Part shown: piece by piece, positions 1 to 64,000 of the stretch | Position numbering within the stretch: position 1 is the stretch's first letter | Layout: the number at the start of each line of letters is the position of its first letter | From: Marsupella aquatica | Taxonomy: Eukaryota; Plantae; Marchantiophyta | Assembly (NCBI GenBank): GCA_973895155.1 | Contig: OZ316895.1 | Coordinates: 20,846,803-20,910,802 of the forward strand | DNA length: 64,000 nt | Reading direction: 5' to 3' | Made by a program: the position numbers and the translations under genes | The notes under the pieces: generated by a model | The model's database searches: none | Told to the model about the DNA's origin: nothing | What the model saw: only the letters and a program-made list of their open reading frames with translations

Positions 1-622
1 TTCTCAAATGTAGAGAATTCATTCTGCAGCCACAGCCAGTACAACCAGTGATCTTGCAACCTTATAGTTGACGACAGTAGCCCTCTTGGTCACCCAAATC
101 TGCATCTATATCTACTATGCATATGCCCGAATCTCAGGACTTCATGACGCTCGGCAGGTATAATAAAATTAATCATGAAGGGAGAAGGGAAGGATTATGT
201 TACTACTGATCAACATCGAAATCTATCTACATTTACAAGAATTACAGAGCTCAAGATGTACACATGGAAGCGGTCCTTCATCATCAACGAGATCTAACGC
301 CGGCCGCCGCATGGACTAAGGGTCTTCATTTTTTACAAATTTTGACCTACCTCTGAACAAGCTCAGAAACCTTGGCAGCGATCACGAATCAACAAGAGCT
401 TCCTGAAAGAAAAGAAGTTTCTGACCCAAGATGTAGATCAGTTTGCTCCACAGATGCAGATGCCAGTGTTCTCGTTGCTATCTTGAGGTTAAGATCGTTA
501 ACCTATTAGAGTATGTTTCAGCTGTGCACCTCTGCTAATCCCATAGCAACACCTTTAAAGAATTCTATACACTAACTAGCACAGATCTCACGGGATGAAC
601 CGCCATAAGGGCCAGAAAAAAA

Positions 623-2119
623 TCATTTCCTACGATCATGTAATAGTTCGGCATTGTCGTCGTCATCGACAAGGGGCAGGAGAACGATCTTGTCATCGCG
701 CGTCAGCATCGTTAATAACATTCTTATTTCTGAATATGCCATCACTGCAACTGCTCGGAAGGAGTTTGCCACTTTCTTGGTCAAACTCTTTACTGTCTTT
801 GAGGTGATACTGGCTACTTCCCCTTTAGCTGTAACCCAGGAAAACCTTCCAATGTCGCAAAAAACCTCGTACCGCTCATGACGAGCGAGCTCGTCTTCCA
901 AGGCTTTCAGAGACTGTGCTCTACTTTCCTGCAGTACTTCCTGCAGTTCGACTCCACCCTCCTCATCATCCATTCCGCTCAAAAAGTCCACCGGTACAAA
1001 ACTCTGGCAGCCAGTGAAAGAACTCTCCAAATACTCTCTGTTTTCATCGATCCAGTTCGAGTCTGCGCCGGTAATCACAACAGTGAACTGGTACCTGATG
1101 TTCTCCCCAAAAAGTAAGAGGAAAAACTGCCAGAGTCTCTGCTCTAGCTGATCAATTTTATCCTTCTTCAATACATATAGGTAGTGGGAATAGATTCCCT
1201 CGACCATCCGCACGTATTTCTTTAGCCTCCTTTGGGCCACGTCCGAAGTTGTAGTGCTGAGGTCACTACTGGGCTCTCCAAAGCCTGGAGTGTCTACAAC
1301 ATACCATCCCCTCCCTTCCCCGTGAACGACTCTCTTAGTAGCTCCTCTGATACTTGAGCTAATGCGGAAGGGGTTGGTTCCACAAGGGTCGTCGAGTTCT
1401 CCTGAGATGAGCATTCGAGCGACGGTTGACTTCCCACTGCCTGCCCTCCCGAACAAGATCACACTCTCAGGGCCCCAAGGCCCGAATGTTGTATCTCTCC
1501 TTGTCACCTCTTTGAGGAGAAACGGCGTCATGAATCTCCCGGGATTATATCCCATTACGCTGGCAGGCTCCGGTACTCCATTCCTCGACAAGTTCGCCAA
1601 CACTACATTGTCTGGAGGGATTCCCTCCTTTACGAGAACATCCTTCATCTCGCACCTCTGAAACTGCATCTGAGGGGAGTTCTGGGAGCTCACGAGCATA
1701 ATTTTCGCCTCTTTGTGCTCCTTGAAAATGTACGCCAGCAGGGGCAGCCAGCTGACAAGACGATGAGGGTACTGACTTTCATTGAAGCCGTCGATAATGA
1801 AGTCTGCGGGACGGGAAGAGTTGACGACCCCCACCAACACAACTCTTCTGCCGAACAGCCTCCTAAGCGAGTTCACGGAAATCCATTTCCTCGCATATTT
1901 CGACCGATCTAGATCCTCAAAATAAGTGCTTTGAAAGGGCACGGTATCGATCAGGACTGGACATGTCGGATCCGCTTCCGTGGCAAATACCCGAACCCCA
2001 GCCATGGACGTCTCCACTTGCGTAGCACGCAGACCTCCGGCAATGAGGTCGACGACGGCGGTTTTGCACTCCGTCTTACTGCCCATCACCAAATACACCG
2101 GAGCAGCCTCACATTCCAT
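623..2119 (-). CDS. AIG1/IAN (GIMAP)-like P-loop GTPase, intronless, with degenerate N-terminal GTPase-like domain (paralogue A)
   Basis: Uninterrupted ORF (track 623..2200 starts at TTG; first ATG at 2119, ~498 aa). G1 ILFGRAGSGKST, G2-like SIRGAT, G3 YVVDTPGFGE; hydrophobic C-terminal segment. Clearly alignable with the ORF at 44234-45775. Confidence 0.8.
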   Translation of the reverse strand: MECEAAPVYLVMGSKTECKTAVVDLIAGGLRATQVETSMAGVRVFATEADPTCPVLIDTVPFQSTYFEDLDRSKYARKWISVNSLRRLFGRRVVLVGVVNSSRPADFIIDGFNESQYPHRLVSWLPLLAYIFKEHKEAKIMLVSSQNSPQMQFQRCEMKDVLVKEGIPPDNVVLANLSRNGVPEPASVMGYNPGRFMTPFLLKEVTRRDTTFGPWGPESVILFGRAGSGKSTVARMLISGELDDPCGTNPFRISSSIRGATKRVVHGEGRGWYVVDTPGFGEPSSDLSTTTSDVAQRRLKKYVRMVEGIYSHYLYVLKKDKIDQLEQRLWQFFLLLFGENIRYQFTVVITGADSNWIDENREYLESSFTGCQSFVPVDFLSGMDDEEGGVELQEVLQESRAQSLKALEDELARHERYEVFCDIGRFSWVTAKGEVASITSKTVKSLTKKVANSFRAVAVMAYSEIRMLLTMLTRDDKIVLLPLVDDDDNAELLHDRRK

Positions 2120-3924
2120 GGCTGCTGTAGAACTCTTGCGGGGTGACGTACAAATCAACGCCTCTTCCCCTCTGTCCCGTCCGGAATTCAGGCAAGCCAA
2201 ACAATAAAGACGACCGTTCTCAAAATATTTATCTCTTTCAGTTTGATGGGAATAAGAAGGATTCTGAGGTCACTCACCTCCCTCGATTGTGATGTAGTTC
2301 TAGTCGAACTCAGCTACTAAAAGCTAGAAGCGAAACTGCATGCAAGGGAAGTCCACACGGACGGGACGGTAATCGAGGAGATTCAATGCTATTCTCAGCA
2401 CAATCAGTCGAAAATCGAGCACGTTGGTCTCCTCTAACACTCCTACCTCTACCTGATATCCGGTTCGCAGTCCATCGTCTTTGGGAGTCCGATCAACTCC
2501 GAAGCACAGTCCAAATTCCACCAACGTTGAGATCAAACCACTCTTGTGCAAGTTTCTTCTTCGATAATCTTCTTCGTTTGCAACCAGGCCCTCCCGCGAA
2601 CTCGTTCTCCCCTCTTCGCGATTCTACCCTAACCCAAGCAATTGCTCAACGAAACAGACACGAAGGCAGCAGAAAGAAGACACCAAAGAGAGCTCGCCGT
2701 CGAAGAATTCCCAAACCAACCCGCATCTCAGCCAGAAACTCAAGATGCATAAAAATAAGAAGCGCAGCAAAAGATCAATCACCCTCACCGTTGAGGCAAA
2801 CGCGTGCTAGGTTATGGAAAGTGCCCTCTTCTCTGGAGTCACAGTGATGCAAAGCTCTCAACCAAAATTCGCGAAAGAATACCAGGAAGGTTGTGATCGC
2901 TTGGAAGAGACCAATATGTAGCTTCTGACGGACAGTGACAAATCTATGGCTTCACTTCTCCGACGGTCCCCAGTTCCCCACTGTTCTCTCTCCCTCAGCA
3001 GATTAAGAAAGGAACACCCACTCACAATGATTACTGGGAATCGTGACCGCGTCTCCTCCCCCTTCGCGTCCTCGTCTTCTTCGTCGTCTTCGCTGCTCCC
3101 CATCTTCCATCCTGACACACCCTTCTCCAAATCGTCAAAGTCTATGCGCGAGCTGAACCTACAGAATCGTTTTGGGACATCACCGACCGTCACTCCACCA
3201 CTCTTTCCATCGTCGTGACGCCTTTCTCTGTCCAGTCATTCCGTGTTACGGAGCACAATCAAACACTGAAACGCTACCATATAAGTATCAATATTTGAGA
3301 GTGGTCATCTCGAAGAGAAAAGGGACTATTTTTCAGAAACTGGAGATATAGCGTTGAATTGATCGGTTTCTTCACGTTGAAGTCTTTCTTTTCTCGCGCT
3401 TTCTTGTGATTCGGTGTTTGTCATGCAACGATCTAAGAGGTAGTATCTGAGCATCCAGCTTGACTACTGATCATATCCCAGCTTACTGGGTTTGTTTTCG
3501 AAATTTAAGTATATGGTGACCGAGCCCCAATATATGAGGGCACTAGGGCAAACTTTGAGCGGATGCCCATAACGTACTTTTGTAATGGGTGGTTAATGCA
3601 GTTAAAGGCCTAAGAGTAGGCTAATCCAATGCCTGTTAGTTGGGTGGAAATGTTCTCTATTGTATATAGTTTGAGGACCCATTTGTTATGTAAGCTTGTT
3701 TTATTGAACTATTTAATGCCATGAAGATGAGTTGCACATTGGAATAAATAGATGAGAGGGAAAACTTTAAATACAGTATTCTAAATGAAGTGAGTTTTAA
3801 AGGTAATTAGGACAATTTTGACAATTCATTGACGACAAATAGTAGTATATCATGGTAATAGTGAGAGTTATTCTCCATGCAAAACGTTTGGGTTAGTACC
3901 TTTATATGTATAGTAGCTCAATAC

Positions 3925-4810
3925 CTGTGCGTTGCACAAAAGAAGTCGTGTCGGCCAAGATGTCATTGAGAAAAAATGATGTAGTGTCAGCCAAGAGGTC
4001 GTGGAGAAAAAAGATGTAGTGTTGCCTAGGAGTTCGTGGAGAGAAAAGATGTCGTGTTGCCCAAGAGGTTGTGGAGAGAAAAGATGTCGTGTTGCCAAAG
4101 AGGTCGTTGAGAGAAACGATGTCGTGTCGCCCAAGAGGTCGTTGAGAGTAAAGATATCGTGTCGCCCAAGAGGTCATTGAAAGAAAAGAAGTTGTGTTGG
4201 TCAAGATGTCGTTGAGAAAAAAAGATGTTGTATTGGCCAAGAGGTCGTTGAAAGAAAATATGTAGTGTCAACCAAGAGGTCGTGGAGAAAAAAGATGTCT
4301 TGTCGCCCAAGAGGCCATTGAAAAAAAAAAATGTCATGTCGGCCAAAAAGACGTTGAGAAAAAAAGATGTCGTGTTGGCCAAGAGATCATTGAGCAAAAA
4401 AATGTCATGTCGGCCAAGAAGTCGTTGAGAAAAAAGATGTGTCGGCCAAGATGTTGAGAAAAAAGATGTGTCGGCCAAGATGTCGTTGAGAAAAAATTGT
4501 CATGTTGGCGAAGATGTTGTTGAGAAAAAAACGTTGTGTCGGCCAAGACATCGTTCACGAAAAATACCCGTGCGTTGCACAAAAGATGTTGTTGAGAAAT
4601 AAGATGTCATGTTGCCCAAGATGTTGTTAAGTGACAGATGTCACAAAGTAAAAAGATGTCTTAAAAAAAAAGTAGTTTTGCCAAACATGCCATTGTGTGA
4701 AAGATGTTATTAAGAAAAATGTGTCATTTTGCCAAAGATATCGTGAAGTAAAAGATGTTAAAAAAAATGGTGTTGTTTCACCCAAGCTATAGTTGTGTGA
4801 AAGATATTAT
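3925..4810. repeat. Degenerate minisatellite, ~30-32 bp unit (AAGATGTCGTGTTGCCCAAGAGGTCGTTGAGAAAA-like)
   Basis: More than 20 head-to-tail variants visible, decaying toward 4800; produces the spurious repetitive ORFs at 3868-4582. Confidence 0.9.
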
Positions 4811-5657
4811 GAAATAAAAAATCAAGGAAACTAAGAAGGAGTGAGTCTTTTTCTTTGTTTTGTTTTTTTACCCAAAATGCCCATGATGCATTTGAATGGC
4901 GACCACTATAAATTGGAGCAACGTTATATTATCGGTTTCAGGTTTAGTGTTTTAGGGTTTAGAAAAGATGACCATTCTCTCGATATCCTTTCAATCCTCG
5001 TGCGTTGCATAATAGATGTTGTTTGGTTAAAGATGTTATTGAGAAATAGATCGTACGTGGTGCAAAAGATAATCGTTGAATAAAAATAATAATTGTTAAA
5101 AATACATTATTACACAAAAAATTTGTTGAGTGAAAGATATCATTGTGCAAAATAGAAATTGGGGTCCATGCAAGATAACTAAAAATTAACTAATTTCCAA
5201 AGAAATTAAATCTTCTTTTTAAGAGCAAAAGCCAAAATAATATAATGTCAACCTACTCTCTTCCCTTAGTGCTAGCTCCCTACCAAAACATCTCAAGTAA
5301 ATCTTTTCACTTTCATGCCCCATGCCAAATGTACTCTAAATTAATAGACCATAAAATAATATACTTACACTTTAATGCTCCATGACAAAAAGTATTATAA
5401 GCAAGCTACAAAATAATTATAGTAACACCTGCAAGTACTCTATGACATATTATATCTACCTTGTACTATAACTTACATACCTACCTTGTACTATAACTTA
5501 CAGCCAATTTTAGGTTCCCATCTCACTCAATCCAAGAGCCATAAATAATTCTAGAAAATATCTGATGGTTTAGCTTTGTTCTCTCCTTTTTCATTTTTGT
5601 AACCGGACGAAGGACTAAAACTGGCGGGATTCGTTATTATAGTAGTAGATAATAAAA

Positions 5658-5915
5658 TGCAATAAAGCTCTTGTGTGTTCTCATGGACGTAATCTCATGA
5701 GGAAGTGAACCACGTATCTCTCACTATTGACTACTTGATTGTTGGATGGTTATGGACATGTCATTGTGAATGTCGTTTTTGCTCACCAGCTAGATGTTAT
5801 CTTGCAGAGCTTGTCTACAAAGGTTTTGTGTGACCATGCATGGTGGCCAAAATTTAGTAAAGCTCTAGCACTCCTTGGATGTAGTCTTGACTGAGGTGAA
5901 CCACATGTATCTCAT
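5658..5915 (+). repeat. Degenerate copia-type LTR fragments (two partial copies) related to the solo LTR at 6882-7226
   Basis: TGCAATAAAGCTCTTGTGTGTTCTCATGGACGTA...GTGAACCACGTATCTCTC aligns with 7096-7160; a third weaker copy at ~5855-5912. Confidence 0.6.
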
Positions 5916-6881
5916 TTTGGTGTGTACATATGCTTGTTGGTTGTGCTCTTGTGGTTGTGTCATGAGTCTGGCCTTTCCATGGTCTCATTTAAGTGGTCAT
6001 TGCTGGAAAAAGTATGTTAGGCTGGACCAAGCTAGTGAACCCTGTAACCCCAGTGGTCCTTGACACCCCTTACATCCTCCAGTGTTGACATTATTTTTGT
6101 TTCTAAAAACTTTTGACTAGCAAATTTCAATAGAAAGTGTAAATAAAATAGGTGGATTTGTTGTATACTAGCATATAGCAGCATCAAAACAAGATTGTGA
6201 TCCAATTGTATTCCAAGAGAATGGAGGGACCAAATGAAATGAAAATTGAAGGACAACAAAATAGGGCTGGTTTCAATTTTATTTGTTTACTTTTTTAGAA
6301 AAGTCAAACCAAATATCAAAAGTCACCGCAAAGACAGTCATGGGAAAGAATAATGGTCTAGCACCCCCTAATATTTCATTTTAATCCTTGAGGTAGTTGG
6401 AGCGGTAGGGACAATATAAAGTCTCATAGCACAGAATTGAATACAGTATTGAAATAAATACAGTATTGAACTCTTCCATTCAAATTGATTGATATTTATT
6501 AATATAACACCACCAAAGAACAAAAAGAACCAAAGTGGGAGATAGGATTCCAAGGCAAGGAGACAGAATAAAGGGAAGAAAACAAGTGTTTTACTTGGTG
6601 GTAGAACCAGTCAACTACATAGAAGTCGCCCGTCCAAAGTTCAACATAGTGCACTATGTGAGCTGTTATTTAGGTACGGAATGTGTGCATGGATGCCCAC
6701 CACACAGATTCAAATAAAGACTATTTCATGGACCCCTATAATTAGCGGTTCTTAACTTCAACAAGAGAACCAAGTCCCTAAAAATAACTTAACTGTTGTA
6801 TGAAAGTTAAGTGTCTTGTTGCATAAGTCCTTTGTATGTGACAACCTATATCATATGAATAGACCATGTGGATCATTGAGC

Positions 6882-7226
6882 TGTTAGGTATTGCTCTTAG
6901 TCTTGTTATTCATGAGCTAACCACAATTAGGCTAACTTGGGTTAGGACTTAGCTAATGTTAGCGGTAATGCTATTGTGTATATTGCCAAGGCTGGTGCCA
7001 ACCCCTGGTGGAACTTAGACTCATTGTTACGGAGCTAGTTGAGAGATAGGGAGAGCTTGCGTTGTGGATGGTTGGTATGGCCGATCGGCCTAGAGTGCAG
7101 TAAAGCTCTTGTGTGTTCCCGTGGACGTAGCCTCATGTGGAGGTGAACCACGTATCTCTCTGTGTTGACTCTTGTGCGTTGGATGGTTCATGGGCTTGCC
7201 ATTGCGAATGTCGTCTATGCTCAACA
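6882..7226 (+). mobile_element. Solo LTR, probably Ty1/copia
   Basis: Begins TGTT and ends AACA; flanked by TGAGC (6877-6881) and CGAGC (7227-7231), a 5-bp TSD with one CpG-type mismatch; contains CCCGTGGACGTAGCC...GGTGAACCACGTATC, typical of plant copia LTR 3' parts. Confidence 0.7.
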
Positions 7227-7348
7227 CGAGCAACCTCAAAGATGGAGTCCATTGGGATGAGCTCACTAAGTAACTGGAAGATGAATCCACTTGGATGTCC
7301 ATATTAGTGCTCATCCTGCTTTTCTTAATTTTGAATTGCTTATACCTT

Positions 7349-7489
7349 TGTCACCTGCTTATCAAACGGTTCACACGACAAATACGTATTTACTCCTACT
7401 AAAATTGTTTGTTATCGTATGACGGGAACGTGGAGGGACGCTATTAGGATTCTGTTGCATGTAGGATGAGTATGTTTATTTCCGCTCCC
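7349..7489 (-). repeat. Truncated 3' LTR (terminal ~140 bp only)
   Basis: High-identity copy of 9796-9936; similarity ends at GCTCCCG, where gag sequence abuts directly. Confidence 0.8.
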
Positions 7490-9542
7490 GTACTTGAGCG
7501 TGAGTCCACTCATGACTTGGGGACCGTGTGTGCTCAACAACTTCTGAAGTGACAACAACCACCAAAGGTGCCTCCACAACTGGAGATACTACAATGACTG
7601 ATGATACTAACTCCTCCTTGATGGTGACCAGCCTCTGCTTGGGAACGTCCACTACGGGCTCTTCCCGTTTGGTGACCAACTCCTTTGCAGGGGTGAACTC
7701 AAGCGGATCAACCACTTCCGTGGCAAGAAAGTTGATGTTAGCTTCTTTGAGTGGGGGTGGTGGCCCCTTCTTCTCTGGTGCTCCGGCTTGTTGAGCCTTG
7801 ATTGCTTCCAAGGTTGGACAGTCTGGTGCAAGATGTCCCTCCCCCTTGCACAATTGACACAACTGGGCAAAATCTCCGTTCCCTTGACGTGTGGGCTCCG
7901 GGCACACGTTAGCATAGTGGCCAGCCACTCTACAATTGTAACAAATAGGGATCTTTCTTACCCCCGGATACGGTGGCCTATTCCCGGGAGTAGCATTGGA
8001 ATAGTTGGCATATGGGGGTGCTCCAGCGTTAGTTGAGATCCCATGAATGCTCCTTGGTCCGGGGTTGAGCGGCTACACACTATACACATTGGCCTCCAGT
8101 GGCTCCTCCATGAAGTATTCGACTGGCCCCTCCGCTGCATAGGAAGAGGTTGAGTAGCTGGCTCCTTCTACGTCCTCCTCCCGTACTTGGAAGACCTTGG
8201 CTGGTTCTCGCGCTGGACACTCCTTCGGGGCATGACCAAACTTCATGCACTTGGTGCACCACACGTTGGCTCTCTCCACTGGAACCTTTCTCCTCTCTGG
8301 CTTGAGACCTGCAAAGTGCACCTTCAACGCTTTCATTTGCTCTGTCAACTCATCATACCTGGCCTCTTGCTCCTTGAGACGTCTTGCCGTAGACAATGGT
8401 GTAACGGCCACCGTGGGTAGCACAACTTCTCGATGAGATGACTTCTTGGCCTTCTTGGACAACTTCTTCTTCCTCTTCTTTCGCTTCTCAGCTTCTGACT
8501 CCGTAGTGTCTGACTCCGTAGTGTCTGACTCCGTAGTGCTCTCAGAGTCCTCAGATTCATCACTACCATCCGACTCAGATTCACTTGATTCCTCACTAGA
8601 GGAACTGTCCACAGGCTTCAACTTCTTTCTTCGGCAGCGCTTGCTTGCACATGGCATTGGCAGCAGTGTATGACTCCGCTGCTGCAATAGACTCAGCCAA
8701 TGTGGTTGGCTTGGCCTGTCGTACAAAGAACCCCATCTTGCTTGGTAGGGCAGCTACAAACCATGCTTGGCGCATAGCATCGTTGGTACGGGCTTGTATC
8801 CGCCGTACTAGCTTCTGGAATCTTTGCAAGAACCTCCGCAGTGACTCTTTCTTCTTCATTCTAAGTTGACCCACCTTCAACAGGGATGTGGCTTCCACTC
8901 CAATAGATCGGAACTCCTTCAAGAATGCTTGCTTGAACAAAGCCCAATCAGCTTTCATGTTGGGTAGCAACGAGATGAACTATGGACCTGCCTCCCCCCT
9001 CATCATTCCAAGAATGATAGTGAGCTTGTGGGCAGATTGTCCATTGGCTTCAACGATCCCTTCAAATTCTTTGATCCATTCGTCTGGGTCATCTTTTGGT
9101 CTTCCCTTGAAGGGTACGTACTGAACACGGGTACGTTGAGCAACAGCCATTGGTGCAGCTGGTCCCCGTATCAACACAGGCGGTAATGGCGTACGTTGGG
9201 CCACTGGTAACGACAATGCTAATAGGTGTGAGATGATTTGTGGCAATGCAGTGAGCTCTGGGATCAGATTTGGCCGTAACTCAGACTGCACCAACACAAA
9301 GGGTTCCCCTTCTTCTAGCACGTGGTCTACGTCTGGCTCTTCGTCGGGACATATGGCCGCGTTGTGTTGAGACCTTTCTTGTGGCACACCAACTTGTTCT
9401 TCCAGCTCCCGTGGCAACCTCCTCTCTTCTGCAAGCCATAATCATTCTTCGGCAGCAACCCCAGAGGGCACTCGGTCTAGCTCAGGCGTACGTGAGTGTT
9501 GGGGGCTTGCCCTTCCTCCCCTTCTTCCTCTCGGCATCCCAT
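7490..9542 (-). pseudogene. gag: Retrotransposon gag pseudogene with three CCHC zinc knuckles
   Basis: FKGRPKDDPDEWIKEFE and WALFKQAFLKEFR...FLQRFQKL (retrotransposon gag core); knuckles CTKCMKFGHAPKEC, CYNCRVAGHYANVC, CQLCKGEGHLAPDC; in-frame TAG at 8980-8982 and frameshifts; no protease/RT/RNaseH/integrase seen. Confidence 0.85.
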
Positions 9543-9756
9543 TGAGACCTGCATGCCAAGCTCACAAAAAACAATATCACCAACAAATCTTCCTCAAACA
9601 TCAACCGTCACAAGTTGCGTTGTGGTTGACGTAAAATAACAGAGTAACCAAGAAAAAACTTCTCACGTATCAACCGTTGCAAGCTGCGTTGTGATTGATA
9701 CACTTGAACTCCAAATAGATGTAGCTCCCCTCCTCCTGCAACCAAACAAGGAGAAG

Positions 9757-9776
9757 GTTCCCCTGCAGCGGCGCCA
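9757..9776 (-). promoter_or_regulatory. Primer-binding site (TGGCGCC type)
   Basis: Minus strand TGGCGCCGCTGCAGGGGAAC, ~20 bp inside the LTR end at 9796 and upstream of gag; resembles the Athila/Tat PBS TGGCGCCGTTGCCGGGGA. Confidence 0.75.
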
Positions 9777-9795
9777 AAAACAAGGACCTCACTTA

Positions 9796-10553
9796 TGTCA
9801 CCTGCTTATCAAACGGTTTACACAACAAATACATATTTACTCCTACTAAAATCGTTTGTTATTGTATGACAAGAACGTGGAGGGACGCTATTAGGATTCT
9901 GTTGCATGTAGGATGAGTATGTTTATTTTTGCTCCCGGAAATGTAGTTTTTGATCAAGTCTACCGACTATTCCCGCTGCTTTTGATCAAGTCCCATGGAC
10001 TACGCCACACACACACTCCTACTGGTCGCTGGTGGAGTGCTGTCACCACCCCCCTACTCACATGGTCGACCAACCCGTGCAAGTATTCCTTAGACACTTC
10101 TTGGGAAAGAACACAAGCGTGAGCCGGAAAAGATAACGCCACACCAAAACTTGAGGAATCAAACCAAATCCATATCTTTTGGCAAAAAGTGGTAACACAT
10201 TGCAAGGACAACCCGGCCTCCTGCCGTCTGCCCAACTCCTGCCTCACTCGGGCAAGCGCTACACCTCTACCTCACTACTCTAGCTCGAATTCCCCTTCTG
10301 GCTATGAGCTAACTTCCCTAACACCAACACTAGATTGAGTTCCCCCCCTCACTACTACGGGGCTCCCCCCCTAAATACTCAAAATAACACACCAAAGCAC
10401 CCCTCACGGGGTCACAAGGATGGCGGCTACCCTAGCGGCGCCGCTAAAACCTTCACAAAATAAAGCCCTAATCCTAAATCATGCGGCACACACATGCAAC
10501 TAAAACCCTAATCTAACAATGGGACCGACGGTGCCTTCGACGGCGCCCCAACA
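9796..10553 (-). repeat. 5' LTR (minimal extent; may run to 14010)
   Basis: Starts TGTCACC, first 140 bp repeated at 7349; candidate other end ...GGCGCCCCAACA at 10553. Confidence 0.55.
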
Positions 10554-10906
10554 TCACTTCGTGAACCCGGGCGTGAACTGCAAAAAATGTAAGGGACCTC
10601 ACAATTTCCAAAACTAGGTTCCACTCCGATTGCACCTCTGAGCTCAACCCTGGGTAGGCCTACTCCCCCTGATCATGAATCACAAAACCGCTCTCAAAAC
10701 GAACGCCAAACGACCAAGTTATGGTCATTTTAGTTTCACGTACTTATCAACTTCGCCGGACCCTAACTTACTCATCCTGGCTCCGTTTGAGGAGCGCCGC
10801 CTCTTGTTGGAATCAGCTCCGCGAGCTCTTTCCAACAAGCCCGTGAGTGCACCCTTCCAAAAAATTTCAAAATCCAGAGGTTGTACGACCAAGTCCGTAC
10901 GGCTAC

Positions 10907-12776
10907 CTAGTCCTCATCCTCCTCCTCACTCACGGTGCCATGGCTTGAGCCCCGTGAGTTGGTCTCTTCATCGCTCTCAATTGGAGTGGAGACTACTCCG
11001 CTTCTCTTCTTCTTCACAGGTGTACTCCTCCCGCTAGTGCTTCCTTGCTTCCTCAATGCTGCCAAGGCTTGCCAAGCCCTGACATAGCCCTCACCGATGG
11101 TATCCTTCCACAATGTAGCCTCCTCTCCAGATTGCAACTCCAACGGTAAAAGCTGCCCGGTGGCCATGGGAGTCCCTGGTGTCACAGATCTGGACGGCAT
11201 CCCTGGGGTTCCTGTATTGACCTGGGCCTCCCGTAACAACTTACGTACCTCCTTGAGCTTTTCCTCCAAGCTCTTATTCTTCTCCTGATTCTTCTTGGCT
11301 GCTTCCAATAGGGGACCGTACTTCTCACTTACTTCCTTCACCACCATCTCAATGGCCTTGGAGACCAGGTCAAGGGAAAGCGTGGAGCTAGGTGGGCAGG
11401 GACTTTTCCGCTTCCCCAGACTCAAGGCCTCACTCCTTTTGGCCCTAGTCTCAAAGATCCCCACCTGACTCCGTAGTTCTGCAATCTGGCCTCTTCACCT
11501 TTCCACTTCTCCCGTGTCCCACTTCTCTTTGGCCAATGCTTCTCTCAGCACTCCAACTTCCTCCGCTTCTTTGGCCTTAGTAGACAGGGCCCCCCTCAAG
11601 TGAGAAATCTCCACTTGAGCCGCCTGGAGCAGCTTGGCCTTCTCTTGTATGGCCTCCTCCTTAGCTTTTATCACCTCCTTCATCGACGTGGCACCCTGCT
11701 GCAATGTTTCCACCCTTGCGTTGGCCTGTTTGAGCGCATCTCTCAATGTGTGGGCTAGCTTGAGCCCCTCATGGGCCCCTTCACAAAAATCCCGTAATTC
11801 CGCCAAGTAGACCTCTGGAATGTCATAGGCAAGGGGCTCCTTCAGGTTCCCCACCAAAGATTCCAGCCACTCCAATGTGTACTCCTCATCCTGGATGTCT
11901 TCCTCCACTTGACTGTGTCCTATTCCTGCTGACACTGCTGACACCTCCATGAGTTTCCCCAAGATGGTAGTGGCAATGCTGCGGATTTCCGTGGTAAGGG
12001 ATGACCCAGCTTCTTCGGGCCCCGGGGAGGTAATCAATCCTTCTGCCGTGGCCAACAAAAATGACCCCATCAAATGCAAAGCTCCCCCTGGTTTCAGACT
12101 CTTGGGTTCAACAGCCAATAGCCTTGTCAATCCGTAATACCACCATCCGTAAGCATGGGCTGGATATTTCCGAATATCCAGAGTGATTATGAAATGTTCC
12201 CCATTCACTACCCCGGATTGCACATTACCGAGGACCCGTTGATGAACCTTGGCCAGAAATTCCTTGTGCGCTGCATCCTTGATGGCCGAGAGGTGAATGG
12301 CCGTGGTGGAGGTAGGATTGTTCACCCAGCATGCCACCATTGTCAACGTGAGATCCCTGACAATGTTCCGGGGGGTGAATGAGAACTGCTGGTTCTCCAA
12401 AAACAACAGCTTAGCCAATTCGGCATGAGGTACCAAACGCTGAATACATGCGAAATAAATCCCCTCCGTGCGCAATTCCATTCCAGCCTCCAAGTCCCAA
12501 CTCTTCCCTAGAGGGATTCTAATCTACTCTCATGAAGTCGGTGAGCCCGGTGGCCTGGAATATAGCCTTGCAATCCTCCATCACCTTGGCAGAGGTCTTG
12601 GGATAAATTTGACGGAAAACCTTCCTCATAACCGGTGCTAGACTTGCTGCCGGTCTAGTGCTCATTGCCGCTCTTCTATCTCCTCCCTCCTCCTCAATTA
12701 GTGTCGCAATGTACTCACGGTAAGCGGCTTTGTATCTACAAATGCGCGCTGCGCTGAACTCAGGCTGATCAAGCAT
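10907..12776 (-). pseudogene. Retrotransposon accessory ORF (~620 aa if repaired) with long C-terminal coiled coil
   Basis: ORFs 11495..12493 and 10907..11464 share a frame and are separated by a single TGA; 12519..12776 joins by a frameshift; heptad-rich LRDALKQANARVETLQQ...LEEKLKEVRKLLREAQ; same strand as gag. Confidence 0.6.
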
Positions 12777-14822
12777 CCATGCTCAGGAACAATTCCCAAT
12801 CACAAAATCCCTTCACCTCCTTGAAATCTTGGCCCAAACGGCCCCCGTATCACGATTAAGAACCACCCTCAATTTCCCAAGAGTCACTCAATGCCGTCGC
12901 CGCTAATGCCCGGAAAAAATGAGTCACCAAGCTCCCATAATCAACCATGAGAGAGCTTCAAAAAGTGTAAGAGCTGGTAGTGAGCTTTCGGCATTGGGGA
13001 AATTGCTTTCGGAAATGAGGGCAGAGTGCTTTCGGCCAAGGAAAGAGTTGCACGCGCGAAGAAGGAAGCAAAGAGAAAAAAACAAAGGAAAAAAACAAAG
13101 GGGAAGGAATTCAATCCTCCCCGTTTTACCCCGAGCCAACCTCCATGCGCCTGCCACCTCGCGGCGACCTCCCCGCTATCGGGAGCATTTAATGCCCCTC
13201 CCGGCCCTCTCCCCGCTCGCCAGGCAGGGGGGCTGCTCACTGCCTCCCCGCACCTCCTGGCTCCTCCTTTGGCGGCCCTCTATGCCCGGCTCCGTTTGTG
13301 GTCGGGGAAATTTAATCCCCCTCCGACCCCGTCACGCAGCCCTATGCAGGGCGCGTTCCCTTGCCCCGGCAGCTCCTCCCGGTTTCTGCAATTCCCATCG
13401 TGCTCGCAGGAGGGCATAATGGTTCCCCCCCCCTCACTACTCACGGCTCGCGGGAGGGAGCGCTGCCTCCTTGCTCCTGGCTTGCCCCCCAGTCTTCGCG
13501 CCCTATTGCCTCGGGTTCTGCTGGTGGGCTCGCAGCCCTATGCAGGGCTCGCTCCCTCCTCGCGGAGCCCCTTTTAGCGCCCTCGCCCCAGCTGCGCCTT
13601 GGCTCTCCGGCTGCCATTTGGCCCCCTCCCAGGAGGATAAAATTAGCCTTTCCCCCTGGCTTCCTGCGCTCCTTTTTGGGGGATTTAATTCCCCCCCCAC
13701 TTCTTTAGTCCTTCCCGGCCTTCAACGCGCATCGGCCCGGCTCACGCCCTTCTCCTCCTTATTACTCGCAGAGCTCCTTTCTTAGCCCCCCAAGATTCCA
13801 CGTGTCAAGCCCTAGAGGCGCCCCTTATGGCCCCCATGATTTACAAGGGGTTTTCCCCCTCAACCCATAAAACTTAAAGTTTTCTCCTTAGACCTTGCTA
13901 TTGGGGTCTCAAAAATAGCCCAAGTTAAACAGTAAATCCTACGACCGCTTACGTTGCCGTAAACCTCAGAACTATCGTGATAGAGAAAAAAATAAGTTAA
14001 GCCCCCGACATTACCAAATTAAAATGACGGAAGTAACTTCAACTTTTTTTCTTTTTTCTTTTAAAAAAAAAACTCGGTATTTACAATGGTTATTTACATG
14101 GCACAACCCAGTTAAACAACTATCAAGGATTTTCAGTGACGGGGACCCCATCACAACCTTCATGATCATTGAAGCTAATTGCCTCAATAAACTTCAATCT
14201 TGGACCTTTTCCATGACATGCCGCATTATTTATCTTGATCCTACTCATCTCCAAATAAATGTCTAACTATCAATGAACCCAATCCAAGCATTTTACTATT
14301 AAAGCACCATTGCTAATTTCTTTCTCTTCATTCCTTTCAATATTTTATGATATTCAACTTGGAAGTTTGAGTCTAGAGGGCACTTTACCCATTTCCAATA
14401 ACTCCCTTGTCTAAAGATGAAATTCTGCTATACTGAGGATGCCTAGAAACATTTTGAAAAGAGATTTCCAATGAGTCTAACATTGTCAGATATTGATGTC
14501 ATCAATATTAAAGAGATAACAAATTTTTTGAATTGTGCTAACATTCAATGTCATTCTAGCTAGCTATCCTGCCAACAGAAAATACTTTCAAATTTCTCCT
14601 TGATCTCTTGATGAAACAATTTGTGCTTAGAATCCTTAGAACTGTTTTGCAAAGATGCTTTCAATCAGCTTAACATTTTAAATTATGTCAAGTATTGACA
14701 AACTCATGAATTGTTGACTTTCTCTACACTTCTTTGAATGTCTAGCTATGTTCTTTGAATCTTCCAATGTTACTTGTCAAGTACAAAGGCAATCATGATT
14801 TTTCCGAATCTCTTTAGGATTC

Positions 14823-17800
14823 TGTCGGATGCCGATTCAGTAGTAGTTGTTAACTGGAGTTAAAAATGGAGTAACTAGAGGTAGAAGTAGCCGTGGTTAG
14901 AAGTAAAATAAGGTTAAAAGTAAAATTGGTGCATGATAATTAGTGGAAGGATGAGAAGACTAGGTAGTAAGCGTCAGTGTAAGTTTGGTAAGACTAAGAT
15001 AGGTTACAAAATACACAGCACAAATTAGTGGTTAAAATGCCTATAGTATAAAATTAAGAAATAGCTTGCTCGACGTAATTATAGAAAAGTGGCAGAATAG
15101 ATTTAGACCCGAAAACTTAAGAATTAGGTAGACTTAGGTGTAATAAACTCTGCCAAATTGTAGCTTAAATGGAAGTTGGAGCAAGGAGTGAAAGATTTAT
15201 GAAGTAGGGCATTTGTTATTAGAATAAGATAGTTACCATAGAAGTTAGTTGCTGGCTTTCAATACAAGTAGGAGGTGTTACCAGAGTTAGTTGAGAAGAC
15301 CATGTGTCATCACATGAGCCCTTCTCATAAGGACATGGGATACAAAAATCAAGTGGAGCTTACGTAGCATGTCAGACAACAAAATTCAAGCAACAATTCA
15401 AGGAGAATAGTTGGTGGCATTGAAGGGGAAGAGAAAATTTTCCATAACGACAAGCAGGGTGGACTCGTGAAAGACGGGAAACACAAGAATTAGTTGAATG
15501 TAAGGTAGGGAGGGATAAGGAATTGAAACTCACTACCATGAGAAAACCTGTGGTGCTCAAAGGAGCTCCGGAGATAGGGAAATTTCAGCTTCCTTGGAGC
15601 TATCGATGCCTCTACTACATTTAGAGTCATTGTGTGGTGTTGAATTGAGATTTTTGAGTGCGCTGCTAAGTTGAAGGACGCTGTTGAAGGAGGAAGCTGA
15701 AGCCAGGTTGTGATGCTGAAGCAGCATTGTGCTACTTCTTTCTTGCTACGCTACTGGAAAGAACCAGCTGACATTGAGATGGAGCTGCTGAGCTTTGCAG
15801 CTGAAATTGAGATGGAGCTAAGCTGCTAAAAGGGAGAGTGGTGCTGAATAAGAGCTTTGCTGAGCTGAGTGTGCTGCTAAACCAAGATTTTATGCTACTG
15901 GAGAACTACGTTGTTGAATAGATGTGATAAGTTGTTGGATTGAGAAGCAATTGCGCTGTTGAATGAAGATTTGTTAAATTGATGGAGCTGCTGAGCTTTG
16001 CAGCTGACATTGAGATAGAGCTACGCTGTTGGAGAGATTGTTGTTGAAGAAAAAAGAAGAAGCATCGAGCTGCCTTGTGTAGCTTGTATTGCACTTCTTT
16101 GTGTTGCGACAATCTTGCCGCTTCGCACAACATCGAGAGTTGTTGTGTGCTCTACTTTGAACAGCTTAGTAGCGCTACACAATACTGATGGTGAATGCGA
16201 CTTGTTGCATGCTAGGGGATTCGAGTGGGCTACCAGGGAGCACTCTTGGCTCTTCGGTTAAAGAGCTAGATCCCAACAACTATACTTGCAACAACATCCA
16301 TTATGGGCCATTTAGAGGACTTTGAGGCCTGTTCGAGGCCGGGTGAGGGACCAGGGCAAGTAAGGGAGGACATAGCAAGGGTCCTCAACTTCATGGAGGC
16401 CCGTGAGGCTATTTTTTTAATTTGAATGGAATGTGTTAAATAGGTTTTGTGTAGGCCTTAAAAGTGTTATTTGTAATCAGATGTTGATTTATTATGAAGT
16501 TGGCCACTTGGTGGATGCTGGTAGGTGATAGTGTTGCTATTAGGTAGGTAAGCCATTCACTTACAAGCAGTTGTAGACTAAATGCTAATACCAACAATCT
16601 ACCAAAAACAAACTCAAGCGGGAGTACTCTCCCCGTAAGTCTACAATTGAGTGAAGGATGACCTATACTTCTGTGGTTACCCGAGTCTCAGTGCCAAAAC
16701 CCAAGACTCAACGGTAACCCAGAACTCAACGGCATACTGATACTCAGTTGTAGGGTGAACTTAGAGTTTTTTCCTTGACAAATATTATTTTATGGATAGT
16801 TTGTACCTCAGGGTAGTTGTAAGAGTTACCAAGGGGGTACCCTGGTTACTCGTGTCACCACAAGGTTGCCATTGTTTGTAACTTGTGTGGAAACCAGAGT
16901 ACTGGTTGTAGTTAAATTGACCCACGGTAAAAGTAAAAACTTAACCCTGGTTAAACTTTAGCAAAAAATTAGTTACACTTGGGTTGAGTTCTAGGTGACC
17001 ATTAACCTGAGTTAGCACCGGGGTTAGCACCCTAGGTTTGGTTTGGTTTGGTTTGGTTTGGAGCTCTTGGGTGTTGAATAAAAGGGAGAAGTAGAGGGTT
17101 GTCTCCTCACTTGTTCACTTGTATACTCTCTTGTAGGCTGAGAGCTTGGGGGTTGGGCTCTCAATTGGAGAGTAGCAGCATAGGCTTAAGGCACTAAGGA
17201 GACTGGATAGAGAACCCATCCACTAGGTAGGCAGCAAGGGGAGAGTCAAGGGAAGTGTTGTGATCTGAACTTGTACTCTTTCCTATAGTAAAGGCTCATG
17301 TGTAAGCCTTAGCCTTGAATCTACTATCCAGTGAGAATGTGAGTCCAGTGAGCATGTATGCAGACTCAAGTGTGACTCAACACTAGAGGGGCGAAGCTTG
17401 AAGCTTGTGGATGAGAGAGGAACCAAGCACTTGTCTTGTTGCAATAGAAAGTGGCGGTCCCGAAGCCCTTGGTGAGGGAAGCTGAGGTAACTCTTGGGTA
17501 ATAGTCATATTGAGAATCAACAAGGACAGCTTGTGGGTGTGCACTTGCCATGTTGTGATTGGGAGTGAGGGTGTGTGAGTGTTTCCCAACGGGGGACCAG
17601 GGGCGTGATAGCCACCCCTCAAGGTTATCTTTCTAGCGGTGGAAATAAAAAACTACCTAGTTGGGTGTGTGAGTGAGAAACAAGGAATTAGAGAGAAAAG
17701 AGATATCATGTCCTTCTATTCGCCCGTGCTAGGAACCCGGACAACAATAAGAAGGGGCGTAAGTGGTGAAGATAGCCCTAGTGGAGAGTTAAGCCCCAAT

Positions 17801-18120
17801 CCATTGCAAGGTGTTGACAAATTCCAATAAGTCTCAGTGGTGGACCTAGCCATCCAACGCTCTTGCCAAACCAAGTACTCTTGCCTAAATACCCTTGGTG
17901 CCAAAAGGCCTACACAGAACTCCACAAACTGTAAGCAAATTGATGCCTCTATCAACGCCCATGGGAACTCCCATACAAAGCTGCATTTGCTCCTTAGTTT
18001 GCACGACCGTCATTCAATGGTCCCTATTGTCTGCACAAGCAACCAAACCCATCGGTAAGTAATTTGTCATGATCTTGGATCCCAAAACTATTGTCTTGCC
18101 TCAAGCTCAATAGTCGTTAG
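14823..18120. mobile_element. Probable degenerate LTR-retrotransposon non-coding sequence
   Basis: Starts TGTCGG, LTR-like composition with short internal repeats and a microsatellite; no recognisable protein domain and no partner terminus found. Confidence 0.3.
17035..17060. repeat. (GGTTT)5 microsatellite
   Basis: GGTTTGGTTTGGTTTGGTTTGGTTTGG read directly. Confidence 0.85.
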
Positions 18121-18168
18121 TAAATAGTACGTGTTAGACGTTTCCTCTTGGTACCCCGATCGCCGCTA

Positions 18169-18991
18169 CTCATGACTTGGGCTCGCCCTTGGCTCCCAGG
18201 GACACATCACTCTCCTCATATATGCTTTTGGAGACCTGCCACCCCAGACCGGCTTTGGTCCGCTATATTTGGCCCCTAACATGGACCCTCATTATCTGAG
18301 TGTTAAGGTAGTCGAGTTCCACAACTATAATATTGAGAGATAAATTTTACATATACTAATGAGATAGTGAGTTTCAGTCACGGAACTCGAATAATTTAAC
18401 ACTTAGCTCCAGCGTCGCTAACTCCGACGCCGAGCTCCCCTATGGCTCAGGCCCGGAATGGCAACCCGGGGAGGACTTAGCATGGGGAGACTTGTGGGCA
18501 ATGGGGCATGGCACTAGCAAAGGTGAGGCACTAAGTTGGTGACACACAGTCACTAAAGACTTAGACTAGCTGAGGGCTGGTTGGGTCAAGGGGAAAGGGC
18601 CGGGCTCAAGGTCGACCGTCCGGACCCCCGGACGGACTTTGAGTTCTGAGGGCTTGAGTGAGAACTCCTCTTGGGCCCGAGGCAAATGGAGTTTACTCCA
18701 TGGGTAACGCTTGGTGCACGAGTTACGGCCCGATCTGGGTTTGGCCGATCGGGGGCCCCGGACGATGACGGGATCCGAGGGCCTAGGCATGAGCATTGGG
18801 TCAGCCTGATCACAATGGGCTAACTAAGGCACTTCGCTTGCAGACGCCTAACTAGAACGTTATGGGTGTAGCCAGTTGGTGGCATGCTCGGACGTGCGGG
18901 TTGGCAGGGTCCGGGGGGTGGCAGGTCTCCATAAGCATATATGAGGGGAGTGGTGTCTCCTTGGGGCCTAAGGGCGAGCCGAAGTCGTGAG
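18169..18991. repeat. ~83-bp imperfect inverted repeat pair (18169-18250 / 18908-18991), foldback or MITE-like
   Basis: CTCATATATGCTTTTGGAGACCTGCCACCCC vs GGGGTGGCAGGTCTCCATAAGCATATATGAG, and GACTTGGGCTCGCCCTT vs AAGGGCGAGCCGAAGTC. Confidence 0.75.
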
Positions 18992-21324
18992 CCGCAACAA
19001 TTGCGACACTAATGGAAAATGCCAAACGGAAACGACAATAACTTCCCGACTAGAAGTCCATTGGAGGACTTCCTGGGTGCATTGGAAAGATCTGGAGGAG
19101 GACTACATCCTCCTTAGATCATCTGGGTCTAGGGGGTGCCATGGGTTCTTGGGGTTTGCGGGGGCTATCTTGCTTGCTTGCCAAATCTTACTGAAACAAC
19201 AGCCAACCCGCATTCAGTCTCTCAAGGGAGATTGCGTTGGGGAGGCAAGGCCAAGTAGGCATGGAGGTTGAGGTCCAAGGGCACTTGGTCCCTACACCAT
19301 CAGTTGGTTGCTAGAGTCGGGGCCATTCTAGTCCCGACGTGTTGGGACAAGCTTTAGGACAAGATACATTATTGGGCCATGAGCATGTCCTGGGGGTAGG
19401 GCGGTAAGTTGGTGATGGATAGATACAAGGGGAAACCCGGCTGCACCCAAGGAAGGAGCTGTTATGGACAAACAATGGGTGTCGATTCTGGTTCCGGCTT
19501 ATGGCATCGGAAGGACCTATCGCTGACCTACTTACCAATGTCTGTTGAGCTTGAGTTAGGATGCTAGACTCGGGAGATCTAGATCCGGAGGGGTTACTTA
19601 CCAAAGTGCTTGGTTGCTTGTGCAGACAATGAAGACCGTTGAGCGACGGTTGTGCTAGAGAGCAAGTGCGGCTTCGTATGGGAGGGGTCGCAAGTGGTGT
19701 TGAGGGCACCAAGTTGCTTGCTTGAGGAATTCCGTGGAGGCGTCCAGGCACCAAGGGCACTTGGGCGTGGGTGTTGGGCCCGGTGTTGGGATTGGTGAGG
19801 GTGCTAAGTGGCTAGGTCCACCACTTTTTCTGAACTTCTCTAGCTTTCCGATGAACTTGACATAAACATGATTTGTGTAGTACTAAGAAGATTATAAAAT
19901 ACTATGGAGATGAATTATCTTATTTTACAATATATGTGAAGCCCAAAGGGTTCTAATTGTTTACATTTATGTCATAACTTCCCAAGAATTAAAGAATTAA
20001 ATCATTGAATGTAAACTATTGATGGCATTGATTCTTCCCATGGGAGTCCATAAATAGAAGAAAAAAGTCTAAAAAATTGTTCAAGGAACTTACCAAGGAA
20101 ATTTAATTAATATGACTTAGACACACAAATGTTTCAAGATACACATTGGTGCACTCTTTGCATGTGGATTAGGAATTACTGTGTAAAGTGCTTCTACTGA
20201 ATTTTATTTAATATCATTGAAAGCAAAACAAATACATACCTAGAGGAGAGGGTGAGGCTGATGCTTGAATGTAGCACAACTTTATATAAACCACAGTTGC
20301 CATATAAAATGGGGCCTTCCTCTAACCTGAGTGTGTTCATTGCCTATATGAGGGGTAGACCTACTCAGTAGGCTCTTGCACTTATACCCTCATACCATCG
20401 TGGACCCTCATACCCTTAATACAATTTTTGGTGATTCCTCAAGAGAAATACTGATTTTTTATATGGTTATTTGGGGAATATGTATAACTACATTTTGAGC
20501 TGTAGATTGCCCATGACGGTGAACTAACAATATGACATTGATACTAAAAACATCACCAAAATATAATATGCTACAGTTTACCCAAAGTACTTTGGGAACT
20601 TGTGGTTTAGAGTTTAGACTTCAGGCTAGTACCTAGTTTTTTAGTCTACTCCAAGTAGCAATCTTGGTCAAATGAAAAGTGACCCCAACCCTTACTGGAT
20701 AGTTTTACCCCACTCTAGAAATCATCTTCACACCACTCTGGATTACAATTTTTGAAACCAAGCTACGAACCCGCTAGAAAGTCAACAATGTACACTGCCT
20801 CCCAAATACAGATCCAGGAACCAATATACCTGATGCCTGAAATCCAATAACATCAGAGTGAATAGGTTTGACATGACTTTAATATGCATTTGGTCCACAC
20901 CCAGTTACACAATAAGACTTCCCTGGCCCTATGGTTAAAGATTGATGCCCTTACACTGTCCCCTTGTAGCTCCGACACAATTATGCTATGCGATGCCCCT
21001 TTCTATCTATCTAAACGGTATGACATGGAATCCCACTTTTTCTTTCTCATCATCTCTTTACAAAATATTATTTTGGAGGGAAGCCTCCCTGACCATTCTA
21101 TTATGGACATTTTTTTCCTAACCAAGAGATGGTCCTAAAGGTGCCACTTTCTTCATTTGTCCGACTCCTCATAGGATCTAAACAGGTACATTGGCACCAA
21201 CTCCCATGGGATCCTCTTGCTTATGCTTGACAACACTGCTGCTCAACATCAAGTACCGTTGACAACACTCTACTACGCACAGGCATTGGGCAAGTAGTAA
21301 ATACTAGCCAGCTCTTGTAAAGTT

Positions 21325-21456
21325 GTAAAGATTTCACTCTCTCATTCCATCATCAATGAGGTGTGGAATATTGATAGTTAGACACAAGGGTGTAACTTGT
21401 TTGCAAGCTTGTGACTCCGAGCATCATGACTCCGGGCCTACTAGGAGGCCACAAGC
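21325..21456 (-). pseudogene. Displaced copy of the DUF247-like gene 3' end
   Basis: Aligns with 28478-28613 (GTAAAGATTT..CTCTCTCATTCCATCAT..ATGAGGTGTGG..GCAAGCTTGTGACTCC..GGAGGCCACAAGC) and with the true last codons at 28790-28890. Confidence 0.75.
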
Positions 21457-21539
21457 GACATAATTTTTGTACGGAATGGAGGTTACCTGTTTAACCATTT
21501 TTGGAGGTGCCTCTTATTCCCATAATCTCTTGCATGCAA

Positions 21540-21576
21540 TTTTTTTCCGACATTGCTATATGGTGAATGCACGTTT
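21540..21576 (+). repeat. Left 37-bp direct repeat of the HUH element
   Basis: Identical to 27238-27274. Confidence 0.9.
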
Positions 21577-21877
21577 ACGTTTTTTTCCCCATTTGTTTCT
21601 GGCAAAATTAGATTTTTGATTAGCTTTTAGAGTAAGGCATTTCTCATAATAATGTCTTCTGGAGTATTTTTGGACCCCTCTAGTCAAAAAAATTATTCTT
21701 GGTCATCTTAATTTAATTTTCTCCTCTAAAAAACATTTAAGATTGCATTTTACCCTAGAATAAGCAATGTCTGAAAAAATTTTGCAGACGCCAATTCCAA
21801 AGTAACGACTAGCACAAAACTTCTCAATAGTGTCACATGTCCACCCAAAAACAATGTCGGAAAAAAATTTGACGACA

Positions 21878-22152
21878 GCAACTGCAAAATAATGATTTTC
21901 CTTTAAAAATCTGTGCACATTATGAATCCAGGGAGGAGTTATCCACAAAATGCTTCATGGTTTCATGAATCCAAGGACTCGGGTGGGAAAGTGAACCCCA
22001 CATTGTATGTAAATTTGAAGAGAGCAATTGCAAAATAATGATTTTGCTTTAAAAATTTGTGCACATTATGAATTTATAGAGTTATCCACAAAATGCTTCA
22101 TAGTTTCATGAATCCAAGGACTTTGGTGGGGAATTGAACCCCACACTGTATG
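21878..22152. repeat. Tandem duplication of ~130 bp (period ~145) downstream of the HUH ORF
   Basis: GCAAAATAATGATTTT...GTGCACATTATGAAT...GAGTTATCCACAAAATGCTTCAT...GAACCCCACA.TGTATGT at ~21878 and ~22023. Confidence 0.85.
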
Positions 22153-22348
22153 TGTATACAGTCCTCCAGGCAGAGTAACCCCCCTCCCCCCCTCTCTTCT
22201 TTCGTTCCCATTCACTTCCCACACAAACAAAAAATGTACTTTAAATATGTTTATTTATTCTCTCACTCTCATCTATAAACTTACCGTGTCATAAAAATTA
22301 AGTACAAGTTGACAAATACTTCCTGTAATACTTACTTGACACTCAGTT

Positions 22349-23599
22349 TTAGCCATCTCCATTGCATCCACTTACAGGGGATTTTGGCTCAATCTTGACC
22401 TTAAAAAGGCTCTTTCTTAAGAGTGTTGTGCGGCCTTTAAATTTGCTCCTTTTCCCTGCATCAATATACACTCGTGCAGGTTCTATCTCTTCATCATCAG
22501 ATAAAACAATTATGTCAGTATTTGTCATCTTCTCCTTTCCTTTCTTAGACCCTGAAGAATGCTCTGCAGCCAATGCATCAATAGTCTCCAAATAATTACA
22601 GTTAGGAAATGGCTGCCTGTCTGCCAATGATACAAATTTGCCCAGAGAATCACCAAATGTCACTCCCTTCTCAGGCACCTTGATTTCTGCAAACATATAA
22701 TCAAAACAAACAGATTTTGATTCCACCTTGGATTTCTTGAGAGAACTCTTTGTTGGAGATCCCTCAATCACTGTGCTCAGTTCAGGTACATCATCATCAA
22801 CTGATTCAGAATAATATCTGCCACAACCACCACTCCAAGCTTTTCTAAGAAAAACTTCTTCAACATCAGTTTTGCATACATTGATAGGATCAATAATACA
22901 CTTCCAAAGACAAGTCATTCTCTTCCTATCCATTCCTTGTCCATTTAAAGGAATAATCCAACTTGCAGCAGGCATAAAGATCCCAGATTTCACCATCTCT
23001 GTTAATGTTGAAATGAATGTTGCATGCAGAGGTCTCTGTGACCTGTATTTGTGCCACACATACATTATGTCAGCAACATTCTTGTTTGTGAGGGTTACTC
23101 TCGACTTCAGATCTGCTCTGCCAAAAATAGAATGTAACTGTTTTCCTGCAATCACTTCTTCATCAGTAATGTTAAACAATGCTTGCTCAAAATGGGTAGC
23201 CCCTAAATCTTTCAAACAATAACCAATCATTCCTTTCCAAGTATGTAATTGTCTATTAGTCAAACATTTACACATAACTTTACCAACAGGATTCATATTC
23301 TTGACCCCATGCCAACCCATATACTTTCTCACAAGAAAACCAAAAGACCTGGCGGATTTTGTTCTGGCTCTCACAACCATCTGAAAATGGAGATGATTCT
23401 CCAGTTCTCCCCTCTCAAGTCCAATCACACCTGCCACACAATGATCAAGCATGAGACTATGGAGCTTGTGAATTTCATCCTTATGAACATCAGAACCCAG
23501 ATATCCCACAGTGATACTCAATTCAAAAACACTGTCAACTAGAGAGGCTTCCTCCTTATCCTGCACAGAAAGTCTTGCTTTTCGCTTTAAAGAAGCCAT
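22349..23599 (-). CDS. HUH endonuclease / Rep-type transposase (Replitron-like), 416 aa
   Basis: Motif I-like FELSITV, motif II GLERGELENHLHFQ (H69-L-H71), motif III GMIGYCLKD (single Tyr127, Lys130); no Walker A/B or helicase motifs; low-complexity K/S/E-rich C-terminus. Confidence 0.85.
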   Translation of the reverse strand: MASLKRKARLSVQDKEEASLVDSVFELSITVGYLGSDVHKDEIHKLHSLMLDHCVAGVIGLERGELENHLHFQMVVRARTKSARSFGFLVRKYMGWHGVKNMNPVGKVMCKCLTNRQLHTWKGMIGYCLKDLGATHFEQALFNITDEEVIAGKQLHSIFGRADLKSRVTLTNKNVADIMYVWHKYRSQRPLHATFISTLTEMVKSGIFMPAASWIIPLNGQGMDRKRMTCLWKCIIDPINVCKTDVEEVFLRKAWSGGCGRYYSESVDDDVPELSTVIEGSPTKSSLKKSKVESKSVCFDYMFAEIKVPEKGVTFGDSLGKFVSLADRQPFPNCNYLETIDALAAEHSSGSKKGKEKMTNTDIIVLSDDEEIEPARVYIDAGKRSKFKGRTTLLRKSLFKVKIEPKSPVSGCNGDG

Positions 23600-24057
23600 G
23601 TTAACTTCGCACAGAGTTTTCTAGACTCTGGAAACTGCTTTTGTGAATCTGTATTGCAAATACAAGAATTCAGTTCAAAAAGTTAAGTTGGATAAGTGTC
23701 AACTGTTTTCACTATAAAAAAAGTTTTTTCTTTTGACTCTACCACTGTTTCGTCCTCCCCTGTATTCTCAGTTGCCTGCAAAATCCGAAATGGTCCAGCA
23801 AGCAACTTCTCTTCACCTAACCTGCAAACCAAAAAACAAAATTCAATATCTCTAACACAATGTGATGACTCTTTCTCTATGTTTTCAAGGATCACTTGGA
23901 CTAAATCTTCAGGTGTGTAAGGAATGATAGTGATGTTTGCTCCTAGTTGTGATTCGCTGGACATTCCTCTTCCTAGCAACACAAGGGACAGAGCAAACAT
24001 AAGGGACACAAGACAAACACAAGTTAGCTGATGTTAGGGTGAATAATACTCATAGGA

Positions 24058-24295
24058 TGTTAGTATTCTTGACAGACTCGGACTGTTAGTACTCTTGACA
24101 GACTCGGACTGTTAGTACTCTTGACAGCCTCGGATTGTTAGTACTCTTGACAGCCTCGCACTGTTAGTACTCGACAGACTCAGACTGTTAGTACTTGACA
24201 GACTCAGACTATTAGTACTCGACAGACTCGGACTGTTAGTACTCTTGATAGACTCGGACTATTAGTACTCTTGACAGACTCGGACTGTTAGTAAG
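24058..24295. repeat. Minisatellite, 24-26 bp unit GACTGTTAGTACTCTTGACAGACTCG, about 9 copies
   Basis: Directly visible head-to-tail array ~460 bp upstream of the HUH start codon; degenerate TGTTAG units continue to ~24520. Confidence 0.9.
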
Positions 24296-26502
24296 TATCC
24301 TGGCCAAAACTCAAACCTGTTAGTAATCTTGATAGACTCTGTTAGTAAATGACCTTGATATATTCAATGTTAGAGACACCTCAAAGAACCCAAACACTCA
24401 GGACTGTTAGTAGATAATCTGGACTGAGTGTTAGAGACACCTGAGGACTGGTGTGAGACAGAGAACAAGACTCAATGACCAAGAACCAAGACTTATAAAA
24501 CGCAACACAATGTTAGAGACCACCTCCACTGACCCCAGTATCTGACAAGGGACTGAAGAGACCTCGACCAAACACTATTACACACTGGAGCGAGAACAAG
24601 ATCAAGAGAAGATCAAAAGCTGAGAGAGCGAAGGCAAGGGAAGGCAATTCTTCTCGAAGACTGAAGAACTGAATGGACTGATACAATGGAGTCCCCTTAA
24701 GTAGGAGGCATCAGGTTTTGTCTCCCCCCAGATTAAAGGTTGAGGTTTGTGTTGTCACTCAACTAAACCTTTAACCTGGAGACCAGAAAAAACATCCATC
24801 ACCTAAGTGAAATGCTAAGTGAACAGTATTGTATATTTTCATATGATCTCCAAGATACATGGAAACTGTCTCCAGCTTGTGTACAAGAGCGGAGCAACAG
24901 TCCGAGTCTATCAAGAGTCCAGCAGTAAATGAGTCCAGCCTTGTCACTGCCTCTCTCACTACTCCACCGAGTGGCCGTTCCCTCTTGCTATACGAGAGAG
25001 AAAACGAGAACAGGGGAATACTAGACCGCCGCCATCTACGGGCCTCGGATCAGTAGCGCCTCGGACCCAGCAACGACAATCAGAGTCCAGCCACAACGGA
25101 GAGACTCACCCCTCGTTGCACGAGGAGATGAGGAACTCGCGAGAGCAAAACCAAACACAATCGAGATCACAACTCTCATAAAAGCGAGAAAAGGGTCTTC
25201 AACTCTCAAGAGCCTATCCTTTTGCTCGTGTCGCGTGAACACAATACGGCCCAAAAAGCAAGAGTGAGCAAGCGCCCTGATCTCTCCTTCGCTCTTCTCC
25301 TTCACTCTCTCGTCTCGAGGCGCTGTAGCTTAACAATATCCGATCCCACCTCAGCAGCCACCAAGCTCGCGAGACAGCGAGATCAAATCAGACGAGCATC
25401 GTTGAAGAATGTACAAGAGAAAGGGACCTTAGATATGCTCCTCGTCAAATTCGCATCCTTTACCGCTGGTGATACTTCGCCTGTCCTGAGCTGTTCCCTC
25501 TTATCTGCAGCAGCAGCGGACGAATCTCCCAACCCACTTCTCACGCTCACTGCTCCTCTACCATACGAAGAAGAACAGTTGCCTCTCACTACATTGTTCC
25601 CCGGAGCCTTACAACACCATAGCCGAGCGGATGGACTGACTACAGTCGCGGACAAGAGAATTGACATGGCTTCCTTCCTGCAGCCCGTGCTGCTGATGCC
25701 ACTAATTCTATCCCCGACTCACACACTACAGGATTGGAATCGCCAACCCTCTTAGTCAGAAACAGAGCCCAAAAAACACTCCTCGCATTCAGAGGAGTCC
25801 TTCAAATCAGGAGCTTTCGCCCACCCGCACAGCTTCCCTGCTTCACGAGACGCAGCGAAAAACGTGTCAAACGATGCGCAATGCAGCAGCCCACCAATGC
25901 GACAACCGATAGCCAACTCGATCGAGGGTTCACCTCAGCAACCGAAGCGACTTCAGGCAGTCTTAACCGTGCAGCACTACCATAGCCTGTTCTCTATCCT
26001 AATGGAATTTCAAATTAGACGGAGAGAGAGAGGCGGAGCACCAACAGCTTCGGATGAGGAGCGGCAGACAATGAAAATGGGCAAGGAGCGGTAGACAATG
26101 AAGAGGTGGGCACGACACACGATCACCACACCACTCCACAAGCACGAAATGAATGCACAGCTAGCTCGAGTAGATAGCTCATACACGAGACTGAACCAAC
26201 TAATAAGTACATAAGTGATCAGCTTCGCTTGATCGAAGGAGAGCCAAGCAGGACCTATATAGCAAAGATGCATAAATATCCCACACAGAATTAATGCAGC
26301 ATGGCGAGAGGATCGCGAGCATCTGATCGAATGAGCCGGAGCAGCTAAGTAGGGCCTCGGACCCAGCAACAACGAGCGCAGCAGCGATGGTAGCAACCGA
26401 GTAAAGCGTATGGAGGACCAGCTAGCGATGGTAGCAACTTGATGTGATCAAAGCCCACCTTCAATCTATTGATGATCGATCCAGAGCAGCATCGATCACA
26501 TC

Positions 26503-26980
26503 TGCAGCATCGACAGCGAGCGCAAGAGCAAACAAAGGCAACGGGAGAGCAGGAGATCACTCAGCCGAGAAGCGGACACTCAGCCGAGAAGCGGACACTC
26601 AGATCAGATCAGCTAGAGGGAGGCGCGCAAGCTAGAGGGAGGCAGCAGCATCGATCGAGCAACATTGCAAGGCAGCAGCATCGATCGAGCAGCATTGAGA
26701 TCGAGTAGCACAGCAACGAGAATGCATCAGTCCTAGAGAAAGCATGATTGATCACATCAGCAGCATCGACAGCGAGCGCAAGAGCAAACAAAGGCAACGG
26801 GAGAGCAGGAGATCACTCAGCCGAGAAGCGGACACTCAGCCGGGAGCAAAGATCAGATCAGATCAGCTAGAGGGAGGCGCGCAAGCTAGAGGGAGGCAGC
26901 AGCATCGATCGAGCAACATTGCAAGGCAGCAGCATCGATCGAGCAGCATTGAGATCGAGTAGCACAACAACGAGAATGCA
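26503..26980. repeat. Tandem duplication (~220 bp, period ~255) with nested short repeats
   Basis: GCAGCATCGACAGCGAGCGCAAGAGCAAACAAAGGCAACGGGAGAGCAGGAGATCACTCAGCCGAGAAGCGGACACTCAG...GAGATCGAGTAGCACA at ~26504 and ~26760. Confidence 0.85.
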
Positions 26981-27237
26981 ACACGAGAGACATGAGAGCA
27001 CAACCACCATCGATCCATTGAGAGAAACCGGGGAGAATAGACTTGCAGCTCCAAGCCCCAGCGAGCACAAGCGAGAAGCTGATTTGGGTTTGGCTGCAGT
27101 AACCCCAAAGCACCTTCGATCCCCACCACTTGATCTTCCAACTTGATCCGATCCCCACCACTCGATCTTCCAACTTGATCGTGTGGTCCTTGCTGCCCCT
27201 ATAGATACCTTGCTGGGCCCTGCATTACCAATGTACG

Positions 27238-27274
27238 TTTTTTTCCGACATTGCTATATGGTGAATGCACGTTT
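27238..27274 (+). repeat. Right 37-bp direct repeat of the HUH element
   Basis: Identical to 21540-21576. Confidence 0.9.
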
Positions 27275-28336
27275 GTGTTTTTTTTGGTGCTTTGCATACC
27301 TATTGCCTTGGATACCGGAGTACTGCCTTGGATACCCCAAGGATACCCCTTCTGCTGCATCCGATACCCATATGACATCATGACGGCCTATGACTGCATT
27401 GGATCCCCTCTGCCCTCGCTGTCTCTATGTGTCTGACTTGTGCTCCAACGTTCCTTTCAATCCCCACCCTGGTCAAATTAAGTCCTAAATATACTCAGTT
27501 ACCATACTCTATTTCTGTTGTAAAATGTGCATTCAATAAGACAAAATAGGCGTGTATTAGGACGAACATGCTATATCCCGAACAACAATTACATATTACA
27601 AGGGAGGTCTGGGCACTCAGGGGTTCTAGCCTGAACCTTGCTCCAAGAAAGCTCTGGAAAAGCTGACTGGTTGCCACCAAGCAGGTTTCCTCACTTTCTG
27701 GTCAAAAGGCTAGACTAGTAACCTAGACCAGACCTCCATTATCCTATAATTTTTTTGAAAACATTGAGGATGGCTTTACAAGAGTTGGTAGCAGTTTCCA
27801 CTTTTTTATTCTCCAAGATGTGATCAAGATAGGATCAGTTTCTCCATTGGGGAGAAACTGATGCTGTTCAATTTACAAACCCTTTGGGGCACTTTCAACC
27901 TAACCCGTTGCGTAGCTACATGGAATGGAGTGGGGCCCAATTTTTAGGTGGAGTACATTTTTGCCCCAGATTTTAGACCACCACTCTTGGAAGTTTCTTT
28001 TTCTGGCCCCTTGGTCCATTCCTATTTTGAGTCATTTGCATTAAAGTGCGCCAAAAAGTACTTCATAGATCATCTCTTGTTTGAGCTAGAAAGACTCTAG
28101 CCAAAGAGTACACTTACATTCAAGTGGAGTGGGTGCCAAGTGTCTTTTAGCATATTACTCTAGCATCACTTGTTGCACTTAGCTTTACAAGACCATGGGG
28201 CCCATAAAAGGATTGATTTCCAAGAACGCATTTAGTCCTGGTACACTATATTCAGTGTGTGAAATGACACTCCAGTTTGATTTGGTGAAAAAAGCTCCCA
28301 AATGGCCTCAGTGTCTTGTCAAGCCACCCTAGAAGC

Positions 28337-28789
28337 CCTAATGAGGTGTGGGAGGTTGACAGCAAGAAACAAATGTGTAAATTGTTTGCAAGCTTGTGAC
28401 TCAGAGCAACATCAATGACTCCTGCCTCCAGGAGGCCACAAGCAATTGTCAAGCTCTGAGATGCCCTAATTAAGGAGGTAAAGATTTTTACTCTCTCATT
28501 CCATCATTTATGAGGTGTGGGAGGGTTGATAGTAAGACATAGGGGTGTAATTTGTTCGCAAGCTTGTGACTCCCAGCTGCAGCATGATTGTGGGCCCCCA
28601 GGAGGCCACAAGCAACTTTGAGGCTTTGAGACCTGCGCCCGCAGGAGGCCACAAGCAACTTTGAAGCTTTGAGACACCCTAATGAGGTGTGGGAGGTTGA
28701 TAAGCCCCACAAGCAACTTTGAAGCTTTGAGACCTGGGTGTTCCTGAGGGCACAAAGCAACTTTGAAGCTTTGAGACATTTGAGACACC
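28337..28789 (-). repeat. Tandem degenerate copies of the DUF247-like C-terminal coding segment
   Basis: CCCTAATGAGGTGTGGGAGGTTGA...GCAAGCTTGTGAC...GGAGGCCACAAGCAA recurs at ~28337, ~28508 and (partial) ~28640-28720; original at 28788-28890. Confidence 0.8.
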
Positions 28790-31700
28790 CTAATGAAGTG
28801 TGGGAGGTTGATAGTAAGACACAATAGTGTAAATTGTTTGCAAGCTTGTGACCCCGAGCAGCATGACTCCTGCCGCCCAGGAGGCCACAACCCATGGGCG
28901 CTTGAAGTACCTGGCTCTGAACTCGGCGTACAACTGATGCTTCCTGTTTTTGCAGCGAGAAGTGAGCCGACTGAGCATGTCTACCCACTGCGCGTCCGGG
29001 TAGACCGAGAAGCCCTTGCAGAGCGTGTTCCACATCACGCACACCTCGCCGTTGCTCCCGACGCAGCTTATGATGATATCATCTTTTTGCAGCAGCTTCA
29101 CATCCTTCTTCGACTGGATCAGTTTTTCCATCAGAATCAGGAACGAGGTCACGGTGAACAGCCGAGGCCCCACTCTAGGGCGGTATGGATATTGGTGGCA
29201 GGACACCATCTCGAACACGGCCAGATTCCGAAGCAGGGACTCGGTTTGATCGGAGATGCAGAGCTTGGGGAGGTGTAGCACTGCCCCGCCCCGAAAGGTG
29301 TCGACGAATTTAGTCTGGTGAATGAATGCGCAGCCCTCTGGACGTTGTGCGTGATTGACCATCCAAAGGAAAACATGAGAAACCACATGAGAAATACTGT
29401 TTGTGTTCGAATGAATGATTGATTGTGCTGGAATTCATAACTGCATCATGACTGTCATCCACAGCAGCACACCCCCAAATTGAACCTCGAGTACACATGG
29501 GGACTCACTTCAACTTCCAGCAGAGTGGCACGAGTTGCTAGACAGGAGAGGAACCCGACGAGCGAACTCAATTTTCTTTGCATTGGTTATGGAGCAATCC
29601 GCCGATTGAGACCATGAGAAGGAAATTGAGTTTGCTCGTCATATTGCTCCAACAGAAGCATCCAAGTAGCGTTTTTGGCCCCCGGGCAGCAAACATGCAG
29701 TTGTACATTGTTTAGAACAAGGTTTGTTTACGTCTTTGCTATATCACGAATTACGAACACCAGCAAGCAAACCCTGTGGCGGACCAGGTAGCGAACAGAA
29801 ACAGCATCAACCTGCAAAACAATGGCTGATTGACAAATCACAGGGAGAAACAGAACCCTAAAAAAAGAAAACTAAACTGGAAAACAATCATGGCTGATTG
29901 ACAAATCACAGGGAGAAACAGAACCCTAAAAAAAGAAAACTAAACTGGAAAACTTTGGAGACAAAGAAATTCACTCATCAGAGCTGCTTATTTCACAGTA
30001 ATAGAAACCAGTGATTCATATAGTCAAACGAAAGGCTAGAATGAAGATCAACACAAACAAAAGCAAAGGAAGATGATTCAGAAAGCTCCAAGAATACATG
30101 CTGCGTGTTCTTTTCTAATTCTAAGTTCATTTCGGCTCTATTTCTGGTGGAAACGAGCATATTAAGAGCATGAAGTCTGTTCTTCTCCTCCTGCATTTCT
30201 CGCTGCGTACATCTACTCCAGTTACTACTCTGTTGAGCTGTAGATCTCATACATCCATGTAAGACCTCGTCTTAAACTGTACTACTTGTGGATCCTGTCT
30301 CTCATAGTCATTAAAAGCTTCAAGAAGGATTTAGTAAAATTTCATTCTGATTGTTAGGCCAAAAGATTCTCCATTTCCTCTACGGATCTCTGTTTCCAAA
30401 GTTGAACTTATCCAGAACCAGCTGGTAGTTTGAAACGAACAGCAAACCTTTTCCAGAGAAAGCTAGAGACTATATTAACCAACTTTTAATGATTTCGTAG
30501 AGGTTAGTCTCTATAAACATTAGAGCGGTTCACGCTTGGCAACTGTATCTGTTCGATATAGTTGTTAATTCAGAACAAAATTCTATACGGTCTGGTCAAT
30601 GGTGAATTTCGCAATGAACACATATTTGTTTAGAATGCTTGGCGTGGGCCAGACTTATCCACATTTAGTCAAGGGCAAACAACTGGCAAATGGATGCAGG
30701 ACGTTGAACGAAATAGTCCAGCATTTATGCCAAAGAAATACACACTTTCTAATGGATAGCTGAAGGAAGACGTGAGGTGACCTGACCTGAATTGAGGCGT
30801 ATTCCAACGTTCCGCAGCTGAACAGCAGATGGGATTGTATTTGCAGGAGCCATGGCCTTCTCGTCGGCGAGAGGAGGGGGTTTATGGACATCACCCGGCG
30901 GACAGTAGCCCACAATGTAGTGCAAGCAATCCAGAAGATGATCACACTCCAGGAACCACTTGTCTTCGAGAGCTTTAGACACCGCACTCTCACCTTCGGA
31001 ACCACTCTGGAAAAGCTGTAGGTATCGATCTGTCACAACCCTCCTCAACAGATTGTTAAACAAATGATCAGCCTCTTCCTTCTTCCGGTTCTCCACGTCC
31101 GGCAACAACCTCCACACCTTGGCGAGTATGTGAAGGGAAATCTGATTCTCAAGCAAGAAGACATCGCGCCAAATTGTCGATCGTGACTCCGCGAGAAGCC
31201 TGTATAGTGCCTGCGTATGGAGTTCCCAGTAGAGTTTTTCTGGAAGAGGATGAGCATTTGTCTGGTACGAATATCTTAAAAATAGGACCAGAAAGAGCGC
31301 ATCCAGAGCCAGGAAGGTCTTCAAGATAATGGGATTCACTGGACTGGTGTCAATCTCATACCATCTGTAGGCCGTTCTCACGTCCGTTTCCAACTCCAGA
31401 TCCTCAATGAATTGGTCCCACGTATAGGCCAGGTCTGCGCAGCAATCATCAGCTAGGTCCGCTGCTAGGTTGGGATTCGAGTGGCAGATCTCGGTTTTCC
31501 GTTCATAGGCAGGAGAAATTGCATCCAGTCGGGGAAATCTCTCATCAGGTTTATTTTGGCAGCCAGAAAGAGGAGTAGCAGCATTTTTCCATTTCAGAAA
31601 AAAGCGCTGAAACTCTGCTTTGTAGTGCTCGATCCCGGGCTCCAATCTATTAGTATTCAAGCCGAGTGTCACCGTTTGCGCGTTGTACATGCACGGCTTG

Positions 31701-31816
31701 ACTCGTTTGAGATAGGGTGGGACCGCGAATGTTTCTTCGTTCCGGTATGGAGGAGGATGCCTTGTGGCTAAGCGCTTCTCTAGTCGAGCATATTTATCAT
31801 CCCAACTTGAAGACAT
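28790..31816 (-). CDS. DUF247 (UPF0481)-family plant protein, two exons: 31816..30787 and 29337..28790 (~525 aa)
   Basis: Motifs FAVPPYLK..YNAQTVTLG, FLALDALFLVLFL, IWRDVFLLENQI, HLLDCLH, IPSAVQLRNVGIRL, LHLPKLCISDQTESLLRNLAVFE, LIQSKKDVKLL, YFKRPW plus C-terminal TM helix; GT donor 30786 and AG acceptor 29339-29338 give an in-frame phase-1 join. Confidence 0.88.
29816..29952. repeat. ~70-bp tandem duplication in the DUF247 intron
   Basis: ATGGCTGATTGACAAATCACAGGGAGAAACAGAACCCTAAAAAAAGAAAACTAAACTGGAAAAC twice. Confidence 0.9.
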
Positions 31817-34102
31817 GTCGGATATATCATATGTGCATGTCAAAGTTGATCGACTAAGCACGATCTTAAAATCTAAAGTTCTACATACACTTCAAAACAC
31901 TACTGATCTTGCCCACAGGCGCGCAGTGATCTTGGTAGACTGTGTACTCGGAATCAATAATGGCCTCGTCAATTGCTCAACAATGGATTGACAGCACACT
32001 ACAGTTGACAAAATACGAGCTAGCTAGACGACTGTGGTTCTCTGTGTACAGTCAATTGGAGTCGATTCATTTGCTCAAAATTGATTGAACACCCAATTCA
32101 TTTACGATTGAATTTACATGAAAAAACTATGTTTCTCCGTAAATTACAATCAAAATGGACGATGCGCCCAGGGAGTCAATTGGTCGAGAAAGAAGTGACA
32201 GTGGACTGTTGGCTAGTAAGTCGTTATCCAATCACAGTCTAATGTTATGTTCCTATGATCAAAATTGTATTAACGTGGAGACGGGAAAGACTACTATACT
32301 GTAGCTTAGCTGTTAATAAGCTACTCCTCCGCATAGCCATTTCCTCCAGAAGGAGGGCCAGCAAATTTCATGGTGGGAAATCTATTTCGGGTATAGAAAC
32401 GTAGATCTTCACCGATAAAGTGGCGGCAGGAGTTGACAACCGGATCGTGTCTAAAGAAAACGTACTGTCTTCCTAGAATAAAAACACTAACGAAGTTCGG
32501 ACAGCAAATCGTTCAACCTAACAACCGTATTGATCCCGGCTCCACTCTCATACGGGTCGTTATCGAGTACAATGCTTCTACGCTATGTATTTCACGAAGT
32601 GCGGGGGAGTGCGGAGTGAAAGGACGGAGAGTGAGTGCGATAATTGACGGCGATCAGTGTTGATCGGCCCATCAATGACGGCAACAGTCCCAGACTATTG
32701 CAGCTCAAGCAATTATATACTAGTGGATGGATGGATAGATAGATAGATTATTTACAGAGGCTATTGCATCCGGACCAGAAGTCGTAAAACATTGTGACGC
32801 TACTGTAACGGTGTGTCTCTTTCTGGTCGACAAGGTGACGAAAATGGCATGGACGTGAGTGTGAATTTGGAAGCCTAGCTAGGTCATCGCCAGTCGACGT
32901 CTATGCGTGTGGCTAGGAGTTTCAACTTGGTAGAAAAATTCGGCATAGACCGACGTTAGTGCCAATCAGTCGCCATCTGCTAGCACAATCCAATTCATAT
33001 TATTCAGAGTGGCGACTCTGTAGCGAAAGCTAAGCTTTGTCGATCTACACAGAGGTGCAAGGTAGTATGGGTCCATCCATACATAGGTGACTCTAGGAAC
33101 CACATCCAGCTCTACACAGGTGAAGTTAGGTCCAATCCATTATCCTGAGGCCCAAGCAATATTTAGATTGAAGCCAACTAACTTTCATTTTTCATCCAGT
33201 GCAGGATGATCAATGAGCATTACAGTTTTCACCAACCAAATAAAGCGAAAATTTCAACACGGCATTTTCGCGGCTAGGCGGCCATAATTTTCAAAATTAC
33301 TGCAAAGGATCACTCAGCCAAATGAATGCTTCTCAGAAATTGGCAGCGTCGGCGGTCCAAAATTCTCAAAACCATACCTACCGAATCTCTCCGACTTTAC
33401 CAACAGACTCCACGCAAGCAATTATATGATACATCCATTCGATGAAAATCACTGGACCGGAGTGCTAGGACTAGACTCGCACACCAGGAGAAGAAACACA
33501 GAAATCGTATGGAACATCCGGCCAGACGCTTGACCTGCCGCCATTTGTCGTCAATTGAAACCAGATCGATTATTTCGCGAACATTCGCTTCGCTTGATGG
33601 GACGAGAAAGTCGCTCTTCGCCACCCCATTCAGGTGCTCACGTCCAGTCCTGTACAATTCGATATCCGATTGAAGCGTGGGCCCGTGCGCGGCGTGCGCC
33701 TCCCGCCTCGATCCAGAGTCCAGACAGCATCGTCGCCGGCCACCGCTCTACGAGACTACAGTTTTGCTCTATACCCTCTACAGAAACGACTCTTGGAGGA
33801 TCGTGTCGAGGATCGACCGACTTTCGCCATACTGCCAGTCTTCATGCTCTCGTCTTCATGCTCTCCTGACGAGAAATGCAAACTAAAGACACGGATCACC
33901 CACTCATCGAGATTGTACTTTAGTTGCACTAAATTATTAAAAAATTAAAGTCTCTCAGGCCAATTTTTAGATTGACAAGTCCCTCACCTCAATAATTTTT
34001 AGATTGACAATTTGCGCACTTACCTGACTTAAACAAATCAAGGTCTGGCTACCAATTGAGTATTTTGTACTTTGAGGTGACCCCTCGAAACTCGAGCTCA
34101 AA

Positions 34103-34180
34103 CCAAGTGGCTTAGGTCAGTTGGCCAGGGAATGAGCAGGGAACTGAAAGGTCCCAGGTTCAATCCTTGTGGGTGGTGGG
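34103..34180 (+). mobile_element. tRNA-derived SINE head or tRNA pseudogene
   Basis: A-box-like TAGGTCAGTTGG (34113-34124) and B-box GGTTCAATCC (34157-34166) at tRNA spacing; no convincing acceptor stem. Confidence 0.5.
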
Positions 34181-36602
34181 TTTATGGAGTGGTTGACCAC
34201 TTTGTGGCCCTACTATAATCCTCTCTTTGATCCCCTCCTGGTGTGGGTCCTTGTCCTAATAGTGGGGGCTCACCTCGACATGGGTTTGCTATAATGAATG
34301 TATGTCACTATTGGGACGGGGAGAGACTCCTAATTGTTCTTCCCCATTGTGATGGAACAAGAACATGTTTAGGGTTTAGTGCTTTCCTTTTTCAAAATTA
34401 AGAGAGGGCAATGATGTGCCAAATGTATTCCCGGTCACCTGCAGTGAAAGAAAACAAACCCAAGGGTCCACAATGGGCAACCAACAGATGGAGATATTGT
34501 ATGATGCAAGCTTACAGAAATTGTGCTACTCAGGAAATTATTGCTAGCCAGCCACATGACTGATTCTTAATGCTTTTTGGCTGACTTTTGGATTTCTAAG
34601 GCTCTATATGGCTAGCAACCGCCAAAAGAGAAGTCCCAAAACTTACTGGGATTTACTAAAAAATGACACAAATTCTAAGATATTTGAAACCAAGTTTGCC
34701 AGCTATGTGGTATACATTTAGGGGTCTTTTCCTACGAGAAGGAAATATGGTACTGTGAGGAATGTTTTTCTCTTGCAAAGTGAGTTGTTGTACTGTTTGT
34801 TAGCAAGCTACAACTACGCCAACAGATGCTGCCAGCCAACCCAATGAAGAACCCCAGGTCAACAAGAGGGGACCTTGGGCCTGGAATGGTAGGATCATGT
34901 AGCCAGATGCCTAACCTACAACTACAGCTGGGGATATGCACCTCCCAATGAATAGCTCCCAAGCTTGGGATATGCACCTCCCAATGAAGGTCAGCCGAGT
35001 GTATTCTAAATTAGTACCTAAATTGCTCGTAGCTCTCCAATGAGGTATCGTAGCGACGCAGTAATGTAGGAATGTCTACGAAACAGGTTGCCCAGCTTGG
35101 GTACTTTCCCCTTTAAAAAATAAAATACAGGGGGGGATAGCGTAGATCAGCCGGCATACAAGCACCTTACAAGCACCTTTGCTAGAAATTGCATCTGTTT
35201 ATCTGCACGCCATTCAGCAAATAGAAAGTCTATAAAAACTAATGATACATATTCAATCAAAGCTTCCCATAGATTGCTATATTAGACAGTGTCTGAATGG
35301 GCGGTCAAAACTCATCCACCTTTTCGAAATGGTATTTTTACATAAATAGTGTCAATTAATTTGGTTCATGTAAGAATAAGTCCAACATTGTGGTCCCATC
35401 TGGGTGTCAATACACGCCAATCTTAGGAAAATCCATGTCACTCAAGAAAAGATGTGTGAAATCCATGAAGAAGAGTCAGAAACTGACAAAACCCACTCGG
35501 TGGTGGTCAGCTCAAGCAGTTAGGGGTACTTGAGACCAGCAGGACCACACACTTCGTGCATGACATAATCACAAAATTCCTTAATGAAATTAAAATACAA
35601 TAGTTATAGATATGATTTATTTACTTGGTTGTCTCCAAGATATGCTTAATAGAGCCCCTACCTGAAACACTATACTTGACCTGCCCCCACTAAACCCCTC
35701 TTACTGAGCAGTACATAATGTTCTTATAAAAGTTATTCTAAAGTGAGATTTTGGGTTAGAAGGACCAAATTGGGTAAATAACAACTATAGGCCTTTGAAC
35801 CATGAGCTTTCACTGCTCAGTTTTATAGTGACTGTCCCCGGTCAAACCGCATGGCTTGCACAGGGGTAATTGTTGTCGTAAATTGGGCGAAGCCACTCAT
35901 TTTGGCTCATTCCAAATTACAAAATTGGGATAATCAAATGTCTTCATGTGAAAGCATTCTTTGTCGTAAAAATATATTCAATTTTTTTCCATTAGGTCTT
36001 CTTGAGAATGTTTGAGAGTGGAGGTTGGAGGAGAGTGGGCGAATGAATGTGTGGTGGGGAAAAACAATGCCAGGGACAGAGGGTTTTGGGAGCAGCTAAC
36101 AATGGCAAGGCTGAATCAAGGCAGTCTAGTTGGTGTTTTGTTTTGTCTTAATTGCTCTAGGCATTGGGGTTTGTTGTTTGGACCTTACTTGCGATTTTGA
36201 GTACACTGTTATTCCTTGTCCATTGTATGTCAGAACAATTTTTGTCATTTTCTCCCCTTTGGAATCCAGACACACAATAGTGTTCATTATGTGCAATCTC
36301 CGTTATTTTGCTTAGAGTCCAATTTAATCAAAATCAGAATTGAACAATTTACTTGTATTGGCTGTTGTCAGGCTCCTATCAGAGCAAATGGTCATAGGGT
36401 CAATCTGGAGTTACTTGGAGTCAATGAGTAGGGGCATGAAGTATTTAGATGCCCCGTTGGTTGCTCTTGTTGTGATGAAGTTTGCAAATTTGGAAGCCTC
36501 TGTGCAGTGCAATGTGCAATTTACCGTGCCCAAATGGCACCCTATTTGCAAATAACTACTTTCTCTGACAAATATGCTGTGTAATTTGAAAACAGCTTCA
36601 CA

Positions 36603-36950
36603 ATGTCTTCCAAAACCACCAGTGTTGACCATTCACCCGACCTTAACGGCATGGGTGAGCAAAAAAGCACTCTCAGCTAAAAAAAAAAGACTAAGTGTGA
36701 TCTCAAGACAATATGGACATTGTCTTCCAAAACCACCAGTTTTGACTATTCACCTCTGCCCTAATGGCATGGGTGAGCAAAATCTGCTCTTGTTGCTAAG
36801 TGTGCTCTATGAGCAATCTCTTTTGGTTGCTCTTTTCTTTGATTGCATTGTACTTTACTTTTTGTGGCAGCTCCTTTGACTTTCATGGTCCCGGAGCTTA
36901 TAATTCATTACCATTACCATTACCATATTGTCTTCCAAAACCACCACTGT
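36603..36950. repeat. Three dispersed copies of TGTCTTCCAAAACCACCA (first two extend ~60 bp)
   Basis: Copies at ~36604, ~36721 and ~36929. Confidence 0.7.
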
Positions 36951-39900
36951 CACTGACACTACACAATGCATTGCCTCCTGACTTGTAAAACCCTTAAATT
37001 TAAAACAACATGAATAAACAATTCATAATGTCTAGCTTCTCCCAAAACTGCATAATTACGTGCGCTCCTCATTGCAAGCAACACGACATGGAAAAGGGTA
37101 GGGCAAGACTGACTGCAAAGTGACATGGAAGGTCAGGATCCAAAATTGTGCAAGTTTCTTGCTTTTAGAAGAACTATGTGTACGAATCATTAGAGGGAAT
37201 CATTAAGAGGGGGTTGATTGGGTAATGAAAGTTCCAAGGGAATGATCAAGTGAAGTTTTTCAGGTAGGGGGTCTATTAAGCATATCCCTCGCTTGTCTCC
37301 TTAGAATAATTACAATCATGTAAAAAAACTGTGTCCATATATTAGGACATCCGCACCGGTGAATGCTATTCAACCGACACCCTTGAAAGGACAGTAGTTT
37401 TGCCAGTCGGAGAAAAAATGCATTCACTGAGGCACATGGGATCACAAACTTTTCCCAGTCTCCATATTCAGGCAATTTTGCTCGCAATTTTGGAGGTCTC
37501 AAATGGCTTGTTTTTGTGCATGCCAAACCAGACCCTGGGCAACTCTTGATGGTGAGATCTGGATGTGATGTATGTTTCCGTTCCTAGCCCTTCCATGTTT
37601 GCTCTGCAATTATTGTGCCTTGAGTCACAAATATAGGCACTAGTGCTGTTCTTTGTTTTTGGCTGCCCTCACTGATCACTGCTTGCAATCAGCAGCCATT
37701 ATTTTAGGTTTTCAGGGTGAGAGCTTGAAAACCATATGCATAATAAGAAGGGTAATTTTGCTCCATAAATTTATAAGAACCAAAAGAACTAATAACAGTA
37801 ACTCAGGTTTCATCGGGTGCATGGAGGGAACACTGGTGGTCTAATTGTAAGTATTGCAAATGGAGACAATCAAGTAGCCTAGGTTCTCCAAGGTCATCTG
37901 TCACCCGGGGTCCTCACTTATTTCCTTCCTCCCATCACGCGCGACTAAGTATAGGGTTTTTTAATTCAATTTTGCGGAAGACTTAGGAAGTTTTGTTGAA
38001 GAATTTTGTAGGTAATTCAATTTTGCAACTTAGAAGTATGGTAGGGATGGGAAAAAACTCAATTTGTCACCCAGCACCCAGCAGCGGCCTATATTAATAA
38101 TCTGAAAAGATAGCAAAATGATTGTTTAACAATAAAACATGACAATTAGTATTTAAATCTGAGGTTTAGTTTACCTGCCTTTGAGCTTAGTTAACCATCT
38201 TGACCATTTGGCTAGGTTACGAGAACCTGTTCACAACCCTACCTACCAAGAGCGCAATTTAAATTAATCTTTGAATCTTATGTAACTGATAAATTCTATA
38301 GCATTTTATCATCTTGCATGAACCCACTCTTACAATATAATGTTGCAACCTTCATGGTGATTGTTTTTAACTTGAAAAAACCGAGAAAAGCACCATTCAG
38401 TTGATTTTATTGATGAGTGCAATCTGGAGCATATAATAAGTGGGAGCAACTACACTCAGCTTTACAAGAACTCAGGGGCTCAGTCAGGTATGCAGTCTAC
38501 GTTAGGGGCTCAGTCCTACATGGCAAGTAGTGGGCTCAAGTAACTGCTGATGTGGTATGCTTACTCTGTCTAGAATCGTAGACCACCTCGAGTGTCAGTC
38601 CAACCAATTTCCAAGCATTGGCTCCTTCATTCAAGGGATTTCCTTTTATTGAACATCATTATAAAAGATTTTGGTCTGGAGTCTATCTCTAGAACAAGAA
38701 GTGGCCCTCCAGTTTCCTTTGGTGACAAAATAAGTCACAAGTGCCCCAGGCCTTGTAAAGCTGTCCTCAGACCAATATATGGGACCATATATCTCCTACC
38801 CCAAGGGATTTTGGTTACTGAGTACATTAATACCCAATTTCAAAACATATATATTTTTAGTTTACTGTACTTAGCTATCATCCCGAATTGAAAGAAGCCC
38901 CAATGAATCCTGATCAAATAATTTCCCTAAACTGTAGAGATCACCAACTGACTACCTATCAAAGTCTTGAAGACCCAGCAAGGAACTCGGTACAAAGTCA
39001 GCTATTATACAATCTCTTCTATAATTATGCAGATCTAGTAATAAAAATAAAAAATCTCTTCTATAAGTATGCAGATCTAGTAATTAAAAAAACATCATCC
39101 CTGAAAACCAGACAGCATTCCAGTAACTGGGATGGACCTACTTTTAGTATTTTCCTTGTTGGTTTCAAGTTTGGTTACACTAACCAAACCGAGTAGGGTT
39201 GGAGCCCGGGGTTGGAGATGCTCTTAGGCAACAAGAGCTCTTAGGCAAAAAGATAGAACTACAAGTTTGAGCATGAAAAGCTTAAGGTGTTAATACTGCA
39301 AACAATAGGCAATGCAAAAAAATGTTCCGTCTCACAGGCATGGAGTTTGGTGCACTTGAATAGGATAATGTCCTGGTTAGAGGGCATTGTGGGATATAAT
39401 GCCCATAACTAGGACATTAATGTACGTAAAAACTTGAGTGACTTTTCGATAACAAACAAGAAAAAGTGAATCCCTGTAATCAAAAATTCAGATAAAAGGT
39501 CATCCAAGAAGTGGTTGCTATGGAATTGGCCAAAAATATACGTTCTTGAGTTATATTAGATTCTATTCTTAGATATTTTGTTCGTATCACCATATAAGAT
39601 TTGCTTATCATCTTGAGATTTTGACTAAATTTAATTGTTTTTTGTGTATGGTAAAACTATATTTAATTTTTACTTTTACTATATTTATGGTGTTTTGTAT
39701 AATCCCCTCTTCAAAAAAAGGGGTGCATTATGGAGAATTAATGCACTCAAATATACAAAGAGAAAAGTCATGAAAGGTTTTACGTAATTGGGGCAATCCC
39801 TACCTTTCTAGTTTAAGTACTCAGTAGTTCAAAACGTCTTTATTAGTTCACATGAACATGCAAGGAAATCTCAACTGAAACTTGCGGGCCCTATAGAGCA

Positions 39901-42900
39901 TGCATGTGTAAATGATTGTGTGCTTGATTTGACCTAGGAAAGGATAGATTTGACTGTACATTCAATATATCTAGACCTAATATACACTAAGTAAGGGCTA
40001 ACTTGCTTGAATAGGGAGTGGTGATTGAATTGGGACCACTTTTGTTTGTTAAACTGCCTCGGTCCATTTAATTCCCCAAATGAACCATAGACGGATCCCA
40101 GGCTATAGTTCGAGAGGATTATAGGTGTAACTTCGGATATCTCGGCTGTGTTACTGATAGAGACAGATTTATCTCTATTTCTTTCTTGTGAAAATACTGA
40201 GATCGTATCTCTCAAAATCCGGTGTTCCAGATCACCATAAGTAGTCAATTTTCTTAATCTTACTATAAAAGTGCAAAACTAAAACCTACTCTTAAGAGCC
40301 TAGGTCTAGAGTGAAGACTCTAGACTGTAACTCCTAATGTAGACAAAAGTGATCATGAGTCTCAATAAGGACAAAACTTATAAGGAGGATGGACAGAAAT
40401 GACATTGACTATAAATAACGATAAAACTGATATGATCAAATGAGGGTGAACAAAAAACAAGTATGGGGCAAAGATTAACAAAAATAGCATAGAAAGTGTA
40501 TTGTGCAATACGTTTTTTCTTCATGTCTATTTACTTTCAAGGAACGGGTAATGGGGCTACTAAAGTAATAAAGATGAGCACAAAGTGACTATTTTATCCT
40601 CCCACTACTTCTGGGATAGTAGTTGCTTAACAATCACACCGTTGGTTAACTGAGCAGTTAAATTTGAATTTGTAAAAAATACTTTGTCTAGCAAACAGTT
40701 GCCTAGATCCTTCAAGCCACTCAGAGTTCCATGCTTAAAAAAGTGGTCATCAAATTGGGGACCACATGATTTGCTTGATAACCTAGTGTTTTGGCCAACT
40801 ACAAGAAGCTGTGGTACCTCAAGATTCTGACTGCCTAAGGTTCCACTTTGGCTTCCATTGCTAAAATTAGTTACAAATTGGAGATGAAGGGATGCTCATC
40901 CTAAAATATGTTTTATTTTTTGTCTTGTAGTTATCCACTAACAACCTTTACAGTATCTTTCTACCTTAAAATTTAATATTAAGTTAGAAATAATTATATT
41001 ATTGTGACTTGAAAGGTACTCCGATTTGGTGGGTGGAACTGAAAAATCAATGGTGTGTTGCATCCTAACTGTGTATAATGAAATTTAAAATTGATTATGG
41101 ACCCTCATGGAAAACGTGTTCCAAATTCCCTAGCAACATGTGTGACCATATCATCAATTTTCATCACAAACATGAATTTATATGGTTGCTGTAACAAACA
41201 AGACACCCAGAGGCCTAAACAGCTAGACCTGGGAAACAGCTTTTTTTTAACTAAAAGGGAAATTTGTAAAACCCCACAGAAAATGAATAGTCAATCATAA
41301 CATTTGAACACTAGACCAATAAGTCTCAACTCAAGTGTACCACACAACCATGCCTTTGTGGGCAGATCTGGGAACAATTAGACCTGGGAACAGTAAACTG
41401 AATTAAACATGTTCGAGGATGAACATGCTATATCATAGTAGTGATAATTAACTAGACTATATCCTTATGTGTGCCTAAATGCTTATAAGAAGTTCATACT
41501 ACCTAAAATACTTGGGTGCATTCATGAAATGTAGAGGTCAAACCTATGCCATATGGGTGTGCCTCATACTAAAGAAGCTTTCAAAATTAAATGGATGGGG
41601 CAAAAAAATTAGGAAAATGTGGTCAGGGATAATTTTAAAAGGGAATTAGAATGTGTGTTTACTAACAAAATTTTGGGACCAAAAAAATCAAATTCACAGA
41701 AATTACAAAAGTATAAACCACAATAACCCACATTTTAAGCTTACTGAAAAGATATCACTTGAGCAGCTCATAAGGGATTCTCTATGAGGGGAGGTCAGAA
41801 TTAGAGACTTGCATGCTTGCTATCCATCCAGGCAAGTCTATGTTCTTGATTTTCCTACATTGTATTTTGTGACTTCACATGCCCACAGGAAATGCTTTCT
41901 CGTCTCCCATAGCTCTAACTTAGTGTTACCATTTCTTCCCTCTTTCAATTTACAATAGGAACATGAACATAGTCCATGCTTTGTCCCTCAGGATACATAC
42001 AGATAGCTTAGTTGTGTTGGGTTTTGTTTTCTGTCACAGTGACAGCCTTTGTTAGTAATTTGACTCCACAACTCAAAACTCCCCCAAAATTGCTATGGAA
42101 CACAGAATCTGTGACGGCCACCTTTTTTTCTCATAACAGATGGCTGTATGTTGTGGCTATAAGCTGAGACTAAATGCTTCAATCGGCAAAAGATATTAAA
42201 TTTTGAAATTCTATTCTTCTTATGGAAGCTTACTACAAAATCCTTATGGCAAGTCAGAGAAAACTGATCACATAGATCTGAGATGTCCTAGTCTAAGGTG
42301 CTTTGCTCAGGTCTCTTTAGTAGACCGATGGTTGACTGACTGAAGTGAAGTCAAGTAGCTGGACCAGCTCACAATCTGTGGTTGATATGTCCAGGGTAAA
42401 GTAATTGTAGTAGGGTACTTTGGTAGAAATGCATGCTCCAGAGCAGGGCGTCTACCCTGTGTTGGATGGGCCTGCTTTTGGTTTTCAAGGCAAAAAAAAC
42501 ACATCTTGAGAGAGAAAACACGGGAACAGAGTCCAAGTGTGTGCCCAATGAGCTCCTTGGTCATGGACCTGGTGTATTGTCCGTTTCACTACCAGAAACT
42601 TGTACAATGTAGTGAGACTTGGGAAGATTGAATAGAAAGAGTGAATGAAGGAACAGAGAACTTCATAACGTAACATACTTTTGAGATATCTGTAAGCATT
42701 CAACAAAAGGCAATCACAATGATTCTACGAAAAGTCTGTTCTGAACCCTATGGGCATGACATGGCAATCAAAAGGATTCTGAATAAATGAAGTGTTGCTG
42801 ACCTAGAATTCGTTTTCAGATAGAATGCTGAACTAATTGCTGACAAAGCAGACTCAAATATGCATGGTCACCATAGATTCTCGAGAAGAAAGAACCCTAC

Positions 42901-43562
42901 TTATGCCCAACTCTCATTTAATTTTCGTTTATGGTTTCTCAACTAGCCTACAAAGTTCAGCTCGGGGAATGTGCTGTGCTCCTTACACTCTGACATACAA
43001 TACTACAAGTAAAGTCTTTGCCAATGGCAAACTAGAGAATTCAATGACCAACCTGAGCTTACTGCTCAATTCTCCATACAACTGAGCCTAAATATTCTGA
43101 GAAATATTCAGCCAGTGCGGAACACTTCAACACTACTGTAGGAGACTCAATCAGTGTATTGTAAAGTCAATGGGCGGATAGGCCAAAGTGATAGAGAGAT
43201 CACTAATCAGTTTAAAACCTCTTGAGTCTAGAAAATGATGCAGCCCCTCTGGACGAGACAACTTTTACACCTTCACTCATTGGCACTCTTTCCAACAGTT
43301 AAAGTTTGATCTTCAATATCTGCCTTGCTATCCAACAGAATAGTCTCTTCTTGGGCTCTTCATATATATATTAGTGACAGCTTGGAAAACGTGTGTTCCT
43401 AACCTAATATTCATAGGTTTTATGCATGATTGAGGGAATTATGAGTTTCCAAAGATTATCCTCTGGCCACAAAGAATGAATGAATGAAAGAGACTGATTT
43501 GTGTCCCCAATTGAGCCAGGGGACAAGGAAACAAAGCCTTCCAAGAACCGTAGCAGAATTAT

Positions 43563-43768
43563 GGGCAGCAGTTCAAGGTATTGCAAGATGGAGATTCTTC
43601 TGGATCAACCCCACTTTGAACCTATGCTGCTCATGAATTTGCCTCTTCATGAACTAAACCAAACTGAATATATCACTTTCGGCAGCAGTTCAAGGTACTG
43701 AAAGATGGAGCTCCTTCTGGATCAACCCCACTTGAACCCAGGCTGCTCATGAATTTGCCTTTTCATGT
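43563..43768. repeat. ~88-bp duplication (period ~117) downstream of GTPase B
   Basis: GGCAGCAGTTCAAGGTA..AAGATGGAG..CTTCTGGATCAACCCCACTT..GCTGCTCATGAATTTGCCT twice. Confidence 0.85.
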
Positions 43769-44233
43769 AGTAAAGTACAGCCAATTTTGTGAATACATCA
43801 GCTCCAAGATGAAGATCTTCGTTATTTGAAACTTGGGATTCACGATCTCATTGCAAGGATGTAGGTTTTCGTTACCATTTCAAATGTTGAGATATTGGAC
43901 TGGAAGGGTAGAACTTAGCTGCTACCCAGATTCGTGTAGGAATGAGCTTCTGCTGTCTCCTTAGAGCTTGGATGATGAGATTTCTTTGTAAACTCATTCC
44001 GAAGACGTCAAAAGCTTTGATCTGTCATCGATCTCAATTGAGGTCTCTCCGTATCTGCTTCCGTTTCTTTGGCATACACTTGTATCCTCTGTGACTTTGG
44101 TGCGGAGAAAGTGGCCCTCAATCGATCGGAGCCGACTTGTGAGAGTCGGTTTCTTCGACGAGAATTGTCCAAAAATTGCATTTGCATGATTGGAGCAACT
44201 GGTTCGATCAGAATCCATTCTTCAATCTCATCT

Positions 44234-45775
44234 TCAGTCACCTAGAGTTTCTAAGGGCAAGAGAAGACATCCGTCTTCAGGCGAGAGTAGAATGGACAGT
44301 CGATGCAGCCCAGTAGAGACCCTGTACGCCCCAATTCTCACTAGATTGAGTGCCCACTGAATTCCGACTGTCATTGCCTGCAAGTGGAACACGGCTTCGG
44401 ACATTACATCCAGCTCAGTCATCTTGGACCACTCTCCAAAATGACACCAAGTGTCGGATCGCTGGAGACTCATGAGACCACACTCTAGCTCCTTGAGAGA
44501 GTCCTCTCTGACCTGCTGATCCTCCATCTCCAATTCCTCATCCTCTTCGTGCACCTCAGGGAAGTCTGCGCTGAGGAAACTCTCACAGCCGAAGAAACAC
44601 TTCTTTAAGTGGTCGATGTTCTCAGGCAGCCAATTTTTGTCAGCGACGTCCATGACTACTACCGTAAAATGGTCCTTGATGGATTCTCCAAATAGTGCCA
44701 CAAAGAATGTCCAGAGAAGCGCCTCGAGCTTGTCTATTCTGCCCTTCTTGACGACATATATGTAATGTGTGTAGATCCCTCCGATCATCTGTACATACCT
44801 CTTGATCTTCCTCTCTCCTTCCTCTGATGTTATGGAGCCATCCCTCAGTTCTCCGAAGCCCGGTGTATCCACCACATACCACCCTCTCCCTTCCCCATAC
44901 TGGACGCTTGTGGTTTCCCCTCTGATGCTGGAGCTAGATTTGAGCTGTTTGGAATTGGGATCAAGTCGTCCCAAGGTGAGCATCTGTGCAAGAGTGGACT
45001 TCCCACTCCCGGACCTCCCAAACAAAATCACTCTTTCAGCGACCCATGGCCCTAGCCTTGTGATATTTCTGGCATTCGTCGGCATATCTCTGATCATGTA
45101 GAAGGTCGCTTCATCGGTAGCCTTAACCGTAATATTCTTTGACTTCTCCCGTCTTTCCAGTCGGAAGATGTTTCTAACAGCTGAGTTGACGATATCAGTG
45201 AACGAGTCTCTGTCCCTCAAATCCGCATAACTGACATTGTTCGTTGAGAACTTGTGTCGCTCGATGAAGTTTGCCATCCGCCTCCTCTCATTGAGCGCTT
45301 CATCGTCGTCAAACTTGTCGTCTCCGTTCACTGCCACGAAAATGATGGACTGCTTGTGCTCCGGGAAAATGAAGTTGCCCAAGAAGTGCAACCAGGAATA
45401 GACTTGTAGGTAGAAATTTGTCTCTTCGGTCTTGGACTCCTCGGCGATAAGGGCGTCGTCACCTGCGATCACGCAAACTACGCATACCCGTCTCCGAAGC
45501 ATCCGCCGGAGGGCGTTGTCTGCAATCCAGCGCTTAACTTCATGGAAAACTTGCTCTCCGATATAATGTTTGGAGAAGGGGACAGTGTCAACAACCAAAA
45601 GCTCCGACTTTCTCGTGAAATTCCGAACCCCCGACTTTGAAACATCGACTTCCCAGGCTCCAACAGCTTCAGCTAAAGCATCTGCCACCCGAGATTTGCT
45701 TCGTGAGTCCGTTCCAACCACCAAAATTACCCCTTCGTCGTTACTGTTTCTCCCGCTGTTGCTCTGCATCGCCAT
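44234..45775 (-). CDS. AIG1/IAN (GIMAP)-like P-loop GTPase, intronless, with degenerate N-terminal GTPase-like domain (paralogue B)
   Basis: ORF 44234..45817 (TTG start; first ATG 45775, ~513 aa). G1 ILFGRSGSGKST, SIRGET, G3 YVVDTPGFGE; shares GEGRGWYVVDTPGFGE exactly with paralogue A. Confidence 0.82.
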   Translation of the reverse strand: MAMQSNSGRNSNDEGVILVVGTDSRSKSRVADALAEAVGAWEVDVSKSGVRNFTRKSELLVVDTVPFSKHYIGEQVFHEVKRWIADNALRRMLRRRVCVVCVIAGDDALIAEESKTEETNFYLQVYSWLHFLGNFIFPEHKQSIIFVAVNGDDKFDDDEALNERRRMANFIERHKFSTNNVSYADLRDRDSFTDIVNSAVRNIFRLERREKSKNITVKATDEATFYMIRDMPTNARNITRLGPWVAERVILFGRSGSGKSTLAQMLTLGRLDPNSKQLKSSSSIRGETTSVQYGEGRGWYVVDTPGFGELRDGSITSEEGERKIKRYVQMIGGIYTHYIYVVKKGRIDKLEALLWTFFVALFGESIKDHFTVVVMDVADKNWLPENIDHLKKCFFGCESFLSADFPEVHEEDEELEMEDQQVREDSLKELECGLMSLQRSDTWCHFGEWSKMTELDVMSEAVFHLQAMTVGIQWALNLVRIGAYRVSTGLHRLSILLSPEDGCLLLPLETLGD

Positions 45776-47693
45776 TACTTGAATGTGCCGAATCTCGATA
45801 AACAGAGGGCGAGTCAATTTTCACTGATCAATAGACAGGTTCAAAATTTGTTTTCCGCTTCAAAGCAATAATCCGAATTCAGAACTTTCTCACGTCTCTC
45901 TCTTGGTCTTGGTCTGATTCTCGTCCACCAGGTAAAATATGGCGGTTGTATGTCCTCTACAGACTTGTCGAACGTCGTCAATTTTAAGATGAAAGCTTCC
46001 AGAAGATCGCTGCAGCAAATAATCAATACGTGCTGAGGTTGCCCGTGTACTACTCACGGTAAGGCAGACCTACGCCGCACATAATTAGTGGCGTGGGATT
46101 TTATCAATTACGTGAGTTGGAAGGAATGTGGCTTTCTCGAGGACCAAGCAACCTAACAGGGTGATATCATTTTCTACATGCTCTAATCGATCAATCAATC
46201 AATCAATTTCGTTCCACAAATCTCATGTCCGTGGTGAGGTAGTCCGTGTGCTGCTCATGCTAACCTATACATGATTCATGCGCGGGATTTAACAAACTCC
46301 GTGAGTTGGACAGCGACTGTTCTCGAAGGCCTAGCGAATACAGTTTTCTCAATACTCAAAGAGATATTTCCTAAATGTGTCTAACTGTGAGTAGCCCTTG
46401 TCCAGCCCTTTCAGTCATGTCATGGCCAGCTGAGTCAAGAGCGAAGACTCATCCTAGTGGTCGTGATGTGCTTCCGTTCTCCATCTTCTCCGACTCAAAA
46501 GCTCTTAAGTATGCTAGAGCCCTCTGCTGGGAAAATTTCTAGGATGGCGGTAAAGCCACTACGGTGGCGCAAAACGCGTTCTCAGCCTGAGGCAAAGCTA
46601 CCCGTCCCCTTACTTTCTGTTGTTGACACTCTCTCGCAAATCTATCAATACTCTGTTTCAGGCACGTGTTGTTGCGTCCGGAATGGACGCAGCCGCTTAA
46701 TTGTTTGCTCCTACTTCTTCCTCTGGAAATCAGCGAAGAAATTGACTGGGTGGGTGCCTCCCCATCCGTGTGAATTGAACAAAAAAGTGGAAGTTTTCTC
46801 CGGTGCCTGCGCATGGAATTGACAGAGTTGAAGAAGTCCACGAAGGTCTCATGAATGAAACAAGTGTCATGACACTGTCATATCATCATATCACGTGCTT
46901 TCCACGATGTTTCTTAATCATTTCCAGGTGCTCCATTGTGGGCGTCATGTAATCATTCTTGCTGGGTTTCCGATCATTCACTCACGGCTAAACTTTGATT
47001 CAGGTTTGGCCGACTGCCTGAGTCCACGCCGTTAGCGATCATACTCCATTGATCTTCTACTCCTCGTGAGTTGCGATTGGCGTCTGCCTTCAGTTGTTGA
47101 CCCGGTAGGTTCACAAGTGTCTCGACTTGAGGAGTGAGGATGACTCAGAGTGGGCATCAGTCTGCGGTGGCCATGAACGAGATTTTGGGGGGCCCCGGTG
47201 ACCTGTTGGGTCTCTCGGCGTGAAACAAGTTCGTTAGAGCTTTTCCACGTTAGTAGGCTTCCTTCTGTCGACCAATTCATAAAAGGGCATCATCAAATTC
47301 TCAAACCTTTATGTTTTGGCTAAATCTATCAGGCCCTCGTAAACTAGCTCATTCCAGGAACCTAAATTCCAATGACCTAAATTTTGCTGCCAGGGTTATG
47401 GACCATGACCTAAATGTTGCAGCCCAGGTTATGGACCAAAAATATGGGGTTCCCGCAAAAGGTGACTGTCACTAACTCGGGCGGTCAGCGCAACGCCCTC
47501 CGCACCAAGAGTTGCTTTGCACGAGAAGAGTTGGTGTCCTTCAAGGAATCATTTGGCCCTTTGAGAATTGCCAGCAACCATTCTAAAATTGTCGGTCCCC
47601 AGCTATAGCCAATGGGAGAGTGTTGAAAACCATTTCAAACCTGAAACTCTGTGGATTATGTTGGCCCTAAACTTGGATTTCAGTCCAGGTCGT

Positions 47694-47907
47694 GCACATA
47701 GATTTCTTAGAATGGCTGACTGGAATGGCCGGAAAAAATTGGGAGAGGGCACATAGATTTCTTAGAATGGCTGACCGGAATGACCGGAAAAAATTGGGAG
47801 AGGGCACATAGATTTCTTAGAACGGCTGACCGGAACCACCGGAAAAAATTGAGAGAGGGCACATAGATTTCTTAGAACGGCTGACCGGGAAAAATTGGGA
47901 GAGGGCA
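47694..47907. repeat. 55-bp tandem repeat, 4 copies (last shortened)
   Basis: GCACATAGATTTCTTAGAATGGCTGACCGGAATGACCGGAAAAAATTGGGAGAGG starting at 47694, 47749, 47804, 47859. Confidence 0.92.
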
Positions 47908-48978
47908 AGTTTGAGACTCCCTAAAGGGTGTTTTGGCTCTGGTCTTGGTCATGCAGGTTTTCCCGAAACTAAAGTGGCGGGCAAATAGGTGGTGCCACTT
48001 GCAACCCAGGTCTGAAACGCTTTTTTGCAGCCTTTCAGGTTTTAGATGCCCTAATAAAATCAAGCCAGGGCATGACCAAATCCAATAATATCAAGTCAAA
48101 AGGGCAAGCCCACTGAATTACTCAAATAGTATTGGATATTCATTTTACTCTCTTAGTGTTTTCCAGTTACTGAAATAAGCTTTGAGAGGCACTCTAGATC
48201 ATTGAATTCTTACTGCATTGATTTCTGGATTTTTAGTGGTTGCATCCTCTATGGGCAACTCGAACACACTGGTCTTTGTGAATGGAATTCAAAAAATCTT
48301 TCAAGGCAAAATACTCCAACATGCTGCTCAATAACACACTGCACGTCTAAACTACTGGTTCACGTTCAAGAAAAGGTGAATTTCAAGGCGACTTCCACTC
48401 CACCTGAAGGTAATGGTTATTATTCAAAGTTCCCCGCGGCTTACCGAAAGAAGAAGTACTCAGTCTTTGCACTCGGATGACTTGCACCGCAAGTGCAAGC
48501 CAACATTGCAGAAAGGAAAGTGACAAATAGAGTGAATCGATCGTCAGTAAAGTAGCAAGGCTCTAGACTAGACTGTCTAATAAGAACAATTACCCAGTAG
48601 TTTTCCGATCCAAGACTAAGCAAATGAAGCTGAAGATCACACCTGCCAAATTTTGTCCAACAAATCATGAATGTGGATAATTTAATCAAAATAACTGGAA
48701 GATCAACAGAATTGAGAATACAAAGGAAAACTCCTTCCACGCTTTGAGCCGGAAGCAAGAAGACCTAACATCCACCCAGATAGCCTGTGGATACATGCTA
48801 CAATTGCCTCAATCCGGAGCATCATCTCTTTCTAATAAGCTTTGGTCGATAGCAATACATCGACATTTTAGCCCTTTGCAAGAACCTTGGACATCCGGGC
48901 GTTTTATGGACCAGCAATTCACATGTTACTCCAATTCGTTGATGGCACCACTACTCATGTTAACCAGAATGCAGTTTT

Positions 48979-49659
48979 TCATCTCCGCAGCCGTTGTAGG
49001 GCTTCCTTGGCATCAGGAGACTTGGGATCCAGCAAGACTGCATTGTTGAATGCCTCGATTGCCTTGTCCAAGTTGCCATCCTTCTCATAAGCTTCACCTA
49101 ACAAGACTTGTAACCGGGGATTCTTGGGAGTGAGGGAAACTGATTCGTTCAAATCTAGCAAGGCTTCCTGGATCAACCCACTTTCAGATTCTAAGGCGGC
49201 CTTCTTGACCAAGGTGCTCGAACGTTCCGGTACAGTGAGGCTTTTCGGTCTCGAGAGCGCCTGGGCCAGCTCTTTAATGGCTGCCCCTGATTTTCCCACA
49301 ACCTCAAGAGCCAGAGACTTCACGATGTGGTAAGCAGCGTCATTAGGGTCAACCCCAATTGCGAGGTTCGCCTCCATAATAGCTTGCTCTGCCAAGACTT
49401 TAGCCTGGGTTGGGCTCTGCCCCTTTCTCTGTGCCTCGGCCAGTAAAGAGGCAGCCTTGACAAAATAGCGACGTGCTTTCGTTTGTGAGATCCGACGGTT
49501 TCGAATGTACAAGAAACCTGTACCGAGTAATGTGCATGCTACCACTAGGATTGATACATACACAGGAAATCTTTCTGGTAGCGAAAAGTTCTCCAACGAA
49601 AAGTCCTCCAACTGTGGAAATCTTGCTGCTGAGAAGGACTCATCGTCCCCCTCTCCCAT
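48979..49659 (-). CDS. Single-pass membrane TPR-repeat protein (~226 aa)
   Basis: TM helix VYVSILVVACTLLGTGFLYI followed by basic RNRR; TPR consensus AIGVDPNDAAYHIVKSLAL, SVSLTPKNPRLQVLLGEAYEKDGNLDKAIEAFNNAVLLDPKSPDA; first ATG at 49659. Confidence 0.82.
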   Translation of the reverse strand: MGEGDDESFSAARFPQLEDFSLENFSLPERFPVYVSILVVACTLLGTGFLYIRNRRISQTKARRYFVKAASLLAEAQRKGQSPTQAKVLAEQAIMEANLAIGVDPNDAAYHIVKSLALEVVGKSGAAIKELAQALSRPKSLTVPERSSTLVKKAALESESGLIQEALLDLNESVSLTPKNPRLQVLLGEAYEKDGNLDKAIEAFNNAVLLDPKSPDAKEALQRLRR

Positions 49660-51127
49660 TCTGCCTGCACTGGCTTCCAACCTCAAGCCCTACCGGACCT
49701 CTATATGATCCTGCTGCACTTCTATCCCTGGCAATGGATTTCAAGTCAGCTTGTTTTGCTTCCTAAGTTTTCCACCTTCTCCTGTCAAATTGGTAGTTTC
49801 GTTATATCAGTCACCCAACTCAATTTGCTTCCCCCTCCTCGCCACTTCGCCTTGCTGCTCGCACCACGTCCAAAATCCTCTGTACCATAAACTACTAAAA
49901 CGTGTGAGAAAGCCGAGACTGCCAGTTCTGCACTAGATTAAAAAAAATAAGGGAGTGGGTCTGTAGACATTGAAGGACTTTAATTGTTTCACACCTTGGA
50001 CCCCTTCCTATATCTGCTGGCAAACCCGCTTCAAGTTCGTCCAATTCAAACCACCGTCCTTCCCAGGAATAGACTACCGCATGCTGACAACCGATGCAAG
50101 AGAAATCCAGGAGACTGACTTCACATCTCCACTTACAAGGTGAGGTATGTTGCGAGCGCCCTCTTCCTTCTTGTGAACCCACCCGCCCCGTTCACAGCTC
50201 AACTCTCCACCCGCCGAAATGTCAACCCTTTCATATCTCTGATGATCCTCGCAAAACAGCAAATTTGAGGGAGCCGCCAGCACCCTCTCTCTCTCTCGCC
50301 CTCCCTGCACTCCTAGTGTAGACAGCAACCAGATCGATTATTCGCTGATGCCAATCCTCCTCCCTCGAAGAATCAGCAAAACCGGAGAATACCCTTCCTG
50401 TTCTCTGGCCCTTGTTCCTCACCTTCCACAAGATTTCTGGAACACGAACCAGAGCCCAACACTTCTACTCTGCACGCCTCCCTCCACCCAGACCGACAGA
50501 TCCTTCGACCCCGCAGACGCCCGTTCCTACCGCACAGTCCACTTCCAGAATGTACAAAACAGTATCCAGATTAGATCACGCTCTCTCCTCCAAGAATCTG
50601 CAGAGCTCGAGGTCAGGAAATCCACCGAATTTTTCCCTCAACACGAATCGGAGGGCTCGTTCCCGCTCAATTATAGATCGTAGTGACTGCCATTTCACCC
50701 ACTTTCTCGTGTCTCCACAACCCGCTCTCATCTCTCACTTGCTCTATGCTCACATCTCGTCAACACCCCACCAGCACCGTTACTCCTCCTCAGCCCTTAG
50801 CCCTCAGCCCTCCATTCCTCCTCAGGCCTCAATCCTCTAGTCCCCTGCTCCAATGAAGCAGGACTGGCATCAGATGGAGCGGACCAAACGCACTCCTTAC
50901 CAGAACGAGAGAAGAATCTCCAGTGCATGAATGGTACGGTGGTCGCTTGCTGTGCACAGAGGAGGTGCAGAGACCCTTCCTTTCCACCATCTATGCTGAC
51001 GGCGCGATGGGTGCTTCGGTAGTTGGGTCTGCGCAATTTCAGCTCACGTCTTCAGTCCTCAGCTCGTAGTAGACAGTAGTGGTATTCAGTCCTCTGCTCA
51101 TAGTAGTGTGGTACAGGGTGGAACCTC

Positions 51128-51602
51128 TAGCCTACCCTTAAAGTATTGTACTAGGGAGTCTCAAGGCTTCCAATTACAGACTATGGCTATATATATATAT
51201 ATATATATATATAAGAGTGCCCAAGGGCAAAAAAGGCCGAATCTGGAGACAAGATTCAAAAGGCAAAGCAACCCAATGGAGGAATTAGCCTACCCTTAAA
51301 GTATTGTACTAGGGAGTCTCAAAGCTTCCAATTACAGACTATGGCTAAGCCTACCCTTAAAGTATTGTACTAGGGAGTCTCAAAGCTTCCAATTACAGAC
51401 TATGGCTATACATATCACAACGCCCAGGGCAAAAAAGGCCAAACCTGGAGACAAGATCCCAAGGGCAAAAAAGGCCAAACCTGGAGACAAGATCCCAAAG
51501 GCAAATCAACCCAATGGAGGGGAGGAAAAGAGGGGAAAGGGCCCTAATTACAGACTATGGCTTATTAGGGCATCTCAAAGCTTCCAATTTATGGACTATG
51601 GC
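51128..51602. repeat. Composite repeat: ~60-bp unit x3 plus partials, (TA)n tract, and 35-bp unit GGGCAAAAAAGGCCAAACCTGGAGACAAGATCCCA
   Basis: AGCCTACCCTTAAAGTATTGTACTAGGGAGTCTCAAAGCTTCCAATTACAGACTATGGCTA at ~51129, ~51287, ~51348; (TA)n at 51188-51213. Confidence 0.85.
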
Positions 51603-53774
51603 TTTCTGCAGAAAAGAATGGTCATAACTTTTTCACAAGGTTTTGTAAATTTATTTATATTTCCACTAGAGTAATGGTCACAACTTTTTCACAAGGTTGT
51701 TAAGTTTATTTATTTATTCAGTAGCCTCTATAGTGAACAATGGTAAAGGAATACAACCAATCCATAACTTTTTGTCTCGTACCCTGTAAACTATATATGA
51801 GAGCTTCAAGACACCTTATTGTGTTCAAAGGATCTATCCTGGTAAGCTTGAGAACTTTGCCCGGCGATCTGCCACCATTAGGGCGTCTTGATACTCAGTC
51901 ATACCAGTATAACTGAAGATATGGGAGCTGAGCTTTGGCTGCTGTAAGGAATGCCCACGGGATGGGATCAACACCTAACAAGTAACCTTAACAACTTTCC
52001 TGTAACTTGAGGTGGAATCCGGGAATCTGGGAATTTGCAATTGAAGGCTCTTGGTCAGCCACCACCTCAACTGCAGAGTCAGTTTGAACATATCTCATCC
52101 TGTGGAGGTTGTTTTTGGGAGTATAGTGCCCAAAATGCTAAAGTGTCTGCTGGATGGGCATTTAGAGCATTCTCACCCGTCACGCCATTCAACACTTGTG
52201 TAAATGTTGAGCAGCAAGTTGAATGGCTGACCAGCTTTTAGGTGGTGACCTTCAGCATCCCCAGCTGGTGCGCATTGTGCAAGTAATGTGATGGTCTTCT
52301 GTCAATTCCAGTTGTGTTGCTGTTGTCCAGGTGTCTCACAATGGGTTAATCTATTGTCCTGTTGCCCTCTTATTGTCAGTAACATTAATTTTCCACTCAC
52401 ACTAATTAGATGCTAACTCTGATACTGGGGAGAGTTGTATTAGAAAGGGTATTGAATGAACTTTCCACCAAACCAAATTAGCTTGATTCTGATTATATTT
52501 GGAAGCACTATGAGTGCCGAAAGCAACAAGGCTTCCAAGAAATACTGGACTCAGTTAGGCAGCCTTTCTGTCCTCATGGTTATGGGTGTGGTCCATCCAA
52601 ATCCCATGGTTTAGGGACAAGAGACATCTTTTTATTTGGCAAAACTTTGCCCAATAGCATCTCACCTAGAAGTCTTCACCACTTTTGGCAAAAACTTGCT
52701 AGGTTTTTATGTCTTAGATTAGCCAGTTTCCCACCTAGTCACAGACCCATTTGGCTAAAATCTGACATTATCATAAAATTTAGCTCCATCTAATGTCAGG
52801 ACTACTCTACAAAATTAGAGAGAATATTCTTAACATATTCTCATTAACCCAAGGTGACATTGGCCACCATTATCCAACACCCCAGTAATTTCACAAAACA
52901 AAGCCACATATTTAGAGAGAACAACACTTAGTGATATACGAGAACAACTTGGTCTCTATCGTGGTATGGAAAAGCCATCCAATCTGTGTGCAAATGCGAC
53001 TGTATGCTTTATGTCGTCACTTTTAACGTGCATTTACCATGAAGGCATTAGCCACCTTGGCCCACCTTGTCGACACAGAAAAAACTTTAAAAATCATGCG
53101 AGGGGTCACGGGCTGGACGTGGGTGCCAGGGAAAGAGCAGAAACGGAGTCTGATTGACCACAGTACATATTTATGATGTACCTGGCCGAGGCGGGAACTT
53201 CATTGGAAGCAAGGCAGTCCTTCTTTTTGTCCTCCCTTTCGGACAAATAATGAAGAACGAGCTCAAGATCACACGAAGCTCGACTTCCGTTGCGCTTTAC
53301 TGCTGCTGTCGGTCTGCCTGTCGAGGGCTACTAGCCAATCGAGCTGAGCAGGCAGACCATATCGATGTTCTTTCGTGGATGGAGCCTTCCTTGCAGTCGG
53401 CGGGAACTGAAGGTTCGATTGCAGGGGCTCTCTATATCACTGTGCCAAGCCAAAAGGACAAAACCGCCAACCCCGGAGATAGTATCCCAAAGGCAAAAGG
53501 ACCCAAAGAAAGGGAGGGAAAAGGGAAAGACCCCAAGAAGACCAGAGAGTCCTCCTTGGTCTTCATCTTCGTGTCATTGCCTTCACCAGTAAGTGAAAAA
53601 AAGACCTGCCTCAAATGGTAGACTGTGGGTCGGGTCAGGTCTGGACGTCTGGTAGGCGATCTGATTGTATTCGGATCATGACTATACTGTGCAGGGCACC
53701 TGGACTGATAATAATAATAATTTATCTCCATCAATGAGTCCAACTGAAGAAGCGCGGAAGCTTACAGTAGATAG

Positions 53775-54085
53775 AATGAGTTGATGGTGCCACAGGCTGC
53801 TAGACGCTTATATTGTTGATTAGATTCGGCTGAAAATTAGCTTCCACTCCTGGAGACTTTGCCAAGCCGAATGAGCTGATGATGATGCCAGTGCTAGTTG
53901 TTTGATAGATTCAAAGGTTAGTTAGCCTCCGCTGTGTAGTAATGGAAACTTCGCTAAGTTCAATGGGCTGATGATGAAGCCACTGCTAGAAGCTTCAGTT
54001 GTTGATGAAATTCCGTCAATTAGCTTCCGCTGTGTGACAAAGGAAACTGAATTCAAATGATGATGCCACTACTAGAAACTTACAA
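53775..54085. repeat. Degenerate ~90-bp tandem repeat, 3-4 copies
   Basis: TGATGATGCCACTGCTAGA...GTTGAT..ATTC...TTAGCTTCC.CT...GGAAACT recurring. Confidence 0.65.
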
Positions 54086-54774
54086 GAAGCACTTCAAACT
54101 TTTGGTTTGCCTATTTTCAGTACTTTTTGGATTTCCGTCCCTTACCACCACCCAAAGCCTCTTGTATATTATTTGCTGTTCGTCATACCTTATGAATGAT
54201 ACGGCCATCCTTGGAGAAAATACCCTCCAGTCAGCAACCAACCCAGGGCGAGACATGTCTTAGTCGACGAGCTGTTTACGCTAGTGTGACACTTCCTTTG
54301 TCACTGCATTGACATGAATTATGCCATTGACCCTACTCTCTGGACGGAGAACGAATAGTTGCATAAAAGAGCAGAAGTTGATGGAATGACACAGCTGGAA
54401 AAAGTTGAGCTTGGCGTCGCTAGCAAATTATCCAGCAGAACAGAGGGCTCATTCACGTAGTATTGAACCATATTCTTTGAAACATTTTTTAATTACCAAT
54501 CTGAGAATTGTCTCAATATACAATGGCAATTCACTCTTTGGTGAATTGCTATTTATCATGATAGGGAAATTTCAGAGCCACTGAACTAGTATTCAAAATC
54601 CAGACGTTCGTCAACAGTAGCTTGCCCTTTGCCTTTCATCCATGACTGAAATTCTGCTCCGAAGCCTCATCCACTCAATTTGACCAAAGGTATCGATCAC
54701 AGGGATCCTATGAATTATGGTACAAATCAACCAACACATCAATTACATGCACTAAATTATCCAGTGCATCTTTG

Positions 54775-57700
54775 CTAAGGAGCCCAAAACGGTTTCCCGT
54801 TTGAAAAAGGCTTTGACTGAGGAGCTGGCACATGACCTGCAAGAGACTCTTCCTCTTCCTCTCCATACTCCACAAGCTTCAGCCCTGTACCAGGTGGGGC
54901 AACTAACACCACAGCATAACAAAGACAGGCATTTGTGCAATTGTACAAATGCCGAGTTAACCAAGATACCAATTGATGAGATAGACTTTCAGCATATGTG
55001 AGATAATATCGAAGGCAACTTGTATTTGAACGATCGAATCAAGATCGATACAAAACCGAAAGTAGCTAACCAGACAAAAGAAATTGCATGAATAATCACA
55101 AATGAAGACCAGTAACTCACCATATCCGTCAGGTTGGTTGGAGCCACCATAGAGCGATGGTGAGCGACTTGACGCAGATCTTTGCCCCGATGATATGGGT
55201 TTAGGAGGGAGCATACTCCTTGAAGCTGGTGGACGCATACTCATACCAGGAGGACTTGGGTCCTGAGATAAAGTAGACGCATCCAGTCCTGATCGGGGTG
55301 TTGCTCGCCTCCCTTGCTGCTACAAGACATCCAAGGTTAGTGTAGGGACAATCAACAATGATATTACGGTTAAAGGAAGAGAATTTTGAACTAACTGTAT
55401 AAAAGATCTGGCCAACCAAAAATTCTCTCAGTCTCCTACGACTTCAACATATCCGAGGAAAAACAGACACAGATCAGATCAGATTCAGATAACATTAAAC
55501 TGACAATATTGATTCACTACTCATGTTGCTGGTCTTCAGGGATCGTTCCAAAGACCCAAGTCTCAGTACGAAGAGCACAATGCATCAGTGAAGATTATGA
55601 ACAGCCACTTGGGTGACTCTTTGAACGGCAAAAGATTTTTGTCCACCCTTAATCCAAGCTCCTTTAAACTTTATCCCTGTGAAACAATGAGAATGCACGT
55701 CCAACAGTGAAGAGCTCGCTACGAGTAAGCCTCGATAGTGGGTCAAAATGATATACCTGGCACACGTACATGCAGTGTCAGTACAAGCTATTAGGCTTCA
55801 CAGATACTATTCTTTATACAGCTTCAACGAAGATACAGACACCTCTGGACTTCTGGCACTTGCAGTGAACCCCTCAATTATAAAGAAGAGAAGATAGTAT
55901 CAAAGCGAGTTCGCATCCAGTTCCATGGAGTTGCTCCCTTCTTGATAATTAATCTCTGCATGGTCAATACAGGTATGGCTCTCACCAAAGCAAACACTTC
56001 AAGTAGCCAAGCTAACAAACGTGAAATGCCAGGCCCATTCATCGAAATTTCCTGCCGACAGTCATACATCTGTGAAAACCACTCACAAACGCCGATATCC
56101 ATGAAGATGTCAGTGACCTAAAGACAAACAAAGTCAACTTGCTGGCGTTTTCCATCCCACCTGTTCTTCCCCTGACGCGTCCTTGCCGCCAACAGGAAAC
56201 TCCTGGAATTTACGCCGTAGAGCTGGTTGCTTCTCTGAAATTTTCTCCTGAAAGGAACTTGACTGTGCCTTGGTGAGAGTCGCAAGGACTGCTGAACTAG
56301 TTGGAGGCTTTACAGACACTGGCAAAGGTGGTCTTTGCAACGCTTGGGCCACCTGCTGTAAAGGGGGAGCTTCGGGATAAACACCACTATAACCACCATA
56401 TGAAGAGGCTGCCGGAGTCTGGATCTGATTTGATGTAAAAGCTTGAGAATAGGAAGGTAAAAACGTTTGCCCAGGAGATGCCATCTGTGATATTTGAGAT
56501 ACTTCATTTGCTTTTAGTTGTGCAGGTGAGACACCATTCAGATGTGGCGGCAAAATTTGAGGAGAGCTAACATAGGGCGAGGGCATGGCAGGATATCCAG
56601 CATGTGAAATACTGGAGTTCACTGCAGAGACAACTGCAGCAGGAAGACTCGATGAGGTGAAATCATTGGCCGAGGACTGTGAGAACTTCTCTCTTATCCT
56701 CACATGTGTCTTTGTTTCTACAGAACTACCGGTGGGTCGGTCAGACAGTCCTGCAGGCTGATCTCCGAGCAATACTTTCGGCGGCGGAACTGCACCATAA
56801 ACTTTGGTGGAAGATAACCTGTGCAGACACAGAACAGTAAACAACCAAACCAAGATTAAGGACTTGGACAGTAAAAGAAACTTGCAATTGAGCATCTAAG
56901 ACAACCACTGATAAATTATGACAAACAGAAAACCTTGCGACAAACTAGCCACCCACAGCGGTCATGTTAAACGAATGACCAACTTGGCCATGCATGGCAA
57001 AATTCCAAGCTCCTCTGCTTCCACAGAGTGCAGTGACTCTCAGCATCCGACTTACATATTTGAATACGGATTCACTGGAGTGGATGCCGGTTGGGTCGGA
57101 GGAAGTACTACTGTTGATGATGGGGGGAAAGGAGCTGGAGCCGGGTTCATAGAATAAGGGGGAGGAAAAACACCACCCACAGATGGATAATATCCTCCAT
57201 ATGCACTTTGTGACAGACTAGGTTGATAAGGTGGTTGCTGCGGAGTCAGATAACTTGATGGAGAAACTGCTGGAACTGTTGTCGGTACCTGATAAGGTTG
57301 CAATCTGCCAAAGGCATCACATGCCCAAAACATTACTGATTGTTCCTCACCTTCACTTTCCTAATTGACTAATTTTATATAAATCTGCAAAATTTGATAA
57401 ACATGCATGACCCATCTATCACCTAGACCAGTATCGAAACTAAGTACAGTAAAATCCACAAAACTCGGAGCCAGGTTATGAGGGCTAGCATCCAAGATTC
57501 GAACCTGTGGGAATAACTATCAGCACGAATGGTCTCAAGAAGATTCTCGGCAAGTATTTTTGCATCTTCGACACCTTTTGGGTTATCACTCGATATAGTC
57601 AGGTGCAGCTGTTGAGGTAATTCTGCACAGTACAATAGCTGCCTTTCAGGAACTCCGTTATTGTAGACCACCAGACCCTCAATAGCCATCATCGAAAACA

Positions 57701-60700
57701 GGGGTGTCCTGCATTCTTGAACTCCTCAAAGTCGATATAGCTCAAACATGGCATAACATAACTACAGGCAACGTCATGACAAATAGGATAAAACACATAG
57801 CGGACTGCTGCATACCTTCACCTGAAGCACCTTCCTTATTGCCTGAGCCTCTTCCCCTCAGAACGACACTTGCTCCTGTCTCAGTCATGATATGATTAAT
57901 GTACTGATCCTGCAATTATTGATAACCCATCCACCATCCCACACCAACAACACCACCAACAATCTCTCCCGAAGATATGGAGATGTCAGGTGCCGGGTTA
58001 CACAGAGCCTCCACATACAGCATTCAATCCAAGTATCCACCACAGGGCCCGCAAAAAGCATGCAAGACAACTCATGTCAAACGAACTAGACAACTTTGAA
58101 CTTCAAATATACACAGCGTGACTAAAGCAAATGCACAACTCGTACACAGAAAGTAGCCATGATCCAAGCGTATTGTATGATGCGGGCATCTTGGCACAAG
58201 GGCCAAGAATAATTCTGATTTTCGTCAATTTGTATTGAAAACTTAAGTACAAAATCTGGTCTTCCCAGAAACCAGGACCTTTTCCTAAGACGCCTAAACT
58301 TAGACAAAGGCTGACGCTTACATTTGGGCCACGTATTCGCCCAATAAGATTGAAAGATGGATCAGCTTCAAAGCCCACAAAAATATTGACTGTCACTGTC
58401 GGCGCCTGCTCAACCATAAAAACAGAACAACCCAAACTCCATCAATAATCCTTAAATTGAATGGTTTGGAACCTTCAAACTTACTGACACATTCATGAGC
58501 CCTAACTCGAGCACGGTAATGCAAATGATGACCATTTTACGGGAACAAATAATTACATGTCCATTGGTCGCATTCCCTGCCAGACCACTTCGCACAGGCA
58601 CCTGAGTCTGTTGCACTTGCTTCAGCATCTCGTCCACCATAGCAGCAGCTTGATCAACAGCTTTAATGCGCTCGGCAGTGTCTTTCAACTAACAAATCAA
58701 AGGTCCCAGAGTATTAATTACCCGCAAAGAGACGCAAATGTAATATTTGTACGAAACGGACAAAATCAAGACCTAACAACTAGTGTTACCAAATAATGGG
58801 TATAATGGGTGCTTGTCCTCGATGGATATGTAAACTTACATTGACACCAGCAGAGATGTGTAGGTAGAGAGGTTTCTCATTTTCAACTGGACCATTGGGT
58901 GGCCTATATCGACCCCTGGCACATCGCAAGCTTTCAGTTATGTAACAATTCAAGAAGACCCTGAGGATCGAATGACGACCCTGGTAAAAAAACTGGAGAC
59001 AATGAAATGAGGAGGTCTTGCCACACCTGGTAATCACAACAGCGCCAGTTTTGACTTGAATCTGAATGATGGAAATAACTGTTAGAAACCAGGATAAAGT
59101 TCTGAGCGACATGAATCAGAAAGATTGCTATCCTAGCGGACGAACAATGAGGAACATGTCGAGATGAAATGTAAGTACTAATTTTCAACGGGATCAGCAA
59201 GCATATAGCAACCTTTATCAGTCATTGCCTCCCATGACCCATCACAAAAATCAAATTTTCTAAAGCCAGTTTTCTACAAATTTTGTGCCAAGGATTTTGT
59301 TAAACTTGGGATCCTGCAAACTGTGACAATAGGTTTCTTGACATTGGAGTAAAAAGTGTCCAAACTCACTTCTTCTTGGGTCTGACGTTTTGTCAGTTTA
59401 TAGCGAATTCCTGGATCGGCATCATTAATAGTGATTTCCCGTGCAATTAGTTCATCCTGTATCTTTGCTTGAAGTAGAAGGCCTTTCGAGGCCAAATCCT
59501 GCCAGGACCAGAAAGAAAGGGGACATGATAGTCAATTACATCATGAACTCTACGAATAACAAATGAAGATCCTCTACCATTCACATCATACTCGGTCGAC
59601 TAATTCATAGATGATAACACTATTTAAAATAATTTTAAGAATCCCCAATTCAGAAGCAAAACACCTGAGAACAGATCAGTACCTGGTTGAATTTCTGCAC
59701 AATCGCCGCTGCATTCTGCTGCAACGTTGCAGAGGAGGTAATCTGGGCCGCTGCTGGCTGCGCAGCAGTGGCAGACATGGCTGGAAAGTAATTCACAAAT
59801 GGAAATGTACCGGAGATTGCTCCTAAACCGGTAAATGCACCAGCTGCAGCCATTGGGAATAGACCCGACATTCCTCCGCCCACAGATACAATCCCTTCTG
59901 CAGGCTGGTCCCACTTGCGCTTCCTCCTACAAAAACAATTATCCATCGTGTTTGTCAGAGCTTGTGATGGTGGAGAAAAACATTCACGAAATACCCTGCA
60001 ACTCTTTCTCAGTGCATGATATTATTAAAAGAAGGAAGGGATTCGAAAATATTAATGTGAGCAAAACGTTTGCATGGAAAGTAGGGCATCATTGCAATAA
60101 TAAGCATGCAATATTAAGTCAGTATGAGAGACGGAACCCGACAGTATGATTCGGAATAGGGCTACATCCTACCCATCGTCGAAAACTTTGATTGATGTAT
60201 TGATAGATGCTTTCGAGTTTCCGTGATTAAACAATGAAGATGTAACCCTAAGTGGAAATCCACGAGGACATGTACATTTCATTCTTCCTTGCATGACAGA
60301 GGCAACCATTGCCAAGCCTAACTCACACGTCACATGCTATCGAGGTAACTATATGAATCGTCTCTTGAATAGTAGGATACTCGCTAAGAATGACATGCAC
60401 GACCCCAAATAAATGTGGGAAAGCCGAAAAACGTGCATATTGCCGCCACATATCTAAGTGCCTTCACTTCTCCGAGACGGTGAAACCTGTGCGATCACTC
60501 GCTTCTGTGCATGACCTAACTGGACTACAAATGCATGACCTAAAACGCCGAAAAAATTCAGATCACAAAAACCGCCACATCGTTCAGAAATTAGCTCTAA
60601 TTCTCTGGAACGGGTAACCCTCCGATAGCTCCTCCCCGCATCTCGGAACCCCAAAGACAACCAATAAATGAACAAGGTCAAGCGTCTCGTGGCAGAACCC

Positions 60701-61066
60701 TCGGGGAAAGTCCCTTTGCTCCAATTGTGTACTTCTATTTTTCAGCTAGCCGATAATCACTTCGAGAAGGAAAAAGGAAACGACAAGTGTTTTCCATATA
60801 CAAATTTACCAACACAAGGTGAGAAGCAACGGGCTTCGATCCGCAAAGGAGACAGACAGACAGACAGACAGTACTCCTTAATATCATCACAAAACGCTCA
60901 TTCAACGCATCATCTTCTCTAGTAACTAAGACCAGAATACGGCCCCCATCATCATCATATCCACATACCTTTGCCGAGTCTTTTCCCCCGTGGCTACTGC
61001 ATCCGCCGCAGCCGTGTCCGCAGCAGAAGGAGCCGGAGCAGCGGCAGTGGCCGTCTCCTCCGTCAT
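54775..61066 (-). CDS. RIK: RIK-like (RS2-interacting KH-domain) RNA-binding protein, ~13 exons
   Basis: Exon 1 61066..60969 MTEETATAAAP...KTRQR; exon 2 from 59926 RKRKWDQPAE; QDELIAREITINDADPGIRYKLTKRQTQEE; GRYRPPNGPVENEKPLYLHISAG; KDTAERIKAVDQAAAMVDEMLKQ; FVGFEADPSFNLIGRIRGPN/DQYINHIMTETGASVVLRGRGSG; LHLTISSDNPKGVEDAKILAENLLETIR; RRKFQE; last exon LKLVEYGEEEE...GKPFWAP*; GT-AG junctions. Some internal boundaries are approximate. Confidence 0.9.
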
Positions 61067-61172
61067 CGCGAATCCTCAAAGCTCAAGGCTCCGTGCAACC
61101 CTAGGCACTTAAAAACGCAATTCCCTTCAACCTCGTGAGCCTCCAGAGAGCACCCCAAATCTGCTCTCCTGC

Positions 61173-61476
61173 TATGACGAAAGCAATCTGCGAGAAAAGA
61201 CTCGACTCGGTGGGACGACACTGAGGGCCCTGCAGGTCTGATAAAAGCGAGACGGGGCTTTTCCGTCAGATGAAAACGCAAGTCTCTGGAACCTCGGCAG
61301 AAACTAAAACTAAAAGCTCTGCGATGCTCTGCTCTGCGATGCTCTGCGATGCTGCGATGACGAAAGGAATCTGCGAGTGTGGGACTCGACTCGAAGGACT
61401 AGATCACTAGACTGCTATGGAAGATCAATGAATGCCGTGCAAGTCGCATAAAAGCGAGACGGGGCTTTCCGTCAGA
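61173..61476. repeat. Duplicated segment in RIK promoter/5' region
   Basis: ATGACGAAAG.AATCTGCGAG...GACTCGACTCG...ATAAAAGCGAGACGGGGCTTT(T)CCGTCAGA at ~61173-61269 and ~61357-61476, separated by GCTCTGCGAT repeats. Confidence 0.7.
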
Positions 61477-62359
61477 CAAGGAGGAGATGGCGGAACACAA
61501 AAACCCGATTAGCTTCTTATTAGAGCATCGGAGTGTGTTTTCTTAATTGATGCTAGGGTGTGTGTTTTCTTAACTGATGCTAGGGTTTTAGTGTTTAGTT
61601 CAGTCTCATTTTCAACTTCTCTAATTCTCTAATATTTATCAAGATAATATATGAAATCCAATAAACTTTTCAATTTCTCTAACATTTACCCAGGTAACTT
61701 AAGAAACACTTTGGCTACTATGGATAAAGAATTAACAAGCAAAGGTAACAAACACCACGACTATTACATGTAGAGGAATACCAAGTGACTTTAAGACCTT
61801 TTCAACTAATATGGAGGAAATAATATTTGCATGAACTATAGGGAATGTTAATGGTATTGTGTAGACATAGAGATATTAAGGGAAACGTTTTGCATGGAAA
61901 ATTACCCTCCATATTACCATGAATGTACTTCAATTTGTTTTCAATGAAATTGTCCTAACTATTGTACCTTTAAAATTCACTTCATTCAAAATCGTCATTT
62001 AATCTTTATCATCTATCTATCTATTCCAATGTGCAACTCTTCATGGCTCCAAATAGTTCATTAAACAAGCTTATTTAATCAACCGGTCTTCAAATTAATT
62101 ATTGGAGTACCATTTGTTTGTGGGTTAAGAAGGTACTATATTTTTTGTGGATTAAGAAAATTAACTCAGGTTAACTCCTTCACATTGATTCAATGAATAT
62201 CATCACATCCACGGCCTAAGTCTCCCTCAGGGTAACTTTGACCACCTTTGGGGTTAGTTGACGAAGGGGTGGGTCAGGTGGTCCTGTCCTCCCATCCTAC
62301 GCCTAGCCTAGCCTCTGTCTAGAGCCGGCCTGTCACTTTCCCAAATTAATTCTCCTGCT

Positions 62360-62780
62360 AAGAGTGGTCAAAGCCCGGTTTGACCTTGCCCGTCAAACTG
62401 GGTGCTGGAGGCCGTCATACCGTCACACCATCATCCCGGTTGCCCGGGTACGGGTGGCAGGGTCGGGCCGGGAGTTAAAAGTGTTTGGGCCGGGTTCGGG
62501 TGGGCTGGGCGGGGTCCAGGCAGGTCTGGGCGGGTTCAGTTGGGCCGACGTCCGGGCTGGGTTAGGTTGGGTTGAGTTTGGTTGGGTCGGGGTTGGGTCC
62601 AGGGAAGTCCACGGCGGGTTTGGGTGGGTCCGGGCTGGGGTTCGGGCTGGGTCAAGCCGGGGTCTGGGGGAATCTGATGGAGTATATGTCAAATTGCACG
62701 TTTTTTGGCTGTCATTTGATGGTTTTACGTGCCCGGTAAGCCGTCAACTTGCCCGTTAGGTTAAACCTGGGGTCAAAGTC
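62360..62780. mobile_element. G-rich GGGTCGGG/CGGG array, possible non-autonomous DNA transposon end
   Basis: Strand-skewed GGGTCGGG/GGGTTGGG/CGGG motifs resembling hAT/MITE subterminal repeats; termini and TSD not established. Confidence 0.35.
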
Positions 62781-64000
62781 ATTTTGAGGGAGACTGACGC
62801 TGCTCAATTACAAATCTGGATGCAATGATGACCATTGGATCTGAAGAAGCTAACCCAAGTTTATTTTCCTAACCCACAAACTAAAACAATGGCGTTGTGA
62901 TATATCAAAAAAATTCACTAGCAAGATGTATTATACCAAAAAAGAATGACAACATAGTAAATCCAGTTTCTTAATGCCCTTATTGGCTTTTCCCTTTCTA
63001 AGTTTTGGCATACTATTGGAGAAGAATGCACCATCAAGATTTAGATCACATTTTTAGTAAGATTCTCTTCTACTCTTACTGAGATTAATAATAAATAAAT
63101 AAATATCTCTCTATCCTTTTAAGTGTATTAAGGTCAGGTTTCTAGAACATTCCCGCAATATTGCCCTGTTCGAAAACACTGGTGGATGGGCTTTAAATGC
63201 CTTTTGTGATTTTCACTTTCTAATTTTCAGTACATTAATTTGGAGAAAAGGGCACTTCTAGATTTGAATCCACTCTTTAGGAACATTCTCCTTACTTTAA
63301 TAATTAATCTCCCAAGCTTTTAAGTGTATTAAGGTCATGTTTCCAAAAAGTTGTGAACAATAATAGCCCCTCAAAATTAGTATTGTAAAGAATTATGTGA
63401 TTTTCTCTTGTATTTTTGAGCGCATCAATTCTCCAAATAGCCTCTTTTTTTTTAAAAGTGGATTATACAAAAACGTAAAGGTAGGAAAGGTAAAACCTAA
63501 GTATAGTTTTACCATATGAAACAAAATAACAAATTGTATCAAAGATAAAAAGATTTGTTTTATAACTTGTTTCATGTTTTTTACCAATTGCATATCAACC
63601 ATTCTTACACGGCCATTTAACTTGAATCTTTTACTTCATACATTCAGTTTTCTTCAAATTTTTACGCTAATATTTGTCCTAGTTACAAGCATTATGAGAG
63701 TAATGTACTTCACAACTCAGGCTATGCCCTCGTCTTTGGGTGCATTATGTCTCATAATGCCTATTCATAGAGAGTGACAGGTTGGGCGTAGAAAAAGCGC
63801 ACAACTGCACCTTTAGATCCATCTCATAGTTAAGAAAAAAACCATTAAAATCCAATGGTTATGGAGGCTTTTGGCAACTACATTTCATGAACAGACCATA
63901 GAAAGAAAGAGCAAGATTGCGGTGATTCTTCTTTGATGGGTCACTTCTAAAATAATCGAACAGGACCATTGAGTGCAGCAACAGATGAACAGAAAATTCT

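Follow-up and report, generated by a model that had tools for sequence, protein, structure and literature searches.

A predicted pseudoGTPase domain joined to an AIG1-like GTPase domain in a protein family of liverworts and mosses

The stretch of Marsupella aquatica contig OZ316895.1 analysed here (64,000 nucleotides, hereafter the window) encodes two paralogous proteins, ORF A and ORF B, which lie about 42 kb apart on the same strand and are 35% identical over 505 columns in a BLASTP alignment (Table 1). Pfam recognises an AIG1 domain in the second half of each protein (residues 219-366 of A and 248-376 of B), and in both an unannotated N-terminal domain (NTD) of ~180 aa precedes it. The NTD of A has no match in Pfam or NCBIfam, the N-terminal halves of A and B give no meaningful Pfam match, and no Pfam family was matched by more than one of 18 family NTDs scanned. 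Neither protein has a clear transmembrane segment (highest 19-residue hydropathy 1.21 in A and 1.26 in B), and a family HMM detected no copy in the window beyond these two. We rejected a pseudogene or an assembly artefact as the source of ORF A, as its frame is open, orthologues exist in the leafy liverwort Calypogeia fissa, and contigs X3 and X4 list no indels inside it.

Several other features were observed in the window. A Replitron transposon sits between the two GTPase genes, two consecutive DUF247 parts are probably exons of one gene, and an ORF with TPR repeats lies 3 kb upstream of ORF B. Short matches from other contigs fall on the G1 and G3 coding regions of A, which points to additional paralogues in this organism.

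Table 1 Positions in the window of ORF A, ORF B, their parts and other features
Feature	Position	Strand	Remarks
ORF A (P0001)	623-2119	minus	Uninterrupted frame, 498 aa; predicted pseudo-G NTD, AIG1/GIMAP-like G domain and C-terminal helices
NTD of A, residues 6-186	1562-2104	minus	Predicted G-domain fold with degenerate G motifs
Degenerate P-loop of A, G13-T20 (GSKTECKT)	2060-2083	minus	Spacing as in GxxxxGKS; second Gly replaced
Switch-I remnant of A, AGVRVF (40-45)	1985-2002	minus	Aligns with SIRGAT in the intact domain; Thr of G2 lost
G3 remnant of A, DTVPF (58-62)	1934-1948	minus	G3 Gly lost
NTD signature of A, ARKWISVNSLRR (76-87)	1859-1894	minus	On the switch-II-equivalent helix
AIG1/GIMAP-like G domain of A, about residues 214-415	875-1480	minus	
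G motifs of A			G1 224-232, G2 T261, G3 276-279, G4 TGAD 350-353
Conserved-box column 321 of A	1157-1159	minus	Lys; Arg in the other 29 members
C-terminal helices of A, residues 428-472	704-838	minus	Partly amphipathic
Short matches from other contigs	1270-1315 and 1410-1456		G1 and G3 coding regions; runs X1-X4
ORF B (P0002)	44234-45775	minus	Paralogue of A, 513 aa; architecture as in A
NTD of B	about 45197-45733	minus	
G core of B	about 44555-45049	minus	
Retrotransposon-gag-remnant-like ORFs	8073-12481	minus	Several; CCHC knuckle in 8073-8657; judged by eye
Replitron ORF	22349-23599	minus	416 aa; Replitron HUH endonuclease (E 1e-16) and Replitron C-terminal domains
DUF247 part	30749-31816	minus	Profile 61-248
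DUF247 part	28790-29362	minus	Profile 258-399
TPR ORF	48979-49659	minus	226 aa; N-terminal hydrophobic segment and TPR repeats

The C-terminal domains match the AIG1 profile PF04548 with 37.2 and 36.5 bits (cut-off 27; profile positions 2-140 and 2-125 of 212), and a structural search returned GIMAP7 as the best match (Z 16.3, rmsd 3.0, 200 residues), followed by GIMAP4 and Toc33. Conservation across the family was counted in an alignment (A2) of 31 rows, 30 of which have a G domain; P0013, P0017, P0018, P0025, P0032 and P0037-P0040 were left out, and the rows include close paralogues and so are not independent. The G domains keep G1-G4 intact, with the G2 Thr in 30/30 and a G4 of the form [ST]xxD/E that ends in Asp in 26 and in Glu in two of the 30. 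Column 321, aligned to the Arg of the LGRY conserved box of GIMAP7, is Arg in 29/30, including ORF B, and Lys in ORF A alone. GIMAPs are described in the available parts of two studies as dimerising via a conserved interface that controls hydrolysis (PMC9111091, PMC8201404), and the accessible text of a preprint (bioRxiv 10.1101/2024.03.25.586683) describes both Toc and GIMAP proteins as having arginine fingers at the G interface. From the intact motifs, and by analogy with these proteins, we infer that the C-terminal domain would bind and hydrolyse GTP and undergo GTP-dependent dimerisation. ORF A, with its Lys at the conserved-box column, may need a partner such as B for activation.

An earlier sequence-only reading of this locus had proposed that a decayed second G domain stands ahead of the intact one, and structure prediction bears this out. 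AlphaFold2 applied to the NTD of A alone (residues 1-192; pLDDT 81, pTM 0.80) gave strands and helices ordered as in a G domain. Searched against 48,161 representative chains, this model retrieved GTPases or GTPase chains of complexes as 29 of the best 30 matches, where some of the chains of complexes are ones that we take to be GTPases; the best Z was 8.6, Toc33 scored Z 8.0 over 155 residues, and the sole non-GTPase was XOAT1 (Z 7.9). When Foldseek's 1000 best entries were compared separately, 49 of the best 50 were G proteins by title, and Arf-type domains scored level with Toc34 (Z 8.6-9.0; Toc34 itself Z 8.6 over 151 residues). Such values are middling (Z 8-9, rmsd 3-4 A, about 140-155 residues aligned), and because Arf-type domains top the matches level with Toc34, the fold does not single out an AIG1 ancestry. 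Foldseek itself found nothing at E<=0.001 and ranked a uridine phosphorylase first; a nucleoside-phosphorylase fold was nevertheless rejected, as it superposed at rmsd 12-13 with a TM of 0.27 and was absent from the top 50 of the second comparison.

Profile comparison speaks to the origin of the NTD. Over 142 columns, the NTD profile runs collinear with the profile of the G domain of this family (P=0.0015, with an HHalign probability of only 17%), and the alignment puts K[ST], AGVR/SGIRG and DT of the NTD in register with G1, switch I and G3. Its score of 27.0 was reached by none of 150 block shuffles (best shuffle 26.2) and the reversed profile scored 13.4. The G-domain HMM gave a best E of 0.017 against the 31 single NTD sequences, the NTD profile found only a chance-level 25-residue match among PDB sequences (E 0.87), and, with residues 1-190 of P0003 (a homologue) as query, an ESM Atlas feature search returned AIG1/MMR_HSR1 clusters at 0.94, a score uncalibrated for protein parts. 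As the NTD profile aligns end to end with the G domain of the same family, it is very likely, on these profiles and models, that the NTD is a degenerate G domain derived by internal duplication.

PseudoGTPases combine a GTPase fold with missing G motifs; the NTD has the former by prediction, and 31/31 NTDs lack the second Gly of the P-loop, the Thr of G2 and the Gly of G3. Neither GxxxxGK[ST] nor DTPG occurs in any of the 31, whereas each occurs in 30/30 G domains, column 17 is Glu/Asp in 19/31, and the family alignment reveals no G4 motif common to the NTDs. Other positions of the nucleotide site are mostly kept, namely Lys19 (24/31), Ser/Thr20 (24/31), Arg43 (29/31), Asp58 (23/31) and Thr59 (30/31). 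All motifs quoted in the sequence-only reading are present letter for letter in A and B, including DTVPF, but as a shared motif that word is confined to 5/31 members, the conserved part being T59. The strongest conservation lies in an NTD-specific motif, ARxWISxNxLRR, on the helix after G3, which is present in liverwort and moss and whose W79 and L85 are invariant (31/31); a moss-type clade (P0020-P0023) has lost the whole P-loop yet retained WISxxxL. In the full-length model, helix 1 of the G domain begins at the Lys, whereas that of the NTD begins three residues ahead of it, at residue 16, as it does in the model of the NTD alone. An extended helix 1 that occludes the phosphate site, as modelled here, is described for p190RhoGAP pG1 in the accessible part of PMC5593906. 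Because the three residues are gone and helix 1 enters the phosphate cradle, GTP binding by the NTD is predicted to be lost, which would make it a class i pseudoGTPase; a 'dead' NTD and an 'active' G domain are both predictions from sequence.

The family spans liverwort and moss and is wider than the two paralogues in the window. A search with A found 21 relatives and one with the N-terminal 210 residues against 1.84 billion representatives found 10, to which cluster look-ups added members; those named by organism come only from C. fissa and Physcomitrium patens, the closest being 72% identical. C. fissa contributes 23 distinct sequences, some of them presumably subgenome copies due to polyploidy, and P. 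patens contributes PHYPA_003359 and PHYPA_019485. Orthologues of A and B adjoin twice in C. fissa (CAM6102028.1 with CAM6102032.1, and CAM6120870.1 with CAM6120860.1), the two members of each pair being placed on contigs of equal length, where orthology was read from the tree and P0038 was assigned via its cluster with P0010; as the two genes are linked in both species, the linkage is older than their split. Protein searches that scored about 8,000 candidates each gave no matches in vascular plants, hornworts, Marchantia or algae, which is weak evidence of absence because few candidates were scored and known members were missed, one search returning 5 members. Pattern scans of limited reach gave no relative among 600 stretches of prokaryote genomes, 312 viral contigs or phages, and among the matches listed from metagenomes there was one locus, at a contig end and with a G domain only (L001, 3923-4249, plus strand). 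This G domain is 50% identical over 78 residues and has no in-frame NTD upstream, and it may be a single-domain relative. Variant layouts were also seen within the family: P0018 (PHYPA_003359) has two units in tandem, possibly a fused gene model, P0037 has no C-terminal helices, P0028 consists of the NTD only, and P0025 carries a 650-aa extension.

Compared with known systems, A and B most resemble GIMAP7 (PDB 3zjc) and GIMAP4 (3lxx) in their AIG1 Pfam match, G1-G4, conserved-box Arg (Lys in A) and C-terminal helices, but they carry an extra N-terminal degenerate G domain and are only 18% identical to GIMAP7. Both of their domains also match Toc33/34 (G domain Z 14.7, NTD Z 8.0-8.6); unlike Toc34 and Toc159, however, they are laid out in tandem and show no clear membrane anchor by hydropathy and no M domain match in Pfam, and Toc membership was rejected on these grounds. 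EhRabX3, EngA/Der and Miro likewise have two G-fold domains per chain, EhRabX3 in a tandem layout and Miro as a tandem G-domain protein, but these domains are Rab-, Era- or Ras-type rather than AIG1-type, and EngA superposes over the whole chain at an rmsd of about 18. One of the EhRabX3 domains lacks several G motifs, according to the portion of PMC5593906 that was available. GIMAP8 has several AIG1-type G domains per chain, with three sets of GTP-binding motifs described in the accessible sections of PMC4201521, whereas one of the two domains in A and B is motif-less and has its own signature. The G fold with degraded motifs that serves as an interaction module is shared with p190RhoGAP pG1/pG2, AAGAB psGD, CENP-M and dynein LIC (PMC5593906, PMC12490416, both in excerpt); those class i pseudoGTPases are Ras-like, come from animals and fungi and have been measured not to bind, whereas the NTD, for which this is predicted only, sits directly on an AIG1-type domain of which it is an apparent duplicate.

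Membership of the plant IAN proteins was rejected since, in the parts of a 2026 plant AIG1 survey open to us (PMC12845241), these consist of the AIG1 domain only, whereas A has an extra folded NTD of 180 aa; no IAN sequences were among the relatives returned by the protein searches. The same sections of that survey report seven AIG1 genes in P. patens, all assigned to Toc34, Toc159 or IAN, and the present architecture is absent from them. For Pp3c15_7980, a gene of P. patens with an AIG1 domain, the available text of PMC12851517 lists expression in egg cells but not in antheridia, together with a best match in fungi and none in Arabidopsis or Swiss-Prot. Within the searchable literature, subscription journals being mostly outside its reach, we found no description of an NTD joined to an AIG1-like domain, and 'pseudoGTPase' occurred together with AIG1 only in a reference of one work. 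Tandem G domains and pseudoGTPases are already known kinds, whereas the fusion of a predicted pseudoGTPase to an AIG1-like GTPase, seen here in both liverworts and mosses, appears to be real and undescribed; the sequence-only reading had supposed such a fusion to be new.

We propose, with a probability of roughly 0.55, that these proteins consist of an intact AIG1/GIMAP-like G domain preceded by a conserved motif-less duplicate that acts as a docking or regulatory module. By analogy with GIMAP and Toc biology, the C-terminal domain, whose sequence keeps the motifs and the Arg described above, would bind GTP and pair with a second molecule via the G interface, which would turn hydrolysis on. 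The NTD would use its ARxWISxNxLRR helix to pack on the catalytic domain at a distance from the nucleotide site and would serve, independently of nucleotide, for docking or regulation, with a variable surface that is not the same from one paralogue to the next. The pTM of the full-length model of A (0.83) suggests a defined packing of the NTD on the G domain. In the structural alignments with Toc33, EngB and LeoA, the matched part of the full model begins at residues 81-84, which faintly suggests that the signature helix sits next to the N-terminal side of the G domain, at the place occupied by the N-terminal extensions of those three proteins, the docking face being read from alignment ranges only.

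This proposal presupposes that the NTD is maintained and that it is a G domain, and the alternatives on both counts appear improbable. That the NTD is a remnant decaying neutrally is by far the least likely of the readings considered. Against contigs X3 and X4, the NTD shows 8 nonsynonymous and 6 synonymous differences, a pN/pS of 0.40 that is not significantly below neutral (p=0.08), and the G domain 3 and 9 (pN/pS 0.09), which would suit such decay; yet these numbers are small, some of the differences come from alternative contigs, and the two domains do not differ significantly (Fisher p=0.13). Between A and its three closest homologues, moreover, the NTD is nearly as conserved as the G domain (72-77% against 75-79% identity), it has invariant residues common to liverwort and moss, and trees of the two domains have supported clades in common. 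These comparisons indicate that the NTD is kept by selection, as the sequence-only reading had claimed. The blocks which that reading saw shared between the two NTDs are indeed present in both, but they are islands in a domain that has diverged further than the G domain (28% against 56% identity between A and B; 17-37% against 39-59% between deep paralogues). It is also quite unlikely, if less so than neutral decay, that the NTD is an unrelated alpha/beta domain that is G-like by analogy alone. The middling Z scores, the presence of XOAT1 and of high-ranking uridine phosphorylases in the structural lists, and the lack of a sequence-level match to any solved GTPase would be consistent with an unrelated fold; on the other side, both lists are topped almost purely by GTPases, and the registered K[ST], R and DT residues and the Atlas features agree with a G domain.

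Two further alternatives concern what the NTD does. It could hold a nucleotide or phosphate ligand without hydrolysis, as a class ii pseudoGTPase or sensor, and relay its state to the catalytic domain, a possibility to which the mostly retained Lys19, Ser/Thr20, Arg43, Asp58 and Thr59 and the unchanged P-loop spacing lend some credit. We nonetheless regard it as unlikely given the universal loss of the second P-loop Gly, the frequent acidic residue at column 17, the extended helix 1, the lack of a common G4 motif, and the four members that dispense with the loop while keeping the signature helix. Slightly less probable again is that the NTD acts as an intramolecular pseudo-dimer partner, covering the G interface and keeping the catalytic domain inactive until some trigger moves the NTD aside. 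An inhibition of GIMAP7 by GIMAP6 in trans, via the G interface, is reported in the available part of PMC9111091, the switch-II-equivalent helix is the most conserved element of the NTD, and the defined packing suggested by the full-length pTM would fit such an arrangement too. However, the NTD segment aligned to the conserved box is variable, is placed with low confidence and has no Arg, and the alignment start positions hint, weakly, at the opposite face. Since the NTD is devoid of the arginine-finger box it is unlikely to be a built-in activator, and since that box is kept in the C-terminal domain, dimerisation between molecules is favoured; the earlier suggestion of an intramolecular dimer partner or sensor was therefore not established.

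The docking or regulatory reading could be extended to a bryophyte-restricted fourth lineage of plant AIG1 proteins that arose via internal duplication and reached more than 20 copies in a leafy liverwort, with an NTD used for sensing or docking and with A and B forming a GIMAP-like heterodimer in defence or reproduction, which we offer only tentatively. A role in immunity or at membranes would be a guess by analogy with IAN and GIMAP proteins. With a predicted dead domain and its likely intact parent in one chain, these proteins allow one to study how a G domain takes on a different task. Control of GIMAP-type GTPases comes from pairing with partners that are themselves silent, and a silent domain fused to the GTPase would build such control in a new way. 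If the proposal is true, this would be the first pseudoGTPase-GTPase fusion in the AIG1/GIMAP/Toc class that we could find, and it would be testable in Physcomitrium, where knock-outs should be easy because the model moss has two annotated members.

What the first reader, a model, noticed from the sequence alone, without database searches (positions are those of the whole stretch)
21540..27274. Apparently intact Replitron-like rolling-circle transposon: helicase-less Y1 HUH endonuclease between identical 37-bp direct repeats
Seen: an intact 416-aa ORF with HLH (GLERGELENHLHFQ) and a single-Tyr YCLKD motif, no helicase, enclosed by two perfect copies of TTTTTTTCCGACATTGCTATATGGTGAATGCACGTTT 5.7 kb apart; no TIRs or LTRs. 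Known: this matches Replitrons, a recently described eukaryotic HUH transposon group related to CRESS-virus/pCRESS Reps, abundant in non-seed plants and having short terminal direct repeats; it differs from Helitrons (Y2 plus helicase). Inference: the repeats hold the nick/termination site allowing release of a circular intermediate; identical repeats and an open ORF suggest a young, possibly active family that standard pipelines would call a hypothetical gene.
Basis: partly seen in the sequence, partly recalled or inferred. Interest (0 to 1): 0.88.

Follow-up and report, generated by a model that had tools for sequence, protein, structure and literature searches.

The report
Liverwort Replitron with duplicated right end
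This is an intact-looking, roughly 6-kb copy of a known kind of plant jumping gene (a Replitron) in what is likely a leafy liverwort; it probably moves by nicking and copying one DNA strand, and the 37-base repeat that drew attention is likely a one-off internal copy of its right end, not its true boundary.

Summary
The ORF, motifs and identical 37-bp repeats are real. The protein is a Replitron transposase: Pfam Replitron_HUH 61.8 bits against a cut-off of 28.5, motifs SITV / HFQ / GYCLK, circovirus-Rep fold and no helicase. The host is probably a leafy liverwort, a group where Replitron transcripts are already published. Public contigs put the left end at 27576, 302 bp beyond the second repeat (8 and 9 contigs diverge there). 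Sibling copies lack that repeat, and its junction has single-copy depth. The element is about 21538-27576 (6,039 bp), without target-site duplication. Its terminal repeat is 8 bp (ATATAGCA), flush left and 16 nt inside the right end, as published for Replitrons. The 37-47-bp duplicate is likely a private, microhomology-templated patch. Mechanism (inferred): Y127 nicking, copy-and-paste, probably through a right-to-left-end circle rather than a single-repeat circle. Verdict: new member of a known kind.

The parts
21538..27576 (-). Whole Replitron copy, about 6,039 bp (left end 27576, right end about 21538)
   Evidence: Left end: loose ends behind 27576/27577 and a depth drop at 27580. Right end bracketed to 21534-21540: host sequence continues to 21533 in empty paralogues, and exact flank contigs of X1 and X2 stop at 21567, which fits a branch at a 31-mer starting at 21538 (inference).
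27569..27576 (-). Left terminal short direct repeat ATATAGCA, flush with the left end; inferred nick/start side
   Evidence: The chance of an 8-nt prefix match in a 40-mer was 152 of 200,000 random pairs, and 218 of 127,993 with the real right end kept.
27520..27576 (-). Left terminal segment shared by many copies, probably including non-autonomous ones
   Evidence: Summed contig depth in X1 is 389-757, about 25-48 times single-copy flanks, falling to 30 at 27580. Depth is only a rough guide to copy number.
21554..21561 (-). Right short direct repeat ATATAGCA, 16 nt inside the right end
21538..21586 (-).
   Evidence: The motif recruits about 20 times single-copy depth in X1 when laid on its duplicate
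27238..27284 (-). Internal duplicate of the right end (45 of 47 identical; contains the second 37-bp repeat, 27238-27274); private to this copy
   Evidence: Siblings join 27242 to 27284/27285 with 5-6 other letters (X1 depth 24.2 and 16.7; X4 100.2). The window form 27246-27314 is exact at depth 17.9 in X1 (1.1 times single copy) and 77.3 in X4.
22349..23599 (-). Transposase ORF, 416 aa: HUH domain (about residues 22-155), helical domain 2 (about 160-255), disordered tail
23507..23518 (-). Motif I, SITV (SUTU)
   Evidence: S28 in 72 of 77 and T30 in 73 of 79 aligned rows
23381..23422 (-). Conserved E62 and motif II H71-F72-Q73 (HUQ)
   Evidence: E62 89 of 91, H71 90 of 92, Q73 91 of 92
23210..23224 (-). 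Motif III GYCLK with the single catalytic Y127
   Evidence: Y127 94 of 96, K130 96 of 96; position 131 is D in 89 of 96
22850..23056 (-). Domain 2 (Replitron_C-like; oligomerisation domain by published hypothesis)
   Evidence: PF21860 25 bits, E 2.5e-5, just under its cut-off of 27; confident helices in the model
21852..21869 (+). Inverted 18-bp exact copy of the outermost right-end sequence; a variant starts near 21765; possible extra binding sites (inference)
   Evidence: (I14)
23600..27237 (-). 3.6-kb upstream region: tandem repeats (26 bp x 9, 254 bp x 2, 32 bp x 2), no recognised gene, low copy in its middle part
   Evidence: Six ORFs without a Pfam match at E 0.01; no Rfam match at E 0.05. 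Exact contigs at 25397-26136 have about 1.5-2 times single-copy depth in X1 and X2.
21497..21537 (.). Host repeat, flank at the right end
   Evidence: Contigs in all 4 runs join 21533 to the far flank (tables 5 and 5c)
27577..27654 (.). Host repeat, flank at the left end; the element's left end follows GG in gene orientation

Best explanation
This is a multicopy Replitron transposon of about 6.0 kb (ends near 21538 and at 27576) with an intact Y1 HUH transposase, which likely moves by single-strand, rolling-circle-type copy-and-paste, and whose second 37-bp repeat is likely a private templated copy of the right end. Shown: family membership, intact motifs, left end at 27576, 8-bp repeat flush left and 16 nt inside the right end, no target-site duplication, and siblings without the internal repeat. 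Inferred, by analogy with Replitron-1 and Helraiser: the transposase recognises the 8-bp motif at both ends and nicks the gene strand at the left end through Y127 (metal held by H71, Q73, E62). A host helicase or replication fork displaces the strand. A second cut falls just past the right-end motif. The strand is closed right end to left end, which would place the two 8-bp motifs 24 nt apart in tandem, and is transferred to a target 3' end. The patch most likely arose by microhomology-guided template switching: the acceptor site shares a 9-nt T-rich word with the right-end region, and T runs bound both sides.
For: Pfam PF21859 above cut-off. Motif conservation in 95 homologues. Model pLDDT above 90 over 208 residues; best solved matches are circovirus, nanovirus and PCV2 Rep nuclease domains, Z 9.2-10.0 at rmsd 2.6-3.3 over 91-97 residues. 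ORF depth about 7-15 times flank depth in X1 and X2, and a 232-nt contig over the catalytic region identical to the window at about 6 times flank depth in X2. Loose ends at 27576/27577 with agreement 0.46/0.45 in two studies. An X4 contig joins 21533 to 27576 with 15 letters between, an empty form of the host repeat. 8-bp repeat control about 0.001-0.002. Same asymmetry published for other families (PMC10288648; Dataset S4 passages). Listed sibling differences in the core are 6 synonymous of 10, expected fraction 0.21, p 0.008 (these are the 20 ORF rows among 40 shown of 842).
Against: No genome assembly was held, so copies could not be aligned base by base. The ends rest on cut tables of assembly-graph contigs (69 and 1,568 loose-end rows not shown), and summed depth is not a copy number. 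The right end is only bracketed (21534-21540). The empty form differs from the filled site (15 letters against about 4), so a small target deletion or plain paralogue divergence cannot be told apart. No hairpin beyond chance at either end (z -1.2 at best), although Replitron-1 has one. Unanchored local alignment of the two ends is not significant (447 of 2,000 controls direct, 81 of 2,000 inverted); the 8-bp repeat counts only because the left end was fixed independently. No step of the mechanism was observed, and no Replitron circle is reported in the paper read.
Confidence: 0.74

Rival explanations
1. One reading: the two 37-bp repeats are the functional termini, and nicking in each releases a 5.7-kb circle with one repeat.
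For: Perfect identity of the repeats around an intact Rep gene. Rolling-circle origins start and stop at the same sequence (established knowledge).
Against: Siblings of two divergence levels lack the second repeat, homology continues 302 bp further, and the junction is single copy. Published Replitron repeats that I saw are 6-7 bp exact.
Confidence: 0.05
2. Same element and ends, but the duplicate comes from the transposase itself. A right end was joined to a cryptic internal site at 27237, forming a body circle, which then recombined into a 339-bp mini-element (left 292 bp + right 47 bp). Alternatively a mini-element self-inserted and was read through.
For: 27238-27576 has the layout of a complete mini-element. 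Self-insertion is the published explanation for multiple termini in Fusarium Helitrons (PMC5148889 passages). Aberrant end junctions occur with Helraiser (PMC5876387 passages). The two mismatches could point to another copy as donor.
Against: The mini-element junction has single-copy depth, so no family of such minis is seen. The model needs the mini's deletion point and the insertion point to coincide within 6 bp. The duplicate lacks the last two bases of the right end.
Confidence: 0.15
3. Domesticated single-copy gene, or an endogenous CRESS-virus Rep fragment, with incidental repeats.
For: Fold matches to CRESS Reps; open ORF with an excess of synonymous differences.
Against: Multicopy depth, several unrelated flanks at one end and an empty form of the site. 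Pfam names Replitron and no viral Rep family. No helicase and no recognised capsid ORF.
Confidence: 0.03
4. The internal duplicate is an assembly artefact.
For: It is single copy and bounded by homopolymer runs; no listed contig spans its 27237/27238 side.
Against: Exact contigs across its 27274-27314 side exist in runs of two studies (X1 27246-27314, X4 27247-27314, 0 differences). X1 may be the window's source, X4 belongs to another study.
Confidence: 0.03

Closest known systems
Replitrons (Craig 2023, PMC10288648; Pfam PF21859/PF21860), land-plant clade; nearest named proteins from Adiantum capillus-veneris (36% and 32%) and Riccia sorocarpa (32-35%)
   Same: SUTU, HUQ with upstream Glu, GYxxK, adjacent helical domain, no helicase, disordered flanks, short direct repeat flush left and a little inside the right end, no target-site duplication, variable interior. 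Leafy-liverwort transcripts are already listed (Dataset S3).
   Different: 6.0 kb against 0.7-4.5 kb in Dataset S1, which holds no liverwort genomic element. An internal duplicate of the right end in this copy. No clear right-end hairpin.
Replitron-1 of Chlamydomonas reinhardtii (active; PMC10288648, PMC9977147)
   Same: Same enzyme class and a sharp left end. This copy's left end follows GG, which fits the RG target rule (one site; RG frequency 0.12).
   Different: Replitron-1 makes target-site duplications and fuzzy right ends; no duplication here. Activity here is not shown.
Helitrons (Helraiser, PMC5876387; Fusarium FoHeli, PMC5148889)
   Same: Eukaryotic HUH copy-and-paste elements with right-to-left-end circles; duplicated termini occur in FoHeli.
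   Different: Y2 plus a fused helicase; here one Tyr and no helicase. FoHeli duplicates are of the 5' end.
CRESS-DNA virus Reps (circovirus 7KII, PCV2 8H56, nanovirus 6H8O) and pMV158 RepB
   Same: Y1 Rep nuclease fold; HUQ as in circoviruses.
   Different: 12-18% identity, no SF3 helicase, no capsid recognised, and it sits in an integrated element with transposon ends.

Membership tests
Replitron | Replitron Rep HUH domain (PF21859) | tested here: met
   61.8 bits, cut-off 28.5, E 1e-16; Rep fold
Replitron | Motif I SUTU | tested here: met
   SITV 28-31
Replitron | Motif II HUQ with a conserved upstream Glu | tested here: met
   E62, H71-F72-Q73
Replitron | Motif III GYxxK with one Tyr | tested here: met
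   G126-Y127-C-L-K130
Replitron | Conserved helical second domain of about 90 aa | tested here: met
   PF21860 E 2.5e-5 but 25 bits against cut-off 27; many homologues align to about residue 255; confident helices
Replitron | No fused helicase | tested here: met
   No Walker A in the ORF; tail pLDDT mostly under 50; none of 150 listed hits extends past residue 274
Replitron | Short direct repeats at or near the termini | tested here: met
   8 bp at 27569-27576 and 21554-21561
Replitron | Multicopy, with homology ending at defined termini | tested here: met
   Indirect, from contigs of 4 runs in 2 studies; left end sharp, right end bracketed
Replitron | Right-end hairpin (described for Replitron-1 only) | tested here: inconclusive
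   Best z -1.2, 20 of 200 shuffles as good
Replitron | Copy-and-paste activity | not testable with these tools
   Needs de novo insertions or an assay
Helitron | Two catalytic Tyr (Y2) | tested here: not met
   Position 131 is D; a single Tyr
Helitron | Fused SF1B helicase | tested here: not met
Endogenous CRESS-DNA virus Rep | SF3 helicase fused to the Rep nuclease | tested here: not met
   No Walker A, disordered tail

The most novel reading that the evidence does not exclude
The internal right-end duplicate is a genomic fossil of a Replitron circular intermediate: the transposase joined a right end to a cryptic internal site, and the circle re-entered a mini-element through right-end homology. 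That would be the first footprint of Replitron circle formation and of end read-through, in a still-active liverwort family that shares the RG target rule with the algal element.
Probability: 0.13. Interest if true: 0.65.

Novelty: new member of a known kind. Interest (0 to 1): 0.37.

Why it matters
How Replitrons transpose is open: the founding paper lists circle detection, end mutagenesis and transposase structure as future steps. This copy offers a young, intact land-plant family with a mapped left end, an 8-bp terminal motif and a specific predicted circle junction. It is also the first liverwort genomic element with ends that I could find in print (searches; Dataset S1). The internal right-end copy is a natural test of whether that motif terminates transposition: if it does, this locus should shed a 339-bp mini-element, which the contig depth does not show. 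The class, the host group and an active algal model are already known, so surprise is modest.

Tried and rejected
No whole genome was held. No RNA holder was listed among 5 runs, which says nothing on expression. Homodimer prediction of residues 18-258 gave no verdict (score 0.00, alignment not used). A PDB sequence search found nothing significant. Metagenome scan: 19 loci from 131 pattern matches, 28-58% protein identity; all-against-all blastn showed shared flanks among groups of them and no DNA match of 60 nt or more to the window, so they define no ends. Viral contigs: 0 of 114 pattern matches confirmed, and 0 matches to a 22-nt right-end pattern. My first reading that the element ends at 27619 (joint 21533 to 27620) was dropped: one search shows 27577-27654 is continuous host repeat. 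Subterminal inverted repeats between the ends (9-bp word at 21564 and 27535) were not significant against controls (81 of 2,000). Terminal hairpins were not above shuffles. Rfam: no match in 20000-29000. ORFs in the upstream region and host flanks: no Pfam match for 6 tested; flank ORFs were listed only. The SI Appendix gave no usable text and Fig. 5C was not visible, so the published end alignments were seen only through the legend, the text and Dataset S4 passages; they may bear on the comparison of termini. Earlier scan notes: none by sequence; the 8 shown by words concern other elements and were not used.
Full report
Observation. The two 37-mers at 21540-21576 and 27238-27274 are identical and occur nowhere else in the window. 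The similarity extends to 45 of 47 bp. The minus-strand ORF 22349-23599 is open for 416 codons.

Protein. Pfam gives Replitron_HUH at 61.8 bits (cut-off 28.5) and Replitron_C at 25 bits (cut-off 27, E 2.5e-5). A full HMMER scan finds 623 representatives at E up to 0.001; none of the 150 listed matches past residue 274. I aligned 95 of the 162 Replitron-like proteins returned, choosing those with long coverage or highest identity. S28/T30, E62, H71, Q73, Y127 and K130 are nearly invariant, whereas H69 is kept in 41 of 92 rows. The metal motif is thus HUQ (HFQ), as defined for Replitrons (PMC10288648), not HLH. The AlphaFold model is confident over about residues 20-255 and disordered after about 270. 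Its best solved matches are circovirus, nanovirus and PCV2 Rep nuclease domains (Foldseek E 7.5e-4; Z 10.0, rmsd 3.0 over 97 residues). Named viral-library hits are mostly CRESS Reps. There is no Walker A motif in the ORF.

Host. A neighbouring single-exon TPR gene is 79% identical to Calypogeia fissa and 52-54% to Riccia, so the host is probably a leafy liverwort. Craig's Dataset S3 lists Replitron transcripts from five such genera. Dataset S1 has no liverwort genomic element, and its longest entry is 4.5 kb.

Copy number. No assembly was held, so I laid public contigs of 4 of 5 listed runs (2 studies) on the region. ORF bins reach about 7-15 times the depth of exact flank contigs in X1 and X2. 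A 232-nt contig identical to the catalytic region has about 6 times flank depth in X2. The nearest sibling contigs upstream differ by about 1-2% in X1. The tool warns that summed depth is no copy number, and X1 may be the window's source. Of the 20 listed differences that fall in the ORF (among 40 rows shown of 842), 6 of 10 in the core are synonymous against an expected 0.21 (p 0.008), and 5 of 10 in the tail. One listed core difference would be a stop in some relatives, so decayed copies exist too.

Ends. Zooming on 27120-27690 with runs X1 and X4, depth is high at 27520-27579 and falls to about twice single copy at 27580. Eight X1 contigs and nine X4 contigs leave the window behind 27576/27577 with agreement 0.46 and 0.45, the pattern of unrelated flanks. 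Beyond lies a separate host repeat. An X4 contig joins 21533 to 27576 with 15 other letters, and contigs in all four runs join 21533 to 27619/27620. These are uninterrupted forms of that repeat, so the element inserted into it. The right end lies between 21534 and 21540. Exact flank contigs of X1 and X2 both stop at 21567, which fits a branch at a 31-mer starting at 21538 (word length 31 taken from the tool text; inference). An inverted internal copy at 21852-21869 ends on the same two bases. The element is therefore about 6,039 bp. No target-site duplication longer than 1 nt exists for any of 21 end combinations. The first 8 nt of the left end, ATATAGCA, recur 16 nt inside the right end; controls give 152 of 200,000 and 218 of 127,993. 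Craig describes the same layout, with alignment running 5 and 11 bp past the right repeat in two families. Dataset S4 passages show a 7-bp repeat in Replitron-1_dArm and an imperfect repeat of about 20 bp running slightly past the right copy in Replitron-3_pSch (record order inferred from Dataset S1; compared by eye). The left end follows GG, matching the RG rule of Replitron-1, but this is one site at a background of 0.12.

The second 37-bp repeat. It lies 302 bp inside the left end. Sibling contigs, one close and one about 10% diverged, join 27242 to 27284/27285 with 5-6 other letters. The window's form (27246-27314) is exact in X1 at 1.1 times single-copy depth and is present in X4. Absence in two sibling lineages makes the duplicate the derived state. 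A 13-mer is shared only by 21576-21588 and 27234-27246, nine bases of it precede the patch, and T runs bound both sides. Microhomology-guided template switching during repair or replication is the simplest source (inference). A transposase-made origin, by circle re-entry or self-insertion with read-through as proposed for multiple termini of Fusarium Helitrons (PMC5148889), is not excluded. It needs a positional coincidence, though, and predicts mini-elements that the depth does not show.

Mechanism. Shown: enzyme class, intact residues, left end, repeat layout, no duplication. Inferred: nicking at the left end on the gene strand through Y127, strand displacement by host factors, a second cut past the right-end motif, closure right end to left end, and transfer to a target. 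Direction is taken from Replitron-1, whose left end is precise and right end fuzzy. Circle geometry is taken from Helraiser, which forms right-to-left-end junctions from the plus strand (PMC5876387). A circle cut at equal positions in two repeats would not regenerate the 16 nt beyond the right repeat, which argues against a single-repeat circle. A second Tyr would have to come from another subunit (published hypothesis). Against the picture: no hairpin above chance, and no direct observation of any step.

Known and new. Every sequence feature that defines Replitrons was met, so this is a new member of a known kind. A full-text search for 'Replitron' gave 11 papers (9 listed), none of which, by title, tests the mechanism. 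'Liverwort' with 'HUH endonuclease' and 'transposon' from 2022 on gave 3, the founding paper, its preprint and a review. What is added: mapped ends for a liverwort element, a larger size, a hint of a shared target rule, and a private right-end duplicate. Papers seen: PMC10288648 main text parts 1-5 of 7, Datasets S1 and S3 whole, S4 in passages, no figures; PMC5148889, PMC5876387 and PMC9977147 in passages; the others as search listings only.

Verdict. Observation confirmed; interpretation partly supported; novelty: new member of a known kind; interest 0.37.

Noticed in passing
window 17836-19825: Element of about 2 kb with long imperfect inverted arms (I1, I2, I6, I7, I10). Summed depth exceeds 20,000 in X1 at 19500-19833, with 18-59 loose ends per run behind 19825: a very high-copy foldback/TIR element.
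   Followed up: no
window 28790-31891 (-), 28336-28616, 21325-21459: DUF247 gene whose 3' end is repeated several times downstream, once on the far side of the Replitron (D6, 24, 57).
   Followed up: partly
window 623-2269 (-) and 44234-45820 (-): Two paralogous single-exon AIG1-like GTPase ORFs, 73-75% alike in two stretches (D18, D20).
   Followed up: partly
window 7344-12523: Zinc-knuckle ORFs and coiled-coil-like ORFs, with a 147-nt repeat at 7344/9791 (93%); probably a decayed retroelement gag region.
   Followed up: no
window 3930-4760: Degenerate 35-36-bp tandem array of about 20 units (D1, D2).
   Followed up: no
window 24042-24347 and 24896-24918: 26-bp tandem array inside the Replitron with one inverted unit about 600 bp away.
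   Followed up: no
window 27577-28183 and about 21170-21537: Unidentified multicopy host repeat that received the insertion (depth up to 516 in X1); only short ORFs.
   Followed up: partly
runs X3 and X4 on 20695-20962 and 28338-28661: Two versions of flank sequence at similar depth, one exact and one diverged: mixed haplotypes, a duplicated region or a hybrid.
   Followed up: no
L001-L019: Replitron-like sequences in metagenome contigs, in groups that share long flanks at 88-99%: old insertions shared between related host genomes.
   Followed up: partly
window 47694-47888 and 51129-51603: 55-bp tandem triplet and a cluster of 60-70-bp repeats near a TPR gene (D7, D8, D10).
   Followed up: no
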